A DNA stretch of 62,542 nucleotides, filler included, from Methanobacteriota archaeon (GTDB lineage Archaea > JACRDV01), in assembly GCA_024860865.1 (NCBI GenBank). It is 9 parts of 9 records of this genome, joined end to end, with 100 filler letters (N's around TTAATTAATTAA, not from the genome) between each part and the next. Parts side by side here need not be neighbours in the genome. Positions count along the whole stretch, not along the records: positions 1 to 8,419 come from JACRDV010000114.1; 8 more parts are not named here. One strand, 5' to 3'. This document shows, one piece after another, positions 1-62,542 of this stretch; within the stretch, counting starts at the first letter, position 1, and every line of letters begins with the position of its first letter. Under the pieces are notes generated by a model, which had not been told where the DNA came from, did not search any database, and worked only from the letters and a program-made list of their open reading frames with translations. The translations under genes were made by a program, and so were the position numbers.

Positions 1-222
1 CTTTTTTCTAACTTGAAAGCACTTATGGGTAGAATATCTAATTATCCAATGAGAAAATAACTTTAAACAAAAGTAGGTCGCACTCGTGGAATACCAAATG
101 TTAGGATTTTTCTTAGGTGGATGAAGGAGCTAAATACATACGTTTAATAAATATTGCTGAATTCGGCGTTAATTATCATGTCATAGTTATTGCATGCCCA
201 ACCCTCGCATTTAGGGCAGTTG

Positions 223-252
223 GCTCACAGGTCCTATTGGTTCCCTATGAGC
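223..252 (-). promoter_or_regulatory. Archaeal-type SECIS element (3' UTR of hdrA-mvhD)
   Basis: Minus strand reads GCUCAUAGG-GAA-CC-AAUA-GG-A-CCUGUGAGC: 9-bp stem, GAA/A internal loop and short GC apical stem, directly after the mvhD stop. Confidence 0.85.
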
Positions 253-253
253 A

Positions 254-654
254 TCATCCTTTTAATGGATTTAAGCCCAATTTTTGGACCATTTCGGTCA
301 TTTCTTTTACCGCTTCAACGAATTTATCTGCTTCAGCTGAAGTTATGAAATATATGTTGACTCTATCGCTTCCAAGTCCAAGATCTGCGAGCAAGCGTTT
401 AGTTAAAAGCACTCGCCTTTCAGCTGCGATATTTCCGCTGGTATATCCACACTCGCCTTTCTTTCATCCCACAACCATAACTCCATCAGCGCCTTTTTCA
501 ATAGCCCTCAGCAACAATGGAACATCGATGATCCCTGTGCATGGAACTCTGATTATTCGAACAGCAGATGCATATTGAGCTCTTGAAACTCCTGCTAAAT
601 CAGCGGCAGCATAACCTCACTTATAACATGCAAAACAAATTATCTTTATCCCAA
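254..654 (-). CDS. mvhD: Hydrogenase iron-sulfur subunit D (MvhD/VhuD), selenoprotein with two Sec
   Basis: Not in ORF track. Manual translation IKIICFACYK-U-GYAAADLAGVSRAQY..RVPCTG..GADGVMVVG-U-KKGEC..LGLNPLKG; TGA at 617-619 and 464-466 match the Sec positions of methanococcal VhuD. Start ambiguous: TTG at 654 is one base out of frame, ATA at 649 is in frame. Confidence 0.9.
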
Positions 655-656
655 GT

Positions 657-3600
657 CTACACCTCGCTCTTTAGCAATGCTTCTAATTGAGCAATTAATT
701 GTTTATCTCTGTAATATCTTAATATCGCTGCTCCAGTTGGACAAGCGCCAGCACAGATTCCACAACCTTGGCAGAGAACTTCATTTACTTTTGCAAATCT
801 CTTTTTGTCAACTAATACCATTTCAATCGCACCATATGGGCAAACTCGTTTGCAGATCGCACATGATATGCAAGCATCTTTATCAATTATTGCTTTTATG
901 AGTTCGAGTTCAATTTGTCCCATTTTAAGAGGAATTAAAGCCGCAGATGCTGCTCCTTTAGCTTGTGCAACTGTATCGCTGATGTCCTTAGGAAATTGAG
1001 CACAACCGCATATGTAAATTCCTGATTTTCTAGTATCTAATGGGCCAAGTTTTGGATGGGACTCCTCGAAGAAGCCATCCGGTGAAAGAGTTAGCCCTAG
1101 TTTGTCAGCAAGCTCCTTTGTTCCAGGCGATGGTACAAGTGGGCAAGATAATACAACATAATCAGATTCAAGATCCAGCTCACTGCTGAGGAATTGGTCG
1201 AAAATTTTTAAAGATATTTTTTGCCCGTTAGGTTCAATACGAGGTGGATTATTAGAATGAAAATTTAAAAATGCAACTCCCATTTCTTGGGCTTTCAGGT
1301 AATACTCTTCCATCCCTCGGCCATTAGCAATAATGTCTTGATAACATACATAAACATCAGCGTGTGGATATTTCTCTTTAATAAGTTGTGCATTCTTCAA
1401 AGCAGTGTTGCAACATATTCTTGAGCAATATTTTCTCCCTTTAGTTTCACGGGCTCCAACGCATTGAATCATTGCGATAATTTTAGGATTTCCCAGTTTA
1501 TTTTGTTTTAATAACTGTTCTAATTGCAATTGCGTTATGATGTTTGGATGTGTTCCGAATCCATATTTTCCAATTGGAGTAAACTCTTGCGCTCCAGTAG
1601 CTACTATAATTACACCCGCTTTCAATTTGGTCCCATTTGGGCCTAATTTAACTTCAAAATCTCCAATATTACCTTTTACTTCATCTAAAGTGGTTGAGGT
1701 ATGCAGTATAATATTTGGGTCACTCTTTACCTGCTTAATTAGGGATTCAATTATTACAGCAGCATTTTCATTAGTTGGGGAGACTTTGTTCAATTTGGTT
1801 ACAATTCCTCCTACATCTTTTTGCATTTCTACAACATTCACTTTAAATCCTTGATTTGCAATTTCAAGTGCTGCTGTTAGTCCAGCTACTCCTCCTCCGA
1901 TAACTAATGCACTAGGTTCAACTGATACGATTTTTGACGGCACTATTTCTAAGAATTTAGCTCGAGCAACTGCAGCTCGCACAAGTTCTTTTGCCTTATC
2001 AGTTGCAGCTTTTCGGTCATACATATGAGTCCAAGAATCATGTTCCCGAATATTTGCCATTTCGAAGTAATATGGACTCAAGCCAGCTTGACGAAGAGCA
2101 TTTCTAAAAGTTTGCTCGTGCATTTTAGGTGAGCAGGCAGCAACAACTATGCGATTAAGATCTAGTTCCTTCACTTTTTCTCTAATTTTAGCCTGTGCAG
2201 GTTCAGAACACATAAAGAGGTCATCAGTAGAAAAAACGACATCTGGCAAAGACTTAGCATATTCAACGACTTTTGAGATGTCAACTGTTCCTGCTATATT
2301 TATGCCACAATGACAAACAAAAACTCCAATTCGTGCTTTATCAGGTGGTATTTCTTCGTACTCAACTTTCTTAACTTCCATAACTTTGGTAGGCTTTCCT
2401 AAGGAATTAGCAGCTGCACAGGCGGCAGCGCGTCCTTGAGCAACTGAATCTGGAATATCCTTTGGACCTTGGGCCAAACCAGCCAAAAATATGCCTTCCT
2501 TTGGTGTGGCAACTGGATTACTCTTTAAATTAAATTCTCTGAAGAAACCATCTTGAGCAAGCTCTATTCCAAGTTTTTTTGCCATTTCTGATTGATTTTT
2601 AGTTTTAATTAAGCCAGCTGATAACACAACTAGGTCGGCTTGTAATTCAATTACTTCATTGGTTATAGTGTTTATAGCTTTTACAAAGAGATTTTTTGTT
2701 AAAGAGTCTTCTATTATTTGCGCTACTCGTCCGCGAATATATTTTACCCCAAATTGTTGCTCTGCGCGCTTGCGATATTCTTCATAACCTTTACCATATG
2801 CTCTAAGATCCAAATAACATACGTAAACTTCGGCAGATGGATCATGTTGTTTAATTAGCTGAGCATTTTTAGTCGCAAACATACAACAAACGCGAGAACA
2901 GTATTGATTCGTTTTTTGATCGCGAGAACCGACACATTGAATAAAAATAACTCTTTTAGGCTCTTTTCCATCTGACAAGCGCTTTAGATTACCTTGTGTC
3001 GGCCCGGTAGGAGAGAGCATTCTTTCAAGTTGGAGAGTTGTAATTACATTTTCATAAACACCATAGCCATATTCTTTCTTAATGTGCGGATCGAACTCAT
3101 CAAATCCAGTTGCAACAATAATCGCATTTACATTTAAAGTAATTTCTTGTGATCGTTGGTCAAGATTTATTGCATCAGGGTCACAAACATCAATACACAG
3201 ACCGCAACCAATACAAAAATCCTGGTCAATTGTATATATTAGTGGAACTGCTTGCGGAAATGGAACATAAATTGCTTTTCGTACACCCAAACCTACTTCA
3301 AATTCATTTGGTATTTCTATTGGGCAAACTTCGGGGCACAAACCACAACCAGTGCACTTTTTTTCGTCAACATATCTGGACTTCTTAAGTATTTTAATAG
3401 CAAAATTACCTGCACTACTGGTTACTTCCTGCACTTCAGAGTAGGTGAGGAGATTGAGATTCGGATGGCGGGCTGCTTCAACTAATTTTGCGGCTAAAAT
3501 TCACATAGCACAGTCATCGGTAGGGAAAGTCTTATTTAGCTGAGCCATTCGGCCGCCTAAGCTTGGGCTTCTTTCAACTAGATGCACCTGATAGCCTTGG

Positions 3601-3668
3601 TTTGCTAAATCAAGCGCAGCCGTTATGCCTGCTATTCCTCCACCGATAACTAAAACCGATTTTTCCAT
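657..3668 (-). CDS. hdrA: Heterodisulfide reductase subunit A-like flavoprotein, two HdrA modules, Sec at codon 56 (1003 aa)
   Basis: ORF 657..3434 extends in frame through TGA 3501-3503 to ATG 3668 with a [39 protein letters not shown]; two GxGxxG motifs, two QCVG/CSRxCC motifs, ferredoxin motifs. Confidence 0.93.
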
Positions 3669-3749
3669 CTAATACCTCCAGCTTAAGCTCAATTTCTCCT
3701 TTGCTCATTTTCAGCAGCTGAAATCGAGTCGGGCTTGACCAACTCTCCT

Positions 3750-3774
3750 GTGCGATCCATATAGGTTCTCGCGC
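3750..3774 (-). promoter_or_regulatory. SECIS-like hairpin in hdrA 5' leader
   Basis: GCGCGA-GAA-CC-UAUAU-GG-A-UCGCAC; same GAACC-n-GGA core as the 223-252 element, shorter stem. Confidence 0.5.
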
Positions 3775-3803
3775 TTTCATAGCGATTTCAGACAGCTTTC
3801 TCC

Positions 3804-4070
3804 CTAGGATTGTTTGAGCTTTGCTGCCGATATTTTTATTAATGAACCCAATTCATCTGCGAGAGCTTGCATTTCATCCTTTAAGAATTCTTCTATGGTT
3901 TTTTCTGAGCTAAGTATTTTAGCCAGTTCCTTTAGAACTTTACATTTCCCTCTCACACTATGTAACTTCTGCTGAACAAATATCGGAGGCCCTTTAGCAA
4001 GCTCATCTTCAGCCACTTTTTCAAGGGTTTCTATGTCTTCTAACAACTCTTTTGCTTTCAATTCTACCAC
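3804..4070 (-). CDS. Hypothetical helical protein upstream of hdrA
   Basis: 88-aa ORF with protein-like composition, co-oriented with hdrA. Confidence 0.6.
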   Translation of the reverse strand: MVELKAKELLEDIETLEKVAEDELAKGPPIFVQQKLHSVRGKCKVLKELAKILSSEKTIEEFLKDEMQALADELGSLIKISAAKLKQS

Positions 4071-4120
4071 ACATAATGAAAAAATATTTATTCACAGTCA
4101 AAGTCTTTTTGGTAGATAAT

Positions 4121-4783
4121 ATGCGTATTCTAGTTATATCTGATATTCATGGGGCCAGGTTTGTCCCTTCTTTGGTAAGGAATTACTTAAAAAAAGAAAC
4201 TATTGATTGCATAGCAATTAACGGTGATATTACTAATTTTGGGCCTTTATCTGTAGCTGAAGAAATTCTTAGTGAAATTACAGACAGCGGTATCCTAACT
4301 TTGGTTGTTCCAGGAAATTGCGATCCAAAAGATATCCTAAATATCATTGATGATTCACCAGCATCAAATCTTCACGGCAAAAGTGAAATTATTAAAAATA
4401 TAGCTTTTGCTGGACTTGGCGGCTCTAACATAACTCCATTTAACACACCTTTTGAGCTAACTGAAGAAGAAATTGAAACGACCTTGAGTAAGGCTTTGGC
4501 TGGTATAGAGGAAATTCCTACAAAAATTTTAATTACACATGCTCCACCGAAAAATACTCGTGCAGATGTTACCGGTTCGGGAATGCATGTGGGCAGCAAT
4601 AGTATTAGAAAAATTGTAGAAGATTTTCAACCATCAGTTTTGATCTGTGCGCACATTCATGAGGCAAGAGTAATTGATAAACTTAATAATACAATTATTG
4701 TGAATCCAGGTGAAGCCTCCAAAAGAAGAGCAGCTTTAATTCAGGTAGAGAAAGAGACTAGTGCGAAATTAATTGAGCTTTAA
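4121..4783 (+). CDS. Metallophosphoesterase (calcineurin-like, Icc family)
   Basis: SDIHG, GDIT, PGNCD, THAPP, HIHE motifs; likely start ATG 4121. Confidence 0.9.
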   Translation: MRILVISDIHGARFVPSLVRNYLKKETIDCIAINGDITNFGPLSVAEEILSEITDSGILTLVVPGNCDPKDILNIIDDSPASNLHGKSEIIKNIAFAGLGGSNITPFNTPFELTEEEIETTLSKALAGIEEIPTKILITHAPPKNTRADVTGSGMHVGSNSIRKIVEDFQPSVLICAHIHEARVIDKLNNTIIVNPGEASKRRAALIQVEKETSAKLIEL

Positions 4784-5033
4784 TTCAGTCATAATGCTTG
4801 CTTCTAAGAAAATTTACTTTCGATGACCTCTCTCTTACAAAGGAATTTCAAAAGCAATCGAGAGGCGCCAGAATTTTTCGATTATGCGGTCTTATGCTTG
4901 CCTTCTTTCCCGAAAATCGAGAAGTTTGGCAAAATTTGAAATATACGAAACAATCGCTACCCATTATAAAAAGGATTTGATGGACCAAATCCTATTAGTA
5001 ATTCAAGAAAATTAGAGAAATTGAGGTGAATAG

Positions 5034-5444
5034 ATGAAAAAGGTATCAGTGATGTGTTTTCATGATGAGCTTTGCCAAGTTTTTAATGCGTTAATGACTG
5101 CTCTAAGCCTGCTTCGCTCTGGTTCAGATGTTACAGTATTCTTCGGGTCTCGCGGTATAAATGCTGTACACAAGCAAAAAATAAAAGAGTTAAAGTGTAT
5201 GCCGGATGCACCAAAAGAAATAAGTGACGCTGTCATGAAAAAAATGGAGGAGATGGCGCTACCAACCGCAGAAGATTTGTTGACTATGCTTTTAGCAGAG
5301 GGCGCACTAGTTCTAGCATGCCCCTTAAATAGAGACGTATTCGGTTTCAAAGACTGGGATTTCGTAGAGGGCGTAAAAATAGCTGATCCATCAACATATT
5401 ACACAGAAATAGTCATGAAGGCAGACATGAACCTGACATTTTGA
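5034..5444 (+). CDS. DsrE/DsrF/DrsH-like protein
   Basis: VTVFF..G, LAC motif, AD.NLTF C-terminus; GAGGTG RBS. Confidence 0.7.
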   Translation: MKKVSVMCFHDELCQVFNALMTALSLLRSGSDVTVFFGSRGINAVHKQKIKELKCMPDAPKEISDAVMKKMEEMALPTAEDLLTMLLAEGALVLACPLNRDVFGFKDWDFVEGVKIADPSTYYTEIVMKADMNLTF

Positions 5445-5590
5445 TAATCGAACTAAGAAAATGAGTAATTATAATAAATTGAATACAATTGTTAAAGGAA
5501 AAAAGTCTAAGGCAACTAAAAAATATGTCTCTTTTTTTCACCATTCCTACTGGGGATATACTCGCAGTTTTCACATTTGATTATCAGTAG

Positions 5591-6469
5591 TTGGGGAAGA
5601 GCTTGCAAATTTTTGATTATAAATCAACTGATCTTTCTAAACAGTTAGCACAAGAATATGGTTACGATGAATTTTTGATTCGAAGATACCTCACATTCTT
5701 TGGTCAGGAAGAAACTATCCAATTACTAGAAGCTAATGAAAGACCTCTCAAAACTTCAATATTGGTAAACACGCTAAGAATATCTGTTGATAGTTTAAAG
5801 TCACGCTTAGAGAGCAAAGGAATTAAACTTGAAAAAATTCCTTGGATTCCGAACGGATTTTGGGTTCTTGAAGCCCCTTTTTCAGTTGGAGCGACAACAG
5901 AGTATTTGCTTGGCCATTATTACTTGCAAGAAGCAGCTGCTATGTTGCCTGCTTTTGTTTTAGATCCAAAGCAAAATGAAGTTGTTATCGATATGTGCGC
6001 AGCTCCCGGCGGCAAAACAATTCAGCTAGCGCAGTTAATGGAAAACCATGGATGTATATTGGCACTTGAAGTTGATTTGCGCCGTACGAAAGCTTTGCGT
6101 TCAAATTTATCTAGATGTGGAGTTAAAAATGCTATTATTTTTAGAATGAGTGCATTAGATTTAACCCAGCTAGACGTTCAAGCTGATAAAATTCTTTTAG
6201 ATGCTCCATGCACTGGAGAGGGAGTAATTAGAAAAGACCCAACAAGAAAAAAGAGTCGAGGTCCACCTGATATCGAATTTTGCTCTGCGCTTCAAACGAA
6301 GTTGATTGATGTTGCTGTTAATTGCCTTAAAGAAGGTGGTATTTTGGTTTACTCAACTTGCTCGCTTGCTCCAGAGAAAAATGAGTTGGTAATTGATTAT
6401 GTAATCAAAAAACATAACTTGAAAGTCTTGCCAACCGAAATCGAAGTGGGTGAAAGCGCACTCACATGA
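5591..6469 (+). CDS. RsmB/NOP2 RNA m5C methyltransferase, apparently C-terminally truncated
   Basis: DMCAAPGGKT, LLDAPCTG, YSTCS motifs; lacks the usual terminal RxxPH..GFF segment. Confidence 0.85.
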   Translation: MGKSLQIFDYKSTDLSKQLAQEYGYDEFLIRRYLTFFGQEETIQLLEANERPLKTSILVNTLRISVDSLKSRLESKGIKLEKIPWIPNGFWVLEAPFSVGATTEYLLGHYYLQEAAAMLPAFVLDPKQNEVVIDMCAAPGGKTIQLAQLMENHGCILALEVDLRRTKALRSNLSRCGVKNAIIFRMSALDLTQLDVQADKILLDAPCTGEGVIRKDPTRKKSRGPPDIEFCSALQTKLIDVAVNCLKEGGILVYSTCSLAPEKNELVIDYVIKKHNLKVLPTEIEVGESALT

Positions 6470-7008
6470 AAGTGGAAAAAGCTACAAGCAATGAAATAGA
6501 GAGGATTAAAAAAACAATTGACCAAGATTTTGAAGAGCAAGGATTATTTGATAAGGCTTTTAAGGACATGGAATTTGTTGCAGTTAGAGGGCGGTGGACA
6601 GAAATCTTTATATTTCCAAAAGAAAATTCTGAATTCTTAGTTAATGTTCTTAAGCGTTATTTGCCCTATTCTCTCGGGATATGTATAGGAGAATTCCATG
6701 ATAAATTTTTTAGAATTGGATTAGAGGGAATCTATGAAATATCCAAATATACAACAAAGAAGAAAGTTTGGATTATTCCTAAAGCAGAACAATTAGTTTT
6801 ATATGGTCGAGATGTCTTTGGAAGTTCAGTCAGCCGTGTTTGTTCGTATATTAAGAAAAATGATCGTGTTATTGTTGTTAATGAATTCGATGATCCCATC
6901 GCAATTGGCAAAGCATTAGTTCCAAGTGATGAAATAAAAGAAGCTGGCAATAAAGTTGTAATAGAAAATCTTCTGGACAGAGGTTGGTACCTAAGGAAAG
7001 GAAGGTGA
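6466..7008 (+). CDS. NIP7-like PUA-domain protein
   Basis: LYGRDV..S and DRGWYLR motifs. Confidence 0.8.
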   Translation: MKVEKATSNEIERIKKTIDQDFEEQGLFDKAFKDMEFVAVRGRWTEIFIFPKENSEFLVNVLKRYLPYSLGICIGEFHDKFFRIGLEGIYEISKYTTKKKVWIIPKAEQLVLYGRDVFGSSVSRVCSYIKKNDRVIVVNEFDDPIAIGKALVPSDEIKEAGNKVVIENLLDRGWYLRKGR

Positions 7009-7012
7009 TTTC

Positions 7013-7801
7013 ATGGAGAGCAAAGTTGAAGTTAAAGCCCCAATAAAGATTCAAAAAGGCGATTTCATTCGCTTAAACTATGTTGCTCGAATTAAAGATA
7101 CTGGTAAATTATTTGATTGTACTATTGAAGAAATTGCAAAAAGAGAATTGGGAGAAGAAGTAAAGGGAGTTCAGTTCAAACCAACTAATCTTATTGTAGG
7201 AGCGCGTCAGGTAATAGAAGGACTGGATGTTGCTTTAGAAGGAGTTGAAGTAGGGCAACAAAAAGAAGTGGAAATACCTCCTGAAAAAGCATTTGGACTT
7301 AGAGATCCAAAGTTAGTGAAAATAGTTTCTGCCAAGCAATTTACAGGTCAAGGTCTTAAACCTAAACCTGGTATGCGTGTGACAATTGATGACAGATCAG
7401 CTCGAATTCAAAGTGTAAGTGGCGGCCGGGTTATAGTTGATATGAACCATGAGCTTGCTGGTAAAACTATAAAGTATGAATTTAAAGTTGAAGAAAAAAT
7501 CGAAAACCCGGTTGAGCAAGTTCGATCTCTCCTTGAATATTATTTCCCTGGTGCTGAAGCACATCAGGTCGAGGTTAAAGGATCTGAAGTTACAATAAAA
7601 CTGGCTGAAACTTATAAGTTCGATCAACGTGCAATAGTCGGCAAACAACGCTTTTTATGGCAAATTTTCCGGCATATCCCTACCATTACAAAAATCACTT
7701 TTATTGAAGAGCATTTAAAGCCAGAAGAAAAGAAAGAGAAAATAGATTTGGGTAGCTTAGTTGAAGGCTTACCAAAAGCAGAAGATATCAAGCCAATATA
7801 A
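7013..7801 (+). CDS. slyD: FKBP-type peptidyl-prolyl isomerase (long archaeal SlyD type)
   Basis: IPPEKAFG.RDP and GRVIVDMNHELAGK motifs. Confidence 0.9.
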   Translation: MESKVEVKAPIKIQKGDFIRLNYVARIKDTGKLFDCTIEEIAKRELGEEVKGVQFKPTNLIVGARQVIEGLDVALEGVEVGQQKEVEIPPEKAFGLRDPKLVKIVSAKQFTGQGLKPKPGMRVTIDDRSARIQSVSGGRVIVDMNHELAGKTIKYEFKVEEKIENPVEQVRSLLEYYFPGAEAHQVEVKGSEVTIKLAETYKFDQRAIVGKQRFLWQIFRHIPTITKITFIEEHLKPEEKKEKIDLGSLVEGLPKAEDIKPI

Positions 7802-8123
7802 ATGACTCTTGTTATCTCTAAGTCCCTATTTTGCTATAAAAGTTTATTCCGCGATACTTTCTGATAAAGCACCAAAATTAACATTTGTACTATTAGTAGT
7901 TACAGCAATGAAAAATTTGTTTTTCGGCCTATAAAATATTCGCATTTTTTAGTCAACATTGCAGTTCTATATTTGTAGCATTTCTTCTATTTGTTACCAC
8001 CGGTCAAGCAGACCAGTGGGATTTTAAATTTTCAGGTTAGAAATGGATTAAAAAGCCAAATAGAAAATTTTAAGGATTTCTATTATTTATTAAATTTTAG
8101 AACTTTTAGAGGTGAAATAACCC

Positions 8124-8419
8124 ATGGTAAGCTATATAGAAACTGGAATTGGGTTAATTATGATTTTTGTTGGACTTATCTCTATATTTTTAATTGGGCG
8201 CTGTATGCCAGAATTAAGCAAAGGTGCACTCAAAGCATTTTGTAATAGGTTTACAATTGCTATTGCATTTGTATTATGTTTTTCTATTTGGCATACTCTG
8301 AGGGAGTACTTTGAGTGGAAAGAGAATATAGGGGAATTTATGGAATATCCTGAGTTTATTTTCATTATTTTGGCTTATATTTCGTTTTTCATCACTGCTT
8401 GGAAGATGACCGAAGTAGC
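8124..8419 (+). CDS. Membrane protein, cut by contig end
   Basis: Three hydrophobic segments, GGTGA RBS. Confidence 0.55.
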
Positions 8420-8519
8420 NNNNNNNNNNNNNNNNNNNNNNNNNNNNNNNNNNNNNNNNNNNNTTAATTAATTAANNNNNNNNNNNNNNNNNNNNNNNNN
8501 NNNNNNNNNNNNNNNNNNN
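8420..8519. other. Artificial contig linker (also 19479-19578, 25229-25328, 33831-33930, 37677-37776, 43497-43596, 52493-52592, 57974-58073)
   Basis: Identical 100-nt N-run/TTAATTAATTAA/N-run spacers with stops in all frames; genes broken on both sides. Confidence 0.98.
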
Positions 8520-8521
8520 CC

Positions 8522-8647
8522 AGAATTTCAGATGATGATGTTAAACTTGTAGCTGAGCAAGCAAAAGTCACTGAAGAACAAGCTAGGAAGGCACTTGAAC
8601 AGACAAATGGAGATTTAGCAGCTGCAATATTGCTTTTGCAAAAGTAG
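8522..8647 (+). CDS. nac: Nascent polypeptide-associated complex protein, C-terminal UBA part (partial)
   Basis: Manual translation [38 protein letters not shown]. Confidence 0.85.
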
Positions 8648-8675
8648 ATTTACTATATAATAAATAATTATAATT

Positions 8676-9422
8676 ATGTTTAGAACAGCTGAAATGCGAA
8701 AAGTCTGGATCTTTGTTGATATGGAGAACGTTGATAAAGTAACTCGTGCTTTGCATAAGTTTGGTTCTATTCAACTTATTGATATTTCAAAAAAATATGA
8801 AAAGCTAGAGATTAAGCCTATCTATCGAAGGTTAGCAATATGCGCAGAGCTGTTAGGGCAAATAGATGAAATGCTAAATCTCTTTCCAAAAAAAGAACCA
8901 ATTTTAAAGAGATTATTTGGAATCGGAGAGAGCAGATATCCGGTTACAAGGGAAGAAGTCGAACAAACAACTGCAGATGCATTTGGTTTAGTAAGAAATG
9001 CAAGAGATGATATTTTCAAATCCAAAAGTAAGCTACTTCGAATTGAAGATAATATTTTGCAGATAGTTAAACTAAAAGAACTTTTGACTACTTTTAAAAC
9101 AGAGGTTCAACCAATTTTTACAGAAATAGCTGAGATTGCAAGCCTAGAGGAAGAGAGCGAGAAGTCAATAGCTGAAGCTCAAAAAGAAGCTGAAAAAATT
9201 ATTTCTGAAGCCGAATTGTTTGCGCAGCAGCATATTGAAAAAGTTGAGAAAGAAACACATAAACAAGTAGATAAAACTGCCAAAGAAGCAAAAGAAAAAG
9301 CCGAACTTGAAGCCAATAAGCTCATTCAGCAAGTTCAATCCGAAATACAAAGGCTCAAAGAGACTAGAGGTAGCCAGCTCCCCAAAGCGGTTGATTTAAT
9401 CGTAGAAGAGTGCGGGGGTTAG
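8676..9422 (+). CDS. Fusion of A/V-ATPase subunit I N-terminal fragment and subunit H(G)-like coiled coil
   Basis: MFRTAEMRKV..LHKFGSIQLID is the subunit I N-terminus; aa ~147-248 is an E/A/K coil ending KAVDLIVE, like AhaH. Confidence 0.7.
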   Translation: MFRTAEMRKVWIFVDMENVDKVTRALHKFGSIQLIDISKKYEKLEIKPIYRRLAICAELLGQIDEMLNLFPKKEPILKRLFGIGESRYPVTREEVEQTTADAFGLVRNARDDIFKSKSKLLRIEDNILQIVKLKELLTTFKTEVQPIFTEIAEIASLEEESEKSIAEAQKEAEKIISEAELFAQQHIEKVEKETHKQVDKTAKEAKEKAELEANKLIQQVQSEIQRLKETRGSQLPKAVDLIVEECGG

Positions 9423-9423
9423 A

Positions 9424-10902
9424 ATGGCTCTTAGATTCATAACATGTCTAGTTGCAACAGAAAAATTTAATAAATTATCAAAAATAGTCGAAGATTCATC
9501 TAAAAAACGTGCTACAGTTTTAAGTGCACATATCTCCCCTAAAATTACTTTCGGCGTAGTTGTTGTTGTAGAAGACTATTTGGAGAAAGTCCTTCTCGCT
9601 TTAACGCAATTTGGAGTTAGAATTGTAGGTGTAATGGCGCTTAGCGTCGATGAGATAATTGCTCAATTAGATCGTTGCCTTTTAGATCTAAGTGAAGGAA
9701 AAGAAGAAGCATTAAAAGAAGTTGATGAACTCCCTGAAAAATGGCGCAAACAACTTTTAATTCTGAAAGACCAGTTATTAATTGAAGCTGAGCGATTAAA
9801 TGCTTATTCTCATTTTGGAAAAAGTGGCAATGAAGTTGTGGTCCATGGATGGGCCCCTGCGAAAGAAATTGGTAAGCTGACAAATCTTATAAATGAAGAA
9901 ACAAAGGGCACAGCCACAATCAGAGTTGCGATTCCCACTGAACTAGAAAAACCGCCAACTTTATTGGATAATCCAAGAATTTTTAAACCCTTTGAAAGGT
10001 TAATAGAAGTTTTTGCTTTGCCATTTTACCGAGAATTTGATCCGACTATTATTTTGGCAATTACTTTTACAATTTTTTTTGGGGTTATGGTCTCTGATGT
10101 GCTTTACGGGGCTTTAATTAGTTTCTTTGGAGTTGTACTAGCTTATAAAATTGGAAGGTTTGATAAATATCTACATGACCTTGGATTAATTCTCATCGGA
10201 GTTGGAATGTCCTCAATCATATTTGGTTTTTTAATAGGATCGGTCGTAGGCGGGCTAATTGTCCCAAAATGGAGTTTAATAAAGTTAACGCCAATAAATA
10301 TTCTATTATTTTTTGGGCTTGGTTTTTTATTTGGTGTTTTTCATATAAGCATAGGAATTTTAATTGCCCTTTGGAAAAATGTTAAGCAGAAGCTTTACTT
10401 GGCTGCTTTTACTGAGCAAGGAGTTTCTTTGCTTATCATATTGAGCTTGCTACTTATTGGAGCTGGATTAAATTTACCAAAATACCATTGGTTGATGGAT
10501 TTTGGGCCAATTTTTATTAAAATAGGGATGGCTCTTTTTGGAGCTTGTGTTGTTATAGCTATTGTTACATTTAAATTTGAAAGGGTAACTGGAATTATTG
10601 AAATTTTCGCGAGGGTGGTTTCATACTCCCGTTTAGTTGCAATTGCAATTTCTGGTGCTATGATAGCACATGCGATAACACTACTTGCACTTAAATTGAT
10701 GGCTTTATCGCTAATTGGTGTTATACTCGGTATTTTTGCAATGGTCATCGGTCATTTTTTGAATTGTGCTTTAGTAATAGTTGCCGCATTTATTCATTCA
10801 CTCAGGCTCGAATATGTTGAATTCTTTGGAAGGTTTTTCGAAACTTGGGGAAAAAAGTTTTCTCCGTTTAGAGTTGAGAGACAATTTACTGTTATCAGTT
10901 GA
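9424..10902 (+). CDS. atpI: A/V-ATPase subunit I, distal and membrane part (split gene)
   Basis: GWAP, PPTLLDNP, EFDPT, SYSRL (essential Arg), HSLRLEYVEFFGRFF. Confidence 0.88.
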   Translation: MALRFITCLVATEKFNKLSKIVEDSSKKRATVLSAHISPKITFGVVVVVEDYLEKVLLALTQFGVRIVGVMALSVDEIIAQLDRCLLDLSEGKEEALKEVDELPEKWRKQLLILKDQLLIEAERLNAYSHFGKSGNEVVVHGWAPAKEIGKLTNLINEETKGTATIRVAIPTELEKPPTLLDNPRIFKPFERLIEVFALPFYREFDPTIILAITFTIFFGVMVSDVLYGALISFFGVVLAYKIGRFDKYLHDLGLILIGVGMSSIIFGFLIGSVVGGLIVPKWSLIKLTPINILLFFGLGFLFGVFHISIGILIALWKNVKQKLYLAAFTEQGVSLLIILSLLLIGAGLNLPKYHWLMDFGPIFIKIGMALFGACVVIAIVTFKFERVTGIIEIFARVVSYSRLVAIAISGAMIAHAITLLALKLMALSLIGVILGIFAMVIGHFLNCALVIVAAFIHSLRLEYVEFFGRFFETWGKKFSPFRVERQFTVIS

Positions 10903-10916
10903 AATTATTCTAAACC

Positions 10917-11348
10917 TCAAGTCAACAACGTAAAAACATATTGAGTTGTAGTTGGAAGTTCTTTTCTAAGTTTCCTAATATCCGGCCGATATATGAAAAC
11001 TTTGTCTCCATTTGGCTTAACTCCAAGGATTTTGTTCACTAATTTACATTCCTCTTCTCCACGAATTCTTGCAATTCCAGTTCCAAACTCTGTTGGTCCA
11101 AGCTCAATGTAAATAGGCAGTCTCAATTTGTTGTGACAGTAGGTCGGTAGCAAAGAAGAGAGTTTTCTTAACTCTTCTTTTATAAATCTATGAGTGGATC
11201 CATCGCGACAAACTATTGATGGCTTCTCCTCTTTTAAAAGTTCAGCTAAGGTCTTCCTTTCCCGTGGCAGATGTTTGTTCAAAGCTTGAATCTGTTTTGC
11301 CAAAAGCTTGGACTCAATATCTTCGAAAGGAGTTCTCATTATTCTCAA
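10917..11348 (-). CDS. DUF61 family protein
   Basis: LNKHLP..RKTLAELL.E..P, LRLPI, LPTTTQY. Confidence 0.8.
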   Translation of the reverse strand: MRIMRTPFEDIESKLLAKQIQALNKHLPRERKTLAELLKEEKPSIVCRDGSTHRFIKEELRKLSSLLPTYCHNKLRLPIYIELGPTEFGTGIARIRGEEECKLVNKILGVKPNGDKVFIYRPDIRKLRKELPTTTQYVFTLLT

Positions 11349-11385
11349 TTAAAATCTGATAAAAAATACTAAAAATAGTTAAACT

Positions 11386-11769
11386 TTACAAAATTTCAAT
11401 TGGCAATATTGTTATAACTCCAACTAGCTCATTCTGCTTAATTTGCCCATCCCCACTAGCCACAAATAGTACATGATCAACACTTCTTTCAAACTCAATT
11501 GGAGTGACTATTTCCTCGCTAACAGCAAGCATATGTCCGAGTCTATGCCGAGAGTATGAACAAGGCAAAATTATACTGCTTTCTGGAATTTTGATTTTTT
11601 TAATTTTAACCCGCTTAACTTCGCCTGTTTTAAATTCTTTGTTCTCATCTGAAATTACACTGTGTATGTTCGCTTCAACACCAGCTATCTTAATCCGTAA
11701 TATGTCTTTTCTAATTTCTATTGGTTTAACACCTTTTCCTCTTCTAATAATCCAAACATCTTCTCTCAA
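11386..11769 (-). CDS. DUF22 family protein
   Basis: [11 protein letters not shown] motif, position after atpD. Confidence 0.7.
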
Positions 11770-12425
11770 GCTGGTGCCTCTGTTACTTCTCTAGCTGCAA
11801 GAATAGATTTGATTCTTTTAAGCCTAAAGAAATTTTCTCGCTCCATTTCATCCAACCGCATCTCGATATATTTAGTGGTATTCTCAAGTCTTGGAATAAC
11901 TATATACTCAAGGGCATTAACCCTCCGCTTCGTTTTTTCAATTTCTTCAGCCAATAGCTTAACTGAAGTTTCAATTTCAGCTAGCTTTAATATAGGTTCA
12001 ATTGAATCTTCAAATTTATCAGTCGCTTCATCGAGTTTTGCTGAGGTTTCGCGCAGTTCATAACCACGTTCAATAACAGTTTTCTTTTCTCGTTGAGCCT
12101 CGATTAGTGGGACTAATACACCCATTATGTTCTTATTCGCAAAATCAACGCCAACCGACTCTTCCACGCTCATTGCGGCTTCTTGAGTAGTAAGAACGCC
12201 CATTACACTTTCTGCGATAATTAAGTGCTCGAAGGCTTCTCTAAGTAGTCTTTCCACATTGCCTCTGATTCCCCTAGCTTCCTCTATAACATCAAAAAGT
12301 TCCATAACAAGGGCATCTCGTTTTTCTTTGAGCAATTTATGCCCTTTTCTAGCTAATTTAACCCGCTCTTTTAATTTTAAGAGTTCCATCCTAGTTGGAT
12401 TTACGCCTTCGATTAGCTCTGCCAC
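11766..12425 (-). CDS. atpD: A-type ATP synthase subunit D
   Basis: [30 protein letters not shown]. Confidence 0.97.
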
Positions 12426-15418
12426 TAAGCTTTGCCTCTATACGCAGGGTGATACTTCTTAATATATTTAACATCAATTCGTTTAAGCTCGCCCTCTGGC
12501 AACATAGATAAAATGTCCCAACCGATGTCCAGTGTTCTTTCAATGGATCGATCTTCATCTTTTCCTTGGTTTACAAATTCTCGTTCAAAGCGATCAGCAA
12601 GCTCTAAATATTTCTTGTCTTTTTCAGTAAGCGCTTCTTCACCAACTACTGCAACCAAATCTCGGAGGTCTCTTCCTTCTGCATAGGCAGAATAGAGCTG
12701 GTCTGAAACTCCCCTATGTTCTTCTCTAGTTTTGCCAGCACCTATGCCTTTAGCCATCAACCTGGACAGAGAAGGCAAGACATCTATCGGTGGATAAATT
12801 CCTCTCCTATGCAGTTCTCTACTCAACACTATTTGACCCTCACAGTTTGAAGAAATTATTCCATTTTCTATGACAAAATTACTTGTGGCAGGAATTGTAA
12901 TATCATAAACATAGCTACTTGATTCAGGAATTTCTTTTATTGAAACTATCTTATCTAAGATAAAGTAGTCTGATACCAACTTTTCCAAAATTTTGATGTA
13001 ATTATCTTTAACATTTACAACAGTCTCTATTGCATCTAACCATTTTCTAACTTTAAACTTAGAAGCTTCTTTCTTGTCATCTTCAAATTGTTTCAAATAA
13101 TTAGAATTATTTTCTATCTGTGAAAGTGATAAATTATACTTTTCTCTAATTTTTTTAATTAAAGTTTTGCACATTTTAGGTGCGACATCAAATCTTGTAT
13201 GTTTAATTTCTTTTTTAATTAACTCTTTCAAAAGTTTTTGCTTGTTAGAATGATTTACGTAGCTGAAGATATGTTTTGCCAAAATTTTAGCATAACCACT
13301 TGATATGGTTAATTCTTGAATTTTATTTCCTTTGCTGAAACTACCGGTTGATTGCTTCCCAACGTTAATAGTACTTGGAATTGCCAATCGTTTTAATAGT
13401 TGTTGCAATCTTTTTACTATTGTTACATCTTTTTCGCTTTTAAGTTTTTTTCTATATCTTATTCTATTAAATTCTAAATCACAATTCCCGTCCCCATCGA
13501 AATAACCGGCAAGAAAAGCTGTAATAAGATTTTCTTCAAGCTCAAACAAACCTTTAAAGTCTTTTGTTAAACCAAAATATTTAGCAATTTCTATTATAAA
13601 ATCACTAGTGGCATTTAATGTTGTAACATCATTTTCTGTCATCTTTTTCCATAAGGCTATTCCTGGAAATAACTTTTTGAATAATTCAGAGTATGCATTT
13701 AACAGATTTGAATCTTTGTTAGAGAAACTAACATGGTAACCCTTTTCAATGATTGAGCCATCTGACGTCAAAAGACCAAATAAATACATAAGATTTTCAT
13801 TTACATATTTCCAGTTTAATATGATCTTCCTTCCATTTCTTACACAAATAGCTAAGATATAATCTAAAATTTTATTTTTAGGAATTGTTAAGACGTCCAT
13901 TAATTTTTGGATTTCGTGTAAAGTAATAACATTCTTTGGATGTGTAATTCTCACATAACTTATGTTGAGTAACTTACATGCTTCTTTTATAGTTCCGAAT
14001 TTCATTTTCAATTCCTTTCTCAAATATTCTAAAAAATCTCTTTTTAAAGTTAGATAGAAAATCTTATCAGAATGGCCTATGATATCAAGTATATCTGTCC
14101 TTTTGGACTCAGCAACTTCTAATTTACTTAGAGAGAATATTCTATCATCAACCTTACAATTAGAAACAGGTATCATTTTTGGGCCTTCTAATGTATCAAC
14201 TAAAAATTTGTGATCCGGGGTAGCCTTTACGGTTATGCCCGAATCTAATGTCATTTTCAATAACTTTTTTGAATTGTTAGCTAGTTTCTGAGAGTCTGAA
14301 ACTTTGGAAAAAATTGGTTTTCCATTAACTGACAAAACTTTGATTTCTTTGTTAGTATTAAAGTCATTAACCAAATCGCTTATTTTAATTAGCTCACCTT
14401 TATTAACTATAACTTCTGTATCACCGTGTAAACAAATATAACCAGTTAAGTCTGGAATTGGATGAGTAATATCATCGTCAGGCATAGATAGAATTGGCAT
14501 TTGAGTGATCGAACCCTTTTTGCCGATAATTTTTCCAGCACGTTCATAGATTGTAGCCAAATCTGTGTACAGGTATCCTGGATAACCCCTTCTCCCGGGA
14601 ACTTCTTCACGCGCCGCTGAGATTTCACGAAGGCTTTCGCAATAATTCGTAAGATCGCTTAGAATAACTAAAACATGCATATCTTTTTCGTAAGCAAGAA
14701 ATTCAGCTGCTGTTAAAGCCATTCGCGGCGTAATCAATCGCTCAATTGCTGGATCGTCTGCTAGATTCAAAAACATAACTACTCGTTCAAGCGCACCTGT
14801 TCTCTCAAAATCTTTTTTAAAGAAACTCGCCTCTTCGTGAGTTATACCCATTGCACAAAAAACTACGGAAAAGACTTCTTCTTCACCTAAAACTTTTGCT
14901 TGCCGGGCAATTTGCGCAGCCACTTCATTATGAGGCAAGCCTGCTCCAGAAAATAGGGGTAATTTTTGGCCTCTCACTAGCGTATTCATGCCATCGATTG
15001 TTGAAATGCCAGTTTGAATAAATTCAGCTGGATATTTTCTAGCTGATGGATTTATGGGAGCTCCATGAATATCTCTTGTCTCCTCTGGAATAATTTTTGG
15101 ACCGCCATCAATTGGATTGCCTGTGCCGTCAAAAATTCTGCCCAACATCTCATCTGATACTGCTAGTTTTACTGTTTCGCCAGTGAACCTAACCTTTGTC
15201 TTGCTGGTATCAATTCCAGCAGTTCCTTCGAAAACTTGAATGGCAGCTAAATCTTTTCTTGCATCTAAGACCTGCCCCCGTCTCTCTTCACCATCTGGTG
15301 TTTCAATTTCAACTAATTCTCCATAGCTTACTCCTTCAACACCTCTTACTATCATTAATGGTCCGCTTACTTCAGTAACAGTAGTATATTCTCTAACTTT
15401 TATAGTAACCAAATTCAT
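12425..15418 (-). CDS. atpB: A-type ATP synthase subunit B with intein (467 aa mature)
   Basis: [32 protein letters not shown]|intein|CEGQIVL. Confidence 0.96.
12845..14434 (-). mobile_element. Intein (530 aa) with LAGLIDADG endonuclease in AtpB
   Basis: Starts CLHGDT, block [17 protein letters not shown] and [10 protein letters not shown], ends VYDITI..IISSN followed by Cys. Confidence 0.93.
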
Positions 15419-15420
15419 CC

Positions 15421-18400
15421 CTACTCTGCAGCAGTTTTTTCAATTAGCGTATCAAATTGAGTGCTTAATTTCTGGTGAATTTCTTTAATTTTCGCCTCAG
15501 CTTCATTTTCAGGTATTGTTTTCATCCTAGCAATTTCATCCTTAATTGGTAGCTTAACTATATCAGAAATTTGAACTCCTTTGTTAATAGCTTCTACACC
15601 TTTCTCATAGAACATCAAAATTGTTTTTAACATTGATATCTGCTTTTTAGCTGAGCAATATGTATCGACTGGATGGTAAGCATTTTGCTGTAAAAAGTCT
15701 TCTCTAATCATTCGCGCTCCTTCAAGAGTAATTCTCTCTCTCTCAGGCAATGCATCTGGACCAACTAGCATCACAATTTCTTTTAATTCTGATTCTTTCT
15801 GCAATATCTCCATAGCCCTTCCGCGGAGCATTCTCCAATCTTCTTTAACTGCTTCTTTCCACCAACTCTCAACTGTATCCAGATAAAGTGAATAACTTGT
15901 CAACCAATTGATGGCCGGGAAATGTCTGCGATCAGCAAGTGAGGAGTCCAATGCCCAGAAACACTTTGTAATCCTTAGAGTGCCTTGAGTAACTGGCTCT
16001 GAAAAATCACCTCCAGGAGGCGAAACTGCGCCAACAACTGTGACTGAACCTATCCTTTCATTCGAACCAAGGGTGACAACACGCCCAGCGCGTTCATAAA
16101 AATCAGCTAATCTTGAAGCCAAATAAGCCGGATAACCTTCTTCGCCTGGCATCTCTTCGAGTCTGCCAGATATCTCTCTCATTGCCTCAGCCCAACGGGA
16201 AGTTGAATCTGCCATCAAAGCAACATCATAGCCCATATCTCTGAAGTACTCACAGATAGTGATTGCAGTATAAACGCTTGCCTCCCTAGCAGCTACTGGC
16301 ATGTTTGAAGTGTTTGCGATTAAAGAGGTGCGATGCATCAGTGGTTTTCCACTTTTAGGATCGACCAATTCAGGGAACTCCTCTAGAACTTCTGTCATTT
16401 CATTTCCACGTTCACCGCAGCCGACGTAAACGATTACATCAGCATCTGCCCACCTGGCTAGCTGGTGCTGTGAAACTGTATTATGCAGAATCATCGGAGT
16501 ATTTCCACCTACAAAATTATGAGTTTGTGGAACAGTTATATCATAAACGTCAGACTCTACATCAATAACTTTAATTTCTATTGTTTCATCGCAGAAAACA
16601 TAATCCAAAGATTGTGCAAAATCTAATAAATGTTCCAATCGCACTTGCTTGACTATTCTTTGAAATGTTTGTACAGTTAAATTCTGGTCAACATAATAGC
16701 CCGCTGTTGAAATCCCTTCTTTTTCTAAAACAAAAGGTTTCGTATTTCCAAGTATCTTTTTAAACAAGGCGCTAGTCATCGGAACTATATCTGTCGAATT
16801 AAAGCAGAATTCTTTGTTAAAGAAAGGATGTATTTTAATAACTTCACGTGCTGTAATAAAAATCCTATAATAAGTTCGTCCCTTTACTATTCTTTCTCTT
16901 ATTCTAAATAAAACCCCTGTCCTTAAAAGCATATATGAAATACCATCTTTCATGTCATTGCTTGCAGTAGAAATTTCAATTTCATCATCAGTTAGGCTTC
17001 CATCGCCGCTTATATAAGATATTAAAAATGCTTTTATCACTGAATTAGGAGATGTTAATAAAATGTCCGGAGGCTTAACATTTCTTGATTTTTTCTTTTT
17101 TGGGTATCCTAACGAAACTAGTAGGTCAACGAGCGCTTTACTATTTACCTTAATAGCCTCAACTGTCCTTTCCCAACTATCTTTAGAGTCAAGATTAAAT
17201 AATTTTTTGAGTAGATAACTTACTCTGTCTCTTAGTTTCTTATTCCTATTAAAGAAAACTACAGTCCCCCTGCCTCTTACCATACCATCCGACATTAAGA
17301 AACCTAATAATGCTGCTAATTCTTCTGTCAGGTATTTTGGAACAGTAATGGGTTTAGATTGCCTTTCCGCTTTTATAAGTTGGAATTCTATTTCAGTTTT
17401 TGTTAGATTCTCTAGTTTTCTTATAAACGATATATGTGGCAGATTTTTCTTGGAATAATAACCTAGCAAATTATGGTAGGATACATCTAATAGTTTTGCA
17501 AATTCTTTTTTTGTTATTTTGTTCTTGTTGGAGATATATTCAGAAATTATTATACGCATCTTCTCGAGTGCATCACTATCAGCAATTCTACAATCGAAAT
17601 TAATATCAATATTAGAGTAGTCAGAATTTAATTCAAGTTTTCGGGGCGAAATTATAAAATCTCCTACTTTTAAGTTTTCTGCCTCTTTCTCTACAATTTT
17701 CAAATTGTCGCCTAAAGAAAAAAGCTTGTGTAATGGAGTTAACTTTATTTTTCTACCAGATCTGGTTTTTATTTCAATAAGTCTAGATGTTTTTCCCTTA
17801 TAGACCCGGGTGGCATATGTAGGGGATATCTTTTTACCATCAAAGGTATAAACAAGCAAAGGCTTTAAAAGTCTTATTACAGTTTCGTATTCCGAAATTT
17901 TTACAACTTCTCCTACAGCTGAATCAAAAACATCTTTGATTGTCTTTAATTGATTATTAGCTAAAATTTTTGTGTCGCCAGTGACACATTTTCCGCTGCC
18001 GAATGGGCCAGGTATTGCAGCCGTTCCACCCTTTGCTACTGGGAAAAATGTATCATAAATGCGTTGGCCAGTAACTAAAGGAATACTTGGGTCGAGTTTT
18101 CTTCTAAATGGTCTACCTCTTCTCACTGGCCAATGGTGCATCATTTGAACTTCTTTTTTTCCAGTTGTAGTGCTAATCACTGCTACAGTATCCTCGACAG
18201 TGTAGTCACCCTTTTCCGCGATCTCAACTATCTTTCCTGAGATTCCGGGTGGTACAAGAATTCGATGTTCAACAATTTCTGTTTCTTGAACTTTGCCTAA
18301 AAAATCTCCTTCTTGAATCTTATCACCTTTTTTAACTAAGGGCACAAAAGTCCACTTTTTATTTCGATCAAGTGCAGGCGCTTCAACTCCACGTTTTATA

Positions 18401-18705
18401 AAATTCCCAGATTTCAACTTAATTACTTCAAGCGGCCTTTGGATTCCATCAAAAATTCTATTCAATATACCAGGACCGAGCTCAACGGAAAGCGGTCGTC
18501 CAGTTCCCAGTACCTCTTCGCCTGGTTTGATTCCAACTGTTTCTTCATAAACCTGAATGCTCGCCCTATCTTCAACTAACTCAATTATTTCACCAATTAG
18601 TTTTTGCTCGCCAACCCTCACCATCTCGAACATTTTTGCTCCTCTCATTCCTTCAGCTACAACCAATGGACCAGTTATTCTCACTATTTTTCCTTTTACT
18701 ACCAA
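15421..18705 (-). CDS. atpA: A-type ATP synthase subunit A with intein (591 aa mature)
   Basis: GPFGSGK|intein|[29 protein letters not shown]. Confidence 0.97.
16480..17988 (-). mobile_element. Intein (503 aa) with LAGLIDADG endonuclease in the AtpA P-loop (VMA-b-type site)
   Basis: [41 protein letters not shown] followed by Thr. Confidence 0.95.
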
Positions 18706-19056
18706 TTATTCCTCCCTCCCTCGTTCTCCTAGGATTATTTCTATACCAATAGCCCTCTTAACGAGCTTTTGAAGAGGCGTAACCTCTCTCCGCATTGGAC
18801 CTTTTTTATCTGGAATTTCAACAATAATTGGAACTACTTCTTCTTTTTTTGCTTCAAAATCATCAATCATTTTCCTCAACTGTTCAGCAATTCTTTCAGT
18901 TATTACAATTATATTGATATCTTTTCTTTGAAAAAGAGATTTTAAATTCTTTGCTGCTTCTTCAGCTGATCCAACTTCATAGGTTTCTTTAATTCCAGCT
19001 AATCTAAATCCAACAATAGTGTCTTGATCGCCAATTACAGCAACTTTCGCGCTCAA
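18706..19056 (-). CDS. atpF: A-type ATP synthase subunit F
   Basis: AVIGDQDTIVGFRLAGI, EIPDK, KRAIG. Confidence 0.95.
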   Translation of the reverse strand: MSAKVAVIGDQDTIVGFRLAGIKETYEVGSAEEAAKNLKSLFQRKDINIIVITERIAEQLRKMIDDFEAKKEEVVPIIVEIPDKKGPMRREVTPLQKLVKRAIGIEIILGERGREE

Positions 19057-19147
19057 AATGACCCGCTCTTTAAATTAAATAGAATTTGATCTTGTTTGAT
19101 TTGGAAATTCCTTATTGTTAAAGAAATAAACCTCCAATTGCCAAAGA

Positions 19148-19478
19148 TTATATAATCAATTCTCTAATTTTTTCAGGTGAAAGTTTTTCTTCCTTTGCTG
19201 CAAGAATAGTTTTGACTGATTTAACTTCATTTTCTTTAACAATAAAAAACCCTATTATTGGGTTGGGTCCAAAAACTTGAAGTCTTGATACCGTTTTTGC
19301 AGTTCTTATTAAAAACTGCTCTAAAGCCCTTTCAAAAGGCAATAGCGACCCTGTTTTTTCGTACTCGGTTCTGACAGCATTCAAAATTTCAATATAAGAT
19401 GTACCTTCCAGTCTACTCAGTACTGTTTCGATATTTTCAGCCTCAATTAATTCTTCCAACCTTTTACCGACTAATTCA
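19148..19478 (-). CDS. atpC: A-type ATP synthase subunit C, 3' part (partial)
   Basis: LEGTSY, FGPNPIIGF..KENEV; operon position. Confidence 0.85.
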
Positions 19479-19579
19479 NNNNNNNNNNNNNNNNNNNNNN
19501 NNNNNNNNNNNNNNNNNNNNNNTTAATTAATTAANNNNNNNNNNNNNNNNNNNNNNNNNNNNNNNNNNNNNNNNNNNNA

Positions 19580-19813
19580 ATTACAAATATCCGAGGTAAG
19601 AAGAAGACTTTTATTGTAAGTAAATTTATTGAGTACGATAGGATTAGAGGCGTAGGAAAAATAGCTCATGTGAAGGACGGTAAAGAACCTTCTTTAACAA
19701 GGTTAGCAAAGAAACTGGGCATTAAAGAAAAAGAACTATTGCGAAAAGGAAGAAAGTTAGACCTTTATGACATTGCAATACTGAAGAGGGACTTTAAAGA
19801 TGCTTTCGCCTAA
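19580..19813 (+). CDS. Integron cassette ORF 1 (5' partial, hypothetical)
   Basis: Open frame ..KRDFKDAFA; its TAA lies inside the attC R'' box GCCTAAC. Confidence 0.6.
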   Translation: MTNIRGKKKTFIVSKFIEYDRIRGVGKIAHVKDGKEPSLTRLAKKLGIKEKELLRKGRKLDLYDIAILKRDFKDAFA

Positions 19814-19896
19814 CACAGCATAAAAGGTTCGTGCCTTATGGCACTTACCCAAATTTTTGCTTTGCAAAAACTTCTTTTATGCTGGAGCCGTTAAAT
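19808..19896 (+). mobile_element. attC site 1
   Basis: GCCTAAC..CAGCATAAAAG..internal hairpins..CTTTTATGCTG..GTTAAAT (RYYYAAC/GTTRRRY with inverted repeat). Confidence 0.85.
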
Positions 19897-19910
19897 AGAT
19901 AAACATAGAA

Positions 19911-20138
19911 ATGGAGGTAAAAATTATGTACGAAAAAGATATCGAGGTGAAAGTGCGAGAACTTCCTGAAGATTTGAGGGGGGCGGTTTTAGATTATATG
20001 GATTTCCTACTACAGAAGTATAAGAGCAAGAAGGTCGCGGCGAAGAAGTTTAGGTTTAACTGGGAGGGGGGCTTATCAAATATCCGGAAGAAATTCACTT
20101 CCGTTGAGCTGCAACATAGAGCTTTGGAGTGGAGGTAA
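19911..20138 (+). CDS. DUF2281-like antitoxin (cassette 2)
   Basis: LPEDL..VLDY.DFLL.KY, WEGGL, TSVELQH. Confidence 0.8.
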   Translation: MEVKIMYEKDIEVKVRELPEDLRGAVLDYMDFLLQKYKSKKVAAKKFRFNWEGGLSNIRKKFTSVELQHRALEWR

Positions 20139-20272
20139 TGTTTTTAGTTGATACAAATGTATTTTTGGAAATCCTCTTGAGGCAGGATAAGAAAGAAGAT
20201 TGTAAACGTTTTCTGGACAATAATATCGGCAATCTCAACATAACAGATTTTTCTTTGCACTCCATCGCCTAA
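20138..20272 (+). pseudogene. PIN/VapC toxin truncated to 44 aa at attC site 2
   Basis: MFLVDTNVFLEILL..TDFSLHSIA*; TAATG coupling to the antitoxin; stop inside GCCTAAC. Confidence 0.8.
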
Positions 20273-20346
20273 CAGCGGATAAAAGGGAAATCAAAGATTT
20301 CCCCAAATTGCCTTCGGCAACCTCTTTTATCCGCAAAACGTTAGGC
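20267..20346 (+). mobile_element. attC site 2
   Basis: GCCTAAC-AGCGGATAAAAG..two hairpins..CTTTTATCCGC-AAAAC-GTTAGGC. Confidence 0.9.
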
Positions 20347-20370
20347 GAAACGAAATTTGGAGGGTAGTAA

Positions 20371-21030
20371 ATGGGTGAAATACTTGGATACGGAGAAGAT
20401 GCCTTTACCCTGTGGGCAATAAAGAAACTTATTTCTGAAATTCTTAATAAATTGAAAGACCGCTCAAGCCCATCAGATTGTCTTATATTTTTTCGCCCAA
20501 GTTTCGGTCGAAGTGGAGGCAAAGAGAGTGAACAATTCGGGGAATTCGATTCAATTCTAGCTTCTCCAGAAAACATATATCTGATAGAAAGTAAGTGGGA
20601 TAATTTTTCAGAAAATAAAGAGGATGAAATTGAACTTGAGCACGAACAAGTGTTACGGCATGAACTTTTTACATGGTATCACAAAAATTGGATGTCCCAA
20701 GGATATCGAGATTGGAAAGAATTTAGAACTGTACTACAAAATGATTTTGAAAGGAATTTTCTGGATAGAAAGAAGGCGATTGCCCCAGTGGGAAGCTTAT
20801 TGGCCGAAAATCTGGAGTTTGTATTAAGGAAGTTAAAAGAGCACTTTAAAGAATTTTCTTGTGTTTACAAAGAGCCAAAAAATGTCCTATTCTATTTTTA
20901 TAACAAAAATAGATCAAAAGAAATATGGAAAGTTAGATCTAAAGATGTAGATGTAAAAGATGTAAATTTCGAAGTAATAAATATTGATTACAGTCAATAT
21001 GTTTTGGGCAATTTCATTCACCTGGATTAA
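20371..21030 (+). CDS. Cassette 3 protein, possible PD-(D/E)XK nuclease fold
   Basis: EFD..YLIESK motif; fills the space between attC2 and attC3 with only an RBS in front. Confidence 0.6.
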   Translation: MGEILGYGEDAFTLWAIKKLISEILNKLKDRSSPSDCLIFFRPSFGRSGGKESEQFGEFDSILASPENIYLIESKWDNFSENKEDEIELEHEQVLRHELFTWYHKNWMSQGYRDWKEFRTVLQNDFERNFLDRKKAIAPVGSLLAENLEFVLRKLKEHFKEFSCVYKEPKNVLFYFYNKNRSKEIWKVRSKDVDVKDVNFEVINIDYSQYVLGNFIHLD

Positions 21031-21039
21031 TTTCGCTTC

Positions 21040-21092
21040 GCCTAACAGAGCGTATCTGACTTCGTGCCTTCGGCACTACGCTCAAATTCCCT
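21040..21092 (+). mobile_element. attC site 3, right half missing
   Basis: GCCTAAC-AGAGCGTATCTG..GTGCC-TTC-GGCAC..CAAAT resembles attC1; no complementary arm or GTTRRRY follows. Confidence 0.65.
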
Positions 21093-21181
21093 AAGACAAT
21101 GGGGTTCTAACAGGGTTCTAACCATGCTAGACTAGTAAACTTTAGAGGATTGAGCACACAGATTGGACAATTAGAAAAGAG

Positions 21182-21358
21182 ATGGGTAAAAACTTCGGTG
21201 AAATGCGAGATAGATATGGGATAATATCCGAAAAATTCACGGACGCTATCGAAACGTTTCAAAAAGAATCTATAAAAACTAGAAAAGAAATGGTAAGGGC
21301 TGTTAACAATTTGTCAAAGTTGGTACAAGAATTCATAAGACGAGCTAGAAGCAAATGA
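21182..21358 (+). pseudogene. Short coiled-coil gene remnant
   Basis: 58-aa frame MGKNFGEMRDRYGIISEKF..; probably the 3' part of a larger gene. Confidence 0.3.
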
Positions 21359-21475
21359 GATGCATAGATAATGAATTAAAAACCTAATTCTTTGTTGCTT
21401 TTTCATTAAAATGGATTTTTGTAAAATATTATATTTTTAATTATTTTTTAAACCTAAAAATTCGGTGATAATTAG

Positions 21476-22543
21476 TTGAAACTCGGGATTGTTTATCACG
21501 AGAATTACCTTAAACATAATTTTGGTCCAAACCACCCTGCATCACCTGAACAATTAGCTCTCACCGTAAAAATTCTCCAAGAAAAACAAATTTGGAACGA
21601 TCCGAGTGTAACAATTTTATCTCCAATTACTGCAACTGAAGAAGATTTAAAAAGCGTCCATGATCCTGCATTTATCTCGCTGATAAAGAAATATAGTGAA
21701 ATCGGCGGTAGCTTAACTGCTGATACTCCAATTCCTGTTGGAAGTTTTGAATTTGCAAAATTAGCGGTGGGCGGAGCAGTAGTTGCTGGTGAGGCTATAG
21801 TAAAAGGCCAAGTTGACTCTTCTTATGCTCTCACACGGCCTGGAGGCCATCATGCTGGTATAACAAGCTCTTCAGGTTTTTGCTATTTTAATGAAGTAGC
21901 AGTGATGGTTGAGAACTTAAAGAAAAAATATCACCTTAAAAAAGCCATGATTGTTGACTACGATGTGCATCACGGCAATGGGACTCAAGAGATTTTTTAT
22001 GAAGATCCAAATGTCCTGTATATTTCAACCCATCAAGATCCAAAAACGCTCTACCCAGGAACTGGATTTATTTGGGAGGTAGGTTCTGGAGCTGGAGAAG
22101 GATTTACAGTAAATATTCCATTGCCACCGAGAACCGGACACCGAGCTTATTTGCATGCTTTTGATAATATCGTTGTTCCAGTTGCTCGCGAATTTAAGCC
22201 TGAGCTAATAATTGGATATGTTGGTGCAGATGCACATTTTTTAGATCCTTTAGCAAATCTTGATTTAAAGCTTGAAACATATACCCAAGTCGCAAAGCGA
22301 ATCATATCTTTAGCAAACGAAATGGAGAGCAGGTTAGTTTTCTTTTTTGCCGGGGGTTATAATATCCAAGTAGTTCCCCAAGTTCATCTAACTACAATTG
22401 CGACTATTCTTAATAAATCAGTTGAACTAAATGAACCAAAAACTCCACCAAAGGAGTTCCCAAGTATTATTCGAAGAGTTGAAAAACTTACTTTGGAAAT
22501 TCGCGAAAATTTGAAACCATATTGGAAATGTTTTAAGATCTAA
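21476..22543 (+). CDS. Histone deacetylase/AcuC family protein
   Basis: RPGGHHA, GFCYFN, DYDVHHGNGTQ, DAHFLDPL. Confidence 0.93.
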   Translation: MKLGIVYHENYLKHNFGPNHPASPEQLALTVKILQEKQIWNDPSVTILSPITATEEDLKSVHDPAFISLIKKYSEIGGSLTADTPIPVGSFEFAKLAVGGAVVAGEAIVKGQVDSSYALTRPGGHHAGITSSSGFCYFNEVAVMVENLKKKYHLKKAMIVDYDVHHGNGTQEIFYEDPNVLYISTHQDPKTLYPGTGFIWEVGSGAGEGFTVNIPLPPRTGHRAYLHAFDNIVVPVAREFKPELIIGYVGADAHFLDPLANLDLKLETYTQVAKRIISLANEMESRLVFFFAGGYNIQVVPQVHLTTIATILNKSVELNEPKTPPKEFPSIIRRVEKLTLEIRENLKPYWKCFKI

Positions 22544-22571
22544 TTCTAAATTGCCAAAATTCCTAAAAACT

Positions 22572-23618
22572 CTATGTTTGAAACCAATCGGAGTGACTTT
22601 CATCCATTAAATACTTATCACTAATAATTCGAACGAGTAATCTAGTATGCTTATTACTGGGAACATCAAGGTGTAATGTTATAGTAGCTTTTGACCCGGT
22701 ATCTAGATTAAATGCATCACTTTCCTTTGGATTGTAAACATAATTTTCCCCAGCATCAAAAGCTGCATACACTTTAACATTATGCGCCGCTGCTGTCCCA
22801 ACATTTTCAACAATGACAGTTAATTCCATGGTATCAATTAGAATGCTGCGCGTTCGAGTTCCAGTCCAAGTGTGAGTAAGCACAGCTTTTGGTAGAAGAT
22901 GATATAATTTTACAGTAGAATCCTTATACTCATCTGGAATTTGCCCAATTTTCCAACCATCACCAGTAGTTTCTAAATAAAAGTACTTTTTTCCATTTTC
23001 CGTATAATAGGCTCCATAGATGCCCTCTCCTCCCAGAATACCTACTGCCATGTGCTTAGGCAATTCAATCAACACAACATCATAATTCATCTTATTGAGG
23101 AGAGCTGCAGTTAGTATTGAAGTATCTTCGCAATCTCCTCCGTGGTCAACAAGAGTTTCTATAGGATACCTTGGATATTCATCGAAACCAGTTGTTACAA
23201 TATCTGGAGTATATTGGAGGCTCTGCACAAAAGCTATTACAAAATTAACCTTTTCGTATTCGTTATATCCTTTTTTTGCAGTAGCCTCATCAAACTGTTT
23301 TATGAGACTCTCTATGTATTGGTCATCAAAAGGATCAGTTATATAAATTGAATAATCTTTAGTAGGTAGCCTAGGTCTATTTTTGTAGTATTCGTATAAC
23401 GATCTAGGTATTTTTAGGTCCCATTTCCATTTTGCGCCGCCATAGCCCATTTCGTAATGCCTAGTTATAGTTTCAGCAGATTTTGGAGGCGGATAAATGG
23501 TAGCCGAATAATTTATGCTTGGTTCTGGCGTCTTAGTACTTATACATCCTGATATCAATATTACAAAAACAATCAGCGTTAATATTGTATTCTTCAATTT
23601 TTGCCTCGATAAATTCAC
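22572..23618 (-). CDS. Lipoprotein with transglutaminase-like Cys-protease domain and Ig-like C-terminus
   Basis: LISGC lipobox, YPIETL..GDCEDTSIL, HMAVG, YLETT. Confidence 0.8.
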   Translation of the reverse strand: MNLSRQKLKNTILTLIVFVILISGCISTKTPEPSINYSATIYPPPKSAETITRHYEMGYGGAKWKWDLKIPRSLYEYYKNRPRLPTKDYSIYITDPFDDQYIESLIKQFDEATAKKGYNEYEKVNFVIAFVQSLQYTPDIVTTGFDEYPRYPIETLVDHGGDCEDTSILTAALLNKMNYDVVLIELPKHMAVGILGGEGIYGAYYTENGKKYFYLETTGDGWKIGQIPDEYKDSTVKLYHLLPKAVLTHTWTGTRTRSILIDTMELTVIVENVGTAAAHNVKVYAAFDAGENYVYNPKESDAFNLDTGSKATITLHLDVPSNKHTRLLVRIISDKYLMDESHSDWFQT

Positions 23619-23807
23619 TTTTTAGGTGCTTCTCTATCTGGACTAGAATATTAGTTCAAAATAAATCCACAATTAATTAATGCCTATACCTCTCCTTTAC
23701 CACCATTTAGGGGGCCATATCAGATATAATTTGACTTCAAATAATCCACATGAAATTTAATATAACCTTCCTCAATAATTTAGTCAGAGATTATAAGGGG
23801 AAAACTT

Positions 23808-25070
23808 ATGAAAGCCCATATCAACCTAGTATTTATAGGTCATGTGGATCATGGTAAGTCAACATTGATTGGTAGAATGCTCTTCGATGCTGGAATGATT
23901 TCTGAAAAAGATCTCCTTAAGCTTAAAGAATATGCAAAAGCAATTGGAAAGGAAACCTTTGAGTTTGCATTTATTATGGATAAGTCGCGTGAAGAACGAG
24001 AGCGCGGTTTAACAATTGATATAGCATATAAAGAGCTTTCAACGCCAAAAAATGACATAACAATAATCGATGCCCCTGGTCATCGTGACTTCGTTAAAAA
24101 TATGATCACTGGTGCTTCACAAGCTGATGCAACTGTTTTAGTTGTAGCTGCAGATGATGGAGTTATGCCTCAAACAAGAGAACATGCTTTTCTTGCAAAA
24201 ACACTTGGCATCCGTCAAATTATTGTTGCGATCAATAAAATGGATTTGGCTAACTATAACCAAAGCAGATACGATATGATAAAAGCTGATGTTGAGAAAT
24301 TATTGCTCTCAATTGGCTATAAGCTAGAGGAAATTACTTTCACTCCAATTTCAGCGTTTCACGGAGACAATGTCGTTAAAAGAAGTTCAAAAATGGGTTG
24401 GTATGATGGATTAACTGTTTTCGAAGCTCTTGATCAACTTAAGCCACCTCTAACAAAGCCAGTTGATAAACCTCTGAGAATTCCAATTCAAAACATATTT
24501 TCCATTAAAGGTGTCGGTGCTGTTCCAATCGGCAGAGTTGAAACTGGAATTTTGAAAGTTGAGCAAGAAGTGATTTTTGAACCAGCCCATGTGAAAGCTG
24601 AAGTAAAAAGTATTGAAATGCACCATAAAAAATTGGATAAAGCTGAACCCGGCGATAACATCGGTTTTAATGTGCGCGGCATCAGCTCAACTGACGTTCA
24701 AAGAGGGGATGTTTGTGGGCCAATCGATAACCCCCCACTTGTGGCTAAAGAATTTGTTGGGCGTATAATTATACTTGAGCATCCCACTTCAATTTCTTTA
24801 GGGTATACCCCTGTACTGCACTGCCACACTGCAACGGTTCCATGCGTTTTCACAGAGCTAATTCAAAAACTCGATCCAAGAACTGGTGCTGTTATTGAAG
24901 AAAAGCCAAAGATGTTAAAGAAAGGGGATGCTGCTGTGGTTAGATTAGTGCCAACTAAACCTCTAGTAATCGAGAAAGTTAGCGATTTCCCGCCATTAGG
25001 AAGATTTGCTCTAAGGCATGGCGGTCAAACAGTAGCAGTTGGCATGTGCATTGAGGTAGTCTCTCGATAA
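23808..25070 (+). CDS. tuf: Translation elongation factor EF-1alpha (possibly a paralog)
   Basis: GHVDHGKST, RERGLTID, DAPGHRDFVKNMITG, NKMD, domains II and III. Confidence 0.9.
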   Translation: MKAHINLVFIGHVDHGKSTLIGRMLFDAGMISEKDLLKLKEYAKAIGKETFEFAFIMDKSREERERGLTIDIAYKELSTPKNDITIIDAPGHRDFVKNMITGASQADATVLVVAADDGVMPQTREHAFLAKTLGIRQIIVAINKMDLANYNQSRYDMIKADVEKLLLSIGYKLEEITFTPISAFHGDNVVKRSSKMGWYDGLTVFEALDQLKPPLTKPVDKPLRIPIQNIFSIKGVGAVPIGRVETGILKVEQEVIFEPAHVKAEVKSIEMHHKKLDKAEPGDNIGFNVRGISSTDVQRGDVCGPIDNPPLVAKEFVGRIIILEHPTSISLGYTPVLHCHTATVPCVFTELIQKLDPRTGAVIEEKPKMLKKGDAAVVRLVPTKPLVIEKVSDFPPLGRFALRHGGQTVAVGMCIEVVSR

Positions 25071-25328
25071 AATTAACAAATTCATAGTATAAGGATAAAA
25101 CGAGAAAAACTTATAAGAAACAAATTCTATGAAAAGGCATTTGCTTCTAAATATTATGCTCATGAAATGAAGATTAAATTTGAATCGGGTGTTACCTTGC
25201 CCAATGATTCACAACCCAAGAGAGGAACNNNNNNNNNNNNNNNNNNNNNNNNNNNNNNNNNNNNNNNNNNNNTTAATTAATTAANNNNNNNNNNNNNNNN
25301 NNNNNNNNNNNNNNNNNNNNNNNNNNNN

Positions 25329-25879
25329 GTAAAATTAAAATTGACTTTTGTCAGCCCAACAGGAGTTTGGCTAGTTATATTCCTTATTCCTGCCATCTGT
25401 TCAGCTCTAGCTGAAACAACCAATCTGTGCACTAAAACAACATTTGAAGCATTATTTGGGGGAGCAGGGTTTGTAGAATTTCTACTCCACGTCACAGTTT
25501 CATTTAAGTCCTTAAGAACAAACCTAAAATTAGTGAGTCCAATAGTACTCATAGTTGTTTTATTTATTTTAGCAATTTTTAGTACATCCAAATAATGATC
25601 ATAAGTTTCATTTGTAGTTAAATTATATCGGGCCAGACCAATCACCTGTAAATTCCCTGTCCTATCCCAATCAGGTGGAACTCCGGGCGTTTTTATTAAA
25701 ATATCAGCTGCATCTGAAGCTCTTCGATCTAAACTAAATTCAGAGGCAAATAATCCCATTCGATAACCCATCTCATCTATCGCCAATGCAGAGTAACCAA
25801 TTGCAAGTGTGATCGGGATCAATGCTAGCAAAAGGTCCAGAGTAATTATCTGCCCCTTTGAGTTTTTGATTATTTTCAA
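25329..25879 (-). CDS. Class III signal peptide pilin-like protein (partial)
   Basis: KGQIITLDLLLAL N-terminus, TPG.P.DW motif. Confidence 0.75.
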
Positions 25880-25890
25880 ACATACACCTG

Positions 25891-26331
25891 CTAAGAGATT
25901 TTAGAAGTGTAAATCTTAATAACAGGATTTGATAGTGGGCCTTCATTCTTAAATGTCGCATTGTTTCCAAGACTTGTAGGCACAACCACTACATTTTTTG
26001 GAATGAAAGAAATATTTGCAGTAATATAAGAGGTTCCAGTATAACTCGTTAAAATTTTTACCCGGAGTTTCTGACTACTGATATTAATAATATAGTTAGT
26101 GCCAAGATTATCGGGTAGTGTTGTGTTAATCTGAAATCCTGGACCGTTCGCATAAACAGTATCTATTAATGTTGCAACTTTCTCTCCAACCATTTTAGCC
26201 TCACCAGCTAATCCAAGGTCACTCGCGGAGCTCATCCTCTCCGAAATTAATTGAGCAAAAGTAGCAATTAAAGCAAATAAAATTGCAAAAGCTAATAAAG
26301 CCTCGAGTGAGATTGAACCGCTTTTATTCAT
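25891..26331 (-). CDS. Class III signal peptide minor pilin
   Basis: KSG/SISLE plus hydrophobic helix. Confidence 0.75.
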   Translation of the reverse strand: MNKSGSISLEALLAFAILFALIATFAQLISERMSSASDLGLAGEAKMVGEKVATLIDTVYANGPGFQINTTLPDNLGTNYIINISSQKLRVKILTSYTGTSYITANISFIPKNVVVVPTSLGNNATFKNEGPLSNPVIKIYTSKIS

Positions 26332-27565
26332 GAATCCTGCCCCAAAGGTCTTTTAGAGAAGATTTGCCAATTATTTTAATTAGGCTCGGTGCTCTTTTTA
26401 AGAGTTCTTTTGTGAGAGCAAAGGGTTTGTCCATATCTCCCTTCTCTACGATTAGATTCGCTAAATCATCCTTTGAAAAAAATTCGAAAAGTGAATCTAA
26501 CTGGCTATCACTCAATTTGTTTGCAAGTTTCCTAATCCAATATCCTATCTCAAGTTCTTTGCCAATTGATTGCCGCCACTGATTTTCATATTGACTCAAT
26601 ATTTTAGCTGAAAAATCATTTGCTTTAACTGCTTTAGCTGCAACTTCTGCAGCAATCCTTGCACATAGTCCACCGGTAACAATGCCTCCTCCAGTTGTAG
26701 CTTTAGTGTTTCCCGCAGCATCTCCAACTACCATAATATTATCCGTTACCGTTTTCGGGATAGGACCGCAAATTGGAATTAGCCCGCTATTTATCTCAAC
26801 CATTTGTGCATTTTTCAATTTTTTAGAAGCAATAGGATGTTTCTCCATGAAATTTTTTAAATAAATATAAGCAGAAATATTTCGATCATTTATTGCTAAA
26901 CCAACCTGAGCTAAATTTTCTCCCTTTGGGATTATCCAAGCAAAAAACCCTGGTGCAACTTTAATCCCAAAGTAAAGCTCTACAAAATTAGGGTCAACTT
27001 CTATATTTGAAACATCGTATTCTAATCCAACCAAAACTTCCTCAAAATCAATTTGTTTCAATCCGGCCAATTTAGCAATATTTGACCTAACTCCATCTGC
27101 CCCGATTAGTAATTTGCTTTGAAATCGTATTGGCTCTCCATAAGAGTGGGTTAAAACATTCAATATCCCATTATTTCGCGAAAAAGAGCGAGCCCTGGTT
27201 TTTACTAAAATTTTTGCACCTGCAGAAGCTGCACGCTTAGCTAAGTCTTTGTCAAAAACTTTTCTTTCAACTACAAATGCCTTAGTTTGGTGAGCATCAA
27301 TTTCAAAATAATTACCATTTGGCGAATAAAAGTGAGCGCCTTGAACTCGATTCAAAACAAAGTTCGAATTAAGTTTAACATTCAATTCTTCTAAACCATT
27401 CTTGCTGATTAATCCAGCTCCTTGAACTGGTTCTCCTATTTCTTGGTGATCTTCAAGGAGTAAAACAGAAAGATCTTTACCAGCTGCTGTCTCAGCAGCA
27501 AGACATCCTACCGGACCTGCTCCAACAACAACTAAGTCCCAAAGTATATCTCTCATTTGATTCAC
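26324..27565 (-). CDS. Geranylgeranyl reductase family flavoprotein
   Basis: GAGPVG, GADG, APGFFAWIIP, VGDAAG..TGGGI. Confidence 0.9.
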   Translation of the reverse strand: MNQMRDILWDLVVVGAGPVGCLAAETAAGKDLSVLLLEDHQEIGEPVQGAGLISKNGLEELNVKLNSNFVLNRVQGAHFYSPNGNYFEIDAHQTKAFVVERKVFDKDLAKRAASAGAKILVKTRARSFSRNNGILNVLTHSYGEPIRFQSKLLIGADGVRSNIAKLAGLKQIDFEEVLVGLEYDVSNIEVDPNFVELYFGIKVAPGFFAWIIPKGENLAQVGLAINDRNISAYIYLKNFMEKHPIASKKLKNAQMVEINSGLIPICGPIPKTVTDNIMVVGDAAGNTKATTGGGIVTGGLCARIAAEVAAKAVKANDFSAKILSQYENQWRQSIGKELEIGYWIRKLANKLSDSQLDSLFEFFSKDDLANLIVEKGDMDKPFALTKELLKRAPSLIKIIGKSSLKDLWGRIHE

Positions 27566-27703
27566 ACGTGTTACGTATATTTTTAAAAATACTAGAAAAT
27601 TTTGTTTTCAGTTTGAATCGAAAATACAAAAGAAAAAAATTTAAAACTACGAGTAAGCTTTCAAAGATAAATTAGAATAACCTTCACAAGAACATCTAAG
27701 TGA

Positions 27704-28000
27704 TTAGATTATCGAACAACCTTTGCAATTTTTGAACGGAAGTATTACTTGGTGAGCTGGACAATAAATCGCTTGATCTTCCTCAAATCCACTTGGACGC
27801 CTAATCTTGCAAGCCAAGTAGTTAGCTCCTGCTGTGGTAATGGCTGCCATATTGTCCATTGGTGAAGGGCTAGCCTCGAGTAGACCTCTAGCTGCTGCTC
27901 GCATAGCATCACTTCGGTTCATGAAAACACCTTTGTCTATCATATCGTCAATTCTATCCACAATAGCCTTAGGTAAGCGGACCGTAACAATAATTTCCAT
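27704..28000 (-). CDS. Ribbon-helix-helix (CopG) regulator with Cys-rich tail
   Basis: VTVRLP..ID..G.F.NRSDA.R; C-terminal CPAH..CKGC. Confidence 0.75.
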   Translation of the reverse strand: MEIIVTVRLPKAIVDRIDDMIDKGVFMNRSDAMRAAARGLLEASPSPMDNMAAITTAGANYLACKIRRPSGFEEDQAIYCPAHQVILPFKNCKGCSII

Positions 28001-28227
28001 GCAAACGCCTCAATTACAATAGTATACTACCGTCAATTTATACATAACGCTGAATAGTGTTTTTAAACTCAAACATTGTAGAAAAAATTATAAAATTAAT
28101 TTAACTCTTGAAAAATGCCAATATTTTGACCAATTGGATGCCTTTTTGGCCTATTTGAAAGACAGCAGAGCAACTTTTTTCCCGTTATAGCATACTATTT
28201 CTAAGTAAACAGGAGATTACTGAGTTT

Positions 28228-28581
28228 ATGGAATTTAAACAAGCGATAATAGTTAGAGAAGACCTTAAGATAAGCGTTGGAAAATTAGCAGCCCAGGTAG
28301 GCCATGCTGCTGTTTCAGCCGCAGAAAAAACGAGGAGAGAGAAGCCGGTATGGTTTAAAGCTTGGATGAAAGAAGGGCAGCGGAAAGTTGTTCTAAAAGC
28401 AAAAGATGAAAATGAGCTAAAAGAAATTATGGCAAAGGCCTTAAAACTCGGGCTACCATATGAGCTAATAGTAGATCGCGGCTTGACAGAGCTCCCTCCG
28501 AATGCTGTTACAAGTCTTGGTATAGGGCCGACGCCCGAAGAGCTTGTGAACAAAGTAACTGGCTATCTCCCATTGCTTTAA
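28228..28581 (+). CDS. pth2: Peptidyl-tRNA hydrolase Pth2
   Basis: KQAIIVREDL, GKLAAQVGHAA, GQRKVVLK, D.GLTE, GIGP. Confidence 0.95.
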   Translation: MEFKQAIIVREDLKISVGKLAAQVGHAAVSAAEKTRREKPVWFKAWMKEGQRKVVLKAKDENELKEIMAKALKLGLPYELIVDRGLTELPPNAVTSLGIGPTPEELVNKVTGYLPLL

Positions 28582-28630
28582 TGATAAGAATGAGTGCTCC
28601 TTTAGAAGTTCAACTCGGGCTAGAAGTTTT
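28498..28630 (+). repeat. 133-bp exact direct repeat, copy 1 (pth2 3' end plus truD 5' end)
   Basis: Identical to 29761-29893. Confidence 0.93.
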
Positions 28631-28696
28631 CTTGATAAAAAGTATGTTTTGAAATATTTTCAATTTCTCGCTAATAGAACCAGTAGTTATTTAAAA

Positions 28697-28830
28697 TCAG
28701 GCTACGAACTTCTTCACCCTTATTTCGTGCGTAAAGCTCAGCGATGTGTTTTCTTTTATACTCAGCCCTTTTGCTATCTCTTTAGGTATTCTCAAAACTT
28801 TAGAATTTCCCACTTTGTTATAAGAAACAT
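28697..28830 (-). pseudogene. AbrB/MazE-type DNA-binding protein with a 1-nt frameshift
   Basis: MFLIT/KVGNSKVLRIPKEIAKGLSIKE; 134 nt, one base short in an A run. Confidence 0.6.
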
Positions 28831-28859
28831 TTTATTTAATAGTTAAGATATTTTATACC

Positions 28860-29249
28860 ATGCCAAATGAAATTTTAAAAAATCAAATAATACACAAAAT
28901 TAAGAATTTCTTATATAATCGAGATGAAATTACTTTCGCTTACCTATTCGGTTCTATTTCAGAGAACAATAAATTCAACGATGTAGACTTAGCAATTTAT
29001 GCTAACAAGGAAGTAGACAAATGGTATGATATCAAGCTCTCTCGAGAGTTGGAGAAGGAGATTAAATTCCCAGTGGATATAGTATTTCTAAACAAAGCTT
29101 CTGATTCCCTGACATACCGTGCTTCTAAGGGCATACTTATTAAAAACACTGATGATGATTTTAGGGTTAATTTTATTACAAAAGTATGGAAGAAGTATTT
29201 TGATTTTAGACCAAAACTTTATGAATTTGCTAAAGAGGCTACAACATGA
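28860..29249 (+). CDS. MNT nucleotidyltransferase antitoxin
   Basis: YLFGS..NDVDLAI..VDIV. Confidence 0.9.
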   Translation: MPNEILKNQIIHKIKNFLYNRDEITFAYLFGSISENNKFNDVDLAIYANKEVDKWYDIKLSRELEKEIKFPVDIVFLNKASDSLTYRASKGILIKNTDDDFRVNFITKVWKKYFDFRPKLYEFAKEATT

Positions 29250-29668
29250 GAGTTAACAAAGATAAACTAGCCTCGATAACTGGAGAAGTGAAGAAAGCGC
29301 TTGGAGTTTTAAAGGAATACCAGGTAGAAGATGAAGAAACTCTCATACAAGATTTAAAAGCCTTAGGGGCAATAAAATATTACTTTATTCTAGCAATTGA
29401 AGCGTGCGTTGATATTTGCAATCATATTATAGCCAAGGAATATTCTGAAGCGCCTGAGAGTTATGCTGATTGTTTTAGAATTCTTAGAGAAAAAGGGATT
29501 ATTTCAAATGAGCTCGCTGAGAATTTAATGAATATGGCTAAGTTTAGAAATTTACTCGTTCATCTTTACTCTAAAGTAGATAATAAGAGACTATTTAGTA
29601 TATTGAAGGAAAATCTATCTGATATTGAAAAATATCTCGCTGAAATAAACCAGAAATATCTTAAATAA
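29246..29668 (+). CDS. HEPN (DUF86) RNase toxin
   Basis: FRNLLVHLY (RX4HXY); overlaps MNT by ATGA. Confidence 0.92.
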   Translation: MRVNKDKLASITGEVKKALGVLKEYQVEDEETLIQDLKALGAIKYYFILAIEACVDICNHIIAKEYSEAPESYADCFRILREKGIISNELAENLMNMAKFRNLLVHLYSKVDNKRLFSILKENLSDIEKYLAEINQKYLK

Positions 29669-29760
29669 ACTGATTCATGGTTTTCATTACATGGGCTTCT
29701 AATCAAACAGCAAAAGATGAAAAATGAACTAAAAAGAGATAGTAGTTGATATAAATTCAC

Positions 29761-29893
29761 CCGAATGCTGTTACAAGTCTTGGTATAGGGCCGACGCCCG
29801 AAGAGCTTGTGAACAAAGTAACTGGCTATCTCCCATTGCTTTAATGATAAGAATGAGTGCTCCTTTAGAAGTTCAACTCGGGCTAGAAGTTTT
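29761..29893 (+). repeat. 133-bp exact direct repeat, copy 2
   Basis: Identical to 28498-28630; preceded by a decayed pth2-like stretch at about 29695-29745. Confidence 0.93.
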
Positions 29894-31223
29894 TTCAACA
29901 AAAACTCCTGGAGTAAATGGAGTTATTAAACAATTAGTTGAAGATTTTATTGTAGAAGAAATAACGCCCGAAGGAATTATTTTAAAGTCAAAAATTTGGA
30001 ATGAACCTGAACCAACTTTTTCAGAAGTTGTTGGAGATCAAATTCATTTTACACTAGAAAAGTTCGATTGGGATACACTAAGAGCTATCCAATTTTTAGC
30101 AAAGAAATTGTATGTTAGCAAGAAACGCTTTGGCTTTGCTGGAACAAAGGATAAACGAGCAATTTCTGTTCAACAGATTAGTACTTGGAATATTGACCTG
30201 GAAAGATTGGAACAACTTTCAATTAAAGGACTAGAAATTCGTAATATCAGAAAATCAGATAAGCGAATTCAACTTGGCGATTTACAGGGGAACAGATTTA
30301 CAATAACAATCAGAAACATCGATCTATCTTGTGAAGAAACTAAGACGTATCTTGAGAAAATAACTGAAGAAATTGCAAAGAACAATGGAGTTCCAAATTT
30401 TTTTGGTGTGCAAAGATTTGGAACAAGGCGACCAGTGACCCATTTAGTTGGTTACCAGTTAATAAAGGGGAATATCAAAGAGGCGGTTTTGGTTTACTTA
30501 TCAAAATGGTTCCCAACTGAAGGCAAAGAGTCAATCGAAGCTCGAAAATTTCTAGAAGAAAATCCTAGTGAATTTAAGGTTGCTCTAGAAAAATTTCCTT
30601 CTCGATTAAAGTATGAGCGAACTTTGCTCGCGCACCTTTCAGAAAAACCAAATGATTTTTGTGGGGCCTTAAGAAAGTTGCCAAGAAGTTTGCTCAAAAT
30701 GTTTGTGCATGCATACCAATCATATTTATTTAATCGGATTTTAAGCAAAAGAATTAGAAGGCAAATATCACCGTGTGAAGCGCAGATTGGTGATGTAATT
30801 TGTACGGTTAGTCCAAACGGACTTCCAGATCGCAAAACTTTGACTGAAGTTACAGGATCAAATTTAGAAGAAGTTAATAACCTTGTTAAAAGCAATCAAG
30901 CCTTAATAACAGCGCCACTAATTGGATATTTTGTTCCACTCTCTAAAGGTGAACTTGGTCAAATTGAAAGAAAAATTCTTGATGATGAAAAAATCCAACC
31001 TAAAGATTTTCAAATTAAATCATTGCCAGAGGCAAGTTCAAAGGGCGAGCGAAGAGAGATTTTGCTCCGAGTTAGAGATCTAAAAATTTTAAAAGTCGAT
31101 GAAGATGATAAAAATTCAGGCAAAGCAAAAGCAGTTATACAGTTTATTTTGCCAAAGGGATGCTATGCAACAACTGTTTTGCGGGAGTATCTTAAAGCTC
31201 AAAACTTAATCCAGTATGGTTAA
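29844..31223 (+). CDS. truD: tRNA pseudouridine(13) synthase
   Basis: EDFIVEE, AGTKDKRA, GNRFTI, PNFFGVQRFG, HAYQSYLFN, LPKGCYAT. Confidence 0.96.
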   Translation: MIRMSAPLEVQLGLEVFSTKTPGVNGVIKQLVEDFIVEEITPEGIILKSKIWNEPEPTFSEVVGDQIHFTLEKFDWDTLRAIQFLAKKLYVSKKRFGFAGTKDKRAISVQQISTWNIDLERLEQLSIKGLEIRNIRKSDKRIQLGDLQGNRFTITIRNIDLSCEETKTYLEKITEEIAKNNGVPNFFGVQRFGTRRPVTHLVGYQLIKGNIKEAVLVYLSKWFPTEGKESIEARKFLEENPSEFKVALEKFPSRLKYERTLLAHLSEKPNDFCGALRKLPRSLLKMFVHAYQSYLFNRILSKRIRRQISPCEAQIGDVICTVSPNGLPDRKTLTEVTGSNLEEVNNLVKSNQALITAPLIGYFVPLSKGELGQIERKILDDEKIQPKDFQIKSLPEASSKGERREILLRVRDLKILKVDEDDKNSGKAKAVIQFILPKGCYATTVLREYLKAQNLIQYG

Positions 31224-32263
31224 CTCTGGTTTCTAACTTCATTAATCACAATTTCACTAGGATTATCAAATGTTGAAATAATTTTTCTAACCAATTGCTT
31301 TTGCTTATTGGAATTACGAATTAAATCAAGAGCAAGTTTTGTTATTTCAATTGGATTTGTCGAATGAAACATTAAACCTAGATTTATTAAAAATTTATCA
31401 ACTGCTAGCAACTCTTCAGGATAGCAAGAAATTGTAGGGCAGCCTAAGATCGATGCTTCTCTGCACATAGTGCCTCCCGCACCGATAATTAATGAAGCAT
31501 AACTCAATAAACTCAATGTATCTACAGCCCTTTTAGGAATAATCGCATTTTTTATTATTTTTCTAGCGAGCTCAGCTTGCTCTTGTGTTCTAGGAAATAA
31601 TATAAACTGTCCATTCTGGATTTCCTCTTGGAGTAATTTTAAAACATTAAAAAGAGGACTAGCCTTTTCAAGGTACGCTGCTAATACTGGCTCAAACCGA
31701 ATAACTAATATCGGTTTTATATTATCTATTTCTAATTCATCTAATACCCGTGGATTAGGAGTAAACTCAGAGATATGAGCCATTTCGCAGACTCCATAGA
31801 ATTGAGCAATTTTCGCAGGGCTGGCCCCGCATTCAATTAACGCATCTTCAGTGATAGCTTTAGGAGCTATTATTTTGGTTGTTAAAGGGAAAGTTAGTTT
31901 ATTAACAGCTAAAGATTTATCATTGTCAGTAATATTAATTGCAGGAATTGCAAGTCCAAAAGCAACTCTGGAAAGTTCAACAGAGCATTTAGAAATGGCT
32001 AAGTCCGGCTTTTCTTTTGTAATAAAATCGGTTAGCTCAATTATTCTTTTCATGCTTTCAATGAGTTTGCCCTCAGGTGTTTTCCCGCCATGTTTGCCGA
32101 CTGGAATATAAGGCAACCTAAAGAGCTCAAGAAGATCAAGAATGGGCCCATAATCTCTAGCTGTGAGTAAAATTTCATACTGATGTTTTAGTCGTTGAAT
32201 TATATTTTTGAAAAAATGAACATGTGGTGCGTTACTAACATCAATCCATATCTTCGCCATCAT
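31220..32263 (-). CDS. DUF354 family GT-B fold protein
   Basis: KIWIDVSNAPHVHFF, GKHGG, GGTM.REA..LG.P; start reassigned to 32263. Confidence 0.85.
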   Translation of the reverse strand: MMAKIWIDVSNAPHVHFFKNIIQRLKHQYEILLTARDYGPILDLLELFRLPYIPVGKHGGKTPEGKLIESMKRIIELTDFITKEKPDLAISKCSVELSRVAFGLAIPAINITDNDKSLAVNKLTFPLTTKIIAPKAITEDALIECGASPAKIAQFYGVCEMAHISEFTPNPRVLDELEIDNIKPILVIRFEPVLAAYLEKASPLFNVLKLLQEEIQNGQFILFPRTQEQAELARKIIKNAIIPKRAVDTLSLLSYASLIIGAGGTMCREASILGCPTISCYPEELLAVDKFLINLGLMFHSTNPIEITKLALDLIRNSNKQKQLVRKIISTFDNPSEIVINEVRNQS

Positions 32264-33233
32264 CTCACCATAAGGGCTAGCGATACTACTAGAATTCCAA
32301 ATACAATGCCTATTAACCAAATTCTAGTTACTACCTCTTTTTCGCTTAACGGGTCCTTTTGAATGAAAAGCCTAATCAAAGACAAATAACTGCCAGCCGG
32401 AGCAATTAATTTTCCATCGTTAGTTACTTTGGTCGGAAGATGTTGATGGCGAACTAAAATTCCTTTTGCAGTCCAAAATTTAAGGAACATATCGATAAAA
32501 TAAGGGATCATCACAATAAGGCCTAAAAACTCGAATTTCCCAACTACTGCGCTTACAACAATAATAACCCCAATTAAAGAAGTGCCAATGTTTCCTGGAA
32601 AAATTTTTGCAGGATATTTATTATACCAAAGAGAAGCAAGAAGTACCCCACAGCTAACAACTAAAATAAATGCACTTTCACTTGCTCTTAAAAATATAGA
32701 AACTATCCATAAACTAAAGCATGCAATTGCTCCCAAGCCTGCCTCTAACCCATTTAGCCCTGCTAGCATATTAGTTCCATTTATTGCAATCATCAACCAT
32801 ATGGAAATTAATAGCCAGTAGGAAAAATCCAAATCAATAGTCAAGCTGGGCAATGTAATTGCAGAAGATGGATAAATTAACATTAATGGAATTACAAATA
32901 AAATTGGCAACGAAAGCTTAATCTTTGCATTTAGATCAAACAAATCATCCAAAATTCCAAACGTACCTGCAAGTAAAATAATTGATAACACAATCGCCAA
33001 TTTTTTTAAATCGAAAACTTGGAATACTAATCCAATTGAAAAAGCAACAATGAGCCCAACTAAGATCCCAAGCCCACCCATCTTTGGAACATTTGCGCGG
33101 TAGGGCTTATGTAAATCAACTCCGACAATTCCTGCTCTAGCTAGCTTTTTAATTAACCAAGGCATAAGCAGAAACGTTGTAATAAAAGCAACTGCTCCGC
33201 ATGCTGCGCTAATAAGTATTTCTGACGTAACAT
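32260..33233 (-). CDS. MraY/GPT-family polyprenyl-phosphate HexNAc-1-P transferase
   Basis: GVDLHK, P.MGG, GILDD, NMLAGLNGLE, NKYPAKIFPG; first TM helix lies upstream of ATG 33165 and ATG 33233 is one base out of frame. Confidence 0.85.
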
Positions 33234-33830
33234 AACCCCGCGCTATAGAGATACATCGTTAGAAGAGTGATTAACCATAAAATAAAATTTGGGCCTGCTT
33301 CAATAAAGATTATTAAGTGACTCATTAGGAAAGCATAAACTCCTATAAAAAACCAATTTCTTTCGCTGAGCAATTTATACCCAAATCCACTTAAACCTCC
33401 TAGATAAATCATTGTGATAATCACTCCAATTATCCCAAAATCAAGCATGGAGGGCCCTATTAACGTTGAGGTTAGGCTCATTTTATATCCAAAAACGACT
33501 TCACTAACTATTTCACCTGCTCTTGGAGTTCCAAAGCTTGCGGCTCCATAGGTCAAGCCAAATGGCCAACTCATCTTTATTATTTCACCAAGCACGTAAA
33601 GTGTAAATCCTGCGCGATAAAATAATAGTTGGACCGGATCGAGATGCCAAATTTGCCACATCATTGCCTTTTTAACGATATAACCGACTATTGTAATTAA
33701 ACCAATGAGAAACAAAAAAATTAAGATCATCTCCCTAAAATTTATAATTTTTTTATACCAGCTAACAATCGTTGCAATTAATAAAATTCCAGTTACTTCA
33801 AATCTAAATCCGAGTAATGTAAAAACAAAA
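33209..33830 (-). CDS. Oligosaccharide repeat unit polymerase-like membrane protein (partial)
   Basis: LLGFRFE, TSTLIGP..LDFG..G, multiple TM segments. Confidence 0.65.
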
Positions 33831-33930
33831 NNNNNNNNNNNNNNNNNNNNNNNNNNNNNNNNNNNNNNNNNNNNTTAATTAATTAANNNNNNNNNNNNNN
33901 NNNNNNNNNNNNNNNNNNNNNNNNNNNNNN

Positions 33931-34062
33931 AACATCTGCTTAGTTACGATCGGGCGGGATATATAGGGTGATTAGCTCTGTACCCTTCCCTACCATCGAT
34001 TCTAACGTCTCTAGCTGTTTCTTAAACCAATAGCGTTCCCTTGAAGTGATTTTTTTAGCCAT
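33931..34062 (-). CDS. prf1: Peptide chain release factor aRF1, 5' fragment with in-frame TAA at codon 41
   Basis: Manual translation MAKKITSRERYWFKKQLETLESMVGKGTELITLYIPPDRN*ADV, matching the aRF1 G.GTELI.LYIPP...SDV segment. Confidence 0.85.
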
Positions 34063-34096
34063 TTTTCATCGCTTTTTTACTTGATTGTTGGTATTG

Positions 34097-34162
34097 TTTT
34101 TTAATATACCTAGGTCGATATAAACTTCTGAGGATATTTAATGCAGCGTTCAACTCATATAG
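34097..34162 (+). repeat. 66-bp exact direct repeat, copy 1 (divergent promoter plus first codons of hydrolase)
   Basis: Identical to 36392-36457. Confidence 0.93.
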
Positions 34163-34302
34163 TATGAGTTTTTTAATTCATGAATTGAATATAATACCCA
34201 TCTAATCCACGGATCTAGTCCTTTTGAATAAAAAAACCTTTGTAATCTTAAAGTAGTTTCCCCAACATTGCTTTATCACATTAGGAAATTGATACTAAAG
34301 AA

Positions 34303-34620
34303 TTGAAAAAATCTTTCAAAGAAGCGTTTGAAGAAATTTACAAAATAGCCAAGAAACATAATGTCTTCAAAAAGAAGAAATTAGATGTTGCTATTGATTT
34401 ACATGATTGGCTTTATTATGGGAATAAAAATGACTTTATGGTTTGTAAAACTAAGCCACAAAAGGGAACAACACACTGCTTCAGATTTGCTACTGTGAAT
34501 ATTGTAGAAGGCGGAAGTTTGTAAGAAAATTCACCAAAAATCTCAATCATAATTCTGAAGATTTCTAGTAATTTTATTACTCTGAGTCTCCAATAGATTT
34601 ATCAACTTTGCCAACTACTG
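34303..34620 (+). mobile_element. ISH3-like IS remnant (transposase fragment and probable terminal repeat)
   Basis: VAIDLHDWLYYG..KGTTHCFRFAT.NIV; 34603-34620 reverse-complements to CAGTAGTTGGCAAAGTTG. Confidence 0.7.
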
Positions 34621-34646
34621 ATAGAGCCCAAAGTATTGAGAAAGTT

Positions 34647-34988
34647 CTAAACCACCTCAATTATTATCCTCCTTCCAACCTTGAAAATTGCAACTTCCTC
34701 GCCGCCCTTTATACCGAGGTTTTTTTCTATATCGCTTGGAATTCTCAAAACCGTTCCTCTGGCGCTTTTCGACAGCTTCCTGTAAAGCTTGAGAGGCTCG
34801 CCCCAAACCCCAAGTTTTTTTGCTAGGTTTATCATTTTTTGCCCCTCGTTTTCATTTATGAACTCCTCCCCGCAATTGGTGCAGCGCTCCCCTTTCTCTA
34901 CGAACACGTATCCTTCTATTTGTGATATGATATCTTCTACCGGTACTAATCTTCCTTTTTCGCATGCAGGGCATTTTTTTTCTTTCAT
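34647..34988 (-). CDS. YgiT/MqsA-type zinc ribbon plus AbrB-domain antitoxin
   Basis: CPAC..CTNCGEEF; VLRIPSDIEKNLGIKGGEEV. Confidence 0.8.
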   Translation of the reverse strand: MKEKKCPACEKGRLVPVEDIISQIEGYVFVEKGERCTNCGEEFINENEGQKMINLAKKLGVWGEPLKLYRKLSKSARGTVLRIPSDIEKNLGIKGGEEVAIFKVGRRIIIEVV

Positions 34989-35260
34989 GTTCCTTCAGCT
35001 CCTGTTATTACAAATATAGTTTCGAATTCTTCATAGTAAACAAATATTATTTTTCTTGAAACTTCTTTACTTCTGACATACGCTTCATATTTTTTCTTTC
35101 CAACCCTGTTAATTTTATGCGCGTTTTTTATTGCATCTCGCAGGTCTGTGTAATCCCAGTCCCATTTTTTCATCCATGTGTTTTTGAAGTGCTTGCTTGC
35201 AGAGAGCTCGCAGGTTTCGATATCATACATTATTTCACTATATAATGTAGTGAAAATCAT
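34985..35260 (-). CDS. Putative RelE/DUF4258-like toxin
   Basis: Small basic ORF (SKHF..IFVIT) overlapping the antitoxin start. Confidence 0.65.
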   Translation of the reverse strand: MIFTTLYSEIMYDIETCELSASKHFKNTWMKKWDWDYTDLRDAIKNAHKINRVGKKKYEAYVRSKEVSRKIIFVYYEEFETIFVITGAEGT

Positions 35261-35299
35261 TATATTTAAGTTTATTTGTTAACGTGGCTTTGGGACATA

Positions 35300-36106
35300 A
35301 TTAAGCATTCCATAACTCAATAGCGGATATCCCATCTATATGTTTCAAATAGCACAGCCGCTTGAGATTATAATCGCACGCCATTGTAAATGCCTCCTGT
35401 TTTCTTCGCAAATCAATTCTCTTTCGCAGCGGGATAGAAAAATCAGCTAGGCCTTGCTACCTTTCTTCTTCAAAGTAATTCCTTGCTTAGGATATATCCT
35501 TGGAACAGCACCCAAGCTCGCAACGAGATTGCAGTTGTGCCTTGAAAGAAATGCAGAATCAGCTGCTACCAAATCAATTCTCTCGTAACACTCAGCAGTC
35601 TCGGAGAGAAGAGTCCCAAAGTAAGGCGATTCATGATCTTATGAATCAGCAAAAACAATGGCTGAGAAAAGCTTGTAAGTGGAGCCGACCATTGCAATCA
35701 TTTTCTCATATCCTTTCTTTTCTCCATTCCTAAAGTCTTTCTCCCAGTTCTGCTTAATTGAAGTTGGCAAGCCACTTCCATCTGGGCTGAATTTTTCCTC
35801 TTTATCGCTCACCGGTTCTTGAGTTAACCTAAAAATCTCTTTTAATATTAACGTTACAAGAGGATCTTCATAGTCCCTTTCAATTGTTTTGTAAGAGAAG
35901 GCCTTGGCTATCCTCATCTTTTCTTTGAAAAGGAGTACCAGGCCTTCTGCTGTTCGGTTAGAGGCGCAGAAGTACTGCTGCATTAGCATGGCTTTTGCTG
36001 AATCTGATGGATGGTTTTGCGGTCTTCTAGGAGATTTCTCCAACATCTTGTTTATGCCGAGCCTTAAAGAGGCTTCTTCCACTGCATCCCTAATTAGCAA
36101 AAGCAT
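35300..36106 (-). mobile_element. Degraded DDE transposase
   Basis: SNRTAEG, SYKTIER, DGSG motifs; premature stop at 35639; left boundary approximate. Confidence 0.65.
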
Positions 36107-36110
36107 ATCG

Positions 36111-36389
36111 TTAATTTCGTTTATCTGAGCTTCTTATCACCTGTACGCTAGACCATCCTTCTATAGTTGACAAACCTGCTCTGTTTTTGTCCATTATTTC
36201 AGCGGCTTCCTTTAGTAGCTCTATATCCTTGACCTTTTGCTGAGCCCTACTCTGAATCCATAATTTGAATGCCTGAGTGGCTGCTTCGCCAATCTTAAGT
36301 CCAGCTCTGACAGCTTCTGCCTTCAGGTTTTTAAAAACTTGTTCATCTACGTCTTTTATCACAACAGCTGAAGACATCCCATTCACCAT
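36111..36389 (-). CDS. VapB-like antitoxin, orphan
   Basis: VIKDVDE.VF..LKAEA..G..GEA, WSSVQVIR; abuts the transposase remnant. Confidence 0.65.
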   Translation of the reverse strand: MVNGMSSAVVIKDVDEQVFKNLKAEAVRAGLKIGEAATQAFKLWIQSRAQQKVKDIELLKEAAEIMDKNRAGLSTIEGWSSVQVIRSSDKRN

Positions 36390-36391
36390 TA

Positions 36392-36457
36392 TTTTTTAAT
36401 ATACCTAGGTCGATATAAACTTCTGAGGATATTTAATGCAGCGTTCAACTCATATAG
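36392..36457 (+). repeat. 66-bp exact direct repeat, copy 2
   Basis: Identical to 34097-34162. Confidence 0.93.
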
Positions 36458-36840
36458 CAGCAGTTTTTTTCATTTGGTCCTTAAGTTACTTTTATTATAA
36501 AATTAGCTTTACATTTGCATTAGTTGCAGCACTTGGGGCTTATTTGCCTGATTTAGTTTATTTTAGGCATAGAAAATATTTACATAATGTTTGGGTTTTA
36601 ATTGGTCTTTCTCTTTTGGTTTTATATTTTTCAGATGAATTTGTTGCAATAATTTTTGGATTGAGCTATTTTTTGCATTTATTGCTTGATGCTGTTACTA
36701 GAGTTGGAGTAGATTTATTTTGGCCAATAAAATTTTTTACTTTTGGAGGGCCGCTCAGAGGCGGATCAATTTTTGATGATGTGATATTGCTAGCTTTCGT
36801 GTATGGCGGAATTTACTTTTTCATTAAAATATTGATCTAA
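36436..36840 (+). CDS. Membrane metal-dependent hydrolase (YdjM-like)
   Basis: TH, LPD, HR...H, HLLLD..T..G..LFWP. Confidence 0.85.
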   Translation: MQRSTHIAAVFFIWSLSYFYYKISFTFALVAALGAYLPDLVYFRHRKYLHNVWVLIGLSLLVLYFSDEFVAIIFGLSYFLHLLLDAVTRVGVDLFWPIKFFTFGGPLRGGSIFDDVILLAFVYGGIYFFIKILI

Positions 36841-36930
36841 AATTAGCATTATTTGCTTTCCTTATTTGCGCTATATTTGCAAAACTGGCGTTCAAAAACA
36901 GAAAATTAGAGAAATTTTGATTTGGTTTAA

Positions 36931-37407
36931 TTACTCTTTAGCCACCTTTAGTGAAGAAATAATCTGCTCCCAAGGAAATTCTCTCAGAAGATTATCTCCA
37001 TATAAAGTCTGCTCTAAAAACCTAGCGCTAAAAGCCCCGGTTAAATCTAAAAAGCCCCTTTCTCCACCATGAGCAATTGCTTCGGTAATTGCTCGTATTT
37101 GCAATCCGACTAAAACCATTCTAATACGATCTTGAAACTCCTGCTTTGCTTGGGTTTTTAAATTTATATAACTCATTTTAATTTCGTACAAACCAGAGCC
37201 AAGTGGTCGCTTTGAATCATAAACATGTGCGGACTTCATTAGAAGGTCGATAAGCTCCATGTACTTATGAGGATCCAATCCAAATCTTTCCGCCTCTTTA
37301 CCCAACCATTCAAATGCTGAATCAATTGTTTCAAATTCTTTACCAGCTATCCAACTCAAAGCTTCACGCCGTTTTCTGTCCTCTTCCCGCTCAAGTATTG
37401 GGGTCAT
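36931..37407 (-). CDS. Hypothetical protein
   Basis: 158-aa ORF with GGTGA RBS. Confidence 0.6.
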   Translation of the reverse strand: MTPILEREEDRKRREALSWIAGKEFETIDSAFEWLGKEAERFGLDPHKYMELIDLLMKSAHVYDSKRPLGSGLYEIKMSYINLKTQAKQEFQDRIRMVLVGLQIRAITEAIAHGGERGFLDLTGAFSARFLEQTLYGDNLLREFPWEQIISSLKVAKE

Positions 37408-37776
37408 AAGTTCACCCTACAATAAGATTAATTACTAGAATTGGTAAATATAATTTTGGTAAATATAATTTTGGAACTCAACGTTTATAAAACCATCCCC
37501 TAGCATATAGCAACCCAATTAAAGTTATAGAGGCAAAAACTAAAATATTACCAGTAAACAATAATGAGATTGAAAGCTGTATATAACTTAGATACCAAAT
37601 CCAAACTCCCGCTCCTAAAAAGCAAATTAGAATAACTGTAAAAGTTAATCTATATGGCTTAACTTTTAAAACTCTANNNNNNNNNNNNNNNNNNNNNNNN
37701 NNNNNNNNNNNNNNNNNNNNTTAATTAATTAANNNNNNNNNNNNNNNNNNNNNNNNNNNNNNNNNNNNNNNNNNNN

Positions 37777-37817
37777 CAGAGTGCTTCTGTGTCCTATCCG
37801 AGCTAGACCACAGGGGC
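37777..37817 (-). tRNA. tRNA 5' part (probably Arg), cut by contig end
   Basis: GCCCCTG-TG-GTCT-AGCTCGGATA-GGAC-A acceptor and D arm; TATA-like element about 25 nt upstream; anticodon not identifiable. Confidence 0.7.
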
Positions 37818-37938
37818 TTGAGCAGTTGTTCAATCGTTTATTATAGGTTTGACGGGATAGACCAAATTTTTTCATATATTTATTTTAAGCTTGCTTTTTA
37901 AGTTATTTGTGCCATTTTTTGTACATAACAATTTTTAG

Positions 37939-38871
37939 TTATAAACGAAGCAATTTTTGAAATAAATTCACTAATCCACCGTGGATAGTTACAGGGAGCC
38001 CATCCACAGATAGTTCAGGCTTTTTTGTAATACCGTCAACCGCACCTGCATCGACCATTGCTCGAGTCATGTTTTCCTCAACAACATCTGAATGGATTAA
38101 ATTCTGTTTTAAAAGTGCCGAGAGCATGGTTACAACTCCATAAGCTCCCCAATTAGAAACTCCTGCTACAACCAATTCATCTGTCTTGACTGAGCTTGCA
38201 ATTCCGCTTTGGCATGGACAAATGCATTTTTCCCCAAATTGAATTGCTTCTCTAACAGTTTCTTCAACATTACCCATGCCTATCTCATTCCCACCATCAC
38301 CAATTCCAATTGTAAGAATTTTATTTTCTTGAGCCATTTCGAATAAAAAATCAATTTTTGCAGTAAAATTAGAGATATCAATGCCACGCATGTTATGATA
38401 AATGCCTTTTATATTCCATCCTGGGCGCTCAACAGCAACCAATGCACTTGGCTTGTATTGAGTTATAATTTCTTCTGCAAATTCCTTAGGATTTTCAAAT
38501 GGAAAAGCGATTACAGGTGACTCTAGCCCAAATACTTTTAATGGAGCTTGAACAATTTTGACTAAGTGGGGATCGGACAAAAACACAGTATTTATGCCCA
38601 ACCCTTCGCTCAAGGCATTCGCAAATACCGCACACCCAGATGGACCATCGGTTTCTCCAGTTTGATTAGGGAGAATAGTAAATCCAGTTGCAACTAAAAC
38701 TGTGCTATTTTTTGGCAACTCAGCTAGTCTACTAGCTGCTCGAAAACAAAGAGGATTTTTTGATATAGCTCTAGCAGCATCATAAAGCTTAGTCACATTT
38801 CGACTAGCCAAATCTAAGCAAACTAATCGATCAATTGCTTCAGAAAAATTTTCAAAAGCGCTCGAGGTCAA
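37939..38871 (-). CDS. D-glutamate cyclase domain protein (DUF4392)
   Basis: ETDGP.G, ERPG, HNMRG, GIGDGGNEIGMG, VSNWG. Confidence 0.9.
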   Translation of the reverse strand: MTSSAFENFSEAIDRLVCLDLASRNVTKLYDAARAISKNPLCFRAASRLAELPKNSTVLVATGFTILPNQTGETDGPSGCAVFANALSEGLGINTVFLSDPHLVKIVQAPLKVFGLESPVIAFPFENPKEFAEEIITQYKPSALVAVERPGWNIKGIYHNMRGIDISNFTAKIDFLFEMAQENKILTIGIGDGGNEIGMGNVEETVREAIQFGEKCICPCQSGIASSVKTDELVVAGVSNWGAYGVVTMLSALLKQNLIHSDVVEENMTRAMVDAGAVDGITKKPELSVDGLPVTIHGGLVNLFQKLLRL

Positions 38872-39658
38872 GCTTAAGTTTCTCCATATTTTTAATTACA
38901 GAATGCGCGGTCATATCAAGGGAAATTGGAGTGATCGAAATAAAATTTTCTATAAACACAGCATGAACGTCAGTTCCAGCTTCTGCATCTTTTTCAAGTA
39001 TTTCACCATTAATAGTGAAATATGTCCCGCCTCTATCATCAGTCCCTTGTGTTAAAAATGCTTGATACATTCTTCTAGCAAGTTTTGTTACTACAATTGG
39101 AGTTTTATCCGTTGCATTATGGGGAATATTTACATTGAGCAAATCTACTTCGGCGGGCAAGCCATTTTCTAAAACCCATTTCGCAATTTTCTCAGTGACC
39201 TTTTGAGCGATTGAAAAATCGAGCTCAGCAGCAGACTCAGTCCGTTTGGTCCGCTTAATTTGAAGTGAAACAGCAATAGCGGGTATACCTCCATTAGCGG
39301 CTTCCATTGCAGCAGCAGTTGTGCCGGAAGTAGTTAATTCCATGCTTAAGTTTTCACCAATATTTATACCGGAAACAACTAGGTCTGGTTTTGTTTTGAA
39401 TACAGCAAGTATCCCAAGAATTATACAATCAGTTGGAGTTCCAGTTACAACATATCCTTTCGTCCCATCAAGCAAATTCATTTCTGAAATACGAACTGGA
39501 TGAAAAAGAGTAATTGCTCTGCCCACACCGCTTTGTGGAGTTGCTGGTGTAACAACCGCAATATTCCCCAGCCCTTCAACAGCATTTTTGGCTGCAACTA
39601 GGCCAGGAGATCCTATTCCATCGTCATTAACTATCAAAATATTTTTCATAATATTCAC
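38852..39658 (-). CDS. surE: 5'/3'-nucleotidase SurE
   Basis: NDDGI, QSG, GTPTDC, SGINIGEN, SGT..AA.EA. Confidence 0.95.
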   Translation of the reverse strand: MNIMKNILIVNDDGIGSPGLVAAKNAVEGLGNIAVVTPATPQSGVGRAITLFHPVRISEMNLLDGTKGYVVTGTPTDCIILGILAVFKTKPDLVVSGINIGENLSMELTTSGTTAAAMEAANGGIPAIAVSLQIKRTKRTESAAELDFSIAQKVTEKIAKWVLENGLPAEVDLLNVNIPHNATDKTPIVVTKLARRMYQAFLTQGTDDRGGTYFTINGEILEKDAEAGTDVHAVFIENFISITPISLDMTAHSVIKNMEKLKLDLERF

Positions 39659-39749
39659 CTTTATGGTCTAATTATTCACTTTTATGGTCTAATCTGCATG
39701 GCAATTTCTTATATTTAGATTCTAACTACTTTCTCATTACTTTTTTATA

Positions 39750-40805
39750 GTGAGCAATATAATTCAAATAGGGTCCTCTTTGCCACTTGCTCAAAGGCTT
39801 GGAGTTTTGTATCGAATAATCGGCATTGTATTGATATTTTTGTCTCTTTTTAGCTACCCATGCCTAGCACAGGAGAAAAAATTTGATGTGATAATTGTAC
39901 GAAGCGACATCTCAATCGACTGGATAGTAGCCCAAGCTTATGCCCAAAAAATGAAAATCCCTATTTTAACTGCTGAAGAAGATTACCTGAGCCAAGAAGC
40001 GCAAATCGAGTTATATGGCTACAAGCAATTTGGTTGGACCAAAATTTTGGTAATAGGCGGATCAAATGCAGTTTCTGATAATATTGTTAATGAATTAAAA
40101 GCTTCTGGATTTGAAATTCAAAGAATTTGGGGGCTCCACAGATATGAAACGGCCGCAAAAGTTGCAGTTGAACTTTGGCAAAATCCAAAGACAGTTGTTG
40201 TTACAGATGGAGAAAAGTTCGAGGCAACCTTAGCTGCAGCAAGGATAGCACGGGAGTTAGAAGCGCCAATTCTTTTAATAAAAAAAGATGATTTAACAGA
40301 AGATACCAGACGTGCTCTTCTTGAATATCTCAAACCAGATGAAGCTATTATAATCGGTCCAGTTTCAGAGAGCGTTGAAAAGGAGCTAAGAGGAATTGCA
40401 AAAAAAGTAACCCTCATTGGAAGAGACATTGAAAGCACGCAATTGCTAGAGCGAACTAAATTTCCAATTTGGAAGGACCCTAAGTTAATGGCGGTCCTCG
40501 GACTAATCTCCGGCATTGTTCTGTCTGTCCTAATAGTGTTTGGAGTTTCATTTATTCGAACAAGAAGGCTAAAGGCAAAGGAGCATTTACCAATAGCACT
40601 GCTGACTGAGGAAGAGCGCAAAGTTGTTGATGAAATAATAAGAGCAGGTGGAATTCTCAAGCAAGAAAACCTACCTGACCTTACAGGTTTTTCTAGGCCA
40701 AAAATTAGCAGATTGATTTCAGACCTTGAGGTTCGAGGCATACTTGTTCGGGAGAAGGATGGAAAATCATACCGACTTAGTTTTGAAAAACGCTTCAAAA
40801 CTTGA
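39750..40805 (+). CDS. Membrane-anchored cell-wall-binding repeat 2 protein with cytoplasmic winged HTH
   Basis: IGG.NAVS, RIWG..RYETA..VA, TM helix, then GG.LKQ..L...TGFSRPKISR...LE.RG. Confidence 0.8.
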   Translation: MSNIIQIGSSLPLAQRLGVLYRIIGIVLIFLSLFSYPCLAQEKKFDVIIVRSDISIDWIVAQAYAQKMKIPILTAEEDYLSQEAQIELYGYKQFGWTKILVIGGSNAVSDNIVNELKASGFEIQRIWGLHRYETAAKVAVELWQNPKTVVVTDGEKFEATLAAARIARELEAPILLIKKDDLTEDTRRALLEYLKPDEAIIIGPVSESVEKELRGIAKKVTLIGRDIESTQLLERTKFPIWKDPKLMAVLGLISGIVLSVLIVFGVSFIRTRRLKAKEHLPIALLTEEERKVVDEIIRAGGILKQENLPDLTGFSRPKISRLISDLEVRGILVREKDGKSYRLSFEKRFKT

Positions 40806-40853
40806 ACGAATATTTTAATCTGCTTTTTATGAGATAAATCCTTGAGAACCCGA

Positions 40854-40873
40854 TGAAAGCGTTTGAAAGCGTT
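40854..40873 (+). promoter_or_regulatory. Tandem 10-bp direct repeat (TGAAAGCGTT x2) upstream of a TATA-like box
   Basis: Exact tandem repeat about 20 nt upstream of TATAAAC, before the dehydrogenase gene. Confidence 0.45.
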
Positions 40874-40970
40874 CTAGAGATTTTCACAAGGTCTATAAAC
40901 CATAGTATCTTCTATTATTTGTCTGACACAATCGTTTCAAAATTAGCCTTAAATATAGATATCTTAGATA

Positions 40971-42311
40971 TTGAGTGGGGCAATTAAATTGAATTTTACA
41001 GAATTAAAAAAATTTATTGAAGATTCGAGCGCTAAAATTGTTGTAGTTGGATTAGGTTATGTTGGTCTTCCAACCTCAGCATTATTCGCGAGAGCTGGTT
41101 TCGATGTTACTGGAACTGATATCAATAGAGAGTTAATTGAGAAGATAAATCGAGGACAGTGCCCCGCGGTTGAACCAGGGCTTTTGGATTTAGTTGTGAA
41201 AGCTGTTAAGAAAGGTAAACTAAAAGCCGATAGCGATACTGTTTCGGCAGTCGAAAAGGCAAATGTGGCTGTAATAGTCGTAAATACACCAATTCAGGGC
41301 TCAGATATTGATTTAATGCCTCTGGAGGAAGCATCTAAAGCTGTTGGAAAAGGCTTACAAAAAGGAACTTTAGTTGTTATTGAGAGCACAATTCCACCTA
41401 AAACCACTGAAGATTTCGTGATTCCAATATTAGAAGAACAATCAAATTTAAAAGCTGGATATGATTTTTGGGTTGCTTATTCTCCTGAACAGGCGATTCC
41501 TGGTAAATTTTTAGATGAAATGCGAAATCAACCCAGAATTATTGCTGGAATAAATCCTGAAAGCACAGAGCTTGCTGCTACCTTATACAAAAAGATAGTT
41601 GATGCCAAAATCGTTGAAGTAAATAACCCGGCTGTTGCTGAGCTCGCAAAAATTTTACAAAATACTTATCGAGATGTTAACATTGCACTGGCAAATGAAA
41701 TTGCATTAATATGTGAAAAACTTGGAATTGATGTCCATGAAGCAATTGAGCTTGCTAACATTCATCCAAGAGTGCATCTTCACAAACCAGGAGCCGGTGT
41801 TGGCGGACCTTGTATACCGAGGGACCCACTTTTTCTAATTGAAAAAGCAAGGGAAGTGGAAGTTAAACCAAGATTGATTGAGCTTGCGCGCCAGATAAAC
41901 GAAGAGATGCCTGACCATGTGGTTCGCTTAACATTAGAGGCTTTTGAAGAATCAAAAAGACAAATTGCTAATGCAAAAATCGCAGTGCTCGGAGTGGCGT
42001 ATAAAAAAGATGTTAACGATGTTCGAGCCTCACCTGCTAAACCTATCATTCAAGGCTTACTAAAACATGGGGCTGAAGTCGTTGTGCACGATCCTTATTG
42101 TAACGAAACCTTTGGCGGAAAGCCCGCAAAAACGCTTGAAGAAGCATTAGATTATGCAGCTGCCGCAATTATAGTAACTGACCATTCAGCTTATGAAAGG
42201 ATTAACATCGATTACCTAATGGAACACATGCAAAACGTGACTATTGTCATAGATGCTCGTGGAGTACTACCTTCTGTGTCCAAACCAAATCTGGTTTTCA
42301 AAAGGATTTAA
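40971..42311 (+). CDS. Nucleotide-sugar 6-dehydrogenase (WecC-like)
   Basis: GLGYVGLP, ESTIPP, NTYRDVNIALANE, GVGGPCIP.DP, GVAYK. Confidence 0.92.
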   Translation: MSGAIKLNFTELKKFIEDSSAKIVVVGLGYVGLPTSALFARAGFDVTGTDINRELIEKINRGQCPAVEPGLLDLVVKAVKKGKLKADSDTVSAVEKANVAVIVVNTPIQGSDIDLMPLEEASKAVGKGLQKGTLVVIESTIPPKTTEDFVIPILEEQSNLKAGYDFWVAYSPEQAIPGKFLDEMRNQPRIIAGINPESTELAATLYKKIVDAKIVEVNNPAVAELAKILQNTYRDVNIALANEIALICEKLGIDVHEAIELANIHPRVHLHKPGAGVGGPCIPRDPLFLIEKAREVEVKPRLIELARQINEEMPDHVVRLTLEAFEESKRQIANAKIAVLGVAYKKDVNDVRASPAKPIIQGLLKHGAEVVVHDPYCNETFGGKPAKTLEEALDYAAAAIIVTDHSAYERINIDYLMEHMQNVTIVIDARGVLPSVSKPNLVFKRI

Positions 42312-42429
42312 AATTTGCATTTTTTGCAAGATAAAACATTTTTTGCGAAATAAAATTAGTTAATTTCTTATATCGTTCGCTCTAAGTTACTGAGATATCC
42401 AATACTCTGTATAGCAAACTGGAGTCAAA

Positions 42430-42735
42430 ATGGGAAGCATATTATATATAGCGCTATTCTTTGCCTTTGAAATTATCATTGCGATAACCATGGGCATTGC
42501 GCTATCTAGTATTTTTGGTAAAAGAAAGAAAAGCCTGACAATTTTGAGCTTATTTGTGCCTATCTGGTCAGCAATGGTAATATTTGCTGTGATATACTTT
42601 TGGATTTTTAGTGTGCAAATTTCTGGAACTGAACCTTTTATTTTGTATTTAGCTTTAGCTGTAATATCTTGGGGGCCAATTCTCGCTCTACTTTTTAATA
42701 TGTTTTTATTTCCTATTGTTAGAATACATAAGTGA
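42430..42735 (+). CDS. Small membrane protein
   Basis: Three hydrophobic helices. Confidence 0.55.
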   Translation: MGSILYIALFFAFEIIIAITMGIALSSIFGKRKKSLTILSLFVPIWSAMVIFAVIYFWIFSVQISGTEPFILYLALAVISWGPILALLFNMFLFPIVRIHK

Positions 42736-42761
42736 AAACTGTTTGATCTGACGGGATAGTA

Positions 42762-43496
42762 TTGAATATTCTGGTTTTTGAATATGCTGTTGGTGGAGGA
42801 TTTAAAAAAGAGATTGATCCATGGATACTTGCTGAAGGCTATGCGATGTTTTCAACAATTGCTAGTGGATTTAAAAAAGCAGGTCATATAATTACTGGAT
42901 TGGTTGACAATAGATTCTACGCTTTAAAATTCTTGGATGAACAAATTAAAGTTGAGCCGGGTAAACATCTTGAAAAACTAAAAAATGCAACTAAAGAATG
43001 TGATATTGATGCTGTTTTTGTTATAGCTCCTGAGTCAAATTCTGAACTTTATTTTGCAAGCAAAATAATAGAGGATAACGGCATTGTTTTACTTGGGAGT
43101 TCAAGCGAGGGTATTAAAACAACTTCAATTAAGGCGCATACATATCGAATTCTTAAAAATAAAGTGCCATTGCCTCCAACAAAGATAACGACTTTTAAAC
43201 TAACTGAGGCAAAACTTGCAGTTAAAGAGGTTGGAGGCTATCCAGTTGTTGTAAAATCAGTTGACGGCGTTGCTTGTTCGGGATTGAGTTTTGTTAAAAA
43301 TGATGCGCAACTTTTGCAAGCGCTGATAAAAACAAATAAAATTTCAAAATTTCAATATTGCTTAGTTCAAAAATATTTAGAGGGTATACATGCTAGCGTA
43401 AGTTTAATTTGCAACGGGCACTCTGCATTTCCGCTTTCACTTAATCAACAATTTATTAAACTTAATCTCCCAGAAGCTGAATCGAAATATTTTGGA
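42762..43496 (+). CDS. mfnD: ATP-grasp ligase, tyramine-L-glutamate ligase-like (partial)
   Basis: ILVFEYA.GGG, EGYAM, IAPE, DGVACSG, SLNQQ. Confidence 0.75.
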
Positions 43497-43596
43497 NNNN
43501 NNNNNNNNNNNNNNNNNNNNNNNNNNNNNNNNNNNNNNNNTTAATTAATTAANNNNNNNNNNNNNNNNNNNNNNNNNNNNNNNNNNNNNNNNNNNN

Positions 43597-44285
43597 CCGA
43601 AAACACTAGCTACTGCCATGCCAGCAACAATTAGTCCAGGATAAATTTCCTTTGTGTACTCAACAACTGCTTTCTCTGCATTCTCAGCATCCATCCAAGA
43701 GTGGCCCTTTATCTCAATTCCATTGAGCTTTTTCGCAGCTATAGCTGCAACTGAAGCTTCATGTCCAGTAGCATCTATCACTATCCTTGATTTTATGGAA
43801 AGAGGATCAAAGCATGTCAGATTTTTAGGCAAGAGAGAAGTGAAGAACCAATTAATAACTATGCCTGCAATTCTGTTCTCTTTTACAATTATGTCCTCGG
43901 CAATCATATTGTTAAAGAGCTTTACACCAGCATCAGAAGCAGCAGAGAGAAGTTTTGAAACTCCTTCAAGCGAGTCTCCGATGTAAAGGTAACTGTTCAG
44001 TGGCTTCAGCTTTATTCCAAACTCTCTAGCAATTTTATCAGCTGGCTCCTCAATCAAAAATTTTGGAAAGGCTAATCCACCTTGCCAGAGACCACCGCCA
44101 GCATGAACATTTCTTTCGAGTAAAACTACCTTAAAGCCTTGCTTGGCTAAATAATAAGAGCAAACCAATCCTGCAGGACCAGCGCCTACAACCACAACAT
44201 CTGAATTTGAATACGCAGCCAAATCGTTTAGGAATTCTTTCGTTATTTCTTGAGTTATTTCTGCCTCGTCTATCATGAATTTCAC
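43597..44285 (-). CDS. thi4: Thiazole synthase Thi4, Cys-containing type (partial)
   Basis: GAGPAGL, GGGLW.GG, INW..LTCFDP, DATGHEA, GMAV. Confidence 0.92.
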
Positions 44286-44360
44286 CCCTCAATTTAAGCT
44301 AATTGTTTGATAACTAACTTTATTTTAACTGACAGCCTATAAAGATTTTTTTATTAGGCC

Positions 44361-44786
44361 TTATTTTGCCTCAACTGGGACTTCTTTAGGCTCTAATTTA
44401 TCATAAATAAAGGCTCTGAATTTAGTTTCATATTTTTGAAGCGAAATAATTAACCATACTTCCTTTGGCCAGAGTTTCATGGCTTCTATGTCATAGCCAC
44501 TTGGATATGCCGCAAACTCAGGATGGGAGTGATAAAATCCAACTAGCTCTAAACCCTCTTTATCAGCCATCGAGACAGCATTATAGATTTCGCGAGGATC
44601 GATGTCAAAGCGAGTTGTCGATTCTAATCTATTTTTAGCATGAACAACCTTTTTTACAAGGATTTCTCCATCATTTTCTTTCCCGAAAAGAAAACCACAG
44701 CACTCAATTGGAAAAGTCTTTTTGGCTGCGTCTTCCAGTTCTTTGAGCAACTCTATGGGTACAACAAGCTTTTGGCTCATTTTCAA
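44361..44786 (-). CDS. JAB/MPN+ metalloprotease (Mec/desampylase-like)
   Basis: P.ECCG.L.G, YHSHP..AYPS.YD. Confidence 0.92.
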   Translation of the reverse strand: MKMSQKLVVPIELLKELEDAAKKTFPIECCGFLFGKENDGEILVKKVVHAKNRLESTTRFDIDPREIYNAVSMADKEGLELVGFYHSHPEFAAYPSGYDIEAMKLWPKEVWLIISLQKYETKFRAFIYDKLEPKEVPVEAK

Positions 44787-44906
44787 TTTCCCTTCACTGA
44801 TTTGCTAAAAAGTATTAACTCCCGTTCAGAGTTATTTAAATATACTCTAAATTTAATGAATATAAATTTTAGAGTTTCGTTACGTAAAATAGTCAGAAAG
44901 ATTCTC

Positions 44907-45860
44907 ATGATAACGGTAGGATTTTCCCCGCACTGGATTGAAGCATTGGAGCACATGGAAAAGGAAATGAAAAAACATGATGTAATAGTGCTTGAAGAAC
45001 CTCAGAACCTTGCCTTCGAAAACATGTTAAAGGAAAAGATCAGCACAGATGAGTATTTGGGTTACTTATTCAATGATACTTATAATCTTTCTCCAGCATT
45101 TCCGAGATTCGCGAGAGAAATGTGCGAAATTTTAAGGAAGCTATACAAAGAAGGAAAGATAATCGATCAAGAAGATCCTTACTATCTTGTTCTTGAGGGG
45201 ATATACCGAACAATTGATACAAGAAAAGAAAACTCATCTTCTGGGGAAATCATCCAAGAAATTCTAAGAGACCCTCAAATGAAAAAAGTATATTTAAGTG
45301 AAAGTAGGGCGCAGGGCTTTCTTTTAAATTATTACAACAAGGTTCTAAGTGGTAGTTTTAATGATGTAGTAAAAAATGTAAAAGAGTTTGCAAAGGCAGA
45401 TGCTGAGAGGATAAAATTAAGATTAAAAATGAGAGCAGAATCTATTTCGAATAAAATAAAAAAAGGCAAATACAAAGGAAGTATCTATGTCGAAGCAGGA
45501 GGCATTCACCTTCCATTACTTTTATACCTAAGAGAAAATCTTGGAGATGCTTTTAAGATCAAGCCAATTTTTCTCCTTGAAGAGCCAACCAGGGAAATGA
45601 CAGCGGGCAGATTTCGTCATATCCTCCCTCCTGGAGATGTATTAACGCTGAGATATATGTGGGGAAAGATAAATGAAGAGCGAGATGATCTGCTTGCTGC
45701 GCGCAGCATAATACGGATTATGCTGTTAGAAAGATGGAAAGAAAAAGCGCCCTCTCAATTGAAGTTTCCGCATTTGAAAGAGGAAACAAAGTTAATTAAA
45801 TCCGTTGGGAAATTGAGCCTCAAAGATTGTGAAAACTTATTCAAACAAATTAGAAAATAA
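44907..45860 (+). CDS. Hypothetical protein, TraB/Tiki-like motifs
   Basis: GFSPH..VIVLEEP..YVEAG.IH; start reassigned to ATG 44907. Confidence 0.55.
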   Translation: MITVGFSPHWIEALEHMEKEMKKHDVIVLEEPQNLAFENMLKEKISTDEYLGYLFNDTYNLSPAFPRFAREMCEILRKLYKEGKIIDQEDPYYLVLEGIYRTIDTRKENSSSGEIIQEILRDPQMKKVYLSESRAQGFLLNYYNKVLSGSFNDVVKNVKEFAKADAERIKLRLKMRAESISNKIKKGKYKGSIYVEAGGIHLPLLLYLRENLGDAFKIKPIFLLEEPTREMTAGRFRHILPPGDVLTLRYMWGKINEERDDLLAARSIIRIMLLERWKEKAPSQLKFPHLKEETKLIKSVGKLSLKDCENLFKQIRK

Positions 45861-46028
45861 GTTAACCTTCTAAAAAATTTTGTATTTTTAAATTTCTTAG
45901 TGGAATTTGCCAAAGTTGACAGCTAGCTTATCCATAATGCGCGTAATCATGCGCACTCAATCGGTATTCCTTTGCCCCTAACAATTACCTCATCATAAAC
46001 TTTGGTTAAGCCCGCGTGAATACTTCTA

Positions 46029-46769
46029 TCAATTTCTGGACTTCTTTTTCTCATCTATTATTCTAATGAGTTCATTAACATTCATGAAAGCATCAGCGAT
46101 TATTCTCTCTTTTTCCTCTTTACCAGAAGGATTTAAGAAATTTGCAACCCACGTTGGGCCTTCTGCTGTTATGCTGCTGAACTTACTCCTTACGTTATCT
46201 ATGCCTTCCGCAATCAATTTATCGTCTACATATGGAGCAATCTCAGCAGCTACGTCCTCTGGGCCACCTTTATAATTCGCAGTTATAGAATAAACGTCAT
46301 AGGCGTCTTTTTCCTTGTATCTCTCCTTTAATGCGAATCCTTTCGTAGTTATACACCCAACTACGTCAGCGATTTTAATCCCTACTAAAGTTTCTCCGTC
46401 TCCGGGGAGTATTCCTATCAATTCGTATTCTAAATAATGTTCAAATGCTATATCGCACCCACGCATGGTTCTTGCGAGCAAATCTCGCTGTACTTGTTTA
46501 TGTCTTCGCTCTCTCTCAAATTGGATACTCAAAAAATCTACAGAGATATTATACTCTTTATTATCAGCTGGTGAGATTATTTTTCTGTCGAAACTGTAGG
46601 GGATTATATTCCCCAACCTATCTTTTCTCGGCACATACCCGCGATCTTTGATTATCTCTACTATTGTTGCATAGGCAACGCTGTCAACTATGTCGGGGTT
46701 AACAGCGATATCTATATCAATTGAGACCATTTTCACTATTTCTATTATTTTCACCGTACGGTGAAACAT
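46029..46769 (-). pseudogene. AbiEii-like nucleotidyltransferase, 5'-truncated
   Basis: SIDIDI, VDFL, K...L..R.KEKDAYD; N-terminal GG motif absent. Confidence 0.6.
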
Positions 46770-46924
46770 ATAAATTATCGAAAGTCTTCAATTTAAGTGA
46801 GAGTTTTACAAAGGAATTTTGCCCAGCCCTCCTGTTGCAGGGTATGAACTAAAAAAACAAGTTTTTGCGGTTGTATTGTTGCATCTAAAGAGGGGTTGTG
46901 GTGGTTTTTCTGCTTCGGCTATCA

Positions 46925-47047
46925 CTAGTTGAGACTCTCGTGAGCCCTGGAGCCGAATAAAACTAGCTTTCCATCAACAGCGATAACTTTTCCGTGGGTC
47001 TGTGTTGCTGGAATGAGCACGTTTAGAAACTTTTCATTTTCTTCCAT
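46925..47047 (-). pseudogene. Phospholipase D (HKD) domain remnant
   Basis: 40-aa frame containing THGKVIAVDGKLVLFGS. Confidence 0.5.
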
Positions 47048-47178
47048 ATCAACTATTTTCCATCTGTAGTTAGACTCGTAAAAGTGGGGATTAACCTTAG
47101 GTTTTAAGCAGCAAAGTAAAATTTGAAAATAAACAAAAAATCGACTTATGTGTTTTTGAATGTTTTACAACTAGATAG

Positions 47179-48444
47179 CTAGGCAGAATTCCTTCGCCAA
47201 ATAACTCCGGCAGGCTTTAATTCATCAAGTAATTTTTTAAAAGCTTCAAAAGATGGTTCAATTGTTGGAGGCTTTATTAATTTCTCAGCAATGGTTTCTT
47301 GTGTTTTTAGACCATTACCTGTGATGTAAAGAACTATTTTTTCATCCCGATCGATTTCTCCTTCTTCTGCTAATTTCTTAAGAGTCGCTACTACAACTCC
47401 GCCAGCTGGCTCAGTGAATATTCCTTCAGTTTTAGCCAAGAGCTCAATTGCTCCCAAGGTTTCTTCATCTGTTGAAGCTCTACCAGTCCCGCCGGTATTT
47501 TTCATTGTTTGGATAGCATAATAACCATCAGCAGGGTCTCCGATAGCTAGACTTTTGCAGATAGTGTTAGGGTGTTCAACCGGTATTATCTCATCAGTTT
47601 TGTTCAACAGAGCTTGAATAATTGGGGAACAACCATTTGGTTGAGCTCCAGAAATTTTTACATGGTTTTCTTTGATCAGACCAACTCGCTCAAACTCTTG
47701 AAAACCTCTTCCAATAGAATGTAAAAGTGCGCCGCTAGCCATGGGTACAATAACATGGTCTGGAGGATTCCATCCTAGTTGTTCACAAACCTCAAAAGCC
47801 AGCGTTTTAGAGCCTTCAACATAATATGGACGGATGTTAATGTTAGCAAAACCAATGTTGCTAGTGACAGCCAACTCTGTAGCTAGTCTGTTGACTTGAT
47901 CGTATGTTCCTTTAACAGCTACAATAATGGCCCCATAGGCCAGTGTTTGTGTTATCTTCGTAATCTCAAGACCCTCTGGAACGAAAACAAAACAAGGTAG
48001 CCCCGCCTTCGCGGCATGAGCTGCTAAAGCACCTGCAAGATTGCCAGTTGATGCACATCCTACTGCAGGCATACCAAATTCTAAGGCTTTAGTGACAGCA
48101 ACGCTTGCAGGCCTATCCTTAAAAGAATAGCTTGGGTTAACCGCATCATTTTTCAAGTAAACTTCTTTTAGACCCAATTCTTTTGCGAGTTTATCCGCTT
48201 TCAGAAGCGGAGTAAACCCTGCTCCAATATCTACTATTTTGTCTGTATCGTCAATTGGAAGCAATTCGATGTATCGCCATAAAGTTGGCTTTCTTTTTTC
48301 AATTTTAGTTCGAGATATTGCGCTTGAAATTTTATCGTAATCATAAATGACATCAACTGGTCCGAAGCACAGCTGACAAGCATTCAGCACTTTTTTAGGA
48401 TAGTGCTCTTTGCATTCTCTGCATTCAAGTCCTATTGCAAACAT
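47179..48444 (-). CDS. Threonine synthase-like PLP enzyme with N-terminal zinc ribbon
   Basis: CREC..CQLC, NPSYSFKDR, CASTGN, EGSKT, ITGNGLKT; start ATG 48444. Confidence 0.9.
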   Translation of the reverse strand: MFAIGLECRECKEHYPKKVLNACQLCFGPVDVIYDYDKISSAISRTKIEKRKPTLWRYIELLPIDDTDKIVDIGAGFTPLLKADKLAKELGLKEVYLKNDAVNPSYSFKDRPASVAVTKALEFGMPAVGCASTGNLAGALAAHAAKAGLPCFVFVPEGLEITKITQTLAYGAIIVAVKGTYDQVNRLATELAVTSNIGFANINIRPYYVEGSKTLAFEVCEQLGWNPPDHVIVPMASGALLHSIGRGFQEFERVGLIKENHVKISGAQPNGCSPIIQALLNKTDEIIPVEHPNTICKSLAIGDPADGYYAIQTMKNTGGTGRASTDEETLGAIELLAKTEGIFTEPAGGVVVATLKKLAEEGEIDRDEKIVLYITGNGLKTQETIAEKLIKPPTIEPSFEAFKKLLDELKPAGVIWRRNSA

Positions 48445-48445
48445 G

Positions 48446-48979
48446 TTATTTCTTCCACCAGCAGACTTCTCCTCCAAACTCAACCAAGCGCCTTCTGAGG
48501 TGGACATCCTTGAACCTCCCCCAAAGCCTTGGATCGATACGATCCAAAGCGACTTTAGTTTTAATACCTCGTTCTAAAGTGAATTTGCAATCTAAACTGC
48601 AAGGAATATAACCATAAGAACCGAGAAAGAATTCGTTAGGAATGTGCTTGCCACTTTGAAGGGCCTTTATCTCTTCTTTTGATATTTTTTCGCTGAGCTT
48701 TGAACCCTGCTCAAGAAAAGCTTTTACACAGCACTGTGGAATTCCAAACCAATCGCCTCTAGCTTTAGTATCTTCAGCTAAAGCTTCAAGATCACCCTTA
48801 ACTTTAGCGACTAAATATTTCCCATTTTTATGTTTGTAAATGAGACCAAGATTTGTTATCAAAACCTCAAGATCTTTATCAGCATGTCTATTGATTTCAG
48901 CACCTTTTTTTATTCCCTCCTTTACCATAACTAAGTCTACAACTACACCGGGTTGTTCTTCAACCAAACTTTTTGCCAT
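48446..48979 (-). CDS. DUF483-like Cys-rich protein
   Basis: G.WFGIPQCCV.AF and YIPCS.DC motifs. Confidence 0.65.
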   Translation of the reverse strand: MAKSLVEEQPGVVVDLVMVKEGIKKGAEINRHADKDLEVLITNLGLIYKHKNGKYLVAKVKGDLEALAEDTKARGDWFGIPQCCVKAFLEQGSKLSEKISKEEIKALQSGKHIPNEFFLGSYGYIPCSLDCKFTLERGIKTKVALDRIDPRLWGRFKDVHLRRRLVEFGGEVCWWKK

Positions 48980-49018
48980 TTAGTGCGCTCCAATTTTTTC
49001 ATTTTAAATTTAAAATTT

Positions 49019-49258
49019 TCAAGTACTTTCTTTAACTTTGATCCAAATGCCCCAAAGTTTTTCACTTTCTTTCTCAACCTTTAGGACCTCATGCCCGAGG
49101 GTTTTTATACTTCGTGGAATATTTCTGGAAGCTGGCTCATAATCAACAATCACTTTTAAAATCTGATTTGGTTCCATCTCTTCTACTTGCAGTTTTGTTT
49201 TAACATAAGTGTAAGGGCAAACATCTCCTCTTAAATCGAGTTCGACATCAGGTTTCAT
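49019..49258 (-). CDS. tusA: TusA/SirA sulfur carrier
   Basis: LDLRGDVCPYTYVKTK. Confidence 0.9.
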   Translation of the reverse strand: MKPDVELDLRGDVCPYTYVKTKLQVEEMEPNQILKVIVDYEPASRNIPRSIKTLGHEVLKVEKESEKLWGIWIKVKEST

Positions 49259-49268
49259 TAAAAGCCTC

Positions 49269-50075
49269 CTAAATTACACATACATGGCCGTATTCTAATT
49301 GTGAAACATCAGTGATAGTAGGATTCTCTCCACACACAGGGCATTTCGGATCTTTATTGATCTGAAATTCGTTAAAAGCCATGTTAATTGCATCATAAAT
49401 CAATAATCTACCTTTGAGAAGAGTTCCTATTTTCAATATGTACTTTAGAACTTCAGTCGATTGTATTAGCGCAATAGTGCCCGGGACAGTTCCCAAAACT
49501 CCGCCTTCTTGGCAGGATGGAATCAATCCTTCTGGGGGCTGTTCCGGGAAAATACATCTATAGCAAGGTGTTTCGCCAGGTATAATTGTGGTGACTTGTC
49601 CTTCAAACCTAAAGACACTACCGTGGAATATTGGCTTCTTTTGAATTACACATGCATCATTTATTAAAAACCTAGTTGGAAAATTATCAGACCCATCGAG
49701 AACGGCATCATAATCTTTTATTATATCAAAAACATTTTTGGGAGTGACCATAGTTTGAAAAGTTTCAACTTTCACATTTGGATTTAAACTTTCTATGAAT
49801 TCTTTGGCAGATTCAGTTTTTGGTTTTCCAATATCTTTAGTTAAATGAATGACCTGCCTTTGGAGATTACTTACATCAACTTTATCAAAGTCTATGACTC
49901 CAAGTGTTCCAATGCCGGCAGCTGCAAGATATATTAACGCTGGTGCACCAAGTCCGCCGGCACCAACTACTAAAATTTTGGCGCTCCTTAATTTCTTCTG
50001 ACCCTTACCTCCAACTTCATTCAAAATTATTTGGCGACTGTATCTCTTAATCTCTTCTTCTGTGAATCCAAGCAT
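49269..50075 (-). CDS. E1-like MoeB/ThiF adenylyltransferase (UbaA type, no rhodanese)
   Basis: RYSRQI, GAGGLG, SNLQRQ, PCYRC, SCQEGG, CPVC. Confidence 0.95.
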   Translation of the reverse strand: MLGFTEEEIKRYSRQIILNEVGGKGQKKLRSAKILVVGAGGLGAPALIYLAAAGIGTLGVIDFDKVDVSNLQRQVIHLTKDIGKPKTESAKEFIESLNPNVKVETFQTMVTPKNVFDIIKDYDAVLDGSDNFPTRFLINDACVIQKKPIFHGSVFRFEGQVTTIIPGETPCYRCIFPEQPPEGLIPSCQEGGVLGTVPGTIALIQSTEVLKYILKIGTLLKGRLLIYDAINMAFNEFQINKDPKCPVCGENPTITDVSQLEYGHVCVI

Positions 50076-50104
50076 TGAACTCCCTTATAAAAAATTTTAG
50101 ATTA

Positions 50105-50386
50105 TTAACCTCCAGAAACAGCTGGTAAGATTGAAACTTCATCATTATCTTTAAGCGGCGTTTTTAAACCACCAGTAAGCCGAGTATCTTTTCCATTTAC
50201 AAAAACGTTTATAAACCTGCGAACTTTACCAGTTTTCTGGTCAATTAATCTTTCTTTGAAATCGTTTCCATATTTTGCAATGAGTTCTTCTACTAGCTGC
50301 TCGACCGTTGTTGCGTTTATATCGGTTTCTTTCTCTTGATTTGTTACAGCAGTCAAAACTGACGAGAAGCGCACTTTTACCGCCAG
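50105..50386 (-). CDS. MoaD/ThiS ubiquitin-like sulfur carrier (SAMP/CysO-like)
   Basis: INVFVNG.D, C-terminal PAVSGG; RBS GGAGGG points to a CTG start at 50386. Confidence 0.93.
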   Translation of the reverse strand: MAVKVRFSSVLTAVTNQEKETDINATTVEQLVEELIAKYGNDFKERLIDQKTGKVRRFINVFVNGKDTRLTGGLKTPLKDNDEVSILPAVSGG

Positions 50387-50537
50387 ATTTAACCCTCCAC
50401 GGCTCTCTGCATCGATAAAGTTTTAATAAATAAAACATTAAATTATACGTAAGAGTAATTTTAGAGCAAATTACTATTATATATCATTTTTCTCATAAAA
50501 TATGACTGTGAGTAATAAAAATTAATGAGATGAGAAA

Positions 50538-51101
50538 TTGGCCGAAGAATTTGACCAAGAAGAAATTAAACGATTAAGAAGACAAGCAAATATAACTCAA
50601 ACTGAATTAGCAAAACGAGCAGGTGTAAGTCAGTCGTTAATTGCGCGGATAGAAGCAGGCACGCTCGATCCAAGACTTTCTACCTTTAAAAAAATATTGG
50701 ATGCGCTCAAGCAAGTTCAAGTTGAGAAAAAACGCAAAGTCGAGGAACTAATGAGCAGCCCAGTTATCTATGTTGGCCCGGATGATACTGTTGTTAAAGT
50801 TGCGCGATTGATGCAAAAAAATTCTATTTCCCAACTTCCAGTTTTAGACAAGGGAATTCAGGTAGGTAGTGTTTCAGAAACTAGCGTAATTAATAGGATA
50901 GCCACAGAAGGGGATCCAACTAGGCTTGTAAATCTAAAAGTAGGAGAAATAATGGAGGATCCCTTTCCAACAGTTAGTAAAACTGCTAACCTAGATGTTG
51001 CAGTTTCATTATTGCGAAGTTCTCCTGCCGTATTAGTTGTAGATAAGGGGAGAGCAGTCGGAATAATTGCAAAAGCTGATGCAATCAAACTGTTGCGCTA
51101 A
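50538..51101 (+). CDS. XRE-HTH plus CBS-pair transcriptional regulator
   Basis: TQTELAKRAGVSQSLIARIE, ISQLPV, two CBS domains. Confidence 0.92.
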   Translation: MAEEFDQEEIKRLRRQANITQTELAKRAGVSQSLIARIEAGTLDPRLSTFKKILDALKQVQVEKKRKVEELMSSPVIYVGPDDTVVKVARLMQKNSISQLPVLDKGIQVGSVSETSVINRIATEGDPTRLVNLKVGEIMEDPFPTVSKTANLDVAVSLLRSSPAVLVVDKGRAVGIIAKADAIKLLR

Positions 51102-51137
51102 TTTAGGATTTGAGCGTTAAGGCTAGTTTTTTAAAAA

Positions 51138-51482
51138 TTATCTTTGGGCTCTATTACACTCTGTACAGAAAATTGTATCAGCAGGCATTTCAGCTCCACA
51201 AAATTTGCATTGTTGTACTTGAACTTGAGGCTGAATCATTAGTCTCTCTCTTGGAGTAGCTCCGTATATTGCCCATCCTAAACCAATAATAGCAATAATT
51301 GCTCCTAACAATTCCATATAGAGGGCTTGGCCATACTCAACCGTGGGTGAGCCATAAAAGCCGTAAATACCCGCCTTCTCCATTCCTGTTTGATAAATTT
51401 GGATCGCTATTAAGCCGTATACAAATATCAATACGCCAATTGCAAGTAAAAACATGCCAAAACCGAAATATCCAGCGCGCAT
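51138..51482 (-). CDS. Membrane protein with C-terminal zinc ribbon
   Basis: Two TM helices, CKFCG..FCTEC. Confidence 0.7.
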   Translation of the reverse strand: MRAGYFGFGMFLLAIGVLIFVYGLIAIQIYQTGMEKAGIYGFYGSPTVEYGQALYMELLGAIIAIIGLGWAIYGATPRERLMIQPQVQVQQCKFCGAEMPADTIFCTECNRAQR

Positions 51483-51494
51483 AGATCCTCTCGA

Positions 51495-52492
51495 TTATTG
51501 TTTTATATTAAATTCTTTTGTGTATTTTTCAACAATATCAAAAAAAGCATCGTGAAGGTTTGTCAATCCCTCTGAGCTTAGTCCATAAGTCGAAAGTTTA
51601 ACATGCTTGCTCAATCCACGGTGTAATCCAATAAATCCGTGCTTCTCCATTTCTTCAGCCAAGAAGAATCCCTTGCGCTTATGGTGCTTTGAGATTTCCC
51701 AAAAAATTGGAGTTTCCAAATGAATCAAATGGTGGTTATGAGGTCTTTCTCCAATAATCATTATGCCTTGGATATTTTCTATTTCTTGTATAAACCATCC
51801 GATTTTTTTTAACTCTTCACCCCAAGTTTTTGTGCGTTCTACCACATATGGAAATGATAACATTGAACTAATTAGTGGGATACCACCAACGCTGCATCCA
51901 AAAACATTTGGAATTTTTTTTCCAAAGACTCGGCCAGTCCAATCTGGTTTTATTGTTGATGGAGCAAATGCCTTTTTTCCCCACTCATAAGAGGTTATTA
52001 AAAAACCAAGCGGTCCCAGAGATGCCATTGATTTGTGAGCAGATATTGTCAAAAAATCAGCCTTAAAATCTCGCATATTAACTGGCATGACCCCGCCAGT
52101 ATATGCTGCATTCACCATGTAAGGTATTCCATAATCCTCTGCTATTTTCCCAACTTCTTTTACTGGATTAAGATTGCCATAATATGGCTCAACGTGAGTT
52201 AAAACTAAGAGAGCTGGAAGTTTTTCACTTTGGCTTTTAACTTGTTCGATTTTTTCCACAAAGTCCTCTGTCCTCACTTTATATTCTGGATACCCTGTGT
52301 TCGTAGGTTCCACTAGTTGTAGGCCAGCCATTTCAGCAGCAATTGCGGTTGAATAATGGCATAAAGGATCTGCCACTATTATGTTTGTGTAGTCTTTTGA
52401 TCCTTCAACTTTCAAGCTTTCGGCTATTGTTCTAACAACTGCGAATTGGGCTGCGCGGCATCCAAATGTATGTTCTGCGACATCTCCGCCAA
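51495..52492 (-). CDS. pscS: O-phosphoseryl-tRNA:Cys-tRNA synthase (5' partial)
   Basis: GCRAAQFAV, HYST..AAE, YGNL, N.AY, SAHKSMAS, GCS, KLSTYGL. Confidence 0.88.
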
Positions 52493-52592
52493 NNNNNNNN
52501 NNNNNNNNNNNNNNNNNNNNNNNNNNNNNNNNNNNNTTAATTAATTAANNNNNNNNNNNNNNNNNNNNNNNNNNNNNNNNNNNNNNNNNNNN

Positions 52593-53291
52593 AAAAATAG
52601 ATAACTTTCCTTCTTCAAGGGCTTTTTTGGCGATCTTAACACCTATTGGAACTCTGATTATTTTAAAATATGCTTTATCATCAGTAAAAGCTTTGACTTC
52701 AATTGACTCACCTAACTTTTTGATATCAATATCCCTTTCGCTTTTAACCTCAGGTAATTCCATTTCAATTATTATCTTATCATCGACTCTTCGAAGGGCA
52801 CTTTTAGGTTCTTCAGTTACAAGGGGGACCCTTCTTACTTTAGGCTTTTCTTCTTCAATTTTAGGCTTTATCTCTTCTATTATACGCCTTTCTTTCTTCT
52901 CCTTTCTAATTTGGGCTTTTGGAATTTTAAAACGCTCAATTATCCGATCAGCAGCCTTTTCATCTATGTCTCCAAAAGTCTTTACATCGACCTGTGGTGG
53001 TCTATTACCTCTTTGAACGATCTTTATGCTGAATCCGCCGGACTTTACTCTAGGTCTAATTTCTTTAAACCAAGGTGTTATATCCAGTACCTCAAAATCC
53101 CTTGAGATCGGTTTCATCAATTTATCCAATTTTTTTGTTTGCTCATGGAATTCTCTAAACAGATCATCGAATGTGGAAAAGTCGCTGAAAAAATCGTAAT
53201 CAAACCATCTTTTTTCCAAAGTAGTTCCACATTCAGGGCAGTACTTCCAATCTTTGCCGAGCCTCATTCCACAACTAGGGCAATATACCAA
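52593..53291 (-). CDS. Zinc-ribbon plus Hsp20/alpha-crystallin-like protein (3' partial)
   Basis: CPSCG..YCPECG; GFSIKI; EEP..IIIEMELPEV..ESIEVKA. Confidence 0.75.
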
Positions 53292-53387
53292 GGATATCCT
53301 CTTCAGTTTTTAATTGCTTTTTCTGCGCTATATTCGAAAGTAAAATCTAAAGAATAGAAGGACGCTTGTAGCGCCCTTTTTCATTAA

Positions 53388-55028
53388 TTAATATTCCGGC
53401 ATTCCGCCTGGCGGCATCCCTGGAGGGGTTGGCGCACCCCTTTCAAGCGCTGACGCTGCTATTACATCATCGATTCTTAAGATCATCGTAGCTGCTTCAC
53501 TGGCTGATTTAATTGCTTGGGTTTTAATTCTAAGCGGTTCAATAACTCCGCGTGCAGACATATCCTCAACTTTGCCACTGAATACATTGAGCCCCATTCG
53601 AGCCCCATCTTTTTCATGCCTTGCTTTAAGAGCTGCAAGCATATCAATTGGATCTAAGCCTGAGTTTTCTGCTAGCGACCTTGGGATGGATTCTACGGCA
53701 TCTGCAAATGCATTAATTGCGAGCTGTTCTCTGCCTCCAACTTTTGTAGCATGTTCTCTAAGCTTGCGGGCAACTTCGATTTCTGGGGCTCCTCCTCCAG
53801 CTACAATTTTTCCATCTTCAATAGCGACTCCAACTACACAAAGGGCATCATGCAAAGCTCTTTCAACTTCATCAACCACATGCTCAGTCCCGCCTCTGAC
53901 AAGAATGCTGACTGCTTTTGGATCTTTGCAACCCTCAATAAAAGTCATTTCTTCTCCAGCAATCTTTCTCTCTTCAACAAGCTTTGCTTCTCCGAGATCA
54001 TTTAATGTTAAATCGTTTAGGTTTGTGACAATTCGCCCTTTGGTTGCACGAGCTAGTTTTTCCATGTCAGATTCTTTAACTCTTCTCACCGCAAAAATTC
54101 CGGCTTTAGCAAGATAATGCTGTGCTAAATCATCGATTCCCTTTTGGCATATAACAACAGTAGCTCCAGCAGCCTTTATTTTGTCAATCATTTCTTTGAG
54201 CATATGCTCTTCTTCAGACAAAAATGCTCTTAGCTGATCTGGGCTTGTGATGCTAATTTTTGCATCAACTTCGGTCTTTTCAATTTCAAGCGCACTGTTG
54301 AGCAATGCAATTTTGGCATCCCCAACCCTTCTTGGCATCCCTGGATGCACTCTTTCTTTATCGATTATAATGCCATTGATTAGCTGTGTGTCTTCCACGC
54401 TGCCCCCTTCTTTCTTGTCAACTTTTATGTGATCGATGTCAGCAACGTATCTGTTTCCAACCTTTTCAACAATCTGTCTAACAGCTTTTACTGCAAGCTT
54501 TGCCAAAGGTTCTCTTCCGATCTCGGCGCCTTTCCCAGTTATGGAAGTAAGTGCAATTTTTTCAAGTGTAGGCTCATCTGTTACATCGACTTTTCCTGCT
54601 ATCTCATTCAGAGTTTGAATAGCATGCTCTGTTGCCATTCTATATCCTTTAACAATTAAGCTCGCATGGATCTCTTGATCGAGAAGTTCTTCTGCTCTCT
54701 TTAGAAGTTCGCCAGCAATTACTACTGCGCTGGTTGTTCCATCACCAACTTCATCATCTTGAGTTTTTGCAATCTCGACCATCATTTTAGCGGCCGGATG
54801 TTGAACATCCATTTCTTTTAGTATTGTCGCACCATCGTTTGTTATTGTTACATCTCCTAAGCTACTCACTAACATTTTGTCCATGCCTTTTGGACCCAAA
54901 GTACTTCTAACTGCCTCTGCAATTATTCGGCCAGCTAAGATGTTCATTCTGCGGGCATCTCGTCCCATATATCGTTGAGCTTTTTCAGGTAAGATCAATA
55001 TTGGTTGACCACCTAATTGAGTTCCCAT
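53388..55028 (-). CDS. ths: Thermosome (group II chaperonin) subunit
   Basis: [35 protein letters not shown]. Confidence 0.97.
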
Positions 55029-55136
55029 AATATCCCTCCGAAAACTTTGAAATCAGTTTCTTTAAGTACTCTTTTTTCTTTAAGACATTATAATTTCTAA
55101 TAACTAAATAAAAAGATTGTGCTAGTTGGGTTAATA

Positions 55137-57806
55137 ATGAGAGTTTCTGAGCTGGTAAAATATGGAGCTTCTGAGCAATTAATTAAAGCCTTGGAGAATC
55201 AAGGAATTCAGGAGCTTTATCAACCCCAAGCTTTAGCGGTTAAAGCCGGCCTTCTTTTCGCTAATGACTCATTTGTTATAGCAGCCCCAACGGCCTCTGG
55301 GAAAACACTTGTGTCTGAAATGCGCATTTTGAAGACAGTTCTCGAAGAGAGAGGCAAGGCATTATATTTAGTTCCTTTAAGAGCACTTGCCAGCGAAAAA
55401 TTTGAAGATTTTTCCGAAAAATACGCACCGCTTGGAATAAAAGTTGCAATGACTACTGGCGAGCTTGATAGCGCAGATCCTTGGTTAGGTCGGTACGATA
55501 TTGTTTTTGTTACAAATGAAAAAATGGACAGTTTAATCAGACATCAAGCTCCTTGGATCAACGAAGTTTCGTTAGTTGTTGCTGATGAGATACATTTATT
55601 AGTAGACCCTCATAGAGGCCCAACGCTTGAGGTTGTTTTAGCTCGGTTGCGCCAGCTGAATCCTAACCTTCGAATTTTGGCTCTAAGTGCTACGATAAAA
55701 AATGCAAGAGAAATAGCAGACTGGCTTGAGGCAAAACTTATTGAAAGCACTTGGCGCCCCGTGGTTTTGCGCGAAGGGGTTTGTTACGGACAAAACATCT
55801 CATTTAATGATGGCACTCAGAAAGAGATCAAACTTCTAACTAGAAATGATGCAATTAATTTAGCTCTTAATACAATTGAAGAAGGCGGTCAAGCTTTAAT
55901 TTTTGTTAATACTCGAAGGGCAACAGAAAACATAGCAGAGTTAGCTAGTGGGCCAGTTTCTAAGGTGCTTTCGCTACCTGAAAAAAGAGCACTAGAAGGA
56001 GCTGCAGATGAAATTTTAAAAGCTTTGCCTGAACCAACTAGAATTTGCAAAAAATTGGCTGATGCGGTTAGAAGCGGGGTAGGTTTTCATCATGCTGGCC
56101 TTCATTCAAAGCAGAAAAAAATTGTTGAAAATAATTTTAGAGCAAATAAGTTGAAGCTGGTGATAGCAACGCCTACCCTGGCTATGGGCCTTAACCTTCC
56201 TTCGCGGCGGGTAATTATCAGAGATTGGTTGCGATATGAACCAGCGTATGGAATGACTTCAATTCCAGTTTTAGAGATAAAACAGATGTGTTTGCCATAT
56301 TCGGCAAGGCTTCTGATTGAGAATGGAGAATTAGTACCAATAGGAGAAATAGTTGAGGAAAAAATGAATAAAAAAGTGTTTTCATTCGATCACTCCCAAG
56401 GGAAATTTACTTTTAAGAAAATTTCTGGCTATTTTTTGAGAGAAACATATGAGTTAATTGAAATACAAACTAATGAAGGACCTATATTACAAATCACTTC
56501 GGAGCATCCAGTTTTAGTAAAAGAAGGAGGATGGATACCAGCAGGAGATTTGGGGGCAGATAGCAAGATCGGATACTTAAGAGAATTTTGCTACTTTGCA
56601 GATATTGGTCCTGTTAGATGGTTAAACATTAAAAAACTTAAGAAGATTAATGGGAAATTTAAAGTTTACAATATCTCTGTAGAGGATACGGAAAATTACG
56701 TAGCAGATAATTTTATCCTTCATAACTGCGGCCGAGCTGGAAGGCCAAAGTTTGATCGCTATGGTGAAGCAGTTTTAATTGCTAAAAGTCAAAAAGACCA
56801 AGAATTTTTATTTGAGAATTACATCCAGGCAGAGCCAGAAAAGATCTGGTCAAAGCTTGCAAACGAGGCTGCTTTAAGGACTCATGTTCTAGCATCTATT
56901 GCAACTTTATTTACAAAAACAAAAAGCGAGCTTTGGGATTTTGTAGATAAAACATTTTTCGCAAAGCAGTATGATCCGGCTACAATCTCTAACGCAATTG
57001 AGAATATCTTACAATTCTTAGAGGAAGAAGCTATGATTGAAAGAAGAAAAGGCAAATTAATAGCAACTGATTTTGGCCGAAGGGTTGCCCAGCTCTATAT
57101 TGATCCAAGCACAGGCGTCGTTTTGCGAGATGCACTTCGAATTGCGGAGGAAAAAATTCCAACCCATTTCTCTTTTTTACATGCAATTTGTCATACTCCA
57201 GATATGCAAGTCCTTTACTTAAGAAGAGGAGAGCACGAAAAATTTGAGCAAGTTGTGTTAGAATATAAAGATGAATTTCTTTTTCCAATTCCAGATTCTT
57301 GGAGACACCCAAGTGCCTATGAACTTTTTATTGCTGAAACAAAGACCGCTGAAATATTTCAAGATTGGATAAATGAATCTCGAGAAGATGACTTAGTTGA
57401 AAAATATGGAATTGGACCCGGAGATATTCGGGCGTTAATTGGGCTTGGTGATTGGTTATTATACTCGCTGCAAGAGTTGGGGAAAATTTTCAAAACTCGA
57501 AAATCTCGTGGCCTAATAGCAACACTTCGAAAGCGCGTAATTTATGGAGTTCGGAATGAGTTGTTAGAATTGGTGGCTTTAGAAAATATTGGTCGAATTA
57601 GAGCAAGGAATCTCTATCGCGCTGGCTATAAAACTTTAGACCAGTTAAAGGAAGCAAAGATAGAAGAGCTTGCAAAAGTACCAACAATTGGGCCAGGAAT
57701 TGCTTTAAGAATCAAAAAACAACTGGGAGAAGAAGTTAAGCCAGAAATAATTGAAGAGAAAAAACTGGCTGAGAGCCGCCAGACTTCGATTTTTAACTTC
57801 GAGTAG
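55137..57806 (+). CDS. hel308: Ski2-like DNA helicase Hel308 with mini-intein
   Basis: PTASGKT, DEIH, LSAT, HHAGL, QM|intein|CGRAGRP, RIRAR, HhH. Confidence 0.93.
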   Translation: MRVSELVKYGASEQLIKALENQGIQELYQPQALAVKAGLLFANDSFVIAAPTASGKTLVSEMRILKTVLEERGKALYLVPLRALASEKFEDFSEKYAPLGIKVAMTTGELDSADPWLGRYDIVFVTNEKMDSLIRHQAPWINEVSLVVADEIHLLVDPHRGPTLEVVLARLRQLNPNLRILALSATIKNAREIADWLEAKLIESTWRPVVLREGVCYGQNISFNDGTQKEIKLLTRNDAINLALNTIEEGGQALIFVNTRRATENIAELASGPVSKVLSLPEKRALEGAADEILKALPEPTRICKKLADAVRSGVGFHHAGLHSKQKKIVENNFRANKLKLVIATPTLAMGLNLPSRRVIIRDWLRYEPAYGMTSIPVLEIKQMCLPYSARLLIENGELVPIGEIVEEKMNKKVFSFDHSQGKFTFKKISGYFLRETYELIEIQTNEGPILQITSEHPVLVKEGGWIPAGDLGADSKIGYLREFCYFADIGPVRWLNIKKLKKINGKFKVYNISVEDTENYVADNFILHNCGRAGRPKFDRYGEAVLIAKSQKDQEFLFENYIQAEPEKIWSKLANEAALRTHVLASIATLFTKTKSELWDFVDKTFFAKQYDPATISNAIENILQFLEEEAMIERRKGKLIATDFGRRVAQLYIDPSTGVVLRDALRIAEEKIPTHFSFLHAICHTPDMQVLYLRRGEHEKFEQVVLEYKDEFLFPIPDSWRHPSAYELFIAETKTAEIFQDWINESREDDLVEKYGIGPGDIRALIGLGDWLLYSLQELGKIFKTRKSRGLIATLRKRVIYGVRNELLELVALENIGRIRARNLYRAGYKTLDQLKEAKIEELAKVPTIGPGIALRIKKQLGEEVKPEIIEEKKLAESRQTSIFNFE
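56289..56726 (+). mobile_element. Mini-intein (146 aa, no endonuclease) in helicase motif VI
   Basis: CLPYSA..TSEHP..VYNISV..NY..ILHN followed by Cys. Confidence 0.93.
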
Positions 57807-58073
57807 ATCTGAGTAATTATGAAAAAGATGTTTCAACTTGCAAAAATTGCAGTTTTTACTGAGAAAATTGCAGTCAACTTTTTTTAAACAAATTGAACCG
57901 CGAAATAATTTTATACAAATCATTTTAATAAAATTCAACTTCACTTTTTTGTTAGTTGCAAAAAAAAAATAAANNNNNNNNNNNNNNNNNNNNNNNNNNN
58001 NNNNNNNNNNNNNNNNNTTAATTAATTAANNNNNNNNNNNNNNNNNNNNNNNNNNNNNNNNNNNNNNNNNNNN

Positions 58074-58271
58074 AAGAAGAGCGGCATCGCAACAATTCCA
58101 GAATTATTAAAACTTACAAAGGAAATGTGGGGCCATTTTCATGCTTGCTAGCCAAGCATGGCTATGTGTAAAATTAAACGAGAAGACCTAATAGCTGAAG
58201 TAGAGGATATAATTGGTGTTGCAGGTTTTTTAGAACTCGCAGCTAATGCCAATATAACGCTATTCGTCTAG
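58074..58271 (+). pseudogene. DsrE/DrsE2-like protein 3' part with in-frame TAG
   Basis: IPELLK..FHAC*PSMAM..KREDLI.EVEDIIGVAGFLELA.NANITLFV; TAG at 58149-58151. Confidence 0.7.
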
Positions 58272-58955
58272 TCAACATATTCCAAGGAGTTTATTAACTG
58301 CTTCTAAAACTCCTTGCCCATAACTTCCTTTAGTTACCAAATCAGCAACTTTTTTTGTTTTTTCATCAGCATTTCCAACAGCAATTCCAAATCCAGAAAC
58401 TTTTAACATGTCAATATCATTTTCAGAGTCCCCAATTGCCGCGATTTTCTTAACATTAATTTTCATTAACTCAGCTACTTTCTGCAAAGCTTTTCCTTTC
58501 CCAATATTCGGATCTTTAATGTGGATTGCAAATCCTGTATCAATTGCTTCGAGCCCAAACAATTGGCTCTCTCTATAGATTATACTTACATCCACTGTTC
58601 TTTTAATTGCAACTTCCGTCGTTCTATATTCGGAACGCTGAACTTTTTCTACATGGTATTTTCGTCTCAAATAATCATAAGCTTCTTCAGCTTTTTTCTT
58701 AGCTTGGTCAAAAATTAACAGGGCCCCAGTTTTGGGATCTTTTATAATCCCACCATTTTCAGCTATAATGGATCCAGAGGCCCCAATAAAAACTGAGAGA
58801 GCTTCCATAATAATGAGAATATTCCCACTTGCTAACACAACTGGCACCTTATTTTCTTCTGCCTTTCTAATAGCTCGAATTGCCTCTATGTCAAGCTGTC
58901 TGTTTGCAAAGGTAATGGTCCCATCAATATCAACTGCTAGAGCCTTGGTTTTAAT
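58272..58955 (-). CDS. HAD phosphoglycolate phosphatase (archaeal type)
   Basis: Frame extends to KALAVDIDGT; ASGN, AENGG, KG, IGDSENDIDM; only ATT codons available as start. Confidence 0.9.
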   Translation of the reverse strand: MKTKALAVDIDGTITFANRQLDIEAIRAIRKAEENKVPVVLASGNILIIMEALSVFIGASGSIIAENGGIIKDPKTGALLIFDQAKKKAEEAYDYLRRKYHVEKVQRSEYRTTEVAIKRTVDVSIIYRESQLFGLEAIDTGFAIHIKDPNIGKGKALQKVAELMKINVKKIAAIGDSENDIDMLKVSGFGIAVGNADEKTKKVADLVTKGSYGQGVLEAVNKLLGIC

Positions 58956-58984
58956 TAAAATCCCTCAGACTAAAAGTATGTAAT

Positions 58985-60034
58985 TTATTCTATTGCAAGC
59001 TTCTTCTCTAACTGCTTGAGAAACCTTTTGGCTTCTGCCTTAGGGTCAGGGTGCAATGAGATTAGCTCTCTAACCCGAAAATTAAGCCTATTAGAGAAAG
59101 TATCAAACCTTGTTTCTCCACTCACTATAATTTCTTTCCCAAGCAAGTTTTCTTTTCGATCGATAATTGGTTTCTTTTCATTGCCTGATTCCTTTGAAAT
59201 CTTTAGAGCTTCTCCTGTTGATATTCCTAATAGCTGTTCTGCTAATCTCCCAAAAAATGTTGCTCTAATGTTATCAGTGCCATCATCGATAATCAAACTT
59301 GTGACCATTCTATAATCTGGTCTTTCAATTTGGCCGCAAGCTCTACATGCCCAAACTCCGCTCTTTTCTTCTGCTCGTTTTCCACATTTGGGGCAAACTT
59401 CAAAAAAAGGCCTTGATTCAAAGATCTGAAGGATTGTTCCACGAATTTCTTTTTTTTCATCTCCATCTTTAAGCTCAGCTATATAAACACGTTCAAGTTC
59501 AGGTGCAAAAGCTTCAAGCTCTGGTAAAGTTTTAACATCAGATGTATCCGCCATAAGTTTACTCCTTGTGCCTAAATGAATTTCTGGCTCGCCTTGAAGT
59601 GATGATTTCGTGTAACCGCTCCTTACTCGGACAATCATCCCAGGGATTATCTCTCCTTTTTCAATTTGCTCAACATCTTTGCTCCAAACTACAACTCTAA
59701 TAGAACCTGTCTCATCAGCTATAATCAAACTTGCATATTTTCCTTTGCGCTCTTCTTTTTGAAATTCTCTAACTGGAAAAACTTTGACTGCCCTTCCAAC
59801 AACATCTACATTTTTCATTCCTGGAATTATGCTTTTAATTTTGAGTTCTTTTGTTTCAACTATGGCGAAAAAGTCCAAGCCAAGTTCTTTTGCTACAATA
59901 TAAGCCGCGCCTTCAGGCGTTATAAGCTGGCCTAGTTCAATTTGTTTTGCCTTAATTCTTTCTAAAATTTCTTCCTTCGATAGCTTAGATTTCTCAGCAA
60001 TTCGGTGCACCATCTCATCAAGAGATTTAAACAA
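58985..60034 (-). CDS. rpa: Replication protein A (OB folds plus zinc finger)
   Basis: ADETGSIRVV.W, CPKC..CRACG, DDGTDNIRATFF. Confidence 0.88.
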   Translation of the reverse strand: MFKSLDEMVHRIAEKSKLSKEEILERIKAKQIELGQLITPEGAAYIVAKELGLDFFAIVETKELKIKSIIPGMKNVDVVGRAVKVFPVREFQKEERKGKYASLIIADETGSIRVVVWSKDVEQIEKGEIIPGMIVRVRSGYTKSSLQGEPEIHLGTRSKLMADTSDVKTLPELEAFAPELERVYIAELKDGDEKKEIRGTILQIFESRPFFEVCPKCGKRAEEKSGVWACRACGQIERPDYRMVTSLIIDDGTDNIRATFFGRLAEQLLGISTGEALKISKESGNEKKPIIDRKENLLGKEIIVSGETRFDTFSNRLNFRVRELISLHPDPKAEAKRFLKQLEKKLAIE

Positions 60035-60047
60035 TCTAAGCCTCCTT

Positions 60048-60488
60048 TTATCTAATTAATGAACTAACCGAAAATACGGGACAATGAGCATACCTTATAA
60101 CATTTTCAGCTGCGCTTCCAATAAGAGCTTTAGCTACACCTGTTTTTCCTTTTGGACCCATTATTATCAAATCGCATTTGCTTTCTTTAGCTTCATTTAC
60201 AATTTCTTCCCAAGCTGTTCCTTCTTTGATTGTTGTTCGTATTTTAATTTCTTTTTCTGCTCTCTTTTTCAAGCGTGCTAAAAGTCTGCGCCTGCCTCCC
60301 TTAAATCCTTTAGCAAAGCACCTTTTACCATGGTGTTTTTAGTCGCGAGAGGAGTCAATTGGCGGATTATGTCAACTACACATACTGCAATCAAATGGCT
60401 TTTAAAAATTTTAGCAAGTTTAATTGCATAATCCTCTGCTTTTTAGCGTTGTTGAGCCGTCGGTCGGAACCAAAATTCTATTGTGCAA
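60048..60488 (-). pseudogene. Universal stress protein with two frameshifts
   Basis: RILVPTDGS / AEDYAIKLAK..VVD / G...EEIV..A....DLIIMG..G..LIGS.AE.V.R.A.CPV fall in successive different frames. Confidence 0.8.
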
Positions 60489-60665
60489 ATCATTTCACCT
60501 AATTTTTTATTAGCCAGTTGAGCTGATAATCTTAAGGAAAAGAAAGATTATGGGGGTTTCTGTATTAATTATGTTTTTGATACTAACAATTATTGGATAT
60601 TTATAAGCCTCCCCTTCTGATGTAACGTAAGTAATTTAAAACCCATAAGTTTCTTTAGTGATTTC

Positions 60666-61961
60666 ATGAATTTCTTTAGAAAACTGTTTGGAAAAAAAGA
60701 AAAACAAGAACAAAAATTAATCATTGAAATCCCTGAAAATAAACTTAAACAATGGCTCAACGAGGAACTTAAAGGATTGGATGAAAACGAAATTAAAAAA
60801 CAATATAATGAGATACTGCAAACAACTGAAGAAATCAAATCCAGCATAAGTGATCTTGAGGCGGCTGTTTTTGAAGAAAATGTCGACAAAAGGCTTTTTG
60901 AAGCGTCTACACGGGCAAGAAGTCTTTTAATTAGAAAACTAGGATCATCATTAGAGAAAGTTAATCAACCCAGCTCATTCAACTTCAATGCTTTAGTAGA
61001 ATTTCATAACTCACTTCTGCGGGAAATGGTGTCGATTGTGAATGCTTGGAATGCCCACAGTTATTTGATAAATCCGCTTTTCAGAAAGGAAATGCATGAA
61101 TTAAATAATAGGATTAAAAAACTAGGTCAATTGATAGACGAACTTGGCGGATTCATTGAAAAGAACAGAGATTACGGAGAGAAATTCAATGAGCTAAATT
61201 CGATTGCAGAAGATTTCAACAACATTAGCAAAAAAATAATAAGCACAAGGTTGGAGATTGAAGGGTCTTATTCGAAAGTAAAGGAGCTACAAACTGACAT
61301 AGATGCGAAGCAAAAAGAGATGTTATCGCTTAGCGATAGCGAAGCAACGCGAAAAGCTCAAGCACTCCAAAGTGAAGTTGAGCAACTTAGAAATGAAAAA
61401 CAAAGATTGGAGAGCGAAATACTACAAGAATTAAGCTCGATCGGGAAGCCCTTAAAAAAATACAATAAAATGGCAGATAGTGAAGAAATATCCGTTCCAA
61501 AAGAAAGCAAATTATTTCTAAAAGACTATGCTAAGGATCCCTTGCTGGCTCTAAGTGATGAGAAAAACTTGCCTGTTTTAAAGGCAGTTCTAAAGCATAC
61601 TGAAGAGCTTATAAAAGAAAATAGGATCGATTTAAAAGATAAAAAGCGAGATAGAGCTCTTTCTCAAATTAAGAATATTATTGATAACGATGTGCTTGCC
61701 TCAAGGATCAATGCTTATCGTGGTTTAAGCGAGAGAATTGAGGCTAAATTAAAAATTGATAATTCATTTGAAATTTTTAAAAAAATGAAGGAATTTGAAT
61801 TTAAAATCAATTCTCTTGAACAAGAACTGCTGAAAGACAGAGAGAGGCTCAAAGAGTTAGAAGACGACATAAAGGCTCAAGAAGAATTAAAAAAAGGCAG
61901 AAAAGAAAAGTTAGAAGGCGTTATTTCTGAATTAACAGGTAAAGAAATAAAAATCATATAA
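60666..61961 (+). CDS. Long coiled-coil hypothetical protein
   Basis: 431-aa E/K/L-rich ORF, no ATPase motif. Confidence 0.75.
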
Positions 61962-61983
61962 TCTTCTCTTTAATGAGGGTTTT

Positions 61984-62542
61984 ATGATGGGCTCAACAAT
62001 TTCAGAGAAAATTCTCGCTCGCGCTGCTGGGAAGGATAAAGTTACCCCTGGAGATATTGTGCTAGCTAAGCCAGATAAAGCAATGATTAATGACATAACT
62101 GGCCCTCTGACTATAATTGCGCTGAAAGAGATCGGAGTAGGGCAAGTTAAAGACCCAAGGAAGCTTGTCATTGTTTTAGATCACCAAGCTCCTGCCAGCA
62201 ATGCTCAAGCTGCTGAAAATCATGTTTTGCTCAGAAATTTTGCTCACGAGCAAGAAGTTTTGCTATATGATATCAATGAAGGGGTTTGCCATCAGGTTAT
62301 GTGTGAAAAAGGGCATGTTTTGCCTGGTAAACTAATACCTGGGGCTGATTCTCATACTTGTACGTACGGAGCTCTTGGAGCTTTTGGAACTGGTGTTGGT
62401 TCAACAGATATGGCCATGGTTCTTTCAACTGGCCAACTTTGGTTTAAGGTCCCAGAAACAATTCGCTTCGATATAACTGGAAAGCTCGAGAAAATGGTTA
62501 CTGCTAAAGATGTTGTTCTTAAGGCGATCAAAACAGTTACAG
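61984..62542 (+). CDS. 3-isopropylmalate dehydratase/homoaconitase large subunit (partial)
   Basis: Manual translation [40 protein letters not shown]. Confidence 0.93.

Follow-up and report, generated by a model that had tools for sequence, protein, structure and literature searches.

A probable bicistronic hdrA-vhuD selenoprotein operon of an uncultured archaeon with a single predicted SECIS behind three in-frame UGA codons

Two adjoining genes in the MAG of an uncultured archaeon, hdrA (3668..657, minus strand) with one in-frame TGA and vhuD/mvhD (649..254, minus strand) with two, very probably form a bicistronic selenoprotein operon in which a single SECIS in the 3'-UTR serves all three UGA codons. 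The window, that is, the whole stretch of DNA analysed (62.5 kb), is made of nine short contigs of this low-coverage MAG joined by linkers, and the two genes lie on a contig of 8.4 kb that ends 222 nt beyond the SECIS. The three TGAs (3501-3503, 617-619, and 464-466), which a preliminary description had assigned to Cys-equivalent sites, were found at exactly these positions and are aligned with the Sec residues of 9sfi_A and 9sfi_K. PDB entry 9SFI is the Hdr-Vhu-Fwd complex of M. maripaludis, with Sec197 in HdrA. Because the three TGAs occupy known Sec sites and are accompanied by a methanogen-type hairpin, we take the locus to be a real and largely familiar selenoprotein operon. The alignment to the PDB entry and the features of the hairpin thus support the earlier claim of a Sec-HdrA and a double-Sec VhuD encoded in one operon with an archaeal 3'-UTR SECIS.

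The pattern of TGA codons in the window is beyond chance, because no in-frame TGA is present in the other 38 family-supported ORFs while TGA serves as a normal stop in 12 of all 40 (13,798 sense codons counted over the 40 ORFs); in-frame TGAs are confined to hdrA and vhuD. Twelve TGA-bridged frames, including hdrA, are listed in the window. Six of the 11 besides hdrA overlap an ORF with a family match on the opposite strand, as judged by a comparison of coordinates, and the one of these 11 that was scanned for a family gave no match. Table-11 ORF calling splits hdrA into a 925-aa product (from GTG 3434) and a 55-aa stub and reduces vhuD to a 52-aa piece; the loss of coding sequence to gene callers had been anticipated in the preliminary description. 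A frameshift fusion of hdrA and vhuD was considered and ruled out: one strain has a 1-nt insertion between the genes, so that their frame relation is not conserved.

hdrA comprises 1003 codons, from an ATG at 3668-3666 that is preceded 5 nt upstream by GGAGGT (3679-3674) to a TAG stop at 659-657. Its Sec codon, U56 (3501..3503, minus strand), belongs to the motif C53-A-M-U56 and aligns with Sec197 of M. maripaludis HdrA. The best PDB match is 9sfi_A (E 3e-182, residues 2-420), which has X at the U56 column (..DDCAM[X]ILA..). Both Pfam and NCBIfam returned HdrA-type matches, and in neither gene do the TGAs interrupt the domain and family matches. By homology, HdrA is a fused dimer of 1003 aa resembling BamE, and the canonical single-unit layout (~650 aa: N-terminal Fe-S, core, and C-terminal ferredoxin) is not seen here. 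Module 1 (residues 1-433; 2370..3668, minus strand) contains a thioredoxin-reductase-like FAD core, an inserted ferredoxin domain, and the Cys/Sec pair, and is devoid of both the N-terminal Fe-S domain and the C-terminal domain; it is ~62% identical to residues 143-562 of 9sfi_A by hand count (262/420 columns). Module 2 (residues 434-1003; 660..2369, minus strand) contains an N-terminal Fe-S domain, a second FAD core, which has neither the inserted ferredoxin nor the Cys pair, and a C-terminal 2x[4Fe-4S] ferredoxin domain.

The adjoining vhuD has 131 codons when counted from an ATA at 649-647 and ends with TGA at 256-254. No ATG, GTG, or TTG is found between the in-frame upstream TAA (about 679-677) and the conserved VhuD N-terminus, and GAGGTG (665-660) is located 10 nt upstream of the ATA. 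The frame covers the entire Pfam FlpD profile (PF02662; profile 1-123 of 123, E 3.2e-45) and, with Cys written for Sec, scores 193.3 bits against the NCBIfam VhuD model, whose cut-off is 215. The two Sec codons, U11 (617..619, minus strand; motif C-Y-K-U-G-Y) and U62 (464..466, minus strand; motif V-V-G-U-K), align with both X residues of the best PDB match 9sfi_K (..CYQ[X]GY.. and ..AG[X]K..). One homologue in the database, P0128, has W at the two sites, which shows how pipelines translate such genes.

The element that we assign as the SECIS (219..257, minus strand) is composed of a hairpin at 252..223 (GCTCATAGGGAACCAATAGGACCTGTGAGC) flanked by AUGA (257-254) and U on the 5' side and by CAAC on the 3' side. 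The hairpin begins one base past the vhuD stop and is therefore located in the 3'-UTR, and the AUGA contains the vhuD UGA stop itself. It folds into a 9-bp stem ending in GG/CC, followed by GAA, two C-G pairs, the loop AAUA, and an opposing A. Over 48 nt the folding energy is -15.8 kcal/mol (z -3.32), and only 1 of 200 shuffles folds as well. When both strands of the 62.5 kb were scanned for the strict GAA/A two-helix motif, the site at 252..223 was the only one returned; in a set of 100 Markov-1 random sequences, the 9-bp version of the motif had a frequency of 0.23 per window. Folding and the strict motif scan thus confirm the GAA/A hairpin reported earlier. A second strict match, which appeared after the Ns were stripped, was rejected as a junction artefact. 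Functional Methanococcus SECIS elements, as defined by mutagenesis, have a basal G-C clamp, GAA opposite A, apical C-G pairs, and a loop of 4-6 nt that are mostly A/U, and the functional fruA element likewise has only two apical C-G pairs; the hairpin matches every feature of this mutationally defined form.

The element was also compared with the lokiSECIS. Its apical 12 nt start with GAACC and fold into the GAA/A motif, without the 11-nt loop (A run or G[U/G]AAA) of the lokiSECIS, while the succession of AUGA, a 9-bp stem, and GA/AA is present as AUGA-U, 9 bp, and C-AA. A permissive scan for the eukaryote-like AUGA/stem/AA feature gave 45 matches in the window, so this feature is unspecific on its own. 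Apart from the present one, copies of the hairpin were found in near-identical strains only. Rfam gave no match in the window, and with lax thresholds on 120-330 it gave three chance-level matches (E 3.3-9.6). Taken as a prediction, the element at 219-257 is a methanogen-type archaeal SECIS in which an AUGA..AA core is joined with GAA/A. The preliminary description had contrasted it with the eukaryote-like SECIS used by Asgard archaea; this contrast is softer than stated, because the hairpin has the AUGA..AA core that has been described for Asgard hdrA/frhD as well as for Methanococcales hdrA/VhuD.

Under the selenoprotein reading, one mRNA would contain three UGA codons, at each of which the archaeal Sec machinery (Sec-tRNA and aSelB/EFSec) would insert selenocysteine under the guidance of one 3'-UTR SECIS. 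The element follows the vhuD UGAs at distances of 214 and 367 nt and the hdrA UGA at about 3,251 nt, and the vhuD UGA stop inside the SECIS AUGA would be too near for recoding. The UGA-SECIS distances that we found described come from Lokiarchaeota, where about 2 kb has been inferred, and from M. maripaludis, where 88-679 nt have been tested. The 3.25-kb span between the hdrA UGA and the SECIS is larger than these, which counts against the best explanation, as do the non-canonical start of vhuD and its NCBIfam score below the cut-off. By homology, the HdrA product keeps a C-x-x-U redox pair in its first FAD module, beside a presumably bifurcating flavin, and has lost the pair in the second module, and the VhuD product is a [2Fe-2S] adaptor with two Sec; together they may constitute the electron-bifurcating core of an Hdr-type complex. 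The input and output modules of such a complex are absent from the 8.4-kb contig, on which no HdrB or HdrC gene and no vhuGAU genes were found, nor any bamBCD/GHI-like genes among the ORFs scanned. A tRNA scan found no tRNA in the window, and SelB, PSTK, SepSecS, and SelD were not found among 52 window protein sequences scanned against Pfam. One SepSecS-like Pfam match, at 51495-52415, turned out to be SepCysS cut by a contig end.

Other explanations for the three TGAs have to be weighed. Were the UGAs recoded or read through without selenium, for instance by a near-cognate or suppressor tRNA that inserts Cys or Trp, the hairpin would be only a transcript-end structure. The lack of any tRNA or Rfam match in the window and the W residues of P0128 would agree with this, but the hairpin bears the full SECIS signature, more than a stem, the sites are the exact Sec sites of characterised selenoproteins, and TGA often serves as a genuine stop elsewhere in the bin, all of which make such recoding improbable. 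It is more improbable still that the TGAs are assembly or sequencing errors or that the genes are decaying pseudogenes, a concern raised by the low coverage and short contigs of the MAG and by depths of about 2-14 for the strain contigs over the region. The region is carried by independent contigs from runs of four studies, and three errors at exactly three known Sec sites are implausible. Among 39 listed in-gene differences, 32 are synonymous and 7 non-synonymous, the frames are kept, and the synonymous differences include sites upstream of and between the TGAs. The contig from run X2 differs at five positions over 150-741, all accounted for, and none of them falls in the two vhuD TGAs or in the hairpin. 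X1, which may be the source sample, keeps the hdrA TGA; in X2 this TGA is likely kept as well, as judged from 33 of its 34 differences over 2296-3800. In total, 66 differences lie beyond those listed, and the 34th of X2 is one of them. No RNA run is present among the listed sequencing runs that carry the region.

Bacteria commonly have a fused-dimer HdrA followed by MvhD, and one might suppose that the contig is bacterial, or a recent transfer from bacteria, with bacterial SECIS hairpins just downstream of each UGA. The best 80 representative-genome loci indeed all have bacterial titles; 70 of the 80 have TGA at the HdrA site, and 72 of 77 have one at the first MvhD site. The folds after the two vhuD UGAs (-12.9 and -10.7 kcal/mol) are similar to the bacterial median of -12.8, but shuffled sequences fold just as well (z +0.76 and +0.23), and there is no hairpin after the hdrA UGA, where the following 60 nt give -2.1 kcal/mol, whereas 70 bacterial Sec-hdrA genes range from -10.2 to -20.1 (median -13.5). 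The stable hairpin right after each UGA that characterises bacterial SECIS elements is therefore not seen, as no UGA fold beats shuffles. Moreover, only 1 of 75 bacterial loci has TGA at the second MvhD site, which is Sec in archaeal VhuD; module 1 shows ~62% identity to M. maripaludis HdrA, compared with 39-43% overall to the bacterial proteins; and the other genes of the contig, FKBP26, Nip7-like PUA, and NOL1/NOP2 methylase, are archaeal. A bacterial origin is thus the least credible of these explanations, and we retain the archaeal selenoprotein operon as the preferred one.

As to the host, the marker sequences exclude Methanococcales, because EF-1alpha, which is encoded on another contig, shows <=66% identity to any match found and no Methanococcales name occurs among its best 120 matches. 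Of its 13 organism-named matches among these 120, the ten best of which are without a name, none is Asgard or Methanococcales, whereas 19 of 21 organism-named matches of the NOL1/NOP2 methylase on the hdrA contig are Asgard; the markers conflict on the Asgard affinity of the host. In both the EF-1alpha and NOL1 trees, the window sits on a long branch and joins no well-supported named clade. Compared with PDB entries, thermosome and EF-1alpha look euryarchaeote-like, in the order Thermococcus, Methanococcus, Thermoplasma, Sulfolobus, and two unexplained ORFs point to mixed archaeal phyla in the Atlas. The non-Methanococcales character noted in the preliminary description is borne out by EF-1alpha, while its argument from HDAC and JAB/SAMP genes draws on other contigs of the bin, given that nine linker-joined contigs make up the window. 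Sec use has been reported for most Asgard classes. The literature yielded nothing on selenocysteine with Altiarchaeota, nor on SepSecS/PSTK with archaeal MAGs, and matches for Hydrothermarchaeota concern pyrrolysine. We consider it possible, if rather doubtful, that the host represents a branch of Archaea separate from Methanococcales, Methanopyrales, and the Asgard classes that use Sec, one that would decode Sec with a hybrid SECIS (AUGA..AA core plus GAA/A) serving three UGAs over 3.25 kb, one of them in a fused-dimer HdrA.

A 2026 review places all archaeal Sec use in Methanococcales, Methanopyrales, and Asgard archaea. The SECIS forms of methanogens and Asgard archaea differ, and the relation of forms and hosts is debated. 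The operon joins both, with an Asgard-style shared SECIS behind hdrA-vhuD and Methanococcus-style GAA/A and G-C clamps with an AUGA core, in a host from outside Methanococcales for which very large protein collections contain no close relative. If this host is a separate lineage, the operon would give independent evidence on the SECIS form ancestral to Archaea and would bear on whether methanogens got the trait from Asgard archaea. An archaeal SECIS would be seen to work over as much as about 3.25 kb, and the BamE-like fused dimer of HdrA, which is common as a selenoprotein in bacteria, would occur as one in Archaea too. For annotation practice, the locus is a clear example of how standard gene callers drop the N-terminal, FAD-binding part of hdrA together with almost the whole of vhuD.

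The pairing of a Sec-HdrA with a double-Sec VhuD is of a kind known from Methanococcales and Asgard archaea. M. maripaludis HdrA and VhuD (9sfi chains A and K) have Sec at the identical three positions, are ~62% (HdrA core) and ~55% (VhuD) identical to the proteins here by hand counts, and have the VhuD motifs C-Y-x-U-G-Y and G-U-K in common with them. As here, the SECIS elements reported for Methanococcales hdrA/VhuD have GAA/A and an AUGA that precedes the stem. M. maripaludis HdrA, however, has about 658 aa, compared with the 1003-aa fused dimer, and its hdrA and vhuD presumably have one SECIS each, unlike the one SECIS common to both genes here.

Asgard pairs, from Lokiarchaeota and others, have the same gene order, a very short intergenic gap, and a single SECIS just past VhuD; HdrA ends with UAA/UAG and VhuD may end with UGA. 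The UAG stop of HdrA, the UGA stop of VhuD, the AUGA..AA core variant, and the 9-bp stem after an AUGA able to overlap the UGA stop are all shared with the present operon. In contrast, the Asgard SECIS has an A-rich 11-nt loop in place of the kink-turn-like GAA/A motif with two C-G pairs, the HdrA here is a fused dimer with a single Sec, and the UGA-SECIS span is 3.25 kb versus about 2 kb. Huang et al. described Asgard eaSECIS-like structures that almost always lack S-S pairs and the AUGA motif.

BamE/BamF of class II benzoyl-CoA reductase and the wider group of bacterial tandem Sec-HdrA/Sec-MvhD loci, the latter being the only forms returned by the representative-genome scan with HdrA, likewise combine a fused-dimer HdrA, with the Cys pair in the first FAD module only, and an MvhD-type adaptor just downstream with Sec at the first conserved site. 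They differ in having Cys at the second MvhD site (74/75) and hairpins after the UGAs, and BamF is >100 aa longer than MvhD, while VhuD here has 131 aa. The same HdrA architecture is found in Cys-type fused dimers of archaeal MAGs named Thermoprotei, Helarchaeota, Thermoplasmata, and Hydrothermarchaeota, which are the best full-length relatives (44-52% identity among 1.84 billion representatives); the motif is seen in 11 of 18 checked and is always C-x-x-C, not C-x-x-U. The Helarchaeota HdrA is fused to MvhD, unlike that described here. A metagenome scan gave relatives of <=56% identity only; its single pattern requires either Cys or Arg where the first Sec stands and hence is unable to return Sec forms. 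Huang 2024, Mariotti 2016, and Sun 2021 list Asgard selenoproteins and SECIS elements, and this MAG or its SECIS form may already be among their entries. Compared with the known systems, the new details are the fused-dimer HdrA, the 3.25-kb UGA-SECIS span, the putative SECIS combining AUGA..AA with GAA/A, and a vhuD without a canonical start.

With TGA read as selenocysteine (U), the minus strand of the first contig (1-8419) encodes an unbroken HdrA of 1003 residues (3668..657) with one U, at residue 56 (TGA 3503-3501), followed by a VhuD of 131 residues (649..257) with U at positions 11 (619-617) and 62 (466-464). The former matched HdrA models in profile searches; the latter covered the whole Pfam FlpD (MvhD) profile (E 3.2e-45) and, with Cys substituted for Sec in scoring, reached 193 bits against the NCBIfam VhuD model (cut-off 215). 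Among all PDB sequences, the top matches were the Methanococcus maripaludis chains 9sfi_A (HdrA, E 3e-182) and 9sfi_K (VhuD, E 1.4e-43), in which residue X, selenocysteine, coincides exactly with all three aligned U positions. A 2026 paper describing the Hdr-Vhu-Fwd complex of M. maripaludis names 9SFI and places HdrA Sec197 in a Cys-Sec pair adjoining FAD. Given the aligned X residues and the location of Sec197, all three TGAs are known HdrA and VhuD Sec sites, as the preliminary description had proposed.

These TGAs are sites of specific recoding and reflect neither errors nor an altered genetic code. In the 40 family-matched ORFs of the window (13,798 sense codons), in-frame TGA is confined to hdrA and vhuD, and the stops of the same ORFs are TGA in 12, TAA in 21 and TAG in 7. 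Variants were taken from contigs of four public runs belonging to four studies (groundwater, hot spring and unlabelled metagenomes; 90-100% likeness). Inside hdrA and vhuD lie 39 of the 40 best-supported listed differences, 32 synonymous and 7 replacements, mostly conservative, and the listed differences include sites upstream of the hdrA TGA and between both vhuD TGAs. The hdrA TGA is kept in the fully accounted-for contig of run X1, which may be the source sample; for this TGA in runs X2 and X3, one difference each falls among the 66 outside the listed 40. All five differences of the X2 contig over 150-741 are accounted for, and both vhuD TGAs and the hairpin described below are untouched. 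A frameshift fusion of hdrA and vhuD is argued against by a hot-spring contig of run X5, which carries an extra base at 656, between the hdrA stop and vhuD, so that the two frames have no fixed register between strains.

In the vhuD start region (638-665), no ATG, GTG or TTG occurs from the upstream in-frame stop to the conserved N-terminus, and the likeliest start is ATA at 649-647. This triplet, identical in the X2 strain contig, sits 10 nt downstream of a GAGGTG overlapping the hdrA end; translation from ATA gives M-K-I-I-C-F-A-C, resembling the M-K-M-N-I-I start of the database homologue P0128. The hdrA stop lies 8 nt upstream of ATA, and re-initiation after it is a possibility.

The vhuD stop (TGA 256-254) is followed by a hairpin at 252..223 on the minus strand, with a 9-bp stem closing with two G-C pairs, GAA, two C-G pairs, an AAUA loop and a single opposing A. 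Peiter et al. 2025 define a functional Methanococcus SECIS by a G-C-clamped basal stem, a GAA/A kink-turn-like motif with both adenines invariant, an apical G-C clamp (in fruA, just two C-G pairs) and a loop of 4-6 nt, mostly A/U. The same parts are present here. The flanks, AUGA (containing the vhuD stop) plus U on the 5' side and C-AA on the 3' side, correspond to the [A/G]UGA_[G/A]A signature reported for hdrA/frhD SECIS of Methanococcales and Methanopyrus, and to the AUGA_AA core variant of Asgard hdrA/frhD elements. A strict architecture scan of both strands of the whole window returned this site only, as did a relaxed scan of the minus strand of the first contig; the motif arises at 0.23 per window in random sequences of equal composition. 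A second strict match was an artefact of N removal. The hairpin holds up as the archaeal-type SECIS it had been taken for. A bacterial-type SECIS was sought as well: none stable followed the hdrA UGA (-2.1 kcal/mol; the 70 bacterial Sec-hdrA genes compared gave -10.2 to -20.1), and the folds after the vhuD UGAs were no better than shuffles. With one SECIS and no bacterial-type hairpins, a single element would have to serve all three UGAs. From the sequence, it is predicted to act on UGAs 214, 367 and ~3,251 nt upstream; functional distances in M. maripaludis are 88-679 nt, and a span of ~2 kb has been inferred for pairs in Lokiarchaeota.

The first part of HdrA, residues 1-433, aligns with M. 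maripaludis HdrA 143-562 (~62% identity by hand count) and forms a FAD core that holds the C-x-x-U pair and an inserted ferredoxin. The remainder (434-1003) matches an entire HdrA (N-terminal Fe-S domain, FAD core, C-terminal ferredoxin), skipping the inserted ferredoxin and lacking Cys at the pair site. At 3804-4070, an ORF region, by eye resembling a charged helical protein in translation, may be co-transcribed with hdrA.

In a representative-genome scan with HdrA, the best 80 loci had bacterial titles throughout (39-43% identity), with TGA at the Sec site in 70 and Cys in 10. In the mvhD gene downstream of these fused-dimer hdrA genes, the first site is TGA in 72 of 77 and the second Cys in 74 of 75; therefore, the double-Sec VhuD here is the archaeal form. 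The fused-dimer hdrA plus mvhD is a very common selenoprotein module across these bacterial loci and is presumably under-annotated. Among 1.84 billion representative proteins, the best full-length HdrA relatives were 44-52% identical, the named ones being Thermoprotei, Helarchaeota, Thermoplasmata and Hydrothermarchaeota MAGs; of 18 checked, all 11 showing the motif have C-x-x-C. Several MvhD homologues in a set of seven (P0123, P0126, P0127, P0129, P0136, P0139 and P0128), which are among the closest full-length ones, have Arg at the first Sec/Cys site (C-x-x-R-G-Y). In P0128 both Sec sites are given as Trp, probably because a pipeline translated TGA under another code.

The window consists of nine metagenome-bin contigs of 3.7-11 kb (GC 34-39% throughout), not a single genome stretch, joined by eight N44-TTAATTAATTAA-N44 linkers (8420-8519, 19479-19578, 25229-25328, 33831-33930, 37677-37776, 43497-43596, 52493-52592 and 57974-58073); genes on either side of a linker are therefore not syntenic, and the bin may have a mixed origin. 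The operon contig, whose length is 8419 in a protein-collection entry for its methylase and which therefore ends 222 nt past the hairpin, carries archaeal neighbours (FKBP26, a Nip7-like PUA protein and a NOL1/NOP2 methylase). Other contigs encode aEF-1alpha, a thermosome, RPA, A-type ATPase A and B subunits (12425-15418 and 15421-18705), both with inteins bearing LAGLIDADG domains, and a Hel308-like helicase with a further intein (55119-57806). A gene cut by a contig end (51495-52415) is SepCysS (Sep-tRNA:Cys-tRNA synthase), its Pfam SepSecS match being misleading, and implies tRNA-dependent cysteine synthesis; a Polbeta/MNT nucleotidyltransferase with an adjacent HepT-like RNase (28860-29668) is likely a toxin-antitoxin module.

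Against 5.8 billion proteins, EF-1alpha (23808-25070) found a best match of 65-66% identity. The 13 organism-named entries of its best 120 matches were DPANN, Altiarchaeota and Archaeoglobi, with no Asgard or Methanococcales, in keeping with the earlier impression of a host unlike Methanococcales. The NOL1/NOP2 methylase was at most 58% identical to any match; its 21 organism-named matches comprised 19 Asgard and 2 Archaeoglobi. The two proteins fell, in quick trees, on long branches in no supported named clade, and the EF-1alpha branch (0.27 versus a median of 0.033) indicates a lineage either very isolated or fast-evolving. Judged from these markers, the host lies outside Methanococcales and Methanopyrales, with no sequenced close relative; it may belong to a deep branch of Asgard or to some different lineage, or the bin may be mixed. 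In a 2026 review, Methanococcales, Methanopyrales and Asgard are the sole archaeal groups given as using Sec. The host may be the further Sec-decoding lineage that the preliminary description suggested.

The frames, the PDB alignment and the hairpin together confirm the proposed operon of Sec-HdrA and double-Sec MvhD: hdrA-vhuD is a true selenoprotein operon and belongs to a type already known, archaeal hdrA-vhuD pairs that share a single SECIS in the 3' UTR. Its unusual details are a fused-dimer Sec-HdrA in an archaeal host, the lack of a canonical start codon in vhuD, a UGA-to-SECIS span of 3.25 kb, and a hybrid SECIS of the form defined for Methanococcus in an Asgard-style shared position. 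Class II benzoyl-CoA reductase has a subunit, BamE, described with this fused-dimer layout; bifurcation there is confined to the first flavin, and Sec is found in the adaptor BamF.

Follow-up and report, generated by a model that had tools for sequence, protein, structure and literature searches.

In rotary ATPases, the peripheral stalks are generally regarded as elastic tethers that are docked non-covalently. In V-ATPases, this docking underlies regulated disassembly. A-type enzymes have two E-H stalks, and N-ATPases have an elongated b subunit. The canonical A/V-type stator is represented by the Thermus thermophilus V/A-ATPase (6qum, 6r0z). [quoted passage not shown] Fused stalk subunits are described for F-type ATP synthases. 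Natural b-delta and delta-alpha fusions are reported in a preprint (10.64898/2026.10.01.756066), and PMC8617483 deals with the mycobacterial enzyme.

Here, a stretch of 62,542 nucleotides from the Methanobacteriota archaeon JACRDV01 (GCA_024860865.1; nine contigs joined with filler, hereafter the window) was analyzed. In it, the coding sequence of subunit I is interrupted where the outgoing helix of the collar hairpin ends, and the interruption holds an entire subunit H gene. This gives two genes on the plus strand, ORF1 (8676..9422, 248 aa) and ORF2 (9424..10902, 492 aa). The TAG stop codon of ORF1 (9420–9422) is separated by one base from the ATG of ORF2 (Table 1).

Compared with the canonical stator, the same two protein families are encoded by the same adjacent gene pair. 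The membrane domain with its essential Arg and the dumbbell-shaped soluble arm with its stalk-binding distal lobe are also the same as those of the Thermus enzyme. There are two differences. Subunit I consists here of two chains, divided where the outgoing helix passes into the distal lobe, and H is covalent to the first chain, whereas a canonical free H is encoded just upstream of a single-chain I. Both this locus and the F-type fusions join a stator-stalk subunit covalently to a normally non-covalent partner. The F-type fusions, however, lie at the F1 (top) end of the stalk and involve no gene split. In the present locus it is the membrane-proximal end of an A-type stalk that is joined to the collar, and the gene for the collar is broken in two.

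Table 1. Features of the split subunit I locus and the convergent atp cluster. Positions are those of the window.
Feature	Position	Strand	Basis
ORF1 residues 1-146, N-terminal segment of subunit I (half of proximal lobe and outgoing helix of collar hairpin)	8676..9113	+	NF004428 1-148; own I profile 1-149; predicted contacts
ORF1 residues 147-248 and TAG, subunit H (AhaH / V-type G) homologue	9114..9422	+	Own H profile; TIGR02926; AF2 helix
GAGGT, 7 nt ahead of ATT (Ile147), the first codon of the H homology	9102..9106	+	Sequence
GGGGGT, Shine-Dalgarno-like, inside last ORF1 codons, 4 nt before ORF2 ATG	9414..9419	+	Sequence
ORF2 residues 1-72, distal alpha/beta lobe of subunit I soluble arm	9424..9639	+	Own I profile from 150; AF2 elements
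ORF2 residues 75-200, hairpin return helix and second half of proximal lobe	9646..10023	+	AF2 elements; predicted ORF1 interface
ORF2 residues 208-492, subunit I membrane domain with SYSRL and HSLRLEYVEFF	10045..10902	+	Alignment; fold matches
DUF61 gene, last of convergent atp cluster	10917..11348	-	PF01886, E 7.4e-45
DUF22 gene	11386..11769	-	PF01629, E 1.1e-18
atpD	11766..12425	-	PF01813, E 7.7e-62
atpB with intein, 997 aa	12425..15418	-	ORF; N-extein 69-80% identical to AtpB of 80 loci
atpA with intein, 1094 aa	15421..18705	-	ORF/translation; named by sequence and operon place, not by family scan
atpF	18706..19056	-	PF01990, E 6.9e-26
atpC (subunit C/d), 3' fragment cut by contig end	19148..19478	-	PF01992 242-338 of 339; N linker from 19479

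The match to subunit I is shared between the two ORFs. In the NCBIfam scan, ORF1 1–137 corresponds to positions 1–148 of the 680-position subunit I model NF004428 (E = 3.1e-6, 25.6 bits), and ORF2 7–490 to positions 171–677 (E = 2.2e-86). ORF2 scores 80.5 bits on the Pfam model V_ATPase_I (PF01496), over the cut-off of 30.7, and is under every NCBIfam equivalog cut-off (290.5 versus 766 at best). Our own I profile was built from 36 full-length I proteins and has 641 positions. On this profile, ORF1 1–~147 covers positions 1–149 (35.1 bits), and ORF2 3–491 covers positions 150–638. The profile runs on from one ORF to the other at the very next position, indicating that no subunit I material has been lost or duplicated. 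The N-terminus of ORF1, MFRTAEMRKV, agrees with canonical I N-termini. The motif SYSRL, with Arg403 at 10630–10632, is in ORF2, as are all five residues invariant across the 40-row alignment A3 (S400, R403, R461, L462, and E466). The soluble arm and the membrane domain are not on one polypeptide; a stop codon and a frame change split them at profile position 149/150, and the same split is present in a contig from another run, X2.

The H part is joined behind the 146 subunit I residues without a linker and is not a free-standing small protein. ORF1 151–229 matches positions 1–79 of 85 of the AhaH model TIGR02926 (E = 1.5e-6), at 28.3 bits under a cut-off of 48.5, and the V-ATPase_G_2 match of the tail, 18.9 bits, is under its cut-off of 28. 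An independent H profile was made from 44 atpH ORFs that precede atpI in loci retrieved with AtpB. ORF1 147–245 aligns to positions 4–102 of it with 59.9 bits, which is an end-to-end match including the C-terminal motif KAVDLIVEE. The 103-residue tail alone scores 63.0 bits; none of its 1000 shuffled versions exceeds 8.6 bits, and the reversed tail scores 22.7 bits. ORF1 retains Glu158, which is invariant in the H alignment. Near the start of the H homology there is no in-frame ATG, GTG, or TTG, the first being TTG at Leu181. The best library matches to the tail are four free proteins of 106–155 aa, three with a score on AhaH and one with a weak score on the subunit H model PRK08404 (E = 0.0069). 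The tail also weakly matches F-type b, FliH, and DivIVA, and among PDB sequences ORF1 gives weak F-type b matches (best E = 0.03).

These scans agree with the initial annotation, in which ORF1 was read as a subunit I N-terminus followed by about 100 AhaH-like residues, and ORF2, starting 1 nt past the stop codon, as the distal lobe and the membrane domain with the SYxRL Arg. An ordinary subunit I coil as the C-terminal half of ORF1 is contradicted by the I profiles, which skip the tail, and by the H profile, which matches it end to end.

The order of GGGGGT, TAG, one base, and ATG suggests translational coupling of ORF1 and ORF2. Shine-Dalgarno-like motifs precede 16 of 59 ORF starts in the window. 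The GAGGT in front of the H homology was previously taken for a vestigial ribosome-binding site. This pentamer occurs 29 times on the plus strand of the window, twice within ORF1/ORF2, and the copy at 9102–9106 is therefore indistinguishable from chance; its proposed role is without statistical support. A programmed +1 frameshift at GGT-TAG-A is rejected on sequence grounds: re-pairing at the shift codon would be poor, and the resulting single chain would need a way back from the stalk top to the distal lobe without any linker.

AF2 predicts a helix over residues 92–247 of ORF1, with a mean pLDDT of at least 86 in the 10-residue blocks across 121–230. The alignment A4, used for this fold, consists of H rows only, and the N-terminal 90 residues of the model are consequently of low confidence. 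Alignments A1 and A2, in which MAFFT set I N-terminal pieces against the H region, were dropped. The ORF2 model has a mean pLDDT of 84.8. The elements of its distal lobe are E3–11, H12–25, E30–36, E41–49, H50–62, and E66–71, and those of residues 75–200 are H75–130, E132–134, E137–139, H146–159, and H185–197. The best Foldseek matches of this model are Thermus subunit I structures (6r0z_N, 6ly9_N, and 6qum_N, probability 1.00), with E-values of about 1e-11 to 4e-12 for 6r0z_N and 6qum_N. In the complex prediction, ORF2 1–200 with ORF1 scores 0.61 versus 0.00 for the best of three controls, although ORF1 was folded there without an alignment and the pass may reflect the memory of the model for single-chain subunit a structures. 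Of 80 solved complexes, 58 attain this mark, compared with 2 of 110 mismatched pairs. Contacts agree to at least 88% between runs, with a partner pLDDT of 68 or more. The predicted interface is between ORF1 5–144 and ORF2 75–179. It includes nothing after ORF1 144, and residues 147–248 are left free. ORF2 44/45 aligns with Thermus I 178/179, which places the break near Thermus I residue 135. This falls between the kink at L119 and L144, where the outgoing collar helix ends and just before the distal lobe.

ORF1 and ORF2 are probably subunit I (a) of the A-type ATP synthase of this archaeon, working as a functional stator with a tethered stalk. A complete H is fused exactly at the break of subunit I, and one stator stalk is therefore probably tied covalently to the collar. 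The position of the break and the predicted ORF1–ORF2 pairing, with its free H part, fit this reading. The two chains would be made from one coupled message. The antiparallel hairpin and the proximal lobe shared by both chains would let them rebuild the collar in trans. From there, the H helix may exit the collar beside the distal lobe and pair with subunit E, so that the distal peripheral stalk would be a covalent extension of the collar. The stop codon after H would be required: the C-terminus of H would reach the top of A3B3, a long way from the distal lobe, and because of this distance the chain could not simply run on past H. The locus would most likely have originated by one rearrangement of an ancestral atpH-atpI pair, in which the first ~146 codons of atpI moved ahead of atpH. 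Seen the other way, atpH would have moved into atpI, carrying along its own 3' end and the start of atpI. Of the overall proposal in the initial annotation, the architecture of a split I with a fused H stands on profiles and contigs, and the vestigial ribosome-binding site, being at chance level, does not.

It is also quite possible, if tentative, that the only A-type ATP synthase of the lineage has been re-wired, with a two-chain collar, a distal-stalk H that is the covalent continuation of the outgoing helix, and an origin by a single cut-and-paste event that placed atpH in atpI. Given a two-chain collar and a covalent H, the two stalks would no longer be equivalent, or just one would remain. 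Several points weigh against the tethered-stalk reading. The enzyme type has two E-H stalks and H is known here only as a fusion, so that the second stalk is without an obvious H. The others are the contig end in atpC, the long branch of ORF2, its affinity to short paralogues, and a synteny seen in one genome, all taken up below.

The pair is convergent to atpC(fragment)-F-A-B-D, with the DUF22 and DUF61 genes between, and the ORF layout and Pfam uphold the earlier description of this convergence with the atpCFABD operon. No further ATPase subunits were found on the other eight contigs of the window. The atpB intein is missing from the X2 contig. Because the contig breaks off within atpC, H-I-K-E at their usual site would fall beyond its end, leaving room there or elsewhere for a free H of the canonical kind and a single-chain I. 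The split pair would then be an accessory or alternative stator or A0 module, serving particular conditions or a second enzyme. This is rather unlikely.

Two Hydrothermarchaeota genomes speak for such a module. G067 and G068 each have a canonical I and an orphan short I paralogue (G067:C19, 550 aa; G068:C93, 517 aa), and ORF2 scores higher against the short paralogues than against the canonical I. The AtpB of these archaea is 79–80% identical to that of the window over the N-extein, and their AtpD and DUF61 are also among the closest. These paralogues, too, are remodelled subunit I soluble arms in archaea. However, they are single chains without profile positions ~127–232 (the distal lobe), are located away from atp genes, and have no H adjoining or fused. 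The divergence of ORF2 also favors an accessory module: it is at most 33–37% identical to anything besides its 97% twin, and in the tree of I membrane domains it is a long branch (stem 1.43, median terminal 0.30) with an unsupported placement (0.47). On the other side, the locus L011 of a Hadarchaeota MAG (G001) is ordered K-K-K-E-C-(F)-A-B-D-DUF61-x, followed by convergent I and H, and the I of this locus is the only subunit I found in G001 by the ORF2 search. This convergent layout comes from G001 alone; the other I loci of the Hadarchaeota phylum are without convergent atpD/DUF61 beside I. A DUF61 homologue follows atpD in the loci L011, L002, and L003. ORF1 and ORF2 are directly beside the A1 genes, and all invariant residues and the coupled layout are kept. 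Finally, the closest free H among 1.84 billion representatives has only 38% identity, in a cluster whose sources name it Altiarchaeales/Altiarchaeota.

In the AtpB loci, each of the 48 complete I genes is one uninterrupted ORF of 621–724 aa, and 44 of the 48 have a free H-like ORF directly upstream. The same fusion was sought in relatives. It is seen in the near-identical X2 contig, but every readable relative has a free H and an unsplit I. Of 1013 candidates in a word-based search with ORF1, the sole find was ORF1 itself, and a scan of GTDB contigs gave 101 stretches matching the pattern with none confirmed. Among the 1.84 billion representatives, seven proteins match ORF1 at E <= 0.001. Apart from ORF1, they comprise four free H-like proteins, the tandem-repeat artefact P0046, and a protein of 1142 aa. 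Atlas look-alikes of ORF1 gave a bacterial cluster at score 0.92 and no lead.

The search for H with profile A4 covered the phyla of G067, G001, and G070. Matches are present in 31 of 38 genomes of the phylum of G067 and in 50 of 66 of that of G001. In these two phyla, H-type matches are located in frames of 78–146 aa with three exceptions, all from the phylum of G001. The 235-aa frame of G049 and the 717-aa frame of G051, which contains TAG, were considered as fusions and are canonical on inspection. The match in G062 is in a 225-aa frame at a contig start. The phylum of G067 also has weaker partial matches (E = 1e-6 to 8e-4) in frames of 183–270 aa, which are taken to be subunit E. In the phylum of G070, 301 of 329 genomes have H matches, and all among the 150 matches listed are in frames of 104–142 aa. 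The literature search found no report of a split subunit I or an I–H fusion, in line with the remark that this architecture is not recognised among described A/V-ATPases; the supplementary operon figures of the preprint 10.64898/2026.10.01.756066 might show one.

The junction is spanned by contigs of three runs from three studies: X1 at 9028–9640 without a difference, X2 at 8520–12842, and X3 at 9233–9493. The support by independent contigs that the initial annotation called for is thus present. None of the 10 indels listed for four runs is within 8676–10902. The X2 contig, 13,082 nt long and reaching 3,269 nt past position 19478 of the window, encodes the same two ORFs (248 aa, 239/248 identical; 492 aa, 97% identical). 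In this contig, a joint of 31 letters marked "opposite strands" (9211 to 19478) is taken as a chance match. The locus as a decaying, non-working remnant of a rearranged atpH-atpI pair is very improbable. Its detection in one narrow lineage only, its high divergence, and fairly frequent amino-acid changes between strains (9/248 in ORF1 and 13/492 in ORF2) would be expected of a remnant; yet both ORFs are intact and of equal length in two strains ~1.6% apart in DNA over 8520–12842, without an indel, the catalytic residues are kept, and the models are confident with a predicted trans interface. The upper bounds of dN/dS are 0.39 (ORF1) and 0.52 (ORF2), both below 1 and both based on few changes. 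That the last 100 residues of ORF1 are a mere Glu/Lys-rich subunit I coil or a chance look-alike of H is barely credible: the missed curated cut-offs, the weak matches to other coils, and the score of the reversed tail are set against I profiles that lack no segment, an H match far above all shuffles, and best library matches that are free proteins.

For annotation, ORF1 is easily missed or labelled hypothetical, and ORF2 can be mistaken for a truncated subunit I. The pair would also neatly illustrate how the insertion of a domain can force a gene to split, because the C-terminus of H would lie a long way from the point at which subunit I has to resume. If the tethered-stalk reading is true, a stalk welded to a two-chain collar would be a natural test of how reversible and flexible the collar-stalk joint must be. 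It would also bear on the folding of the subunit a soluble arm and on whether both stalks have to be equivalent.

Residues 1–137 of ORF1, the 248-aa protein joining the start of subunit I to subunit H, correspond to positions 1–148 of the 680 of the subunit I model NF004428, and residues 151–229 match positions 1–79 of 85 in AhaH (E 1.5e-6, under the cut-off). ORF2 (492 aa) matches NF004428 positions 171–677 with its residues 7–490 (E 2.2e-86), and it exceeds the Pfam cut-off for V_ATPase_I. The curated models agree with the initial annotation, in which ORF1 was read as the start of subunit I with an AhaH-like tail and ORF2 as the rest of subunit I. On a custom profile of 36 full-length I proteins retrieved with ORF2, residues 3–491 of ORF2 occupy positions 150–638 of 641 (E 1.5e-117), and residues 1 to about 147 of ORF1 occupy positions 1–149 (35.1 bits). 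Based on these alignments, the cut lies between two neighbouring profile positions (149/150), and no subunit I material is lost or duplicated.

A custom H profile was made from 44 small ORFs directly upstream of atpI, in loci retrieved with AtpB and not with ORF1. Residues 147–245 of ORF1 align to positions 4–102, the entire length of subunit H (59.9 bits). The 103-residue tail alone scores 63.0 bits, against at most 8.6 in 1000 shuffles and 22.7 for the reversed tail. ORF1 contains the N-terminal H motif IAEIASLEEE, including Glu158, which is invariant across the H alignment, and the C-terminal motif KAVDLIVEE. ORF2 keeps the residues invariant in a 40-row alignment, including Arg461, Leu462 and Glu466 of HSLRLEYVEFF, and Arg403 of SYSRL, the essential SYxRL arginine ascribed to it earlier. 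The parts belong to known families, I by sequence and fold and H by sequence. The states that define these families are absent, as I is not a single chain and H is not free-standing.

The contig carrying ORF1 and ORF2 (8520..19478) is 10,959 bases long. As first described, the pair is convergent to the atp operon, with atpD, atpB, atpA, atpF and atpC on the opposite strand of the same contig. Only the last 103 codons of atpC are present, the gene being truncated by the contig end. The window, 62,542 bases, consists of nine contigs of one bin with N44-TTAATTAATTAA-N44 linkers between them. The linkers are at 8420..8519, 19479..19578 and six more sites, and gene neighbourhood across them is meaningless. 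No ATPase subunit is found in the other eight contigs (64 ORFs, Pfam scan, E <= 1e-5).

Features of the ORF1/ORF2 contig and of other contigs of the window
Feature	Position	Strand	Remarks
3′ end of upstream gene	8645–8647		TAG stop; left end of ORF1/ORF2 contig
ORF1	8676..9422	+	I N-part and H
ORF2	9424..10902	+	remainder of subunit I
DUF61, DUF22, atpD, atpB, atpA, atpF, atpC 3′ part		opposite	convergent to ORF1/ORF2
atpB	12425..15418	opposite	997 aa; intein-bearing
atpA	15421..18705	opposite	1094 aa; intein-bearing
Nucleotidyltransferase/HepT-like pair	28860..29668		toxin–antitoxin type
JAB, ThiF, ThiS, TusA gene cluster	44364..50374		sulfur-carrier/SAMP-like
Archaeal Hel308-type helicase gene	55119..57806		third intein of the window (Intein_splicing and PT-HINT matches)

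The junction of ORF1 and ORF2 withstands comparison with contigs of sequencing runs from three studies (X1, X2 and X3), all of which span it with no indel there. The refuting condition set earlier, a junction that reads contradict, is not borne out. The X1 contig, possibly from the source sample, bridges it at 9028–9640 with 0 differences, and the X3 contig at 9233–9493. X2 comes from a different study from X1, the best-matching run. Its 13,082-nt Logan contig encodes a 248-aa protein in the same 90% cluster as ORF1 (239/248 identical) and a 492-aa protein in that of ORF2 (97% identical). It differs from the window contig at 69 sites over 8520–12842 and at 45 over 14436–19478. Ten indels are listed for four runs, all of them outside 8676–10902. 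Between strains there are 9 amino-acid differences in ORF1 and 13 in ORF2. Among the 40 of 130 differences listed, at least 6 in ORF1 and at least 8 in ORF2 are synonymous, and these few changes give upper bounds of dN/dS of 0.39 and 0.52, respectively.

Both catalytic-head genes, atpA and atpB, contain a large intein. The X2 contig, with DNA identity of ~98–99%, lacks the atpB intein: position 12842 is joined there to 14436, so that 1593 bases are missing, and 3 letters stand at the joint. The atpB intein is polymorphic between close strains, being present in one and absent from the other.

Residue 178/179 of Thermus thermophilus subunit I aligns with ORF2 residue 44/45, which places the start of ORF2 near Thermus residue 135. 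According to PMC7367684, the coiled coil linking the subdomains of Thermus subunit I is kinked at L119 and A246, and the distal subdomain, including L144, R196, A197 and E201, binds an EG stalk by its N-terminal region. By these landmarks, the cut falls where the outgoing helix ends, immediately ahead of the first distal-lobe strand. The AF2 model of ORF2 (mean pLDDT 84.8) shows, in order, an alpha/beta unit (3–71), a long helix (75–130), a second small alpha/beta part (132–197) and the membrane helices. In fold comparison the model matches Thermus subunit I chains best. For ORF1 (mean pLDDT 74.2), the alignment covered the H part only, and residues 1–90 are ill-defined. A single helix extends over 92–247, with a mean pLDDT of at least 86 per 10-residue block over 121–230.

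The complex prediction for ORF1 with ORF2 1–200 scores 0.61, and the highest-scoring of three controls 0.00. This mark is reached by 58/80 solved complexes and 2/110 mismatched pairs. At least 88% of contacts are shared between runs, with partner pLDDT of at least 68. ORF1 5–46 is predicted to contact the proximal lobe (ORF2 132–179), and ORF1 94–144 to lie along the hairpin (ORF2 75–130). The predicted interface includes no ORF1 residue beyond 144. The score may come from likeness, since single-chain subunit a structures have already been solved. The model shows that the two halves still resemble a collar, and it supports this resemblance, not binding.

At the gene junction, GGGGGT is followed by the TAG stop, one base and the ATG of ORF2, a coupled layout. 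GAGGT at 9102–9106, 7 nt ahead of the ATT (Ile147) where H homology starts, had been proposed as a vestigial ribosome-binding site. The motif is present, but it is indistinguishable from chance, with 29 copies on this strand of the window, 2 of them within ORF1/ORF2. Past the I/H junction, no in-frame ATG, GTG or TTG occurs before the TTG of Leu181, so a free H made by internal initiation would have to start from the ATT at 9114.

ORF1 and ORF2 are probably produced together, with the collar rebuilt in trans from two chains. The H helix would exit at the distal lobe, with a probable bend at Gln145–Pro146, and pair with E as the distal stalk, welded to the collar. A stop after H would be necessary, because the far end of H reaches the top of A3B3 and there is no linker to bring the chain back to the distal lobe. 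Two E–H stalks would call for another H besides the fused one, and the window has no such gene. The 3′ end of H, the SD-like motif and the next ATG resemble an ordinary H-to-I junction, and I profile position 150 follows directly. One rearrangement of an H–I pair would explain the gene order.

A matching layout is seen in a Hadarchaeota MAG (G001). One strand of its locus L011 carries K-K-K-E-C-(F)-A-B-D-DUF61-x; next to this comes I (661 aa), convergent and preceded by H (104 aa). This I is the sole I match of ORF2 in G001, and the layout is that of the window with H–I in place of ORF1–ORF2. The gene order tentatively suggests that ORF1/ORF2 is the orthologous, principal H–I locus, rearranged. 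Among 30 I loci of the phylum of G001, H is directly upstream in 26, and convergent atpD-DUF61 is beside I only in G001. ORF2 is a long, unplaced branch in the I membrane domain tree.

Genomes with AtpB, AtpD and DUF61 most like those of the window are fluid in operon order. The Hydrothermarchaeota-like MAGs (L002 624..5741 and L003 7249..12028) have two ATPase gene clusters, H-E-(F)-A-B-D with DUF61 near, and I-K-C elsewhere. The Hydrothermarchaeota genomes G067 and G068 hold a canonical subunit I (681–685 aa) in an I-K-C cluster and also an orphan short one (550 aa in G067:C19, L119 1507..3159; 517 aa in G068:C93, L120 8659..10212). The orphans are away from atp genes and lack profile positions ~127–232, the distal lobe. 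AtpB, AtpD and DUF61 have their nearest relatives in MAGs of Hydrothermarchaeota, Methanobacteriota and Hadarchaeota. Another contig encodes a thermosome that shares at most 73% identity with any other sequence, and its named best matches come from 'Euryarchaeota archaeon', Hadarchaeum/Hadarchaeota, Syntropharchaeia and Thermococcus. Judged from these sequences, the host is a poorly sampled archaeon of euryarchaeal grade.

No further copy of the architecture was found in the ORF1 searches, the AtpB loci or the phyla of G001, G067 and G070. A word-based search with ORF1 returned only ORF1 itself, and 0 of 101 pattern matches were confirmed among GTDB species genomes. A full phmmer pass against 1.84 billion cluster representatives (E <= 0.001) gave 7 matches: ORF1, an artefact of a repeat, a protein of 1142 aa, and four free proteins (106–155 aa) aligned to ORF1 residues ~115–247. 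Three of these four match AhaH, and the fourth weakly matches the subunit H model PRK08404 (E 0.0069). The closest free H-like protein is in a cluster named Altiarchaeales/Altiarchaeota by its sources. At that library size phmmer detects few H proteins, and a fusion that arose independently in a remote lineage would escape it.

The ORF2 search gave 42 proteins, all but the 97% twin at most 33% identical. Complete homologues are 590–770 aa, and shorter ones, except P0031, are from short contigs or marked partial. P0031 and P0058 (on ENA contigs 6293 and 3787 nt long) are subunit I proteins of 450–452 aa with a Met start near profile position 197, lacking the N-terminal arm as far as the distal lobe (the first ~196 positions). 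They may represent a further truncated or split version of subunit I. In 80 loci retrieved with the AtpB N-extein (69–80% identity), each of the 48 complete I genes is one ORF of 621–724 aa, with an H-like ORF directly upstream in 44. In the phylum of G001, I is matched in 61/66 genomes (complete frames ~600–776 aa), with identity of at most 37% among the listed matches covering most of ORF2.

The subunit H profile A4 matches 50/66 genomes of the same phylum, in frames of 101–146 aa except three; two of these are canonical on inspection and the third is at a contig start. In the phylum of G067, H-type matches are seen in 31/38 genomes, every frame being 78–143 aa. Weaker partial matches there (E 1e-6 to 8e-4) are in 183–270-aa frames, taken to be putative subunit E. 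In the phylum of G070, H is matched in 301/329 genomes, with frames of 104–142 aa among the 150 matches listed (154 others).

The nearest analogues of ORF1 are stalk subunit fusions of F-type enzymes, where b-delta and delta-alpha fusions occur according to preprint 10.64898/2026.10.01.756066. They are at the opposite stalk end from the ORF1 fusion and involve no gene split. Neither a split I nor an I–H fusion is reported in the literature searched, which includes that preprint apart from its supplementary operon figures. The architecture of ORF1/ORF2 is so far confined to a single narrow lineage of uncultured archaea. It is real and structurally sensible, and as the only stator of the organism it is a candidate.

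Follow-up and report, generated by a model that had tools for sequence, protein, structure and literature searches.

A probable remnant of an integron-type gene-cassette array on a contig with archaeal EF-1alpha

Results

Organisation of the locus

The window analysed here is a stretch of 62,542 nucleotides from the assembly of a Methanobacteriota archaeon (GCA_024860865.1), in which nine contigs are joined via N44-TTAATTAATTAA-N44 linkers. The contig bearing the array (JACRDV010000116.1) covers 19579-25228 (5650 bp) and its start falls just upstream of the array. GCCTAAC is found on its + strand at 19808, 20267 and 21040, where it initiates sites between co-oriented ORFs as the first-pass annotation had described; the motif by itself is common, with 6 occurrences in the window vs 4.85 expected. 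Two of the sites are complete and have the lengths and the GTTRRRY ends that were ascribed to them, S1 (19808-19896, +) being an attC-like site of 89 nt that runs from GCCTAAC to GTTAAAT and S2 (20267-20346, +) one of 80 nt that runs from GCCTAAC to GTTAGGC. The branched internal hairpins proposed for them are borne out by folding, in which both sites form three-way junctions on both strands (z -5.0 to -7.4, 0 of 200 shuffles being as good), with DNA folds of -18.4 kcal/mol (z -4.96) for S1 and -19.8 kcal/mol (z -5.75) for S2. The end boxes of S1 and S2 fit the attC consensus RYYYAAC (R'') / GTTRRRY (R'), and S3 has the R'' box only.

S3 (21040 to about 21091, +) had been counted as the third of three related palindromes. 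This description has to be corrected, as S3 is not a shorter palindrome but the 5' half of a full-length site, made up of R'', the L'' arm, hairpin 1 and the CAAATT junction, and without hairpin 2, L' and R'. Compared with seven full sites of the same subtype it is alike until about 21091 and unrelated beyond, and a contig of run X4 matching as far as 21090 goes on into the L' arm that S3 misses.

Partial cassette 1 (19579-19890, +), the 5' end of which is cut by the contig start, holds an ORF of 47 aa (19670-19813) with just weak HTH-like Pfam matches (E 0.04-0.11). Cassette 2 (19891-20340, +) is a decayed toxin-antitoxin cassette. Its DUF2281/VapB-like antitoxin (19911-20138) is intact, with a match to PF10047 at 3.8e-14 and one to NF050009 TA_VapB at 9.7e-07 that is under the cut-off of that model. 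The PIN toxin ORF (20129-20272) comprises the first 47 aa and matches profile positions 2-36 of 120 only; a type II VapBC-like pair calls for a full-length PIN toxin, which cassette 2 does not have. The end boxes of cassette 2 are complementary at 4 of 7 positions only, as counted by hand from the boxes. The stop codons had been placed within R'', and those of the ORFs at 19670-19813 and 20129-20272 do lie inside the R'' boxes of S1 and S2, respectively, but the gene of cassette 3 (20341-21091, +) stops 10 nt upstream of the third GCCTAAC. The ends of cassette 3, at 20340-20357 and 21029-21046, form an inverted repeat complementary at 17 of 18 positions, in agreement with the complementarity noted earlier.

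The gene of cassette 3 (20371-21030) encodes a protein of 219 aa that belongs to a large unnamed family (919 homologues, 0 of them with a Pfam domain) in which D60, E73 and K75 are invariant. The structure model of the protein (pLDDT 89.8) has NucS as its top match in VIA-align (Z 6.7), in a list of mostly PD-(D/E)xK nucleases, and Foldseek found nothing in the PDB at E<=0.001. Since a Z of 6.7 is below the VIA-align "clear" level, a predicted PD-(D/E)xK-nuclease-like fold is all that we claim for this protein.

Downstream of the array the contig carries a gene of the histone-deacetylase family (21476-22543, +; PF00850 at 2.2e-88), a transglutaminase-like lipoprotein gene (22572-23618, -) and archaeal EF-1alpha (23808-25070, +). 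The latter scores 662 bits against TIGR00483 (cut-off 540), so that the reported presence of array and archaeal EF-1alpha on the same contig is upheld, and its top identity to any species genome is 63%. The stretch linking the array to the core genes (21092-21475, no strand assigned) contains the direct repeat GGGTTCTAAC twice (21102-21111 and 21113-21122) and an ORF of 58 aa (21182-21358). No tRNA genes were found in the array contig.

The site family in metagenomes

A strict two-arm pattern matched at least 119 metagenome contigs with near-identical sites, of which those listed yielded 120 sites, and covariance model R1 (95 positions, 20 pairs) was built on the sites of these contigs. The pattern fixed GCCTAACA, ATAAAAG and CTTTTAT, and the invariance of these three elements in alignment A2 is therefore due to selection by the pattern. 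Compensatory changes occur in 13 of the 20 pairs of the consensus fold (116 sites). The family has three sub-types, one per window site, which differ in the sequences of the L stem and share the architecture: a spacer of 1 nt in the R'' arm and of 5 nt in the R' arm, an L stem of 11 bp with no bulged bases, and a terminal structure that is always a three-way junction.

S1 and S2 are members of this family, each matching R1 over its full length (positions 1-95) on the + strand at 95.4 bits (E 3e-18), vs 16.2 bits for S1 and 20.1 bits for S2 on the - strand. S3, of which the outer 5' part alone aligned, scores 19.3 bits (E 0.063), and on the + strand no further match with an E under 0.04 was found elsewhere in the 62.5-kb window. 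A minus-strand polarity had at first been suspected because the extra spacer bases sit on the R' arm; this polarity was dropped on the basis of the strand scores (95 bits vs 16-20 bits), and it is also countered by the family ORFs, which end just 5' of GCCTAAC, and by the breaks of homology at R'.

At E<=0.1, R1 gives 185 matches in 100 of the loci, which total 555,645 bases, and a further 35 in the remaining 19, many of them in co-oriented arrays, as in L118 with 9 sites per 9.8 kb. The control, 71 loci made up of class 1 integrons and of regions around archaeal EF-1alpha (1,225,205 bases), gave a single match at E<=1, and none at that threshold on the class 1 attCs. An ORF on the same strand ends at most 30 nt upstream at 66 of 108 family sites, and one on the opposite strand ends near the other site end at 10 of 102 only. 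Among the 119 listed loci, which are mostly short, no homologues of the window cassette proteins and nothing resembling the right flank (21085-21480) were found. Genome searches with the strict pattern gave no match in 5 genomes, nor in the 401 genomes searched in one DPANN phylum, that of a Woesearchaeota MAG. A blastn search of plasmids with S1 gave no match, and a one-arm pattern gave four matches in IMG/VR that are without the partner arm and were taken as chance. At least one of the listed loci looks bacterial, L151 with an RND permease.

Cassette ends and position of the crossover

The ends of 67 cassettes were compared in 30 arrays, picked by eye and not exhaustively, with cassette 2 of the window among the 67. 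The R' at the start of a cassette is complementary at 7 of 7 positions to the R'' at its own end in 35 of them, and the mean end complementarity is 6.03 vs 4.97 +/- 0.11 in shuffled pairs, 0 of 2000 shuffles reaching 6.03. Homology between loci ends within 8 nt of the G of R' in 20 of 110 cases, the shared block then lying toward the ORF, and homology between copies stops at G|TTA. The L092/L174 pair is an exception, since homology there breaks at the start of R'' and not at R'. With R boxes that are daisy-chained and homology that breaks at G|TT, the site family bears the signature of the integron cassette mechanism.

Recombinases and attI-like sites

Homologues or fragments of a recombinase (E<=1e-9) are present in 13 of the 119 listed loci, 12 of them upstream of and co-oriented with the array; in L096 one fragment and its array are convergent. 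At this threshold none were found in a control set of 80 loci (1.2 Mb). Every recombinase found beside family arrays is IntI-like yet without the IntI-specific insertion. The match to TIGR02249 consists of two stretches and skips model positions 179-233, the recombinase used as query has 18 aa where VchIntIA (2a3v) carries 60, and compared with IntI1, to which the core is 33% identical, about 41 aa are absent. VchIntIA is nevertheless the top-scoring solved structure for these recombinases, and the alignment with archaeal XerA (PDB 5hxy) runs end to end. The recombinases carry a conserved N-terminal extension of about 110 aa. Canonical IntI was found in none of the 119 listed loci, where all tblastn matches of IntI1 are insertion-less recombinases. 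An attI-like conserved region ending in ..GTTA(G/T).. and containing two palindromes of its own lies 72-142 nt past the stop in seven of seven recombinase genes.

That no intI is visible in the array contig and that the contig breaks upstream had already been remarked, and both points stand: the contig starts at 19579, the recombinase gave no significant tblastn match in the window (lowest E 0.40), and the attI-like profile gave nothing there at E<=10. A putative recombinase remnant at 21143-21244 (-) was rejected as not significant (tblastn E 0.71, nothing at E<=10 with the full profile, and E 1.7 at rank third with the C-terminal profile).

Discussion

In 19580-21091 we probably see the distal part of a gene-cassette array of integron type, in a state of decay and belonging to a family that is headed elsewhere by an insertion-less IntI-related recombinase. 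Each cassette would pair an ORF with a folded recombination site downstream of it, and a tyrosine recombinase would insert and excise cassettes by cutting between the G and the TT of the right-hand box. With such a cut a cassette would start with TTRRRY and thereby be complementary to its own terminal RYYYAAC. The arrays found elsewhere suggest a head in which the co-oriented recombinase is followed by the conserved attI-like site. In the window this head is missing because the contig starts inside cassette 1, and at its tail the array breaks off with the half-site S3. As neither the recombinase nor the attI-like site lies in the window, the array would be an orphan, CALIN-type remnant, and its partner is one that we infer from other contigs. 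The truncated PIN toxin, the non-matching ends of cassette 2 and the terminal half-site mark it as a remnant. Cassette 2 has probably lost its original site along with the greater part of the PIN toxin, and might still be excisable by S1 x S2 recombination if the recombinase acts in trans, while cassette 3 would be fixed in place. The recombinase presumably acts on sites of this family, with the folded single strand as its likely substrate. Going by the assembly, the array would lie on the chromosome of an archaeon, at a distance of 2.7 kb from EF-1alpha.

What defines an integron is an integrase whose insertion reads the bulged bases of folded attC DNA. The family described here shares with bacterial integron attCs the RYYYAAC/GTTRRRY boxes and the folded imperfect palindrome, and with bacterial integron cassettes the G|TT crossover and first bases that are complementary to the last box of the same cassette. 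Near-identical sites within a lineage are also seen in Vibrio repeats. The geometry of the sites is, however, different. In a comparison with class 1 attCs from plasmid records (aadA2, aadA5 and aac(6')-IIc, the three of nine cassettes that the script resolved) the spacers are 5 x 5-6 nt, whereas they are 1 x 5 nt in this family, and L'' is 2 nt longer than L', whereas the L stem of this family is without extrahelical bases. The family sites depart in this from the attC hallmarks of extrahelical L'' bases and a central, unpaired spacer about 5 nt long in either arm. Also, the integrase is divergent from the cassettes in bacterial integrons, whereas the recombinase of this family is co-oriented with them. 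The first-pass annotation had termed the locus an archaeal integron cassette array. Its integron type, the missing integrase and the location on an EF-1alpha contig agree with that term, but the array consists of two sites and a half-site, the geometry is not that of class 1, and the recombinases of the family are insertion-less. In the dif modules of Acinetobacter plasmids, too, a Xer-type recombinase moves genes from one short repeat to another; the repeats there are duplex XerC/XerD sites that are short and alternate in orientation, and not folded, co-oriented and daisy-chained sites of 80-100 nt.

Archaeal CALINs have already been published (Ghaly et al. 2022, Sci Adv, PMC9668308), and according to the text of that paper a CALIN is recognised by at least two attC sites less than 4 kb apart and no integrase. 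The starts of the two complete sites S1 and S2 are 459 nt apart, on a contig without an integrase, and as described there (PMC9668308) integrase-less clusters of attC type occur in archaeal MAGs with small co-oriented ORFs and a cargo of toxin-antitoxin and nuclease type. Alternatively, the window may hold a classical CALIN of ordinary attCs, on which a canonical IntI acts that is encoded past the start of the contig or in another part of the genome, and the R''/R' boxes, the palindromes and a toxin-antitoxin cassette laid out as in those archaeal CALINs are in line with this. So are the reported recombination by IntI1 of eight archaeal attCs out of nine tested (PMC9668308) and the high score of the present recombinases against VchIntIA among solved structures. 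We nevertheless regard it as unlikely, in view of the 1 x 5 spacer without bulges vs 5 x 5-6 in the three class 1 attCs, of canonical IntI in 0 of the 119 listed loci, and of recombinases that are co-oriented with the arrays and carry the conserved N-terminal extension. Compared from the paper's text, the six IntIs of PMC9668308 have the IntI-specific domain, and the recombinases beside this site family are without it. That the sites are not recombination sites at all, but a structured RNA repeat acting as terminator or stabiliser of the upstream genes or a MITE-like element, is very improbable. Structure maintained by compensatory changes and sites located directly after stop codons would suit such an element; yet no Rfam family matches the sites at E<=1, and neither daisy-chained boxes nor homology breaks at G|TTA would be predicted by it, whereas site-specific cassette exchange would predict both. 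The arrays are moreover associated with a dedicated recombinase and an attI-like site.

The integron-type reading of the sites leaves the question of whether the array belongs to the contig, since it could stem from another organism, bacterial or archaeal, and have been joined in assembly at the truncated repeat near 21090. This was assayed by aligning contigs of four runs onto the array contig. No contig of the four runs bridges 21091-21308, and mis-assembly is for that reason a possibility to be reckoned with; run X1 has a depth of 0.07 over 21091-21279. The break falls within a repeat that is high-copy in the same metagenomes, as the summed depth on the S1/S2 bins is 140-1478, with many differing loose ends, vs 3-14 on the flanks. 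In run X2 the core genes of a relative about 95% identical have a depth of 11-14 and ORF3 one of 0-2.8, with the unitig of the relative beginning at 21171, a pattern that strain-variable cassettes and a mis-join would explain equally well. Against a chimera, the sequence beyond 21091 is not site-like, and a k-mer join would therefore require a partial site on the archaeal side too. The GC content of the cassettes (0.34-0.38) matches that of the rest of the contig (0.31-0.40), and the unitigs of run X1 have similar depths on either side, 6 and 3.3 on ORF3 vs 3.4-9.9 on the core genes. Furthermore, the same family is placed beside archaeal PheS/PheT in L198. Taken together, a chimeric origin of the array appears rather improbable. 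An array that stops in the middle of a high-copy repeat does so at a place where assemblers err, and the contig joints that were listed have sides of 20-27 nt that resemble other site variants. The L198 sites, two of the family and accompanied by a recombinase fragment, are 2 kb away from PheT (TIGR00471, 570 bits) and PheS.

The sites of the window could quite possibly, though we propose this tentatively, be the archaeal instance of a second integron class, a widespread means of gene capture in archaea and bacteria. Such a class would have its own attC geometry, its own attI and a co-oriented, insertion-less, IntI-related integrase, and the choice of strand and the recognition of sites would then be solved otherwise than in known integrons. 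A very abundant environmental family with the hallmarks of integron cassette exchange, yet with no bulged bases, travels with an insertion-less integrase. Were this pairing functional, integron-type capture would be broader, both mechanistically and taxonomically, than is assumed by the detection tools, because these require the insertion, and a partner would have been overlooked for many of the "orphan" attC clusters in genomes from archaea and from groundwater. The essentiality of the insertion would also become directly testable with the recombinase, the attI-like site and S2. What the window yields by itself is modest, namely a decayed orphan array that is notable mainly for sharing its contig with an archaeal marker.

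The insertion is described as essential for integron function by Smyshlyaev et al. 2021 (PMC8138268), and the passages of that paper on insertion-less members do not link these to cassette arrays. The recombinases reported here resemble the "integron-like" simple tyrosine recombinases of the same paper (PMC8138268), as far as these are described in its text, plus the N-terminal domain of about 110 aa. In the literature we found no insertion-less recombinase tied to cassette arrays. The look-alikes of the recombinase in the Protein Atlas are bacterial integrases, chiefly of Bacteroidota, which may serve as a weak lead.

The cassette array and its sites

The first-pass annotation described an archaeal integron cassette array with three related attC sites; this is a real integron-type cassette array, but the site family represented in it is non-canonical. 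The word GCCTAAC was found on the plus strand at 19808, 20267 and 21040, and is by itself not rare (6 in the window versus 4.85 expected). The sites S1 (19808-19896, plus strand, 89 nt, 3′ end GTTAAAT) and S2 (20267-20346, plus strand, 80 nt, 3′ end GTTAGGC) each form a three-way junction, and the branched folding noticed earlier was upheld with z of −5.0 to −7.4 and no equally good structure among 200 shuffles. The covariance model of the site family, R1, gave 95.4 bits for each of S1 and S2 (E 3e-18) and 19.3 bits for S3 (E 0.063), while scanning the other eight window contigs gave no further convincing site. Contrary to the annotation, S3 is not a third attC site but a 5′ half-site only. 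Compared with seven full-length members of its sub-type on other contigs, it is alike through the CAAATT junction to ~21091 and unrelated beyond, and in the same alignment S3 lacks the second hairpin, the L′ arm and R′. One contig of metagenome run X4 agrees with the window as far as 21090 and then goes on with exactly the L′ arm absent from S3. Two direct copies of GGGTTCTAAC are seen within 21102-21122, immediately 3′ of the half-site. Upstream stops, said to fall within R′′, do so inside GCCTAAC for two of the three ORFs and not for the third.

Cassette 1 is truncated, the contig starting within it. Cassette 2 (19891-20340) carries an intact DUF2281/VapB-like antitoxin and a PIN toxin fragment consisting of the first 47 residues only (profile positions 2-36 of 120), and its end boxes match at only 4 of 7 positions. 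Probably a deletion took out the missing part of the toxin along with the site that had belonged to this cassette, and it may have taken other cassettes as well. Cassette 3 (20341 to ~21091) has matching ends, the proposed complementarity amounting to 17 of 18 positions, and a 219-aa ORF (20371-21030). Its product belongs to an unnamed family of at least 919 homologues of ~210 aa with no Pfam domain, in which D60, E73 and K75 are invariant (D...ExK motif). The predicted model is confident (pLDDT 89.8); Foldseek returned no match at E≤0.001 and VIA a top Z of 6.7, and these structural matches, weak but uniform, point to a PD-(D/E)xK nuclease-like fold. Cassette 3 would be fixed in place because S3 is a half-site. 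The annotation's remark that no intI is visible agrees with our searches of the window, which found neither a recombinase nor an attI-like site; the array is thus an orphan remnant on which a recombinase could act only in trans. Beside the direct copies, the minus strand at 21143-21244 faintly resembles the C-terminus of the recombinase found with this site family (see below), but with a tblastn E of 0.71 and a profile E of 1.7 the resemblance was rejected as lacking significance.

The site family in metagenomes

At least 119 metagenome contigs carried a match to a two-arm pattern derived from S1 and S2, with 120 sites among the matches listed. RNAalifold on 116 distinct aligned sites gave 20 pairs with compensatory changes in 13, the invariance of words forced by the pattern being a selection effect. 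R1 found 185 matches (E≤0.1) in 100 of these loci and another 35 in the remaining 19. Control DNA totalling 1.2 Mb, from 64 archaeal EF-1alpha neighbourhoods and seven class 1 integron regions, gave one weak match. Co-oriented arrays with sites spaced 0.5-1.5 kb apart are frequent, and one locus (L118) holds nine R1 sites in 9.8 kb. Summed contig depth in groundwater and other metagenomes holding the window contig was 140-1478 at S1/S2 versus 3-14 in the flanks, and many different sequences run off on either side; the sites are therefore high-copy and occur in many contexts. The host range of the family may be mixed. An RND permease lies on a contig with family sites (L151), and none of the 401 genomes scanned from a single DPANN phylum had the strict pattern.

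The family is attC-like in three respects, namely ORF polarity, matching cassette ends and homology breaks. A same-strand ORF ends within 30 nt upstream of 66 of 108 sites and within 100 nt of 92, and an opposite-strand ORF ends near the other site end in only 10 of 102. Among 30 arrays picked by hand from R1 matches (97 sites, 67 cassettes), start and end boxes of the same cassette were complementary at 7/7 positions in 35 cassettes; the mean was 6.03 versus 4.97 ± 0.11 for shuffled pairs (reached by 0 of 2000 shuffles), and the two boxes of one site averaged 4.82. Where contigs have a cassette in common, likeness ends at the R′ box: of 110 homology ends away from contig edges, 20 were no more than 8 nt from the R′ G, the block in common being on the ORF side, and two fell at the R′′ start. 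What moves is therefore, as in integrons, an ORF together with the site that follows it, with the cut at G|TT.

An insertion-less recombinase and its attI-like region

One tyrosine recombinase (homologues or fragments, E≤1e-9) was present in 13 of the 119 loci and in none of 80 control loci, near-identical copies occurring in L108 and L193. In 12 loci the gene precedes the sites and shares their orientation; in one (L096) it is convergent. Among solved structures its best match is VchIntIA (E 2e-42); its identity to IntI1 is 33%. It lacks the IntI-specific insertion: there are 18 residues in place of 60 in VchIntIA, TIGR02249 positions 179-233 are skipped and ~41 residues of IntI1 are absent. 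Archaeal XerA aligns with it in one piece. At its N-terminus it has a conserved extension. In L162 (3065-4172) and L192 (153-1199) the gene appears as two ORFs split between this extension and the core, which could reflect a frameshift, a pseudogene or sequencing error.

A conserved attI-like region ending ..GTTA(G/T).. lies 72-142 nt past the recombinase stop in all seven genes with a readable 3′ end. Its profile also matched ~25 loci at E≤1e-8, and nothing in the window at E≤10. Among these loci the element also occurs with no recombinase gene in view (e.g. L139 2434-2530 and 4718-4801, L115 9533-9637, L189 174-268), sometimes twice per contig, and array heads without integrase seem common. 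L092 (6061-11381) has the recombinase twice in tandem, with a family site before each copy and its own attI-like region after each.

Three class 1 attCs from plasmid records (aadA2, aadA5 and aac(6′)-IIc; our script resolved three of nine cassettes) showed textbook geometry, with one spacer of 5 nt, an L′′ that exceeds L′ by 2 nt, and another spacer of 5-6 nt. Family sites differ in having spacers of 1 and 5 nt and an 11-bp stem without a bulge. The 119 loci contained no IntI1 homologues beyond the insertion-less recombinases, and literature searches turned up no paper tying such recombinases to cassette arrays. Smyshlyaev et al. (PMC8138268) regard the insertion as essential to integron function. 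Archaeal attC clusters without integrase (CALINs) are a published kind (PMC9668308), and the MAG or its sites may already be in that set; new are the non-canonical site family and an apparent partner without the defining IntI insertion.

Probable linkage to archaeal core genes

The window is not one molecule but nine contigs of 3.7-11 kb joined by eight N44-TTAATTAATTAA-N44 linkers (8420-8519, 19479-19578, 25229-25328, 33831-33930, 37677-37776, 43497-43596, 52493-52592 and 57974-58073), so gene neighbourhood across a linker is meaningless. The array starts the contig 19579-25228 (5650 bp, GC 0.367). On the same contig lie genes of the histone-deacetylase family and of transglutaminase-like type, and an EF-1alpha whose archaeal nature, as annotated, is borne out by 662 bits on TIGR00483 (cut-off 540). 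Since this EF-1alpha is at most 63% identical to any among 185,579 species genomes, the host is an archaeon of which no close relative has been sequenced.

We consider it probable that the array is truly linked to these core genes. Array and core genes form one assembled contig, array GC matches the rest of it, and depths in run X1 are alike (3.3-6 for the cassette 3 ORF versus 3.4-9.9 for the core genes). On another metagenome contig, L198, archaeal PheT and PheS have two family sites (11264-11360 and 11971-12072) and a recombinase fragment (10071-10217) at a distance of 2 kb, all within 5971-12072. Against linkage, 21091-21308 is spanned by none of the compared metagenome-run contigs, the break point falls inside a high-copy repeat, and in run X2, which holds a ~95%-identical relative, core genes reach a depth of 11-14 versus 0-2.8 for the cassette 3 ORF.

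L198 (GC 0.53) is a second archaeal setting and belongs to another lineage than that of the window (GC 0.36). A lone degenerate family member (26.7 bits) occurs at L048 1658-1751 in a Woesearchaeota MAG, where EF-1alpha begins ~280 nt downstream of it, so that its surroundings are of the type seen in the window. Elsewhere in the window, the 1094-aa A/V-type ATPase catalytic subunit (15421-18705, minus strand) has, by its translation, an apparent intein-like insert.
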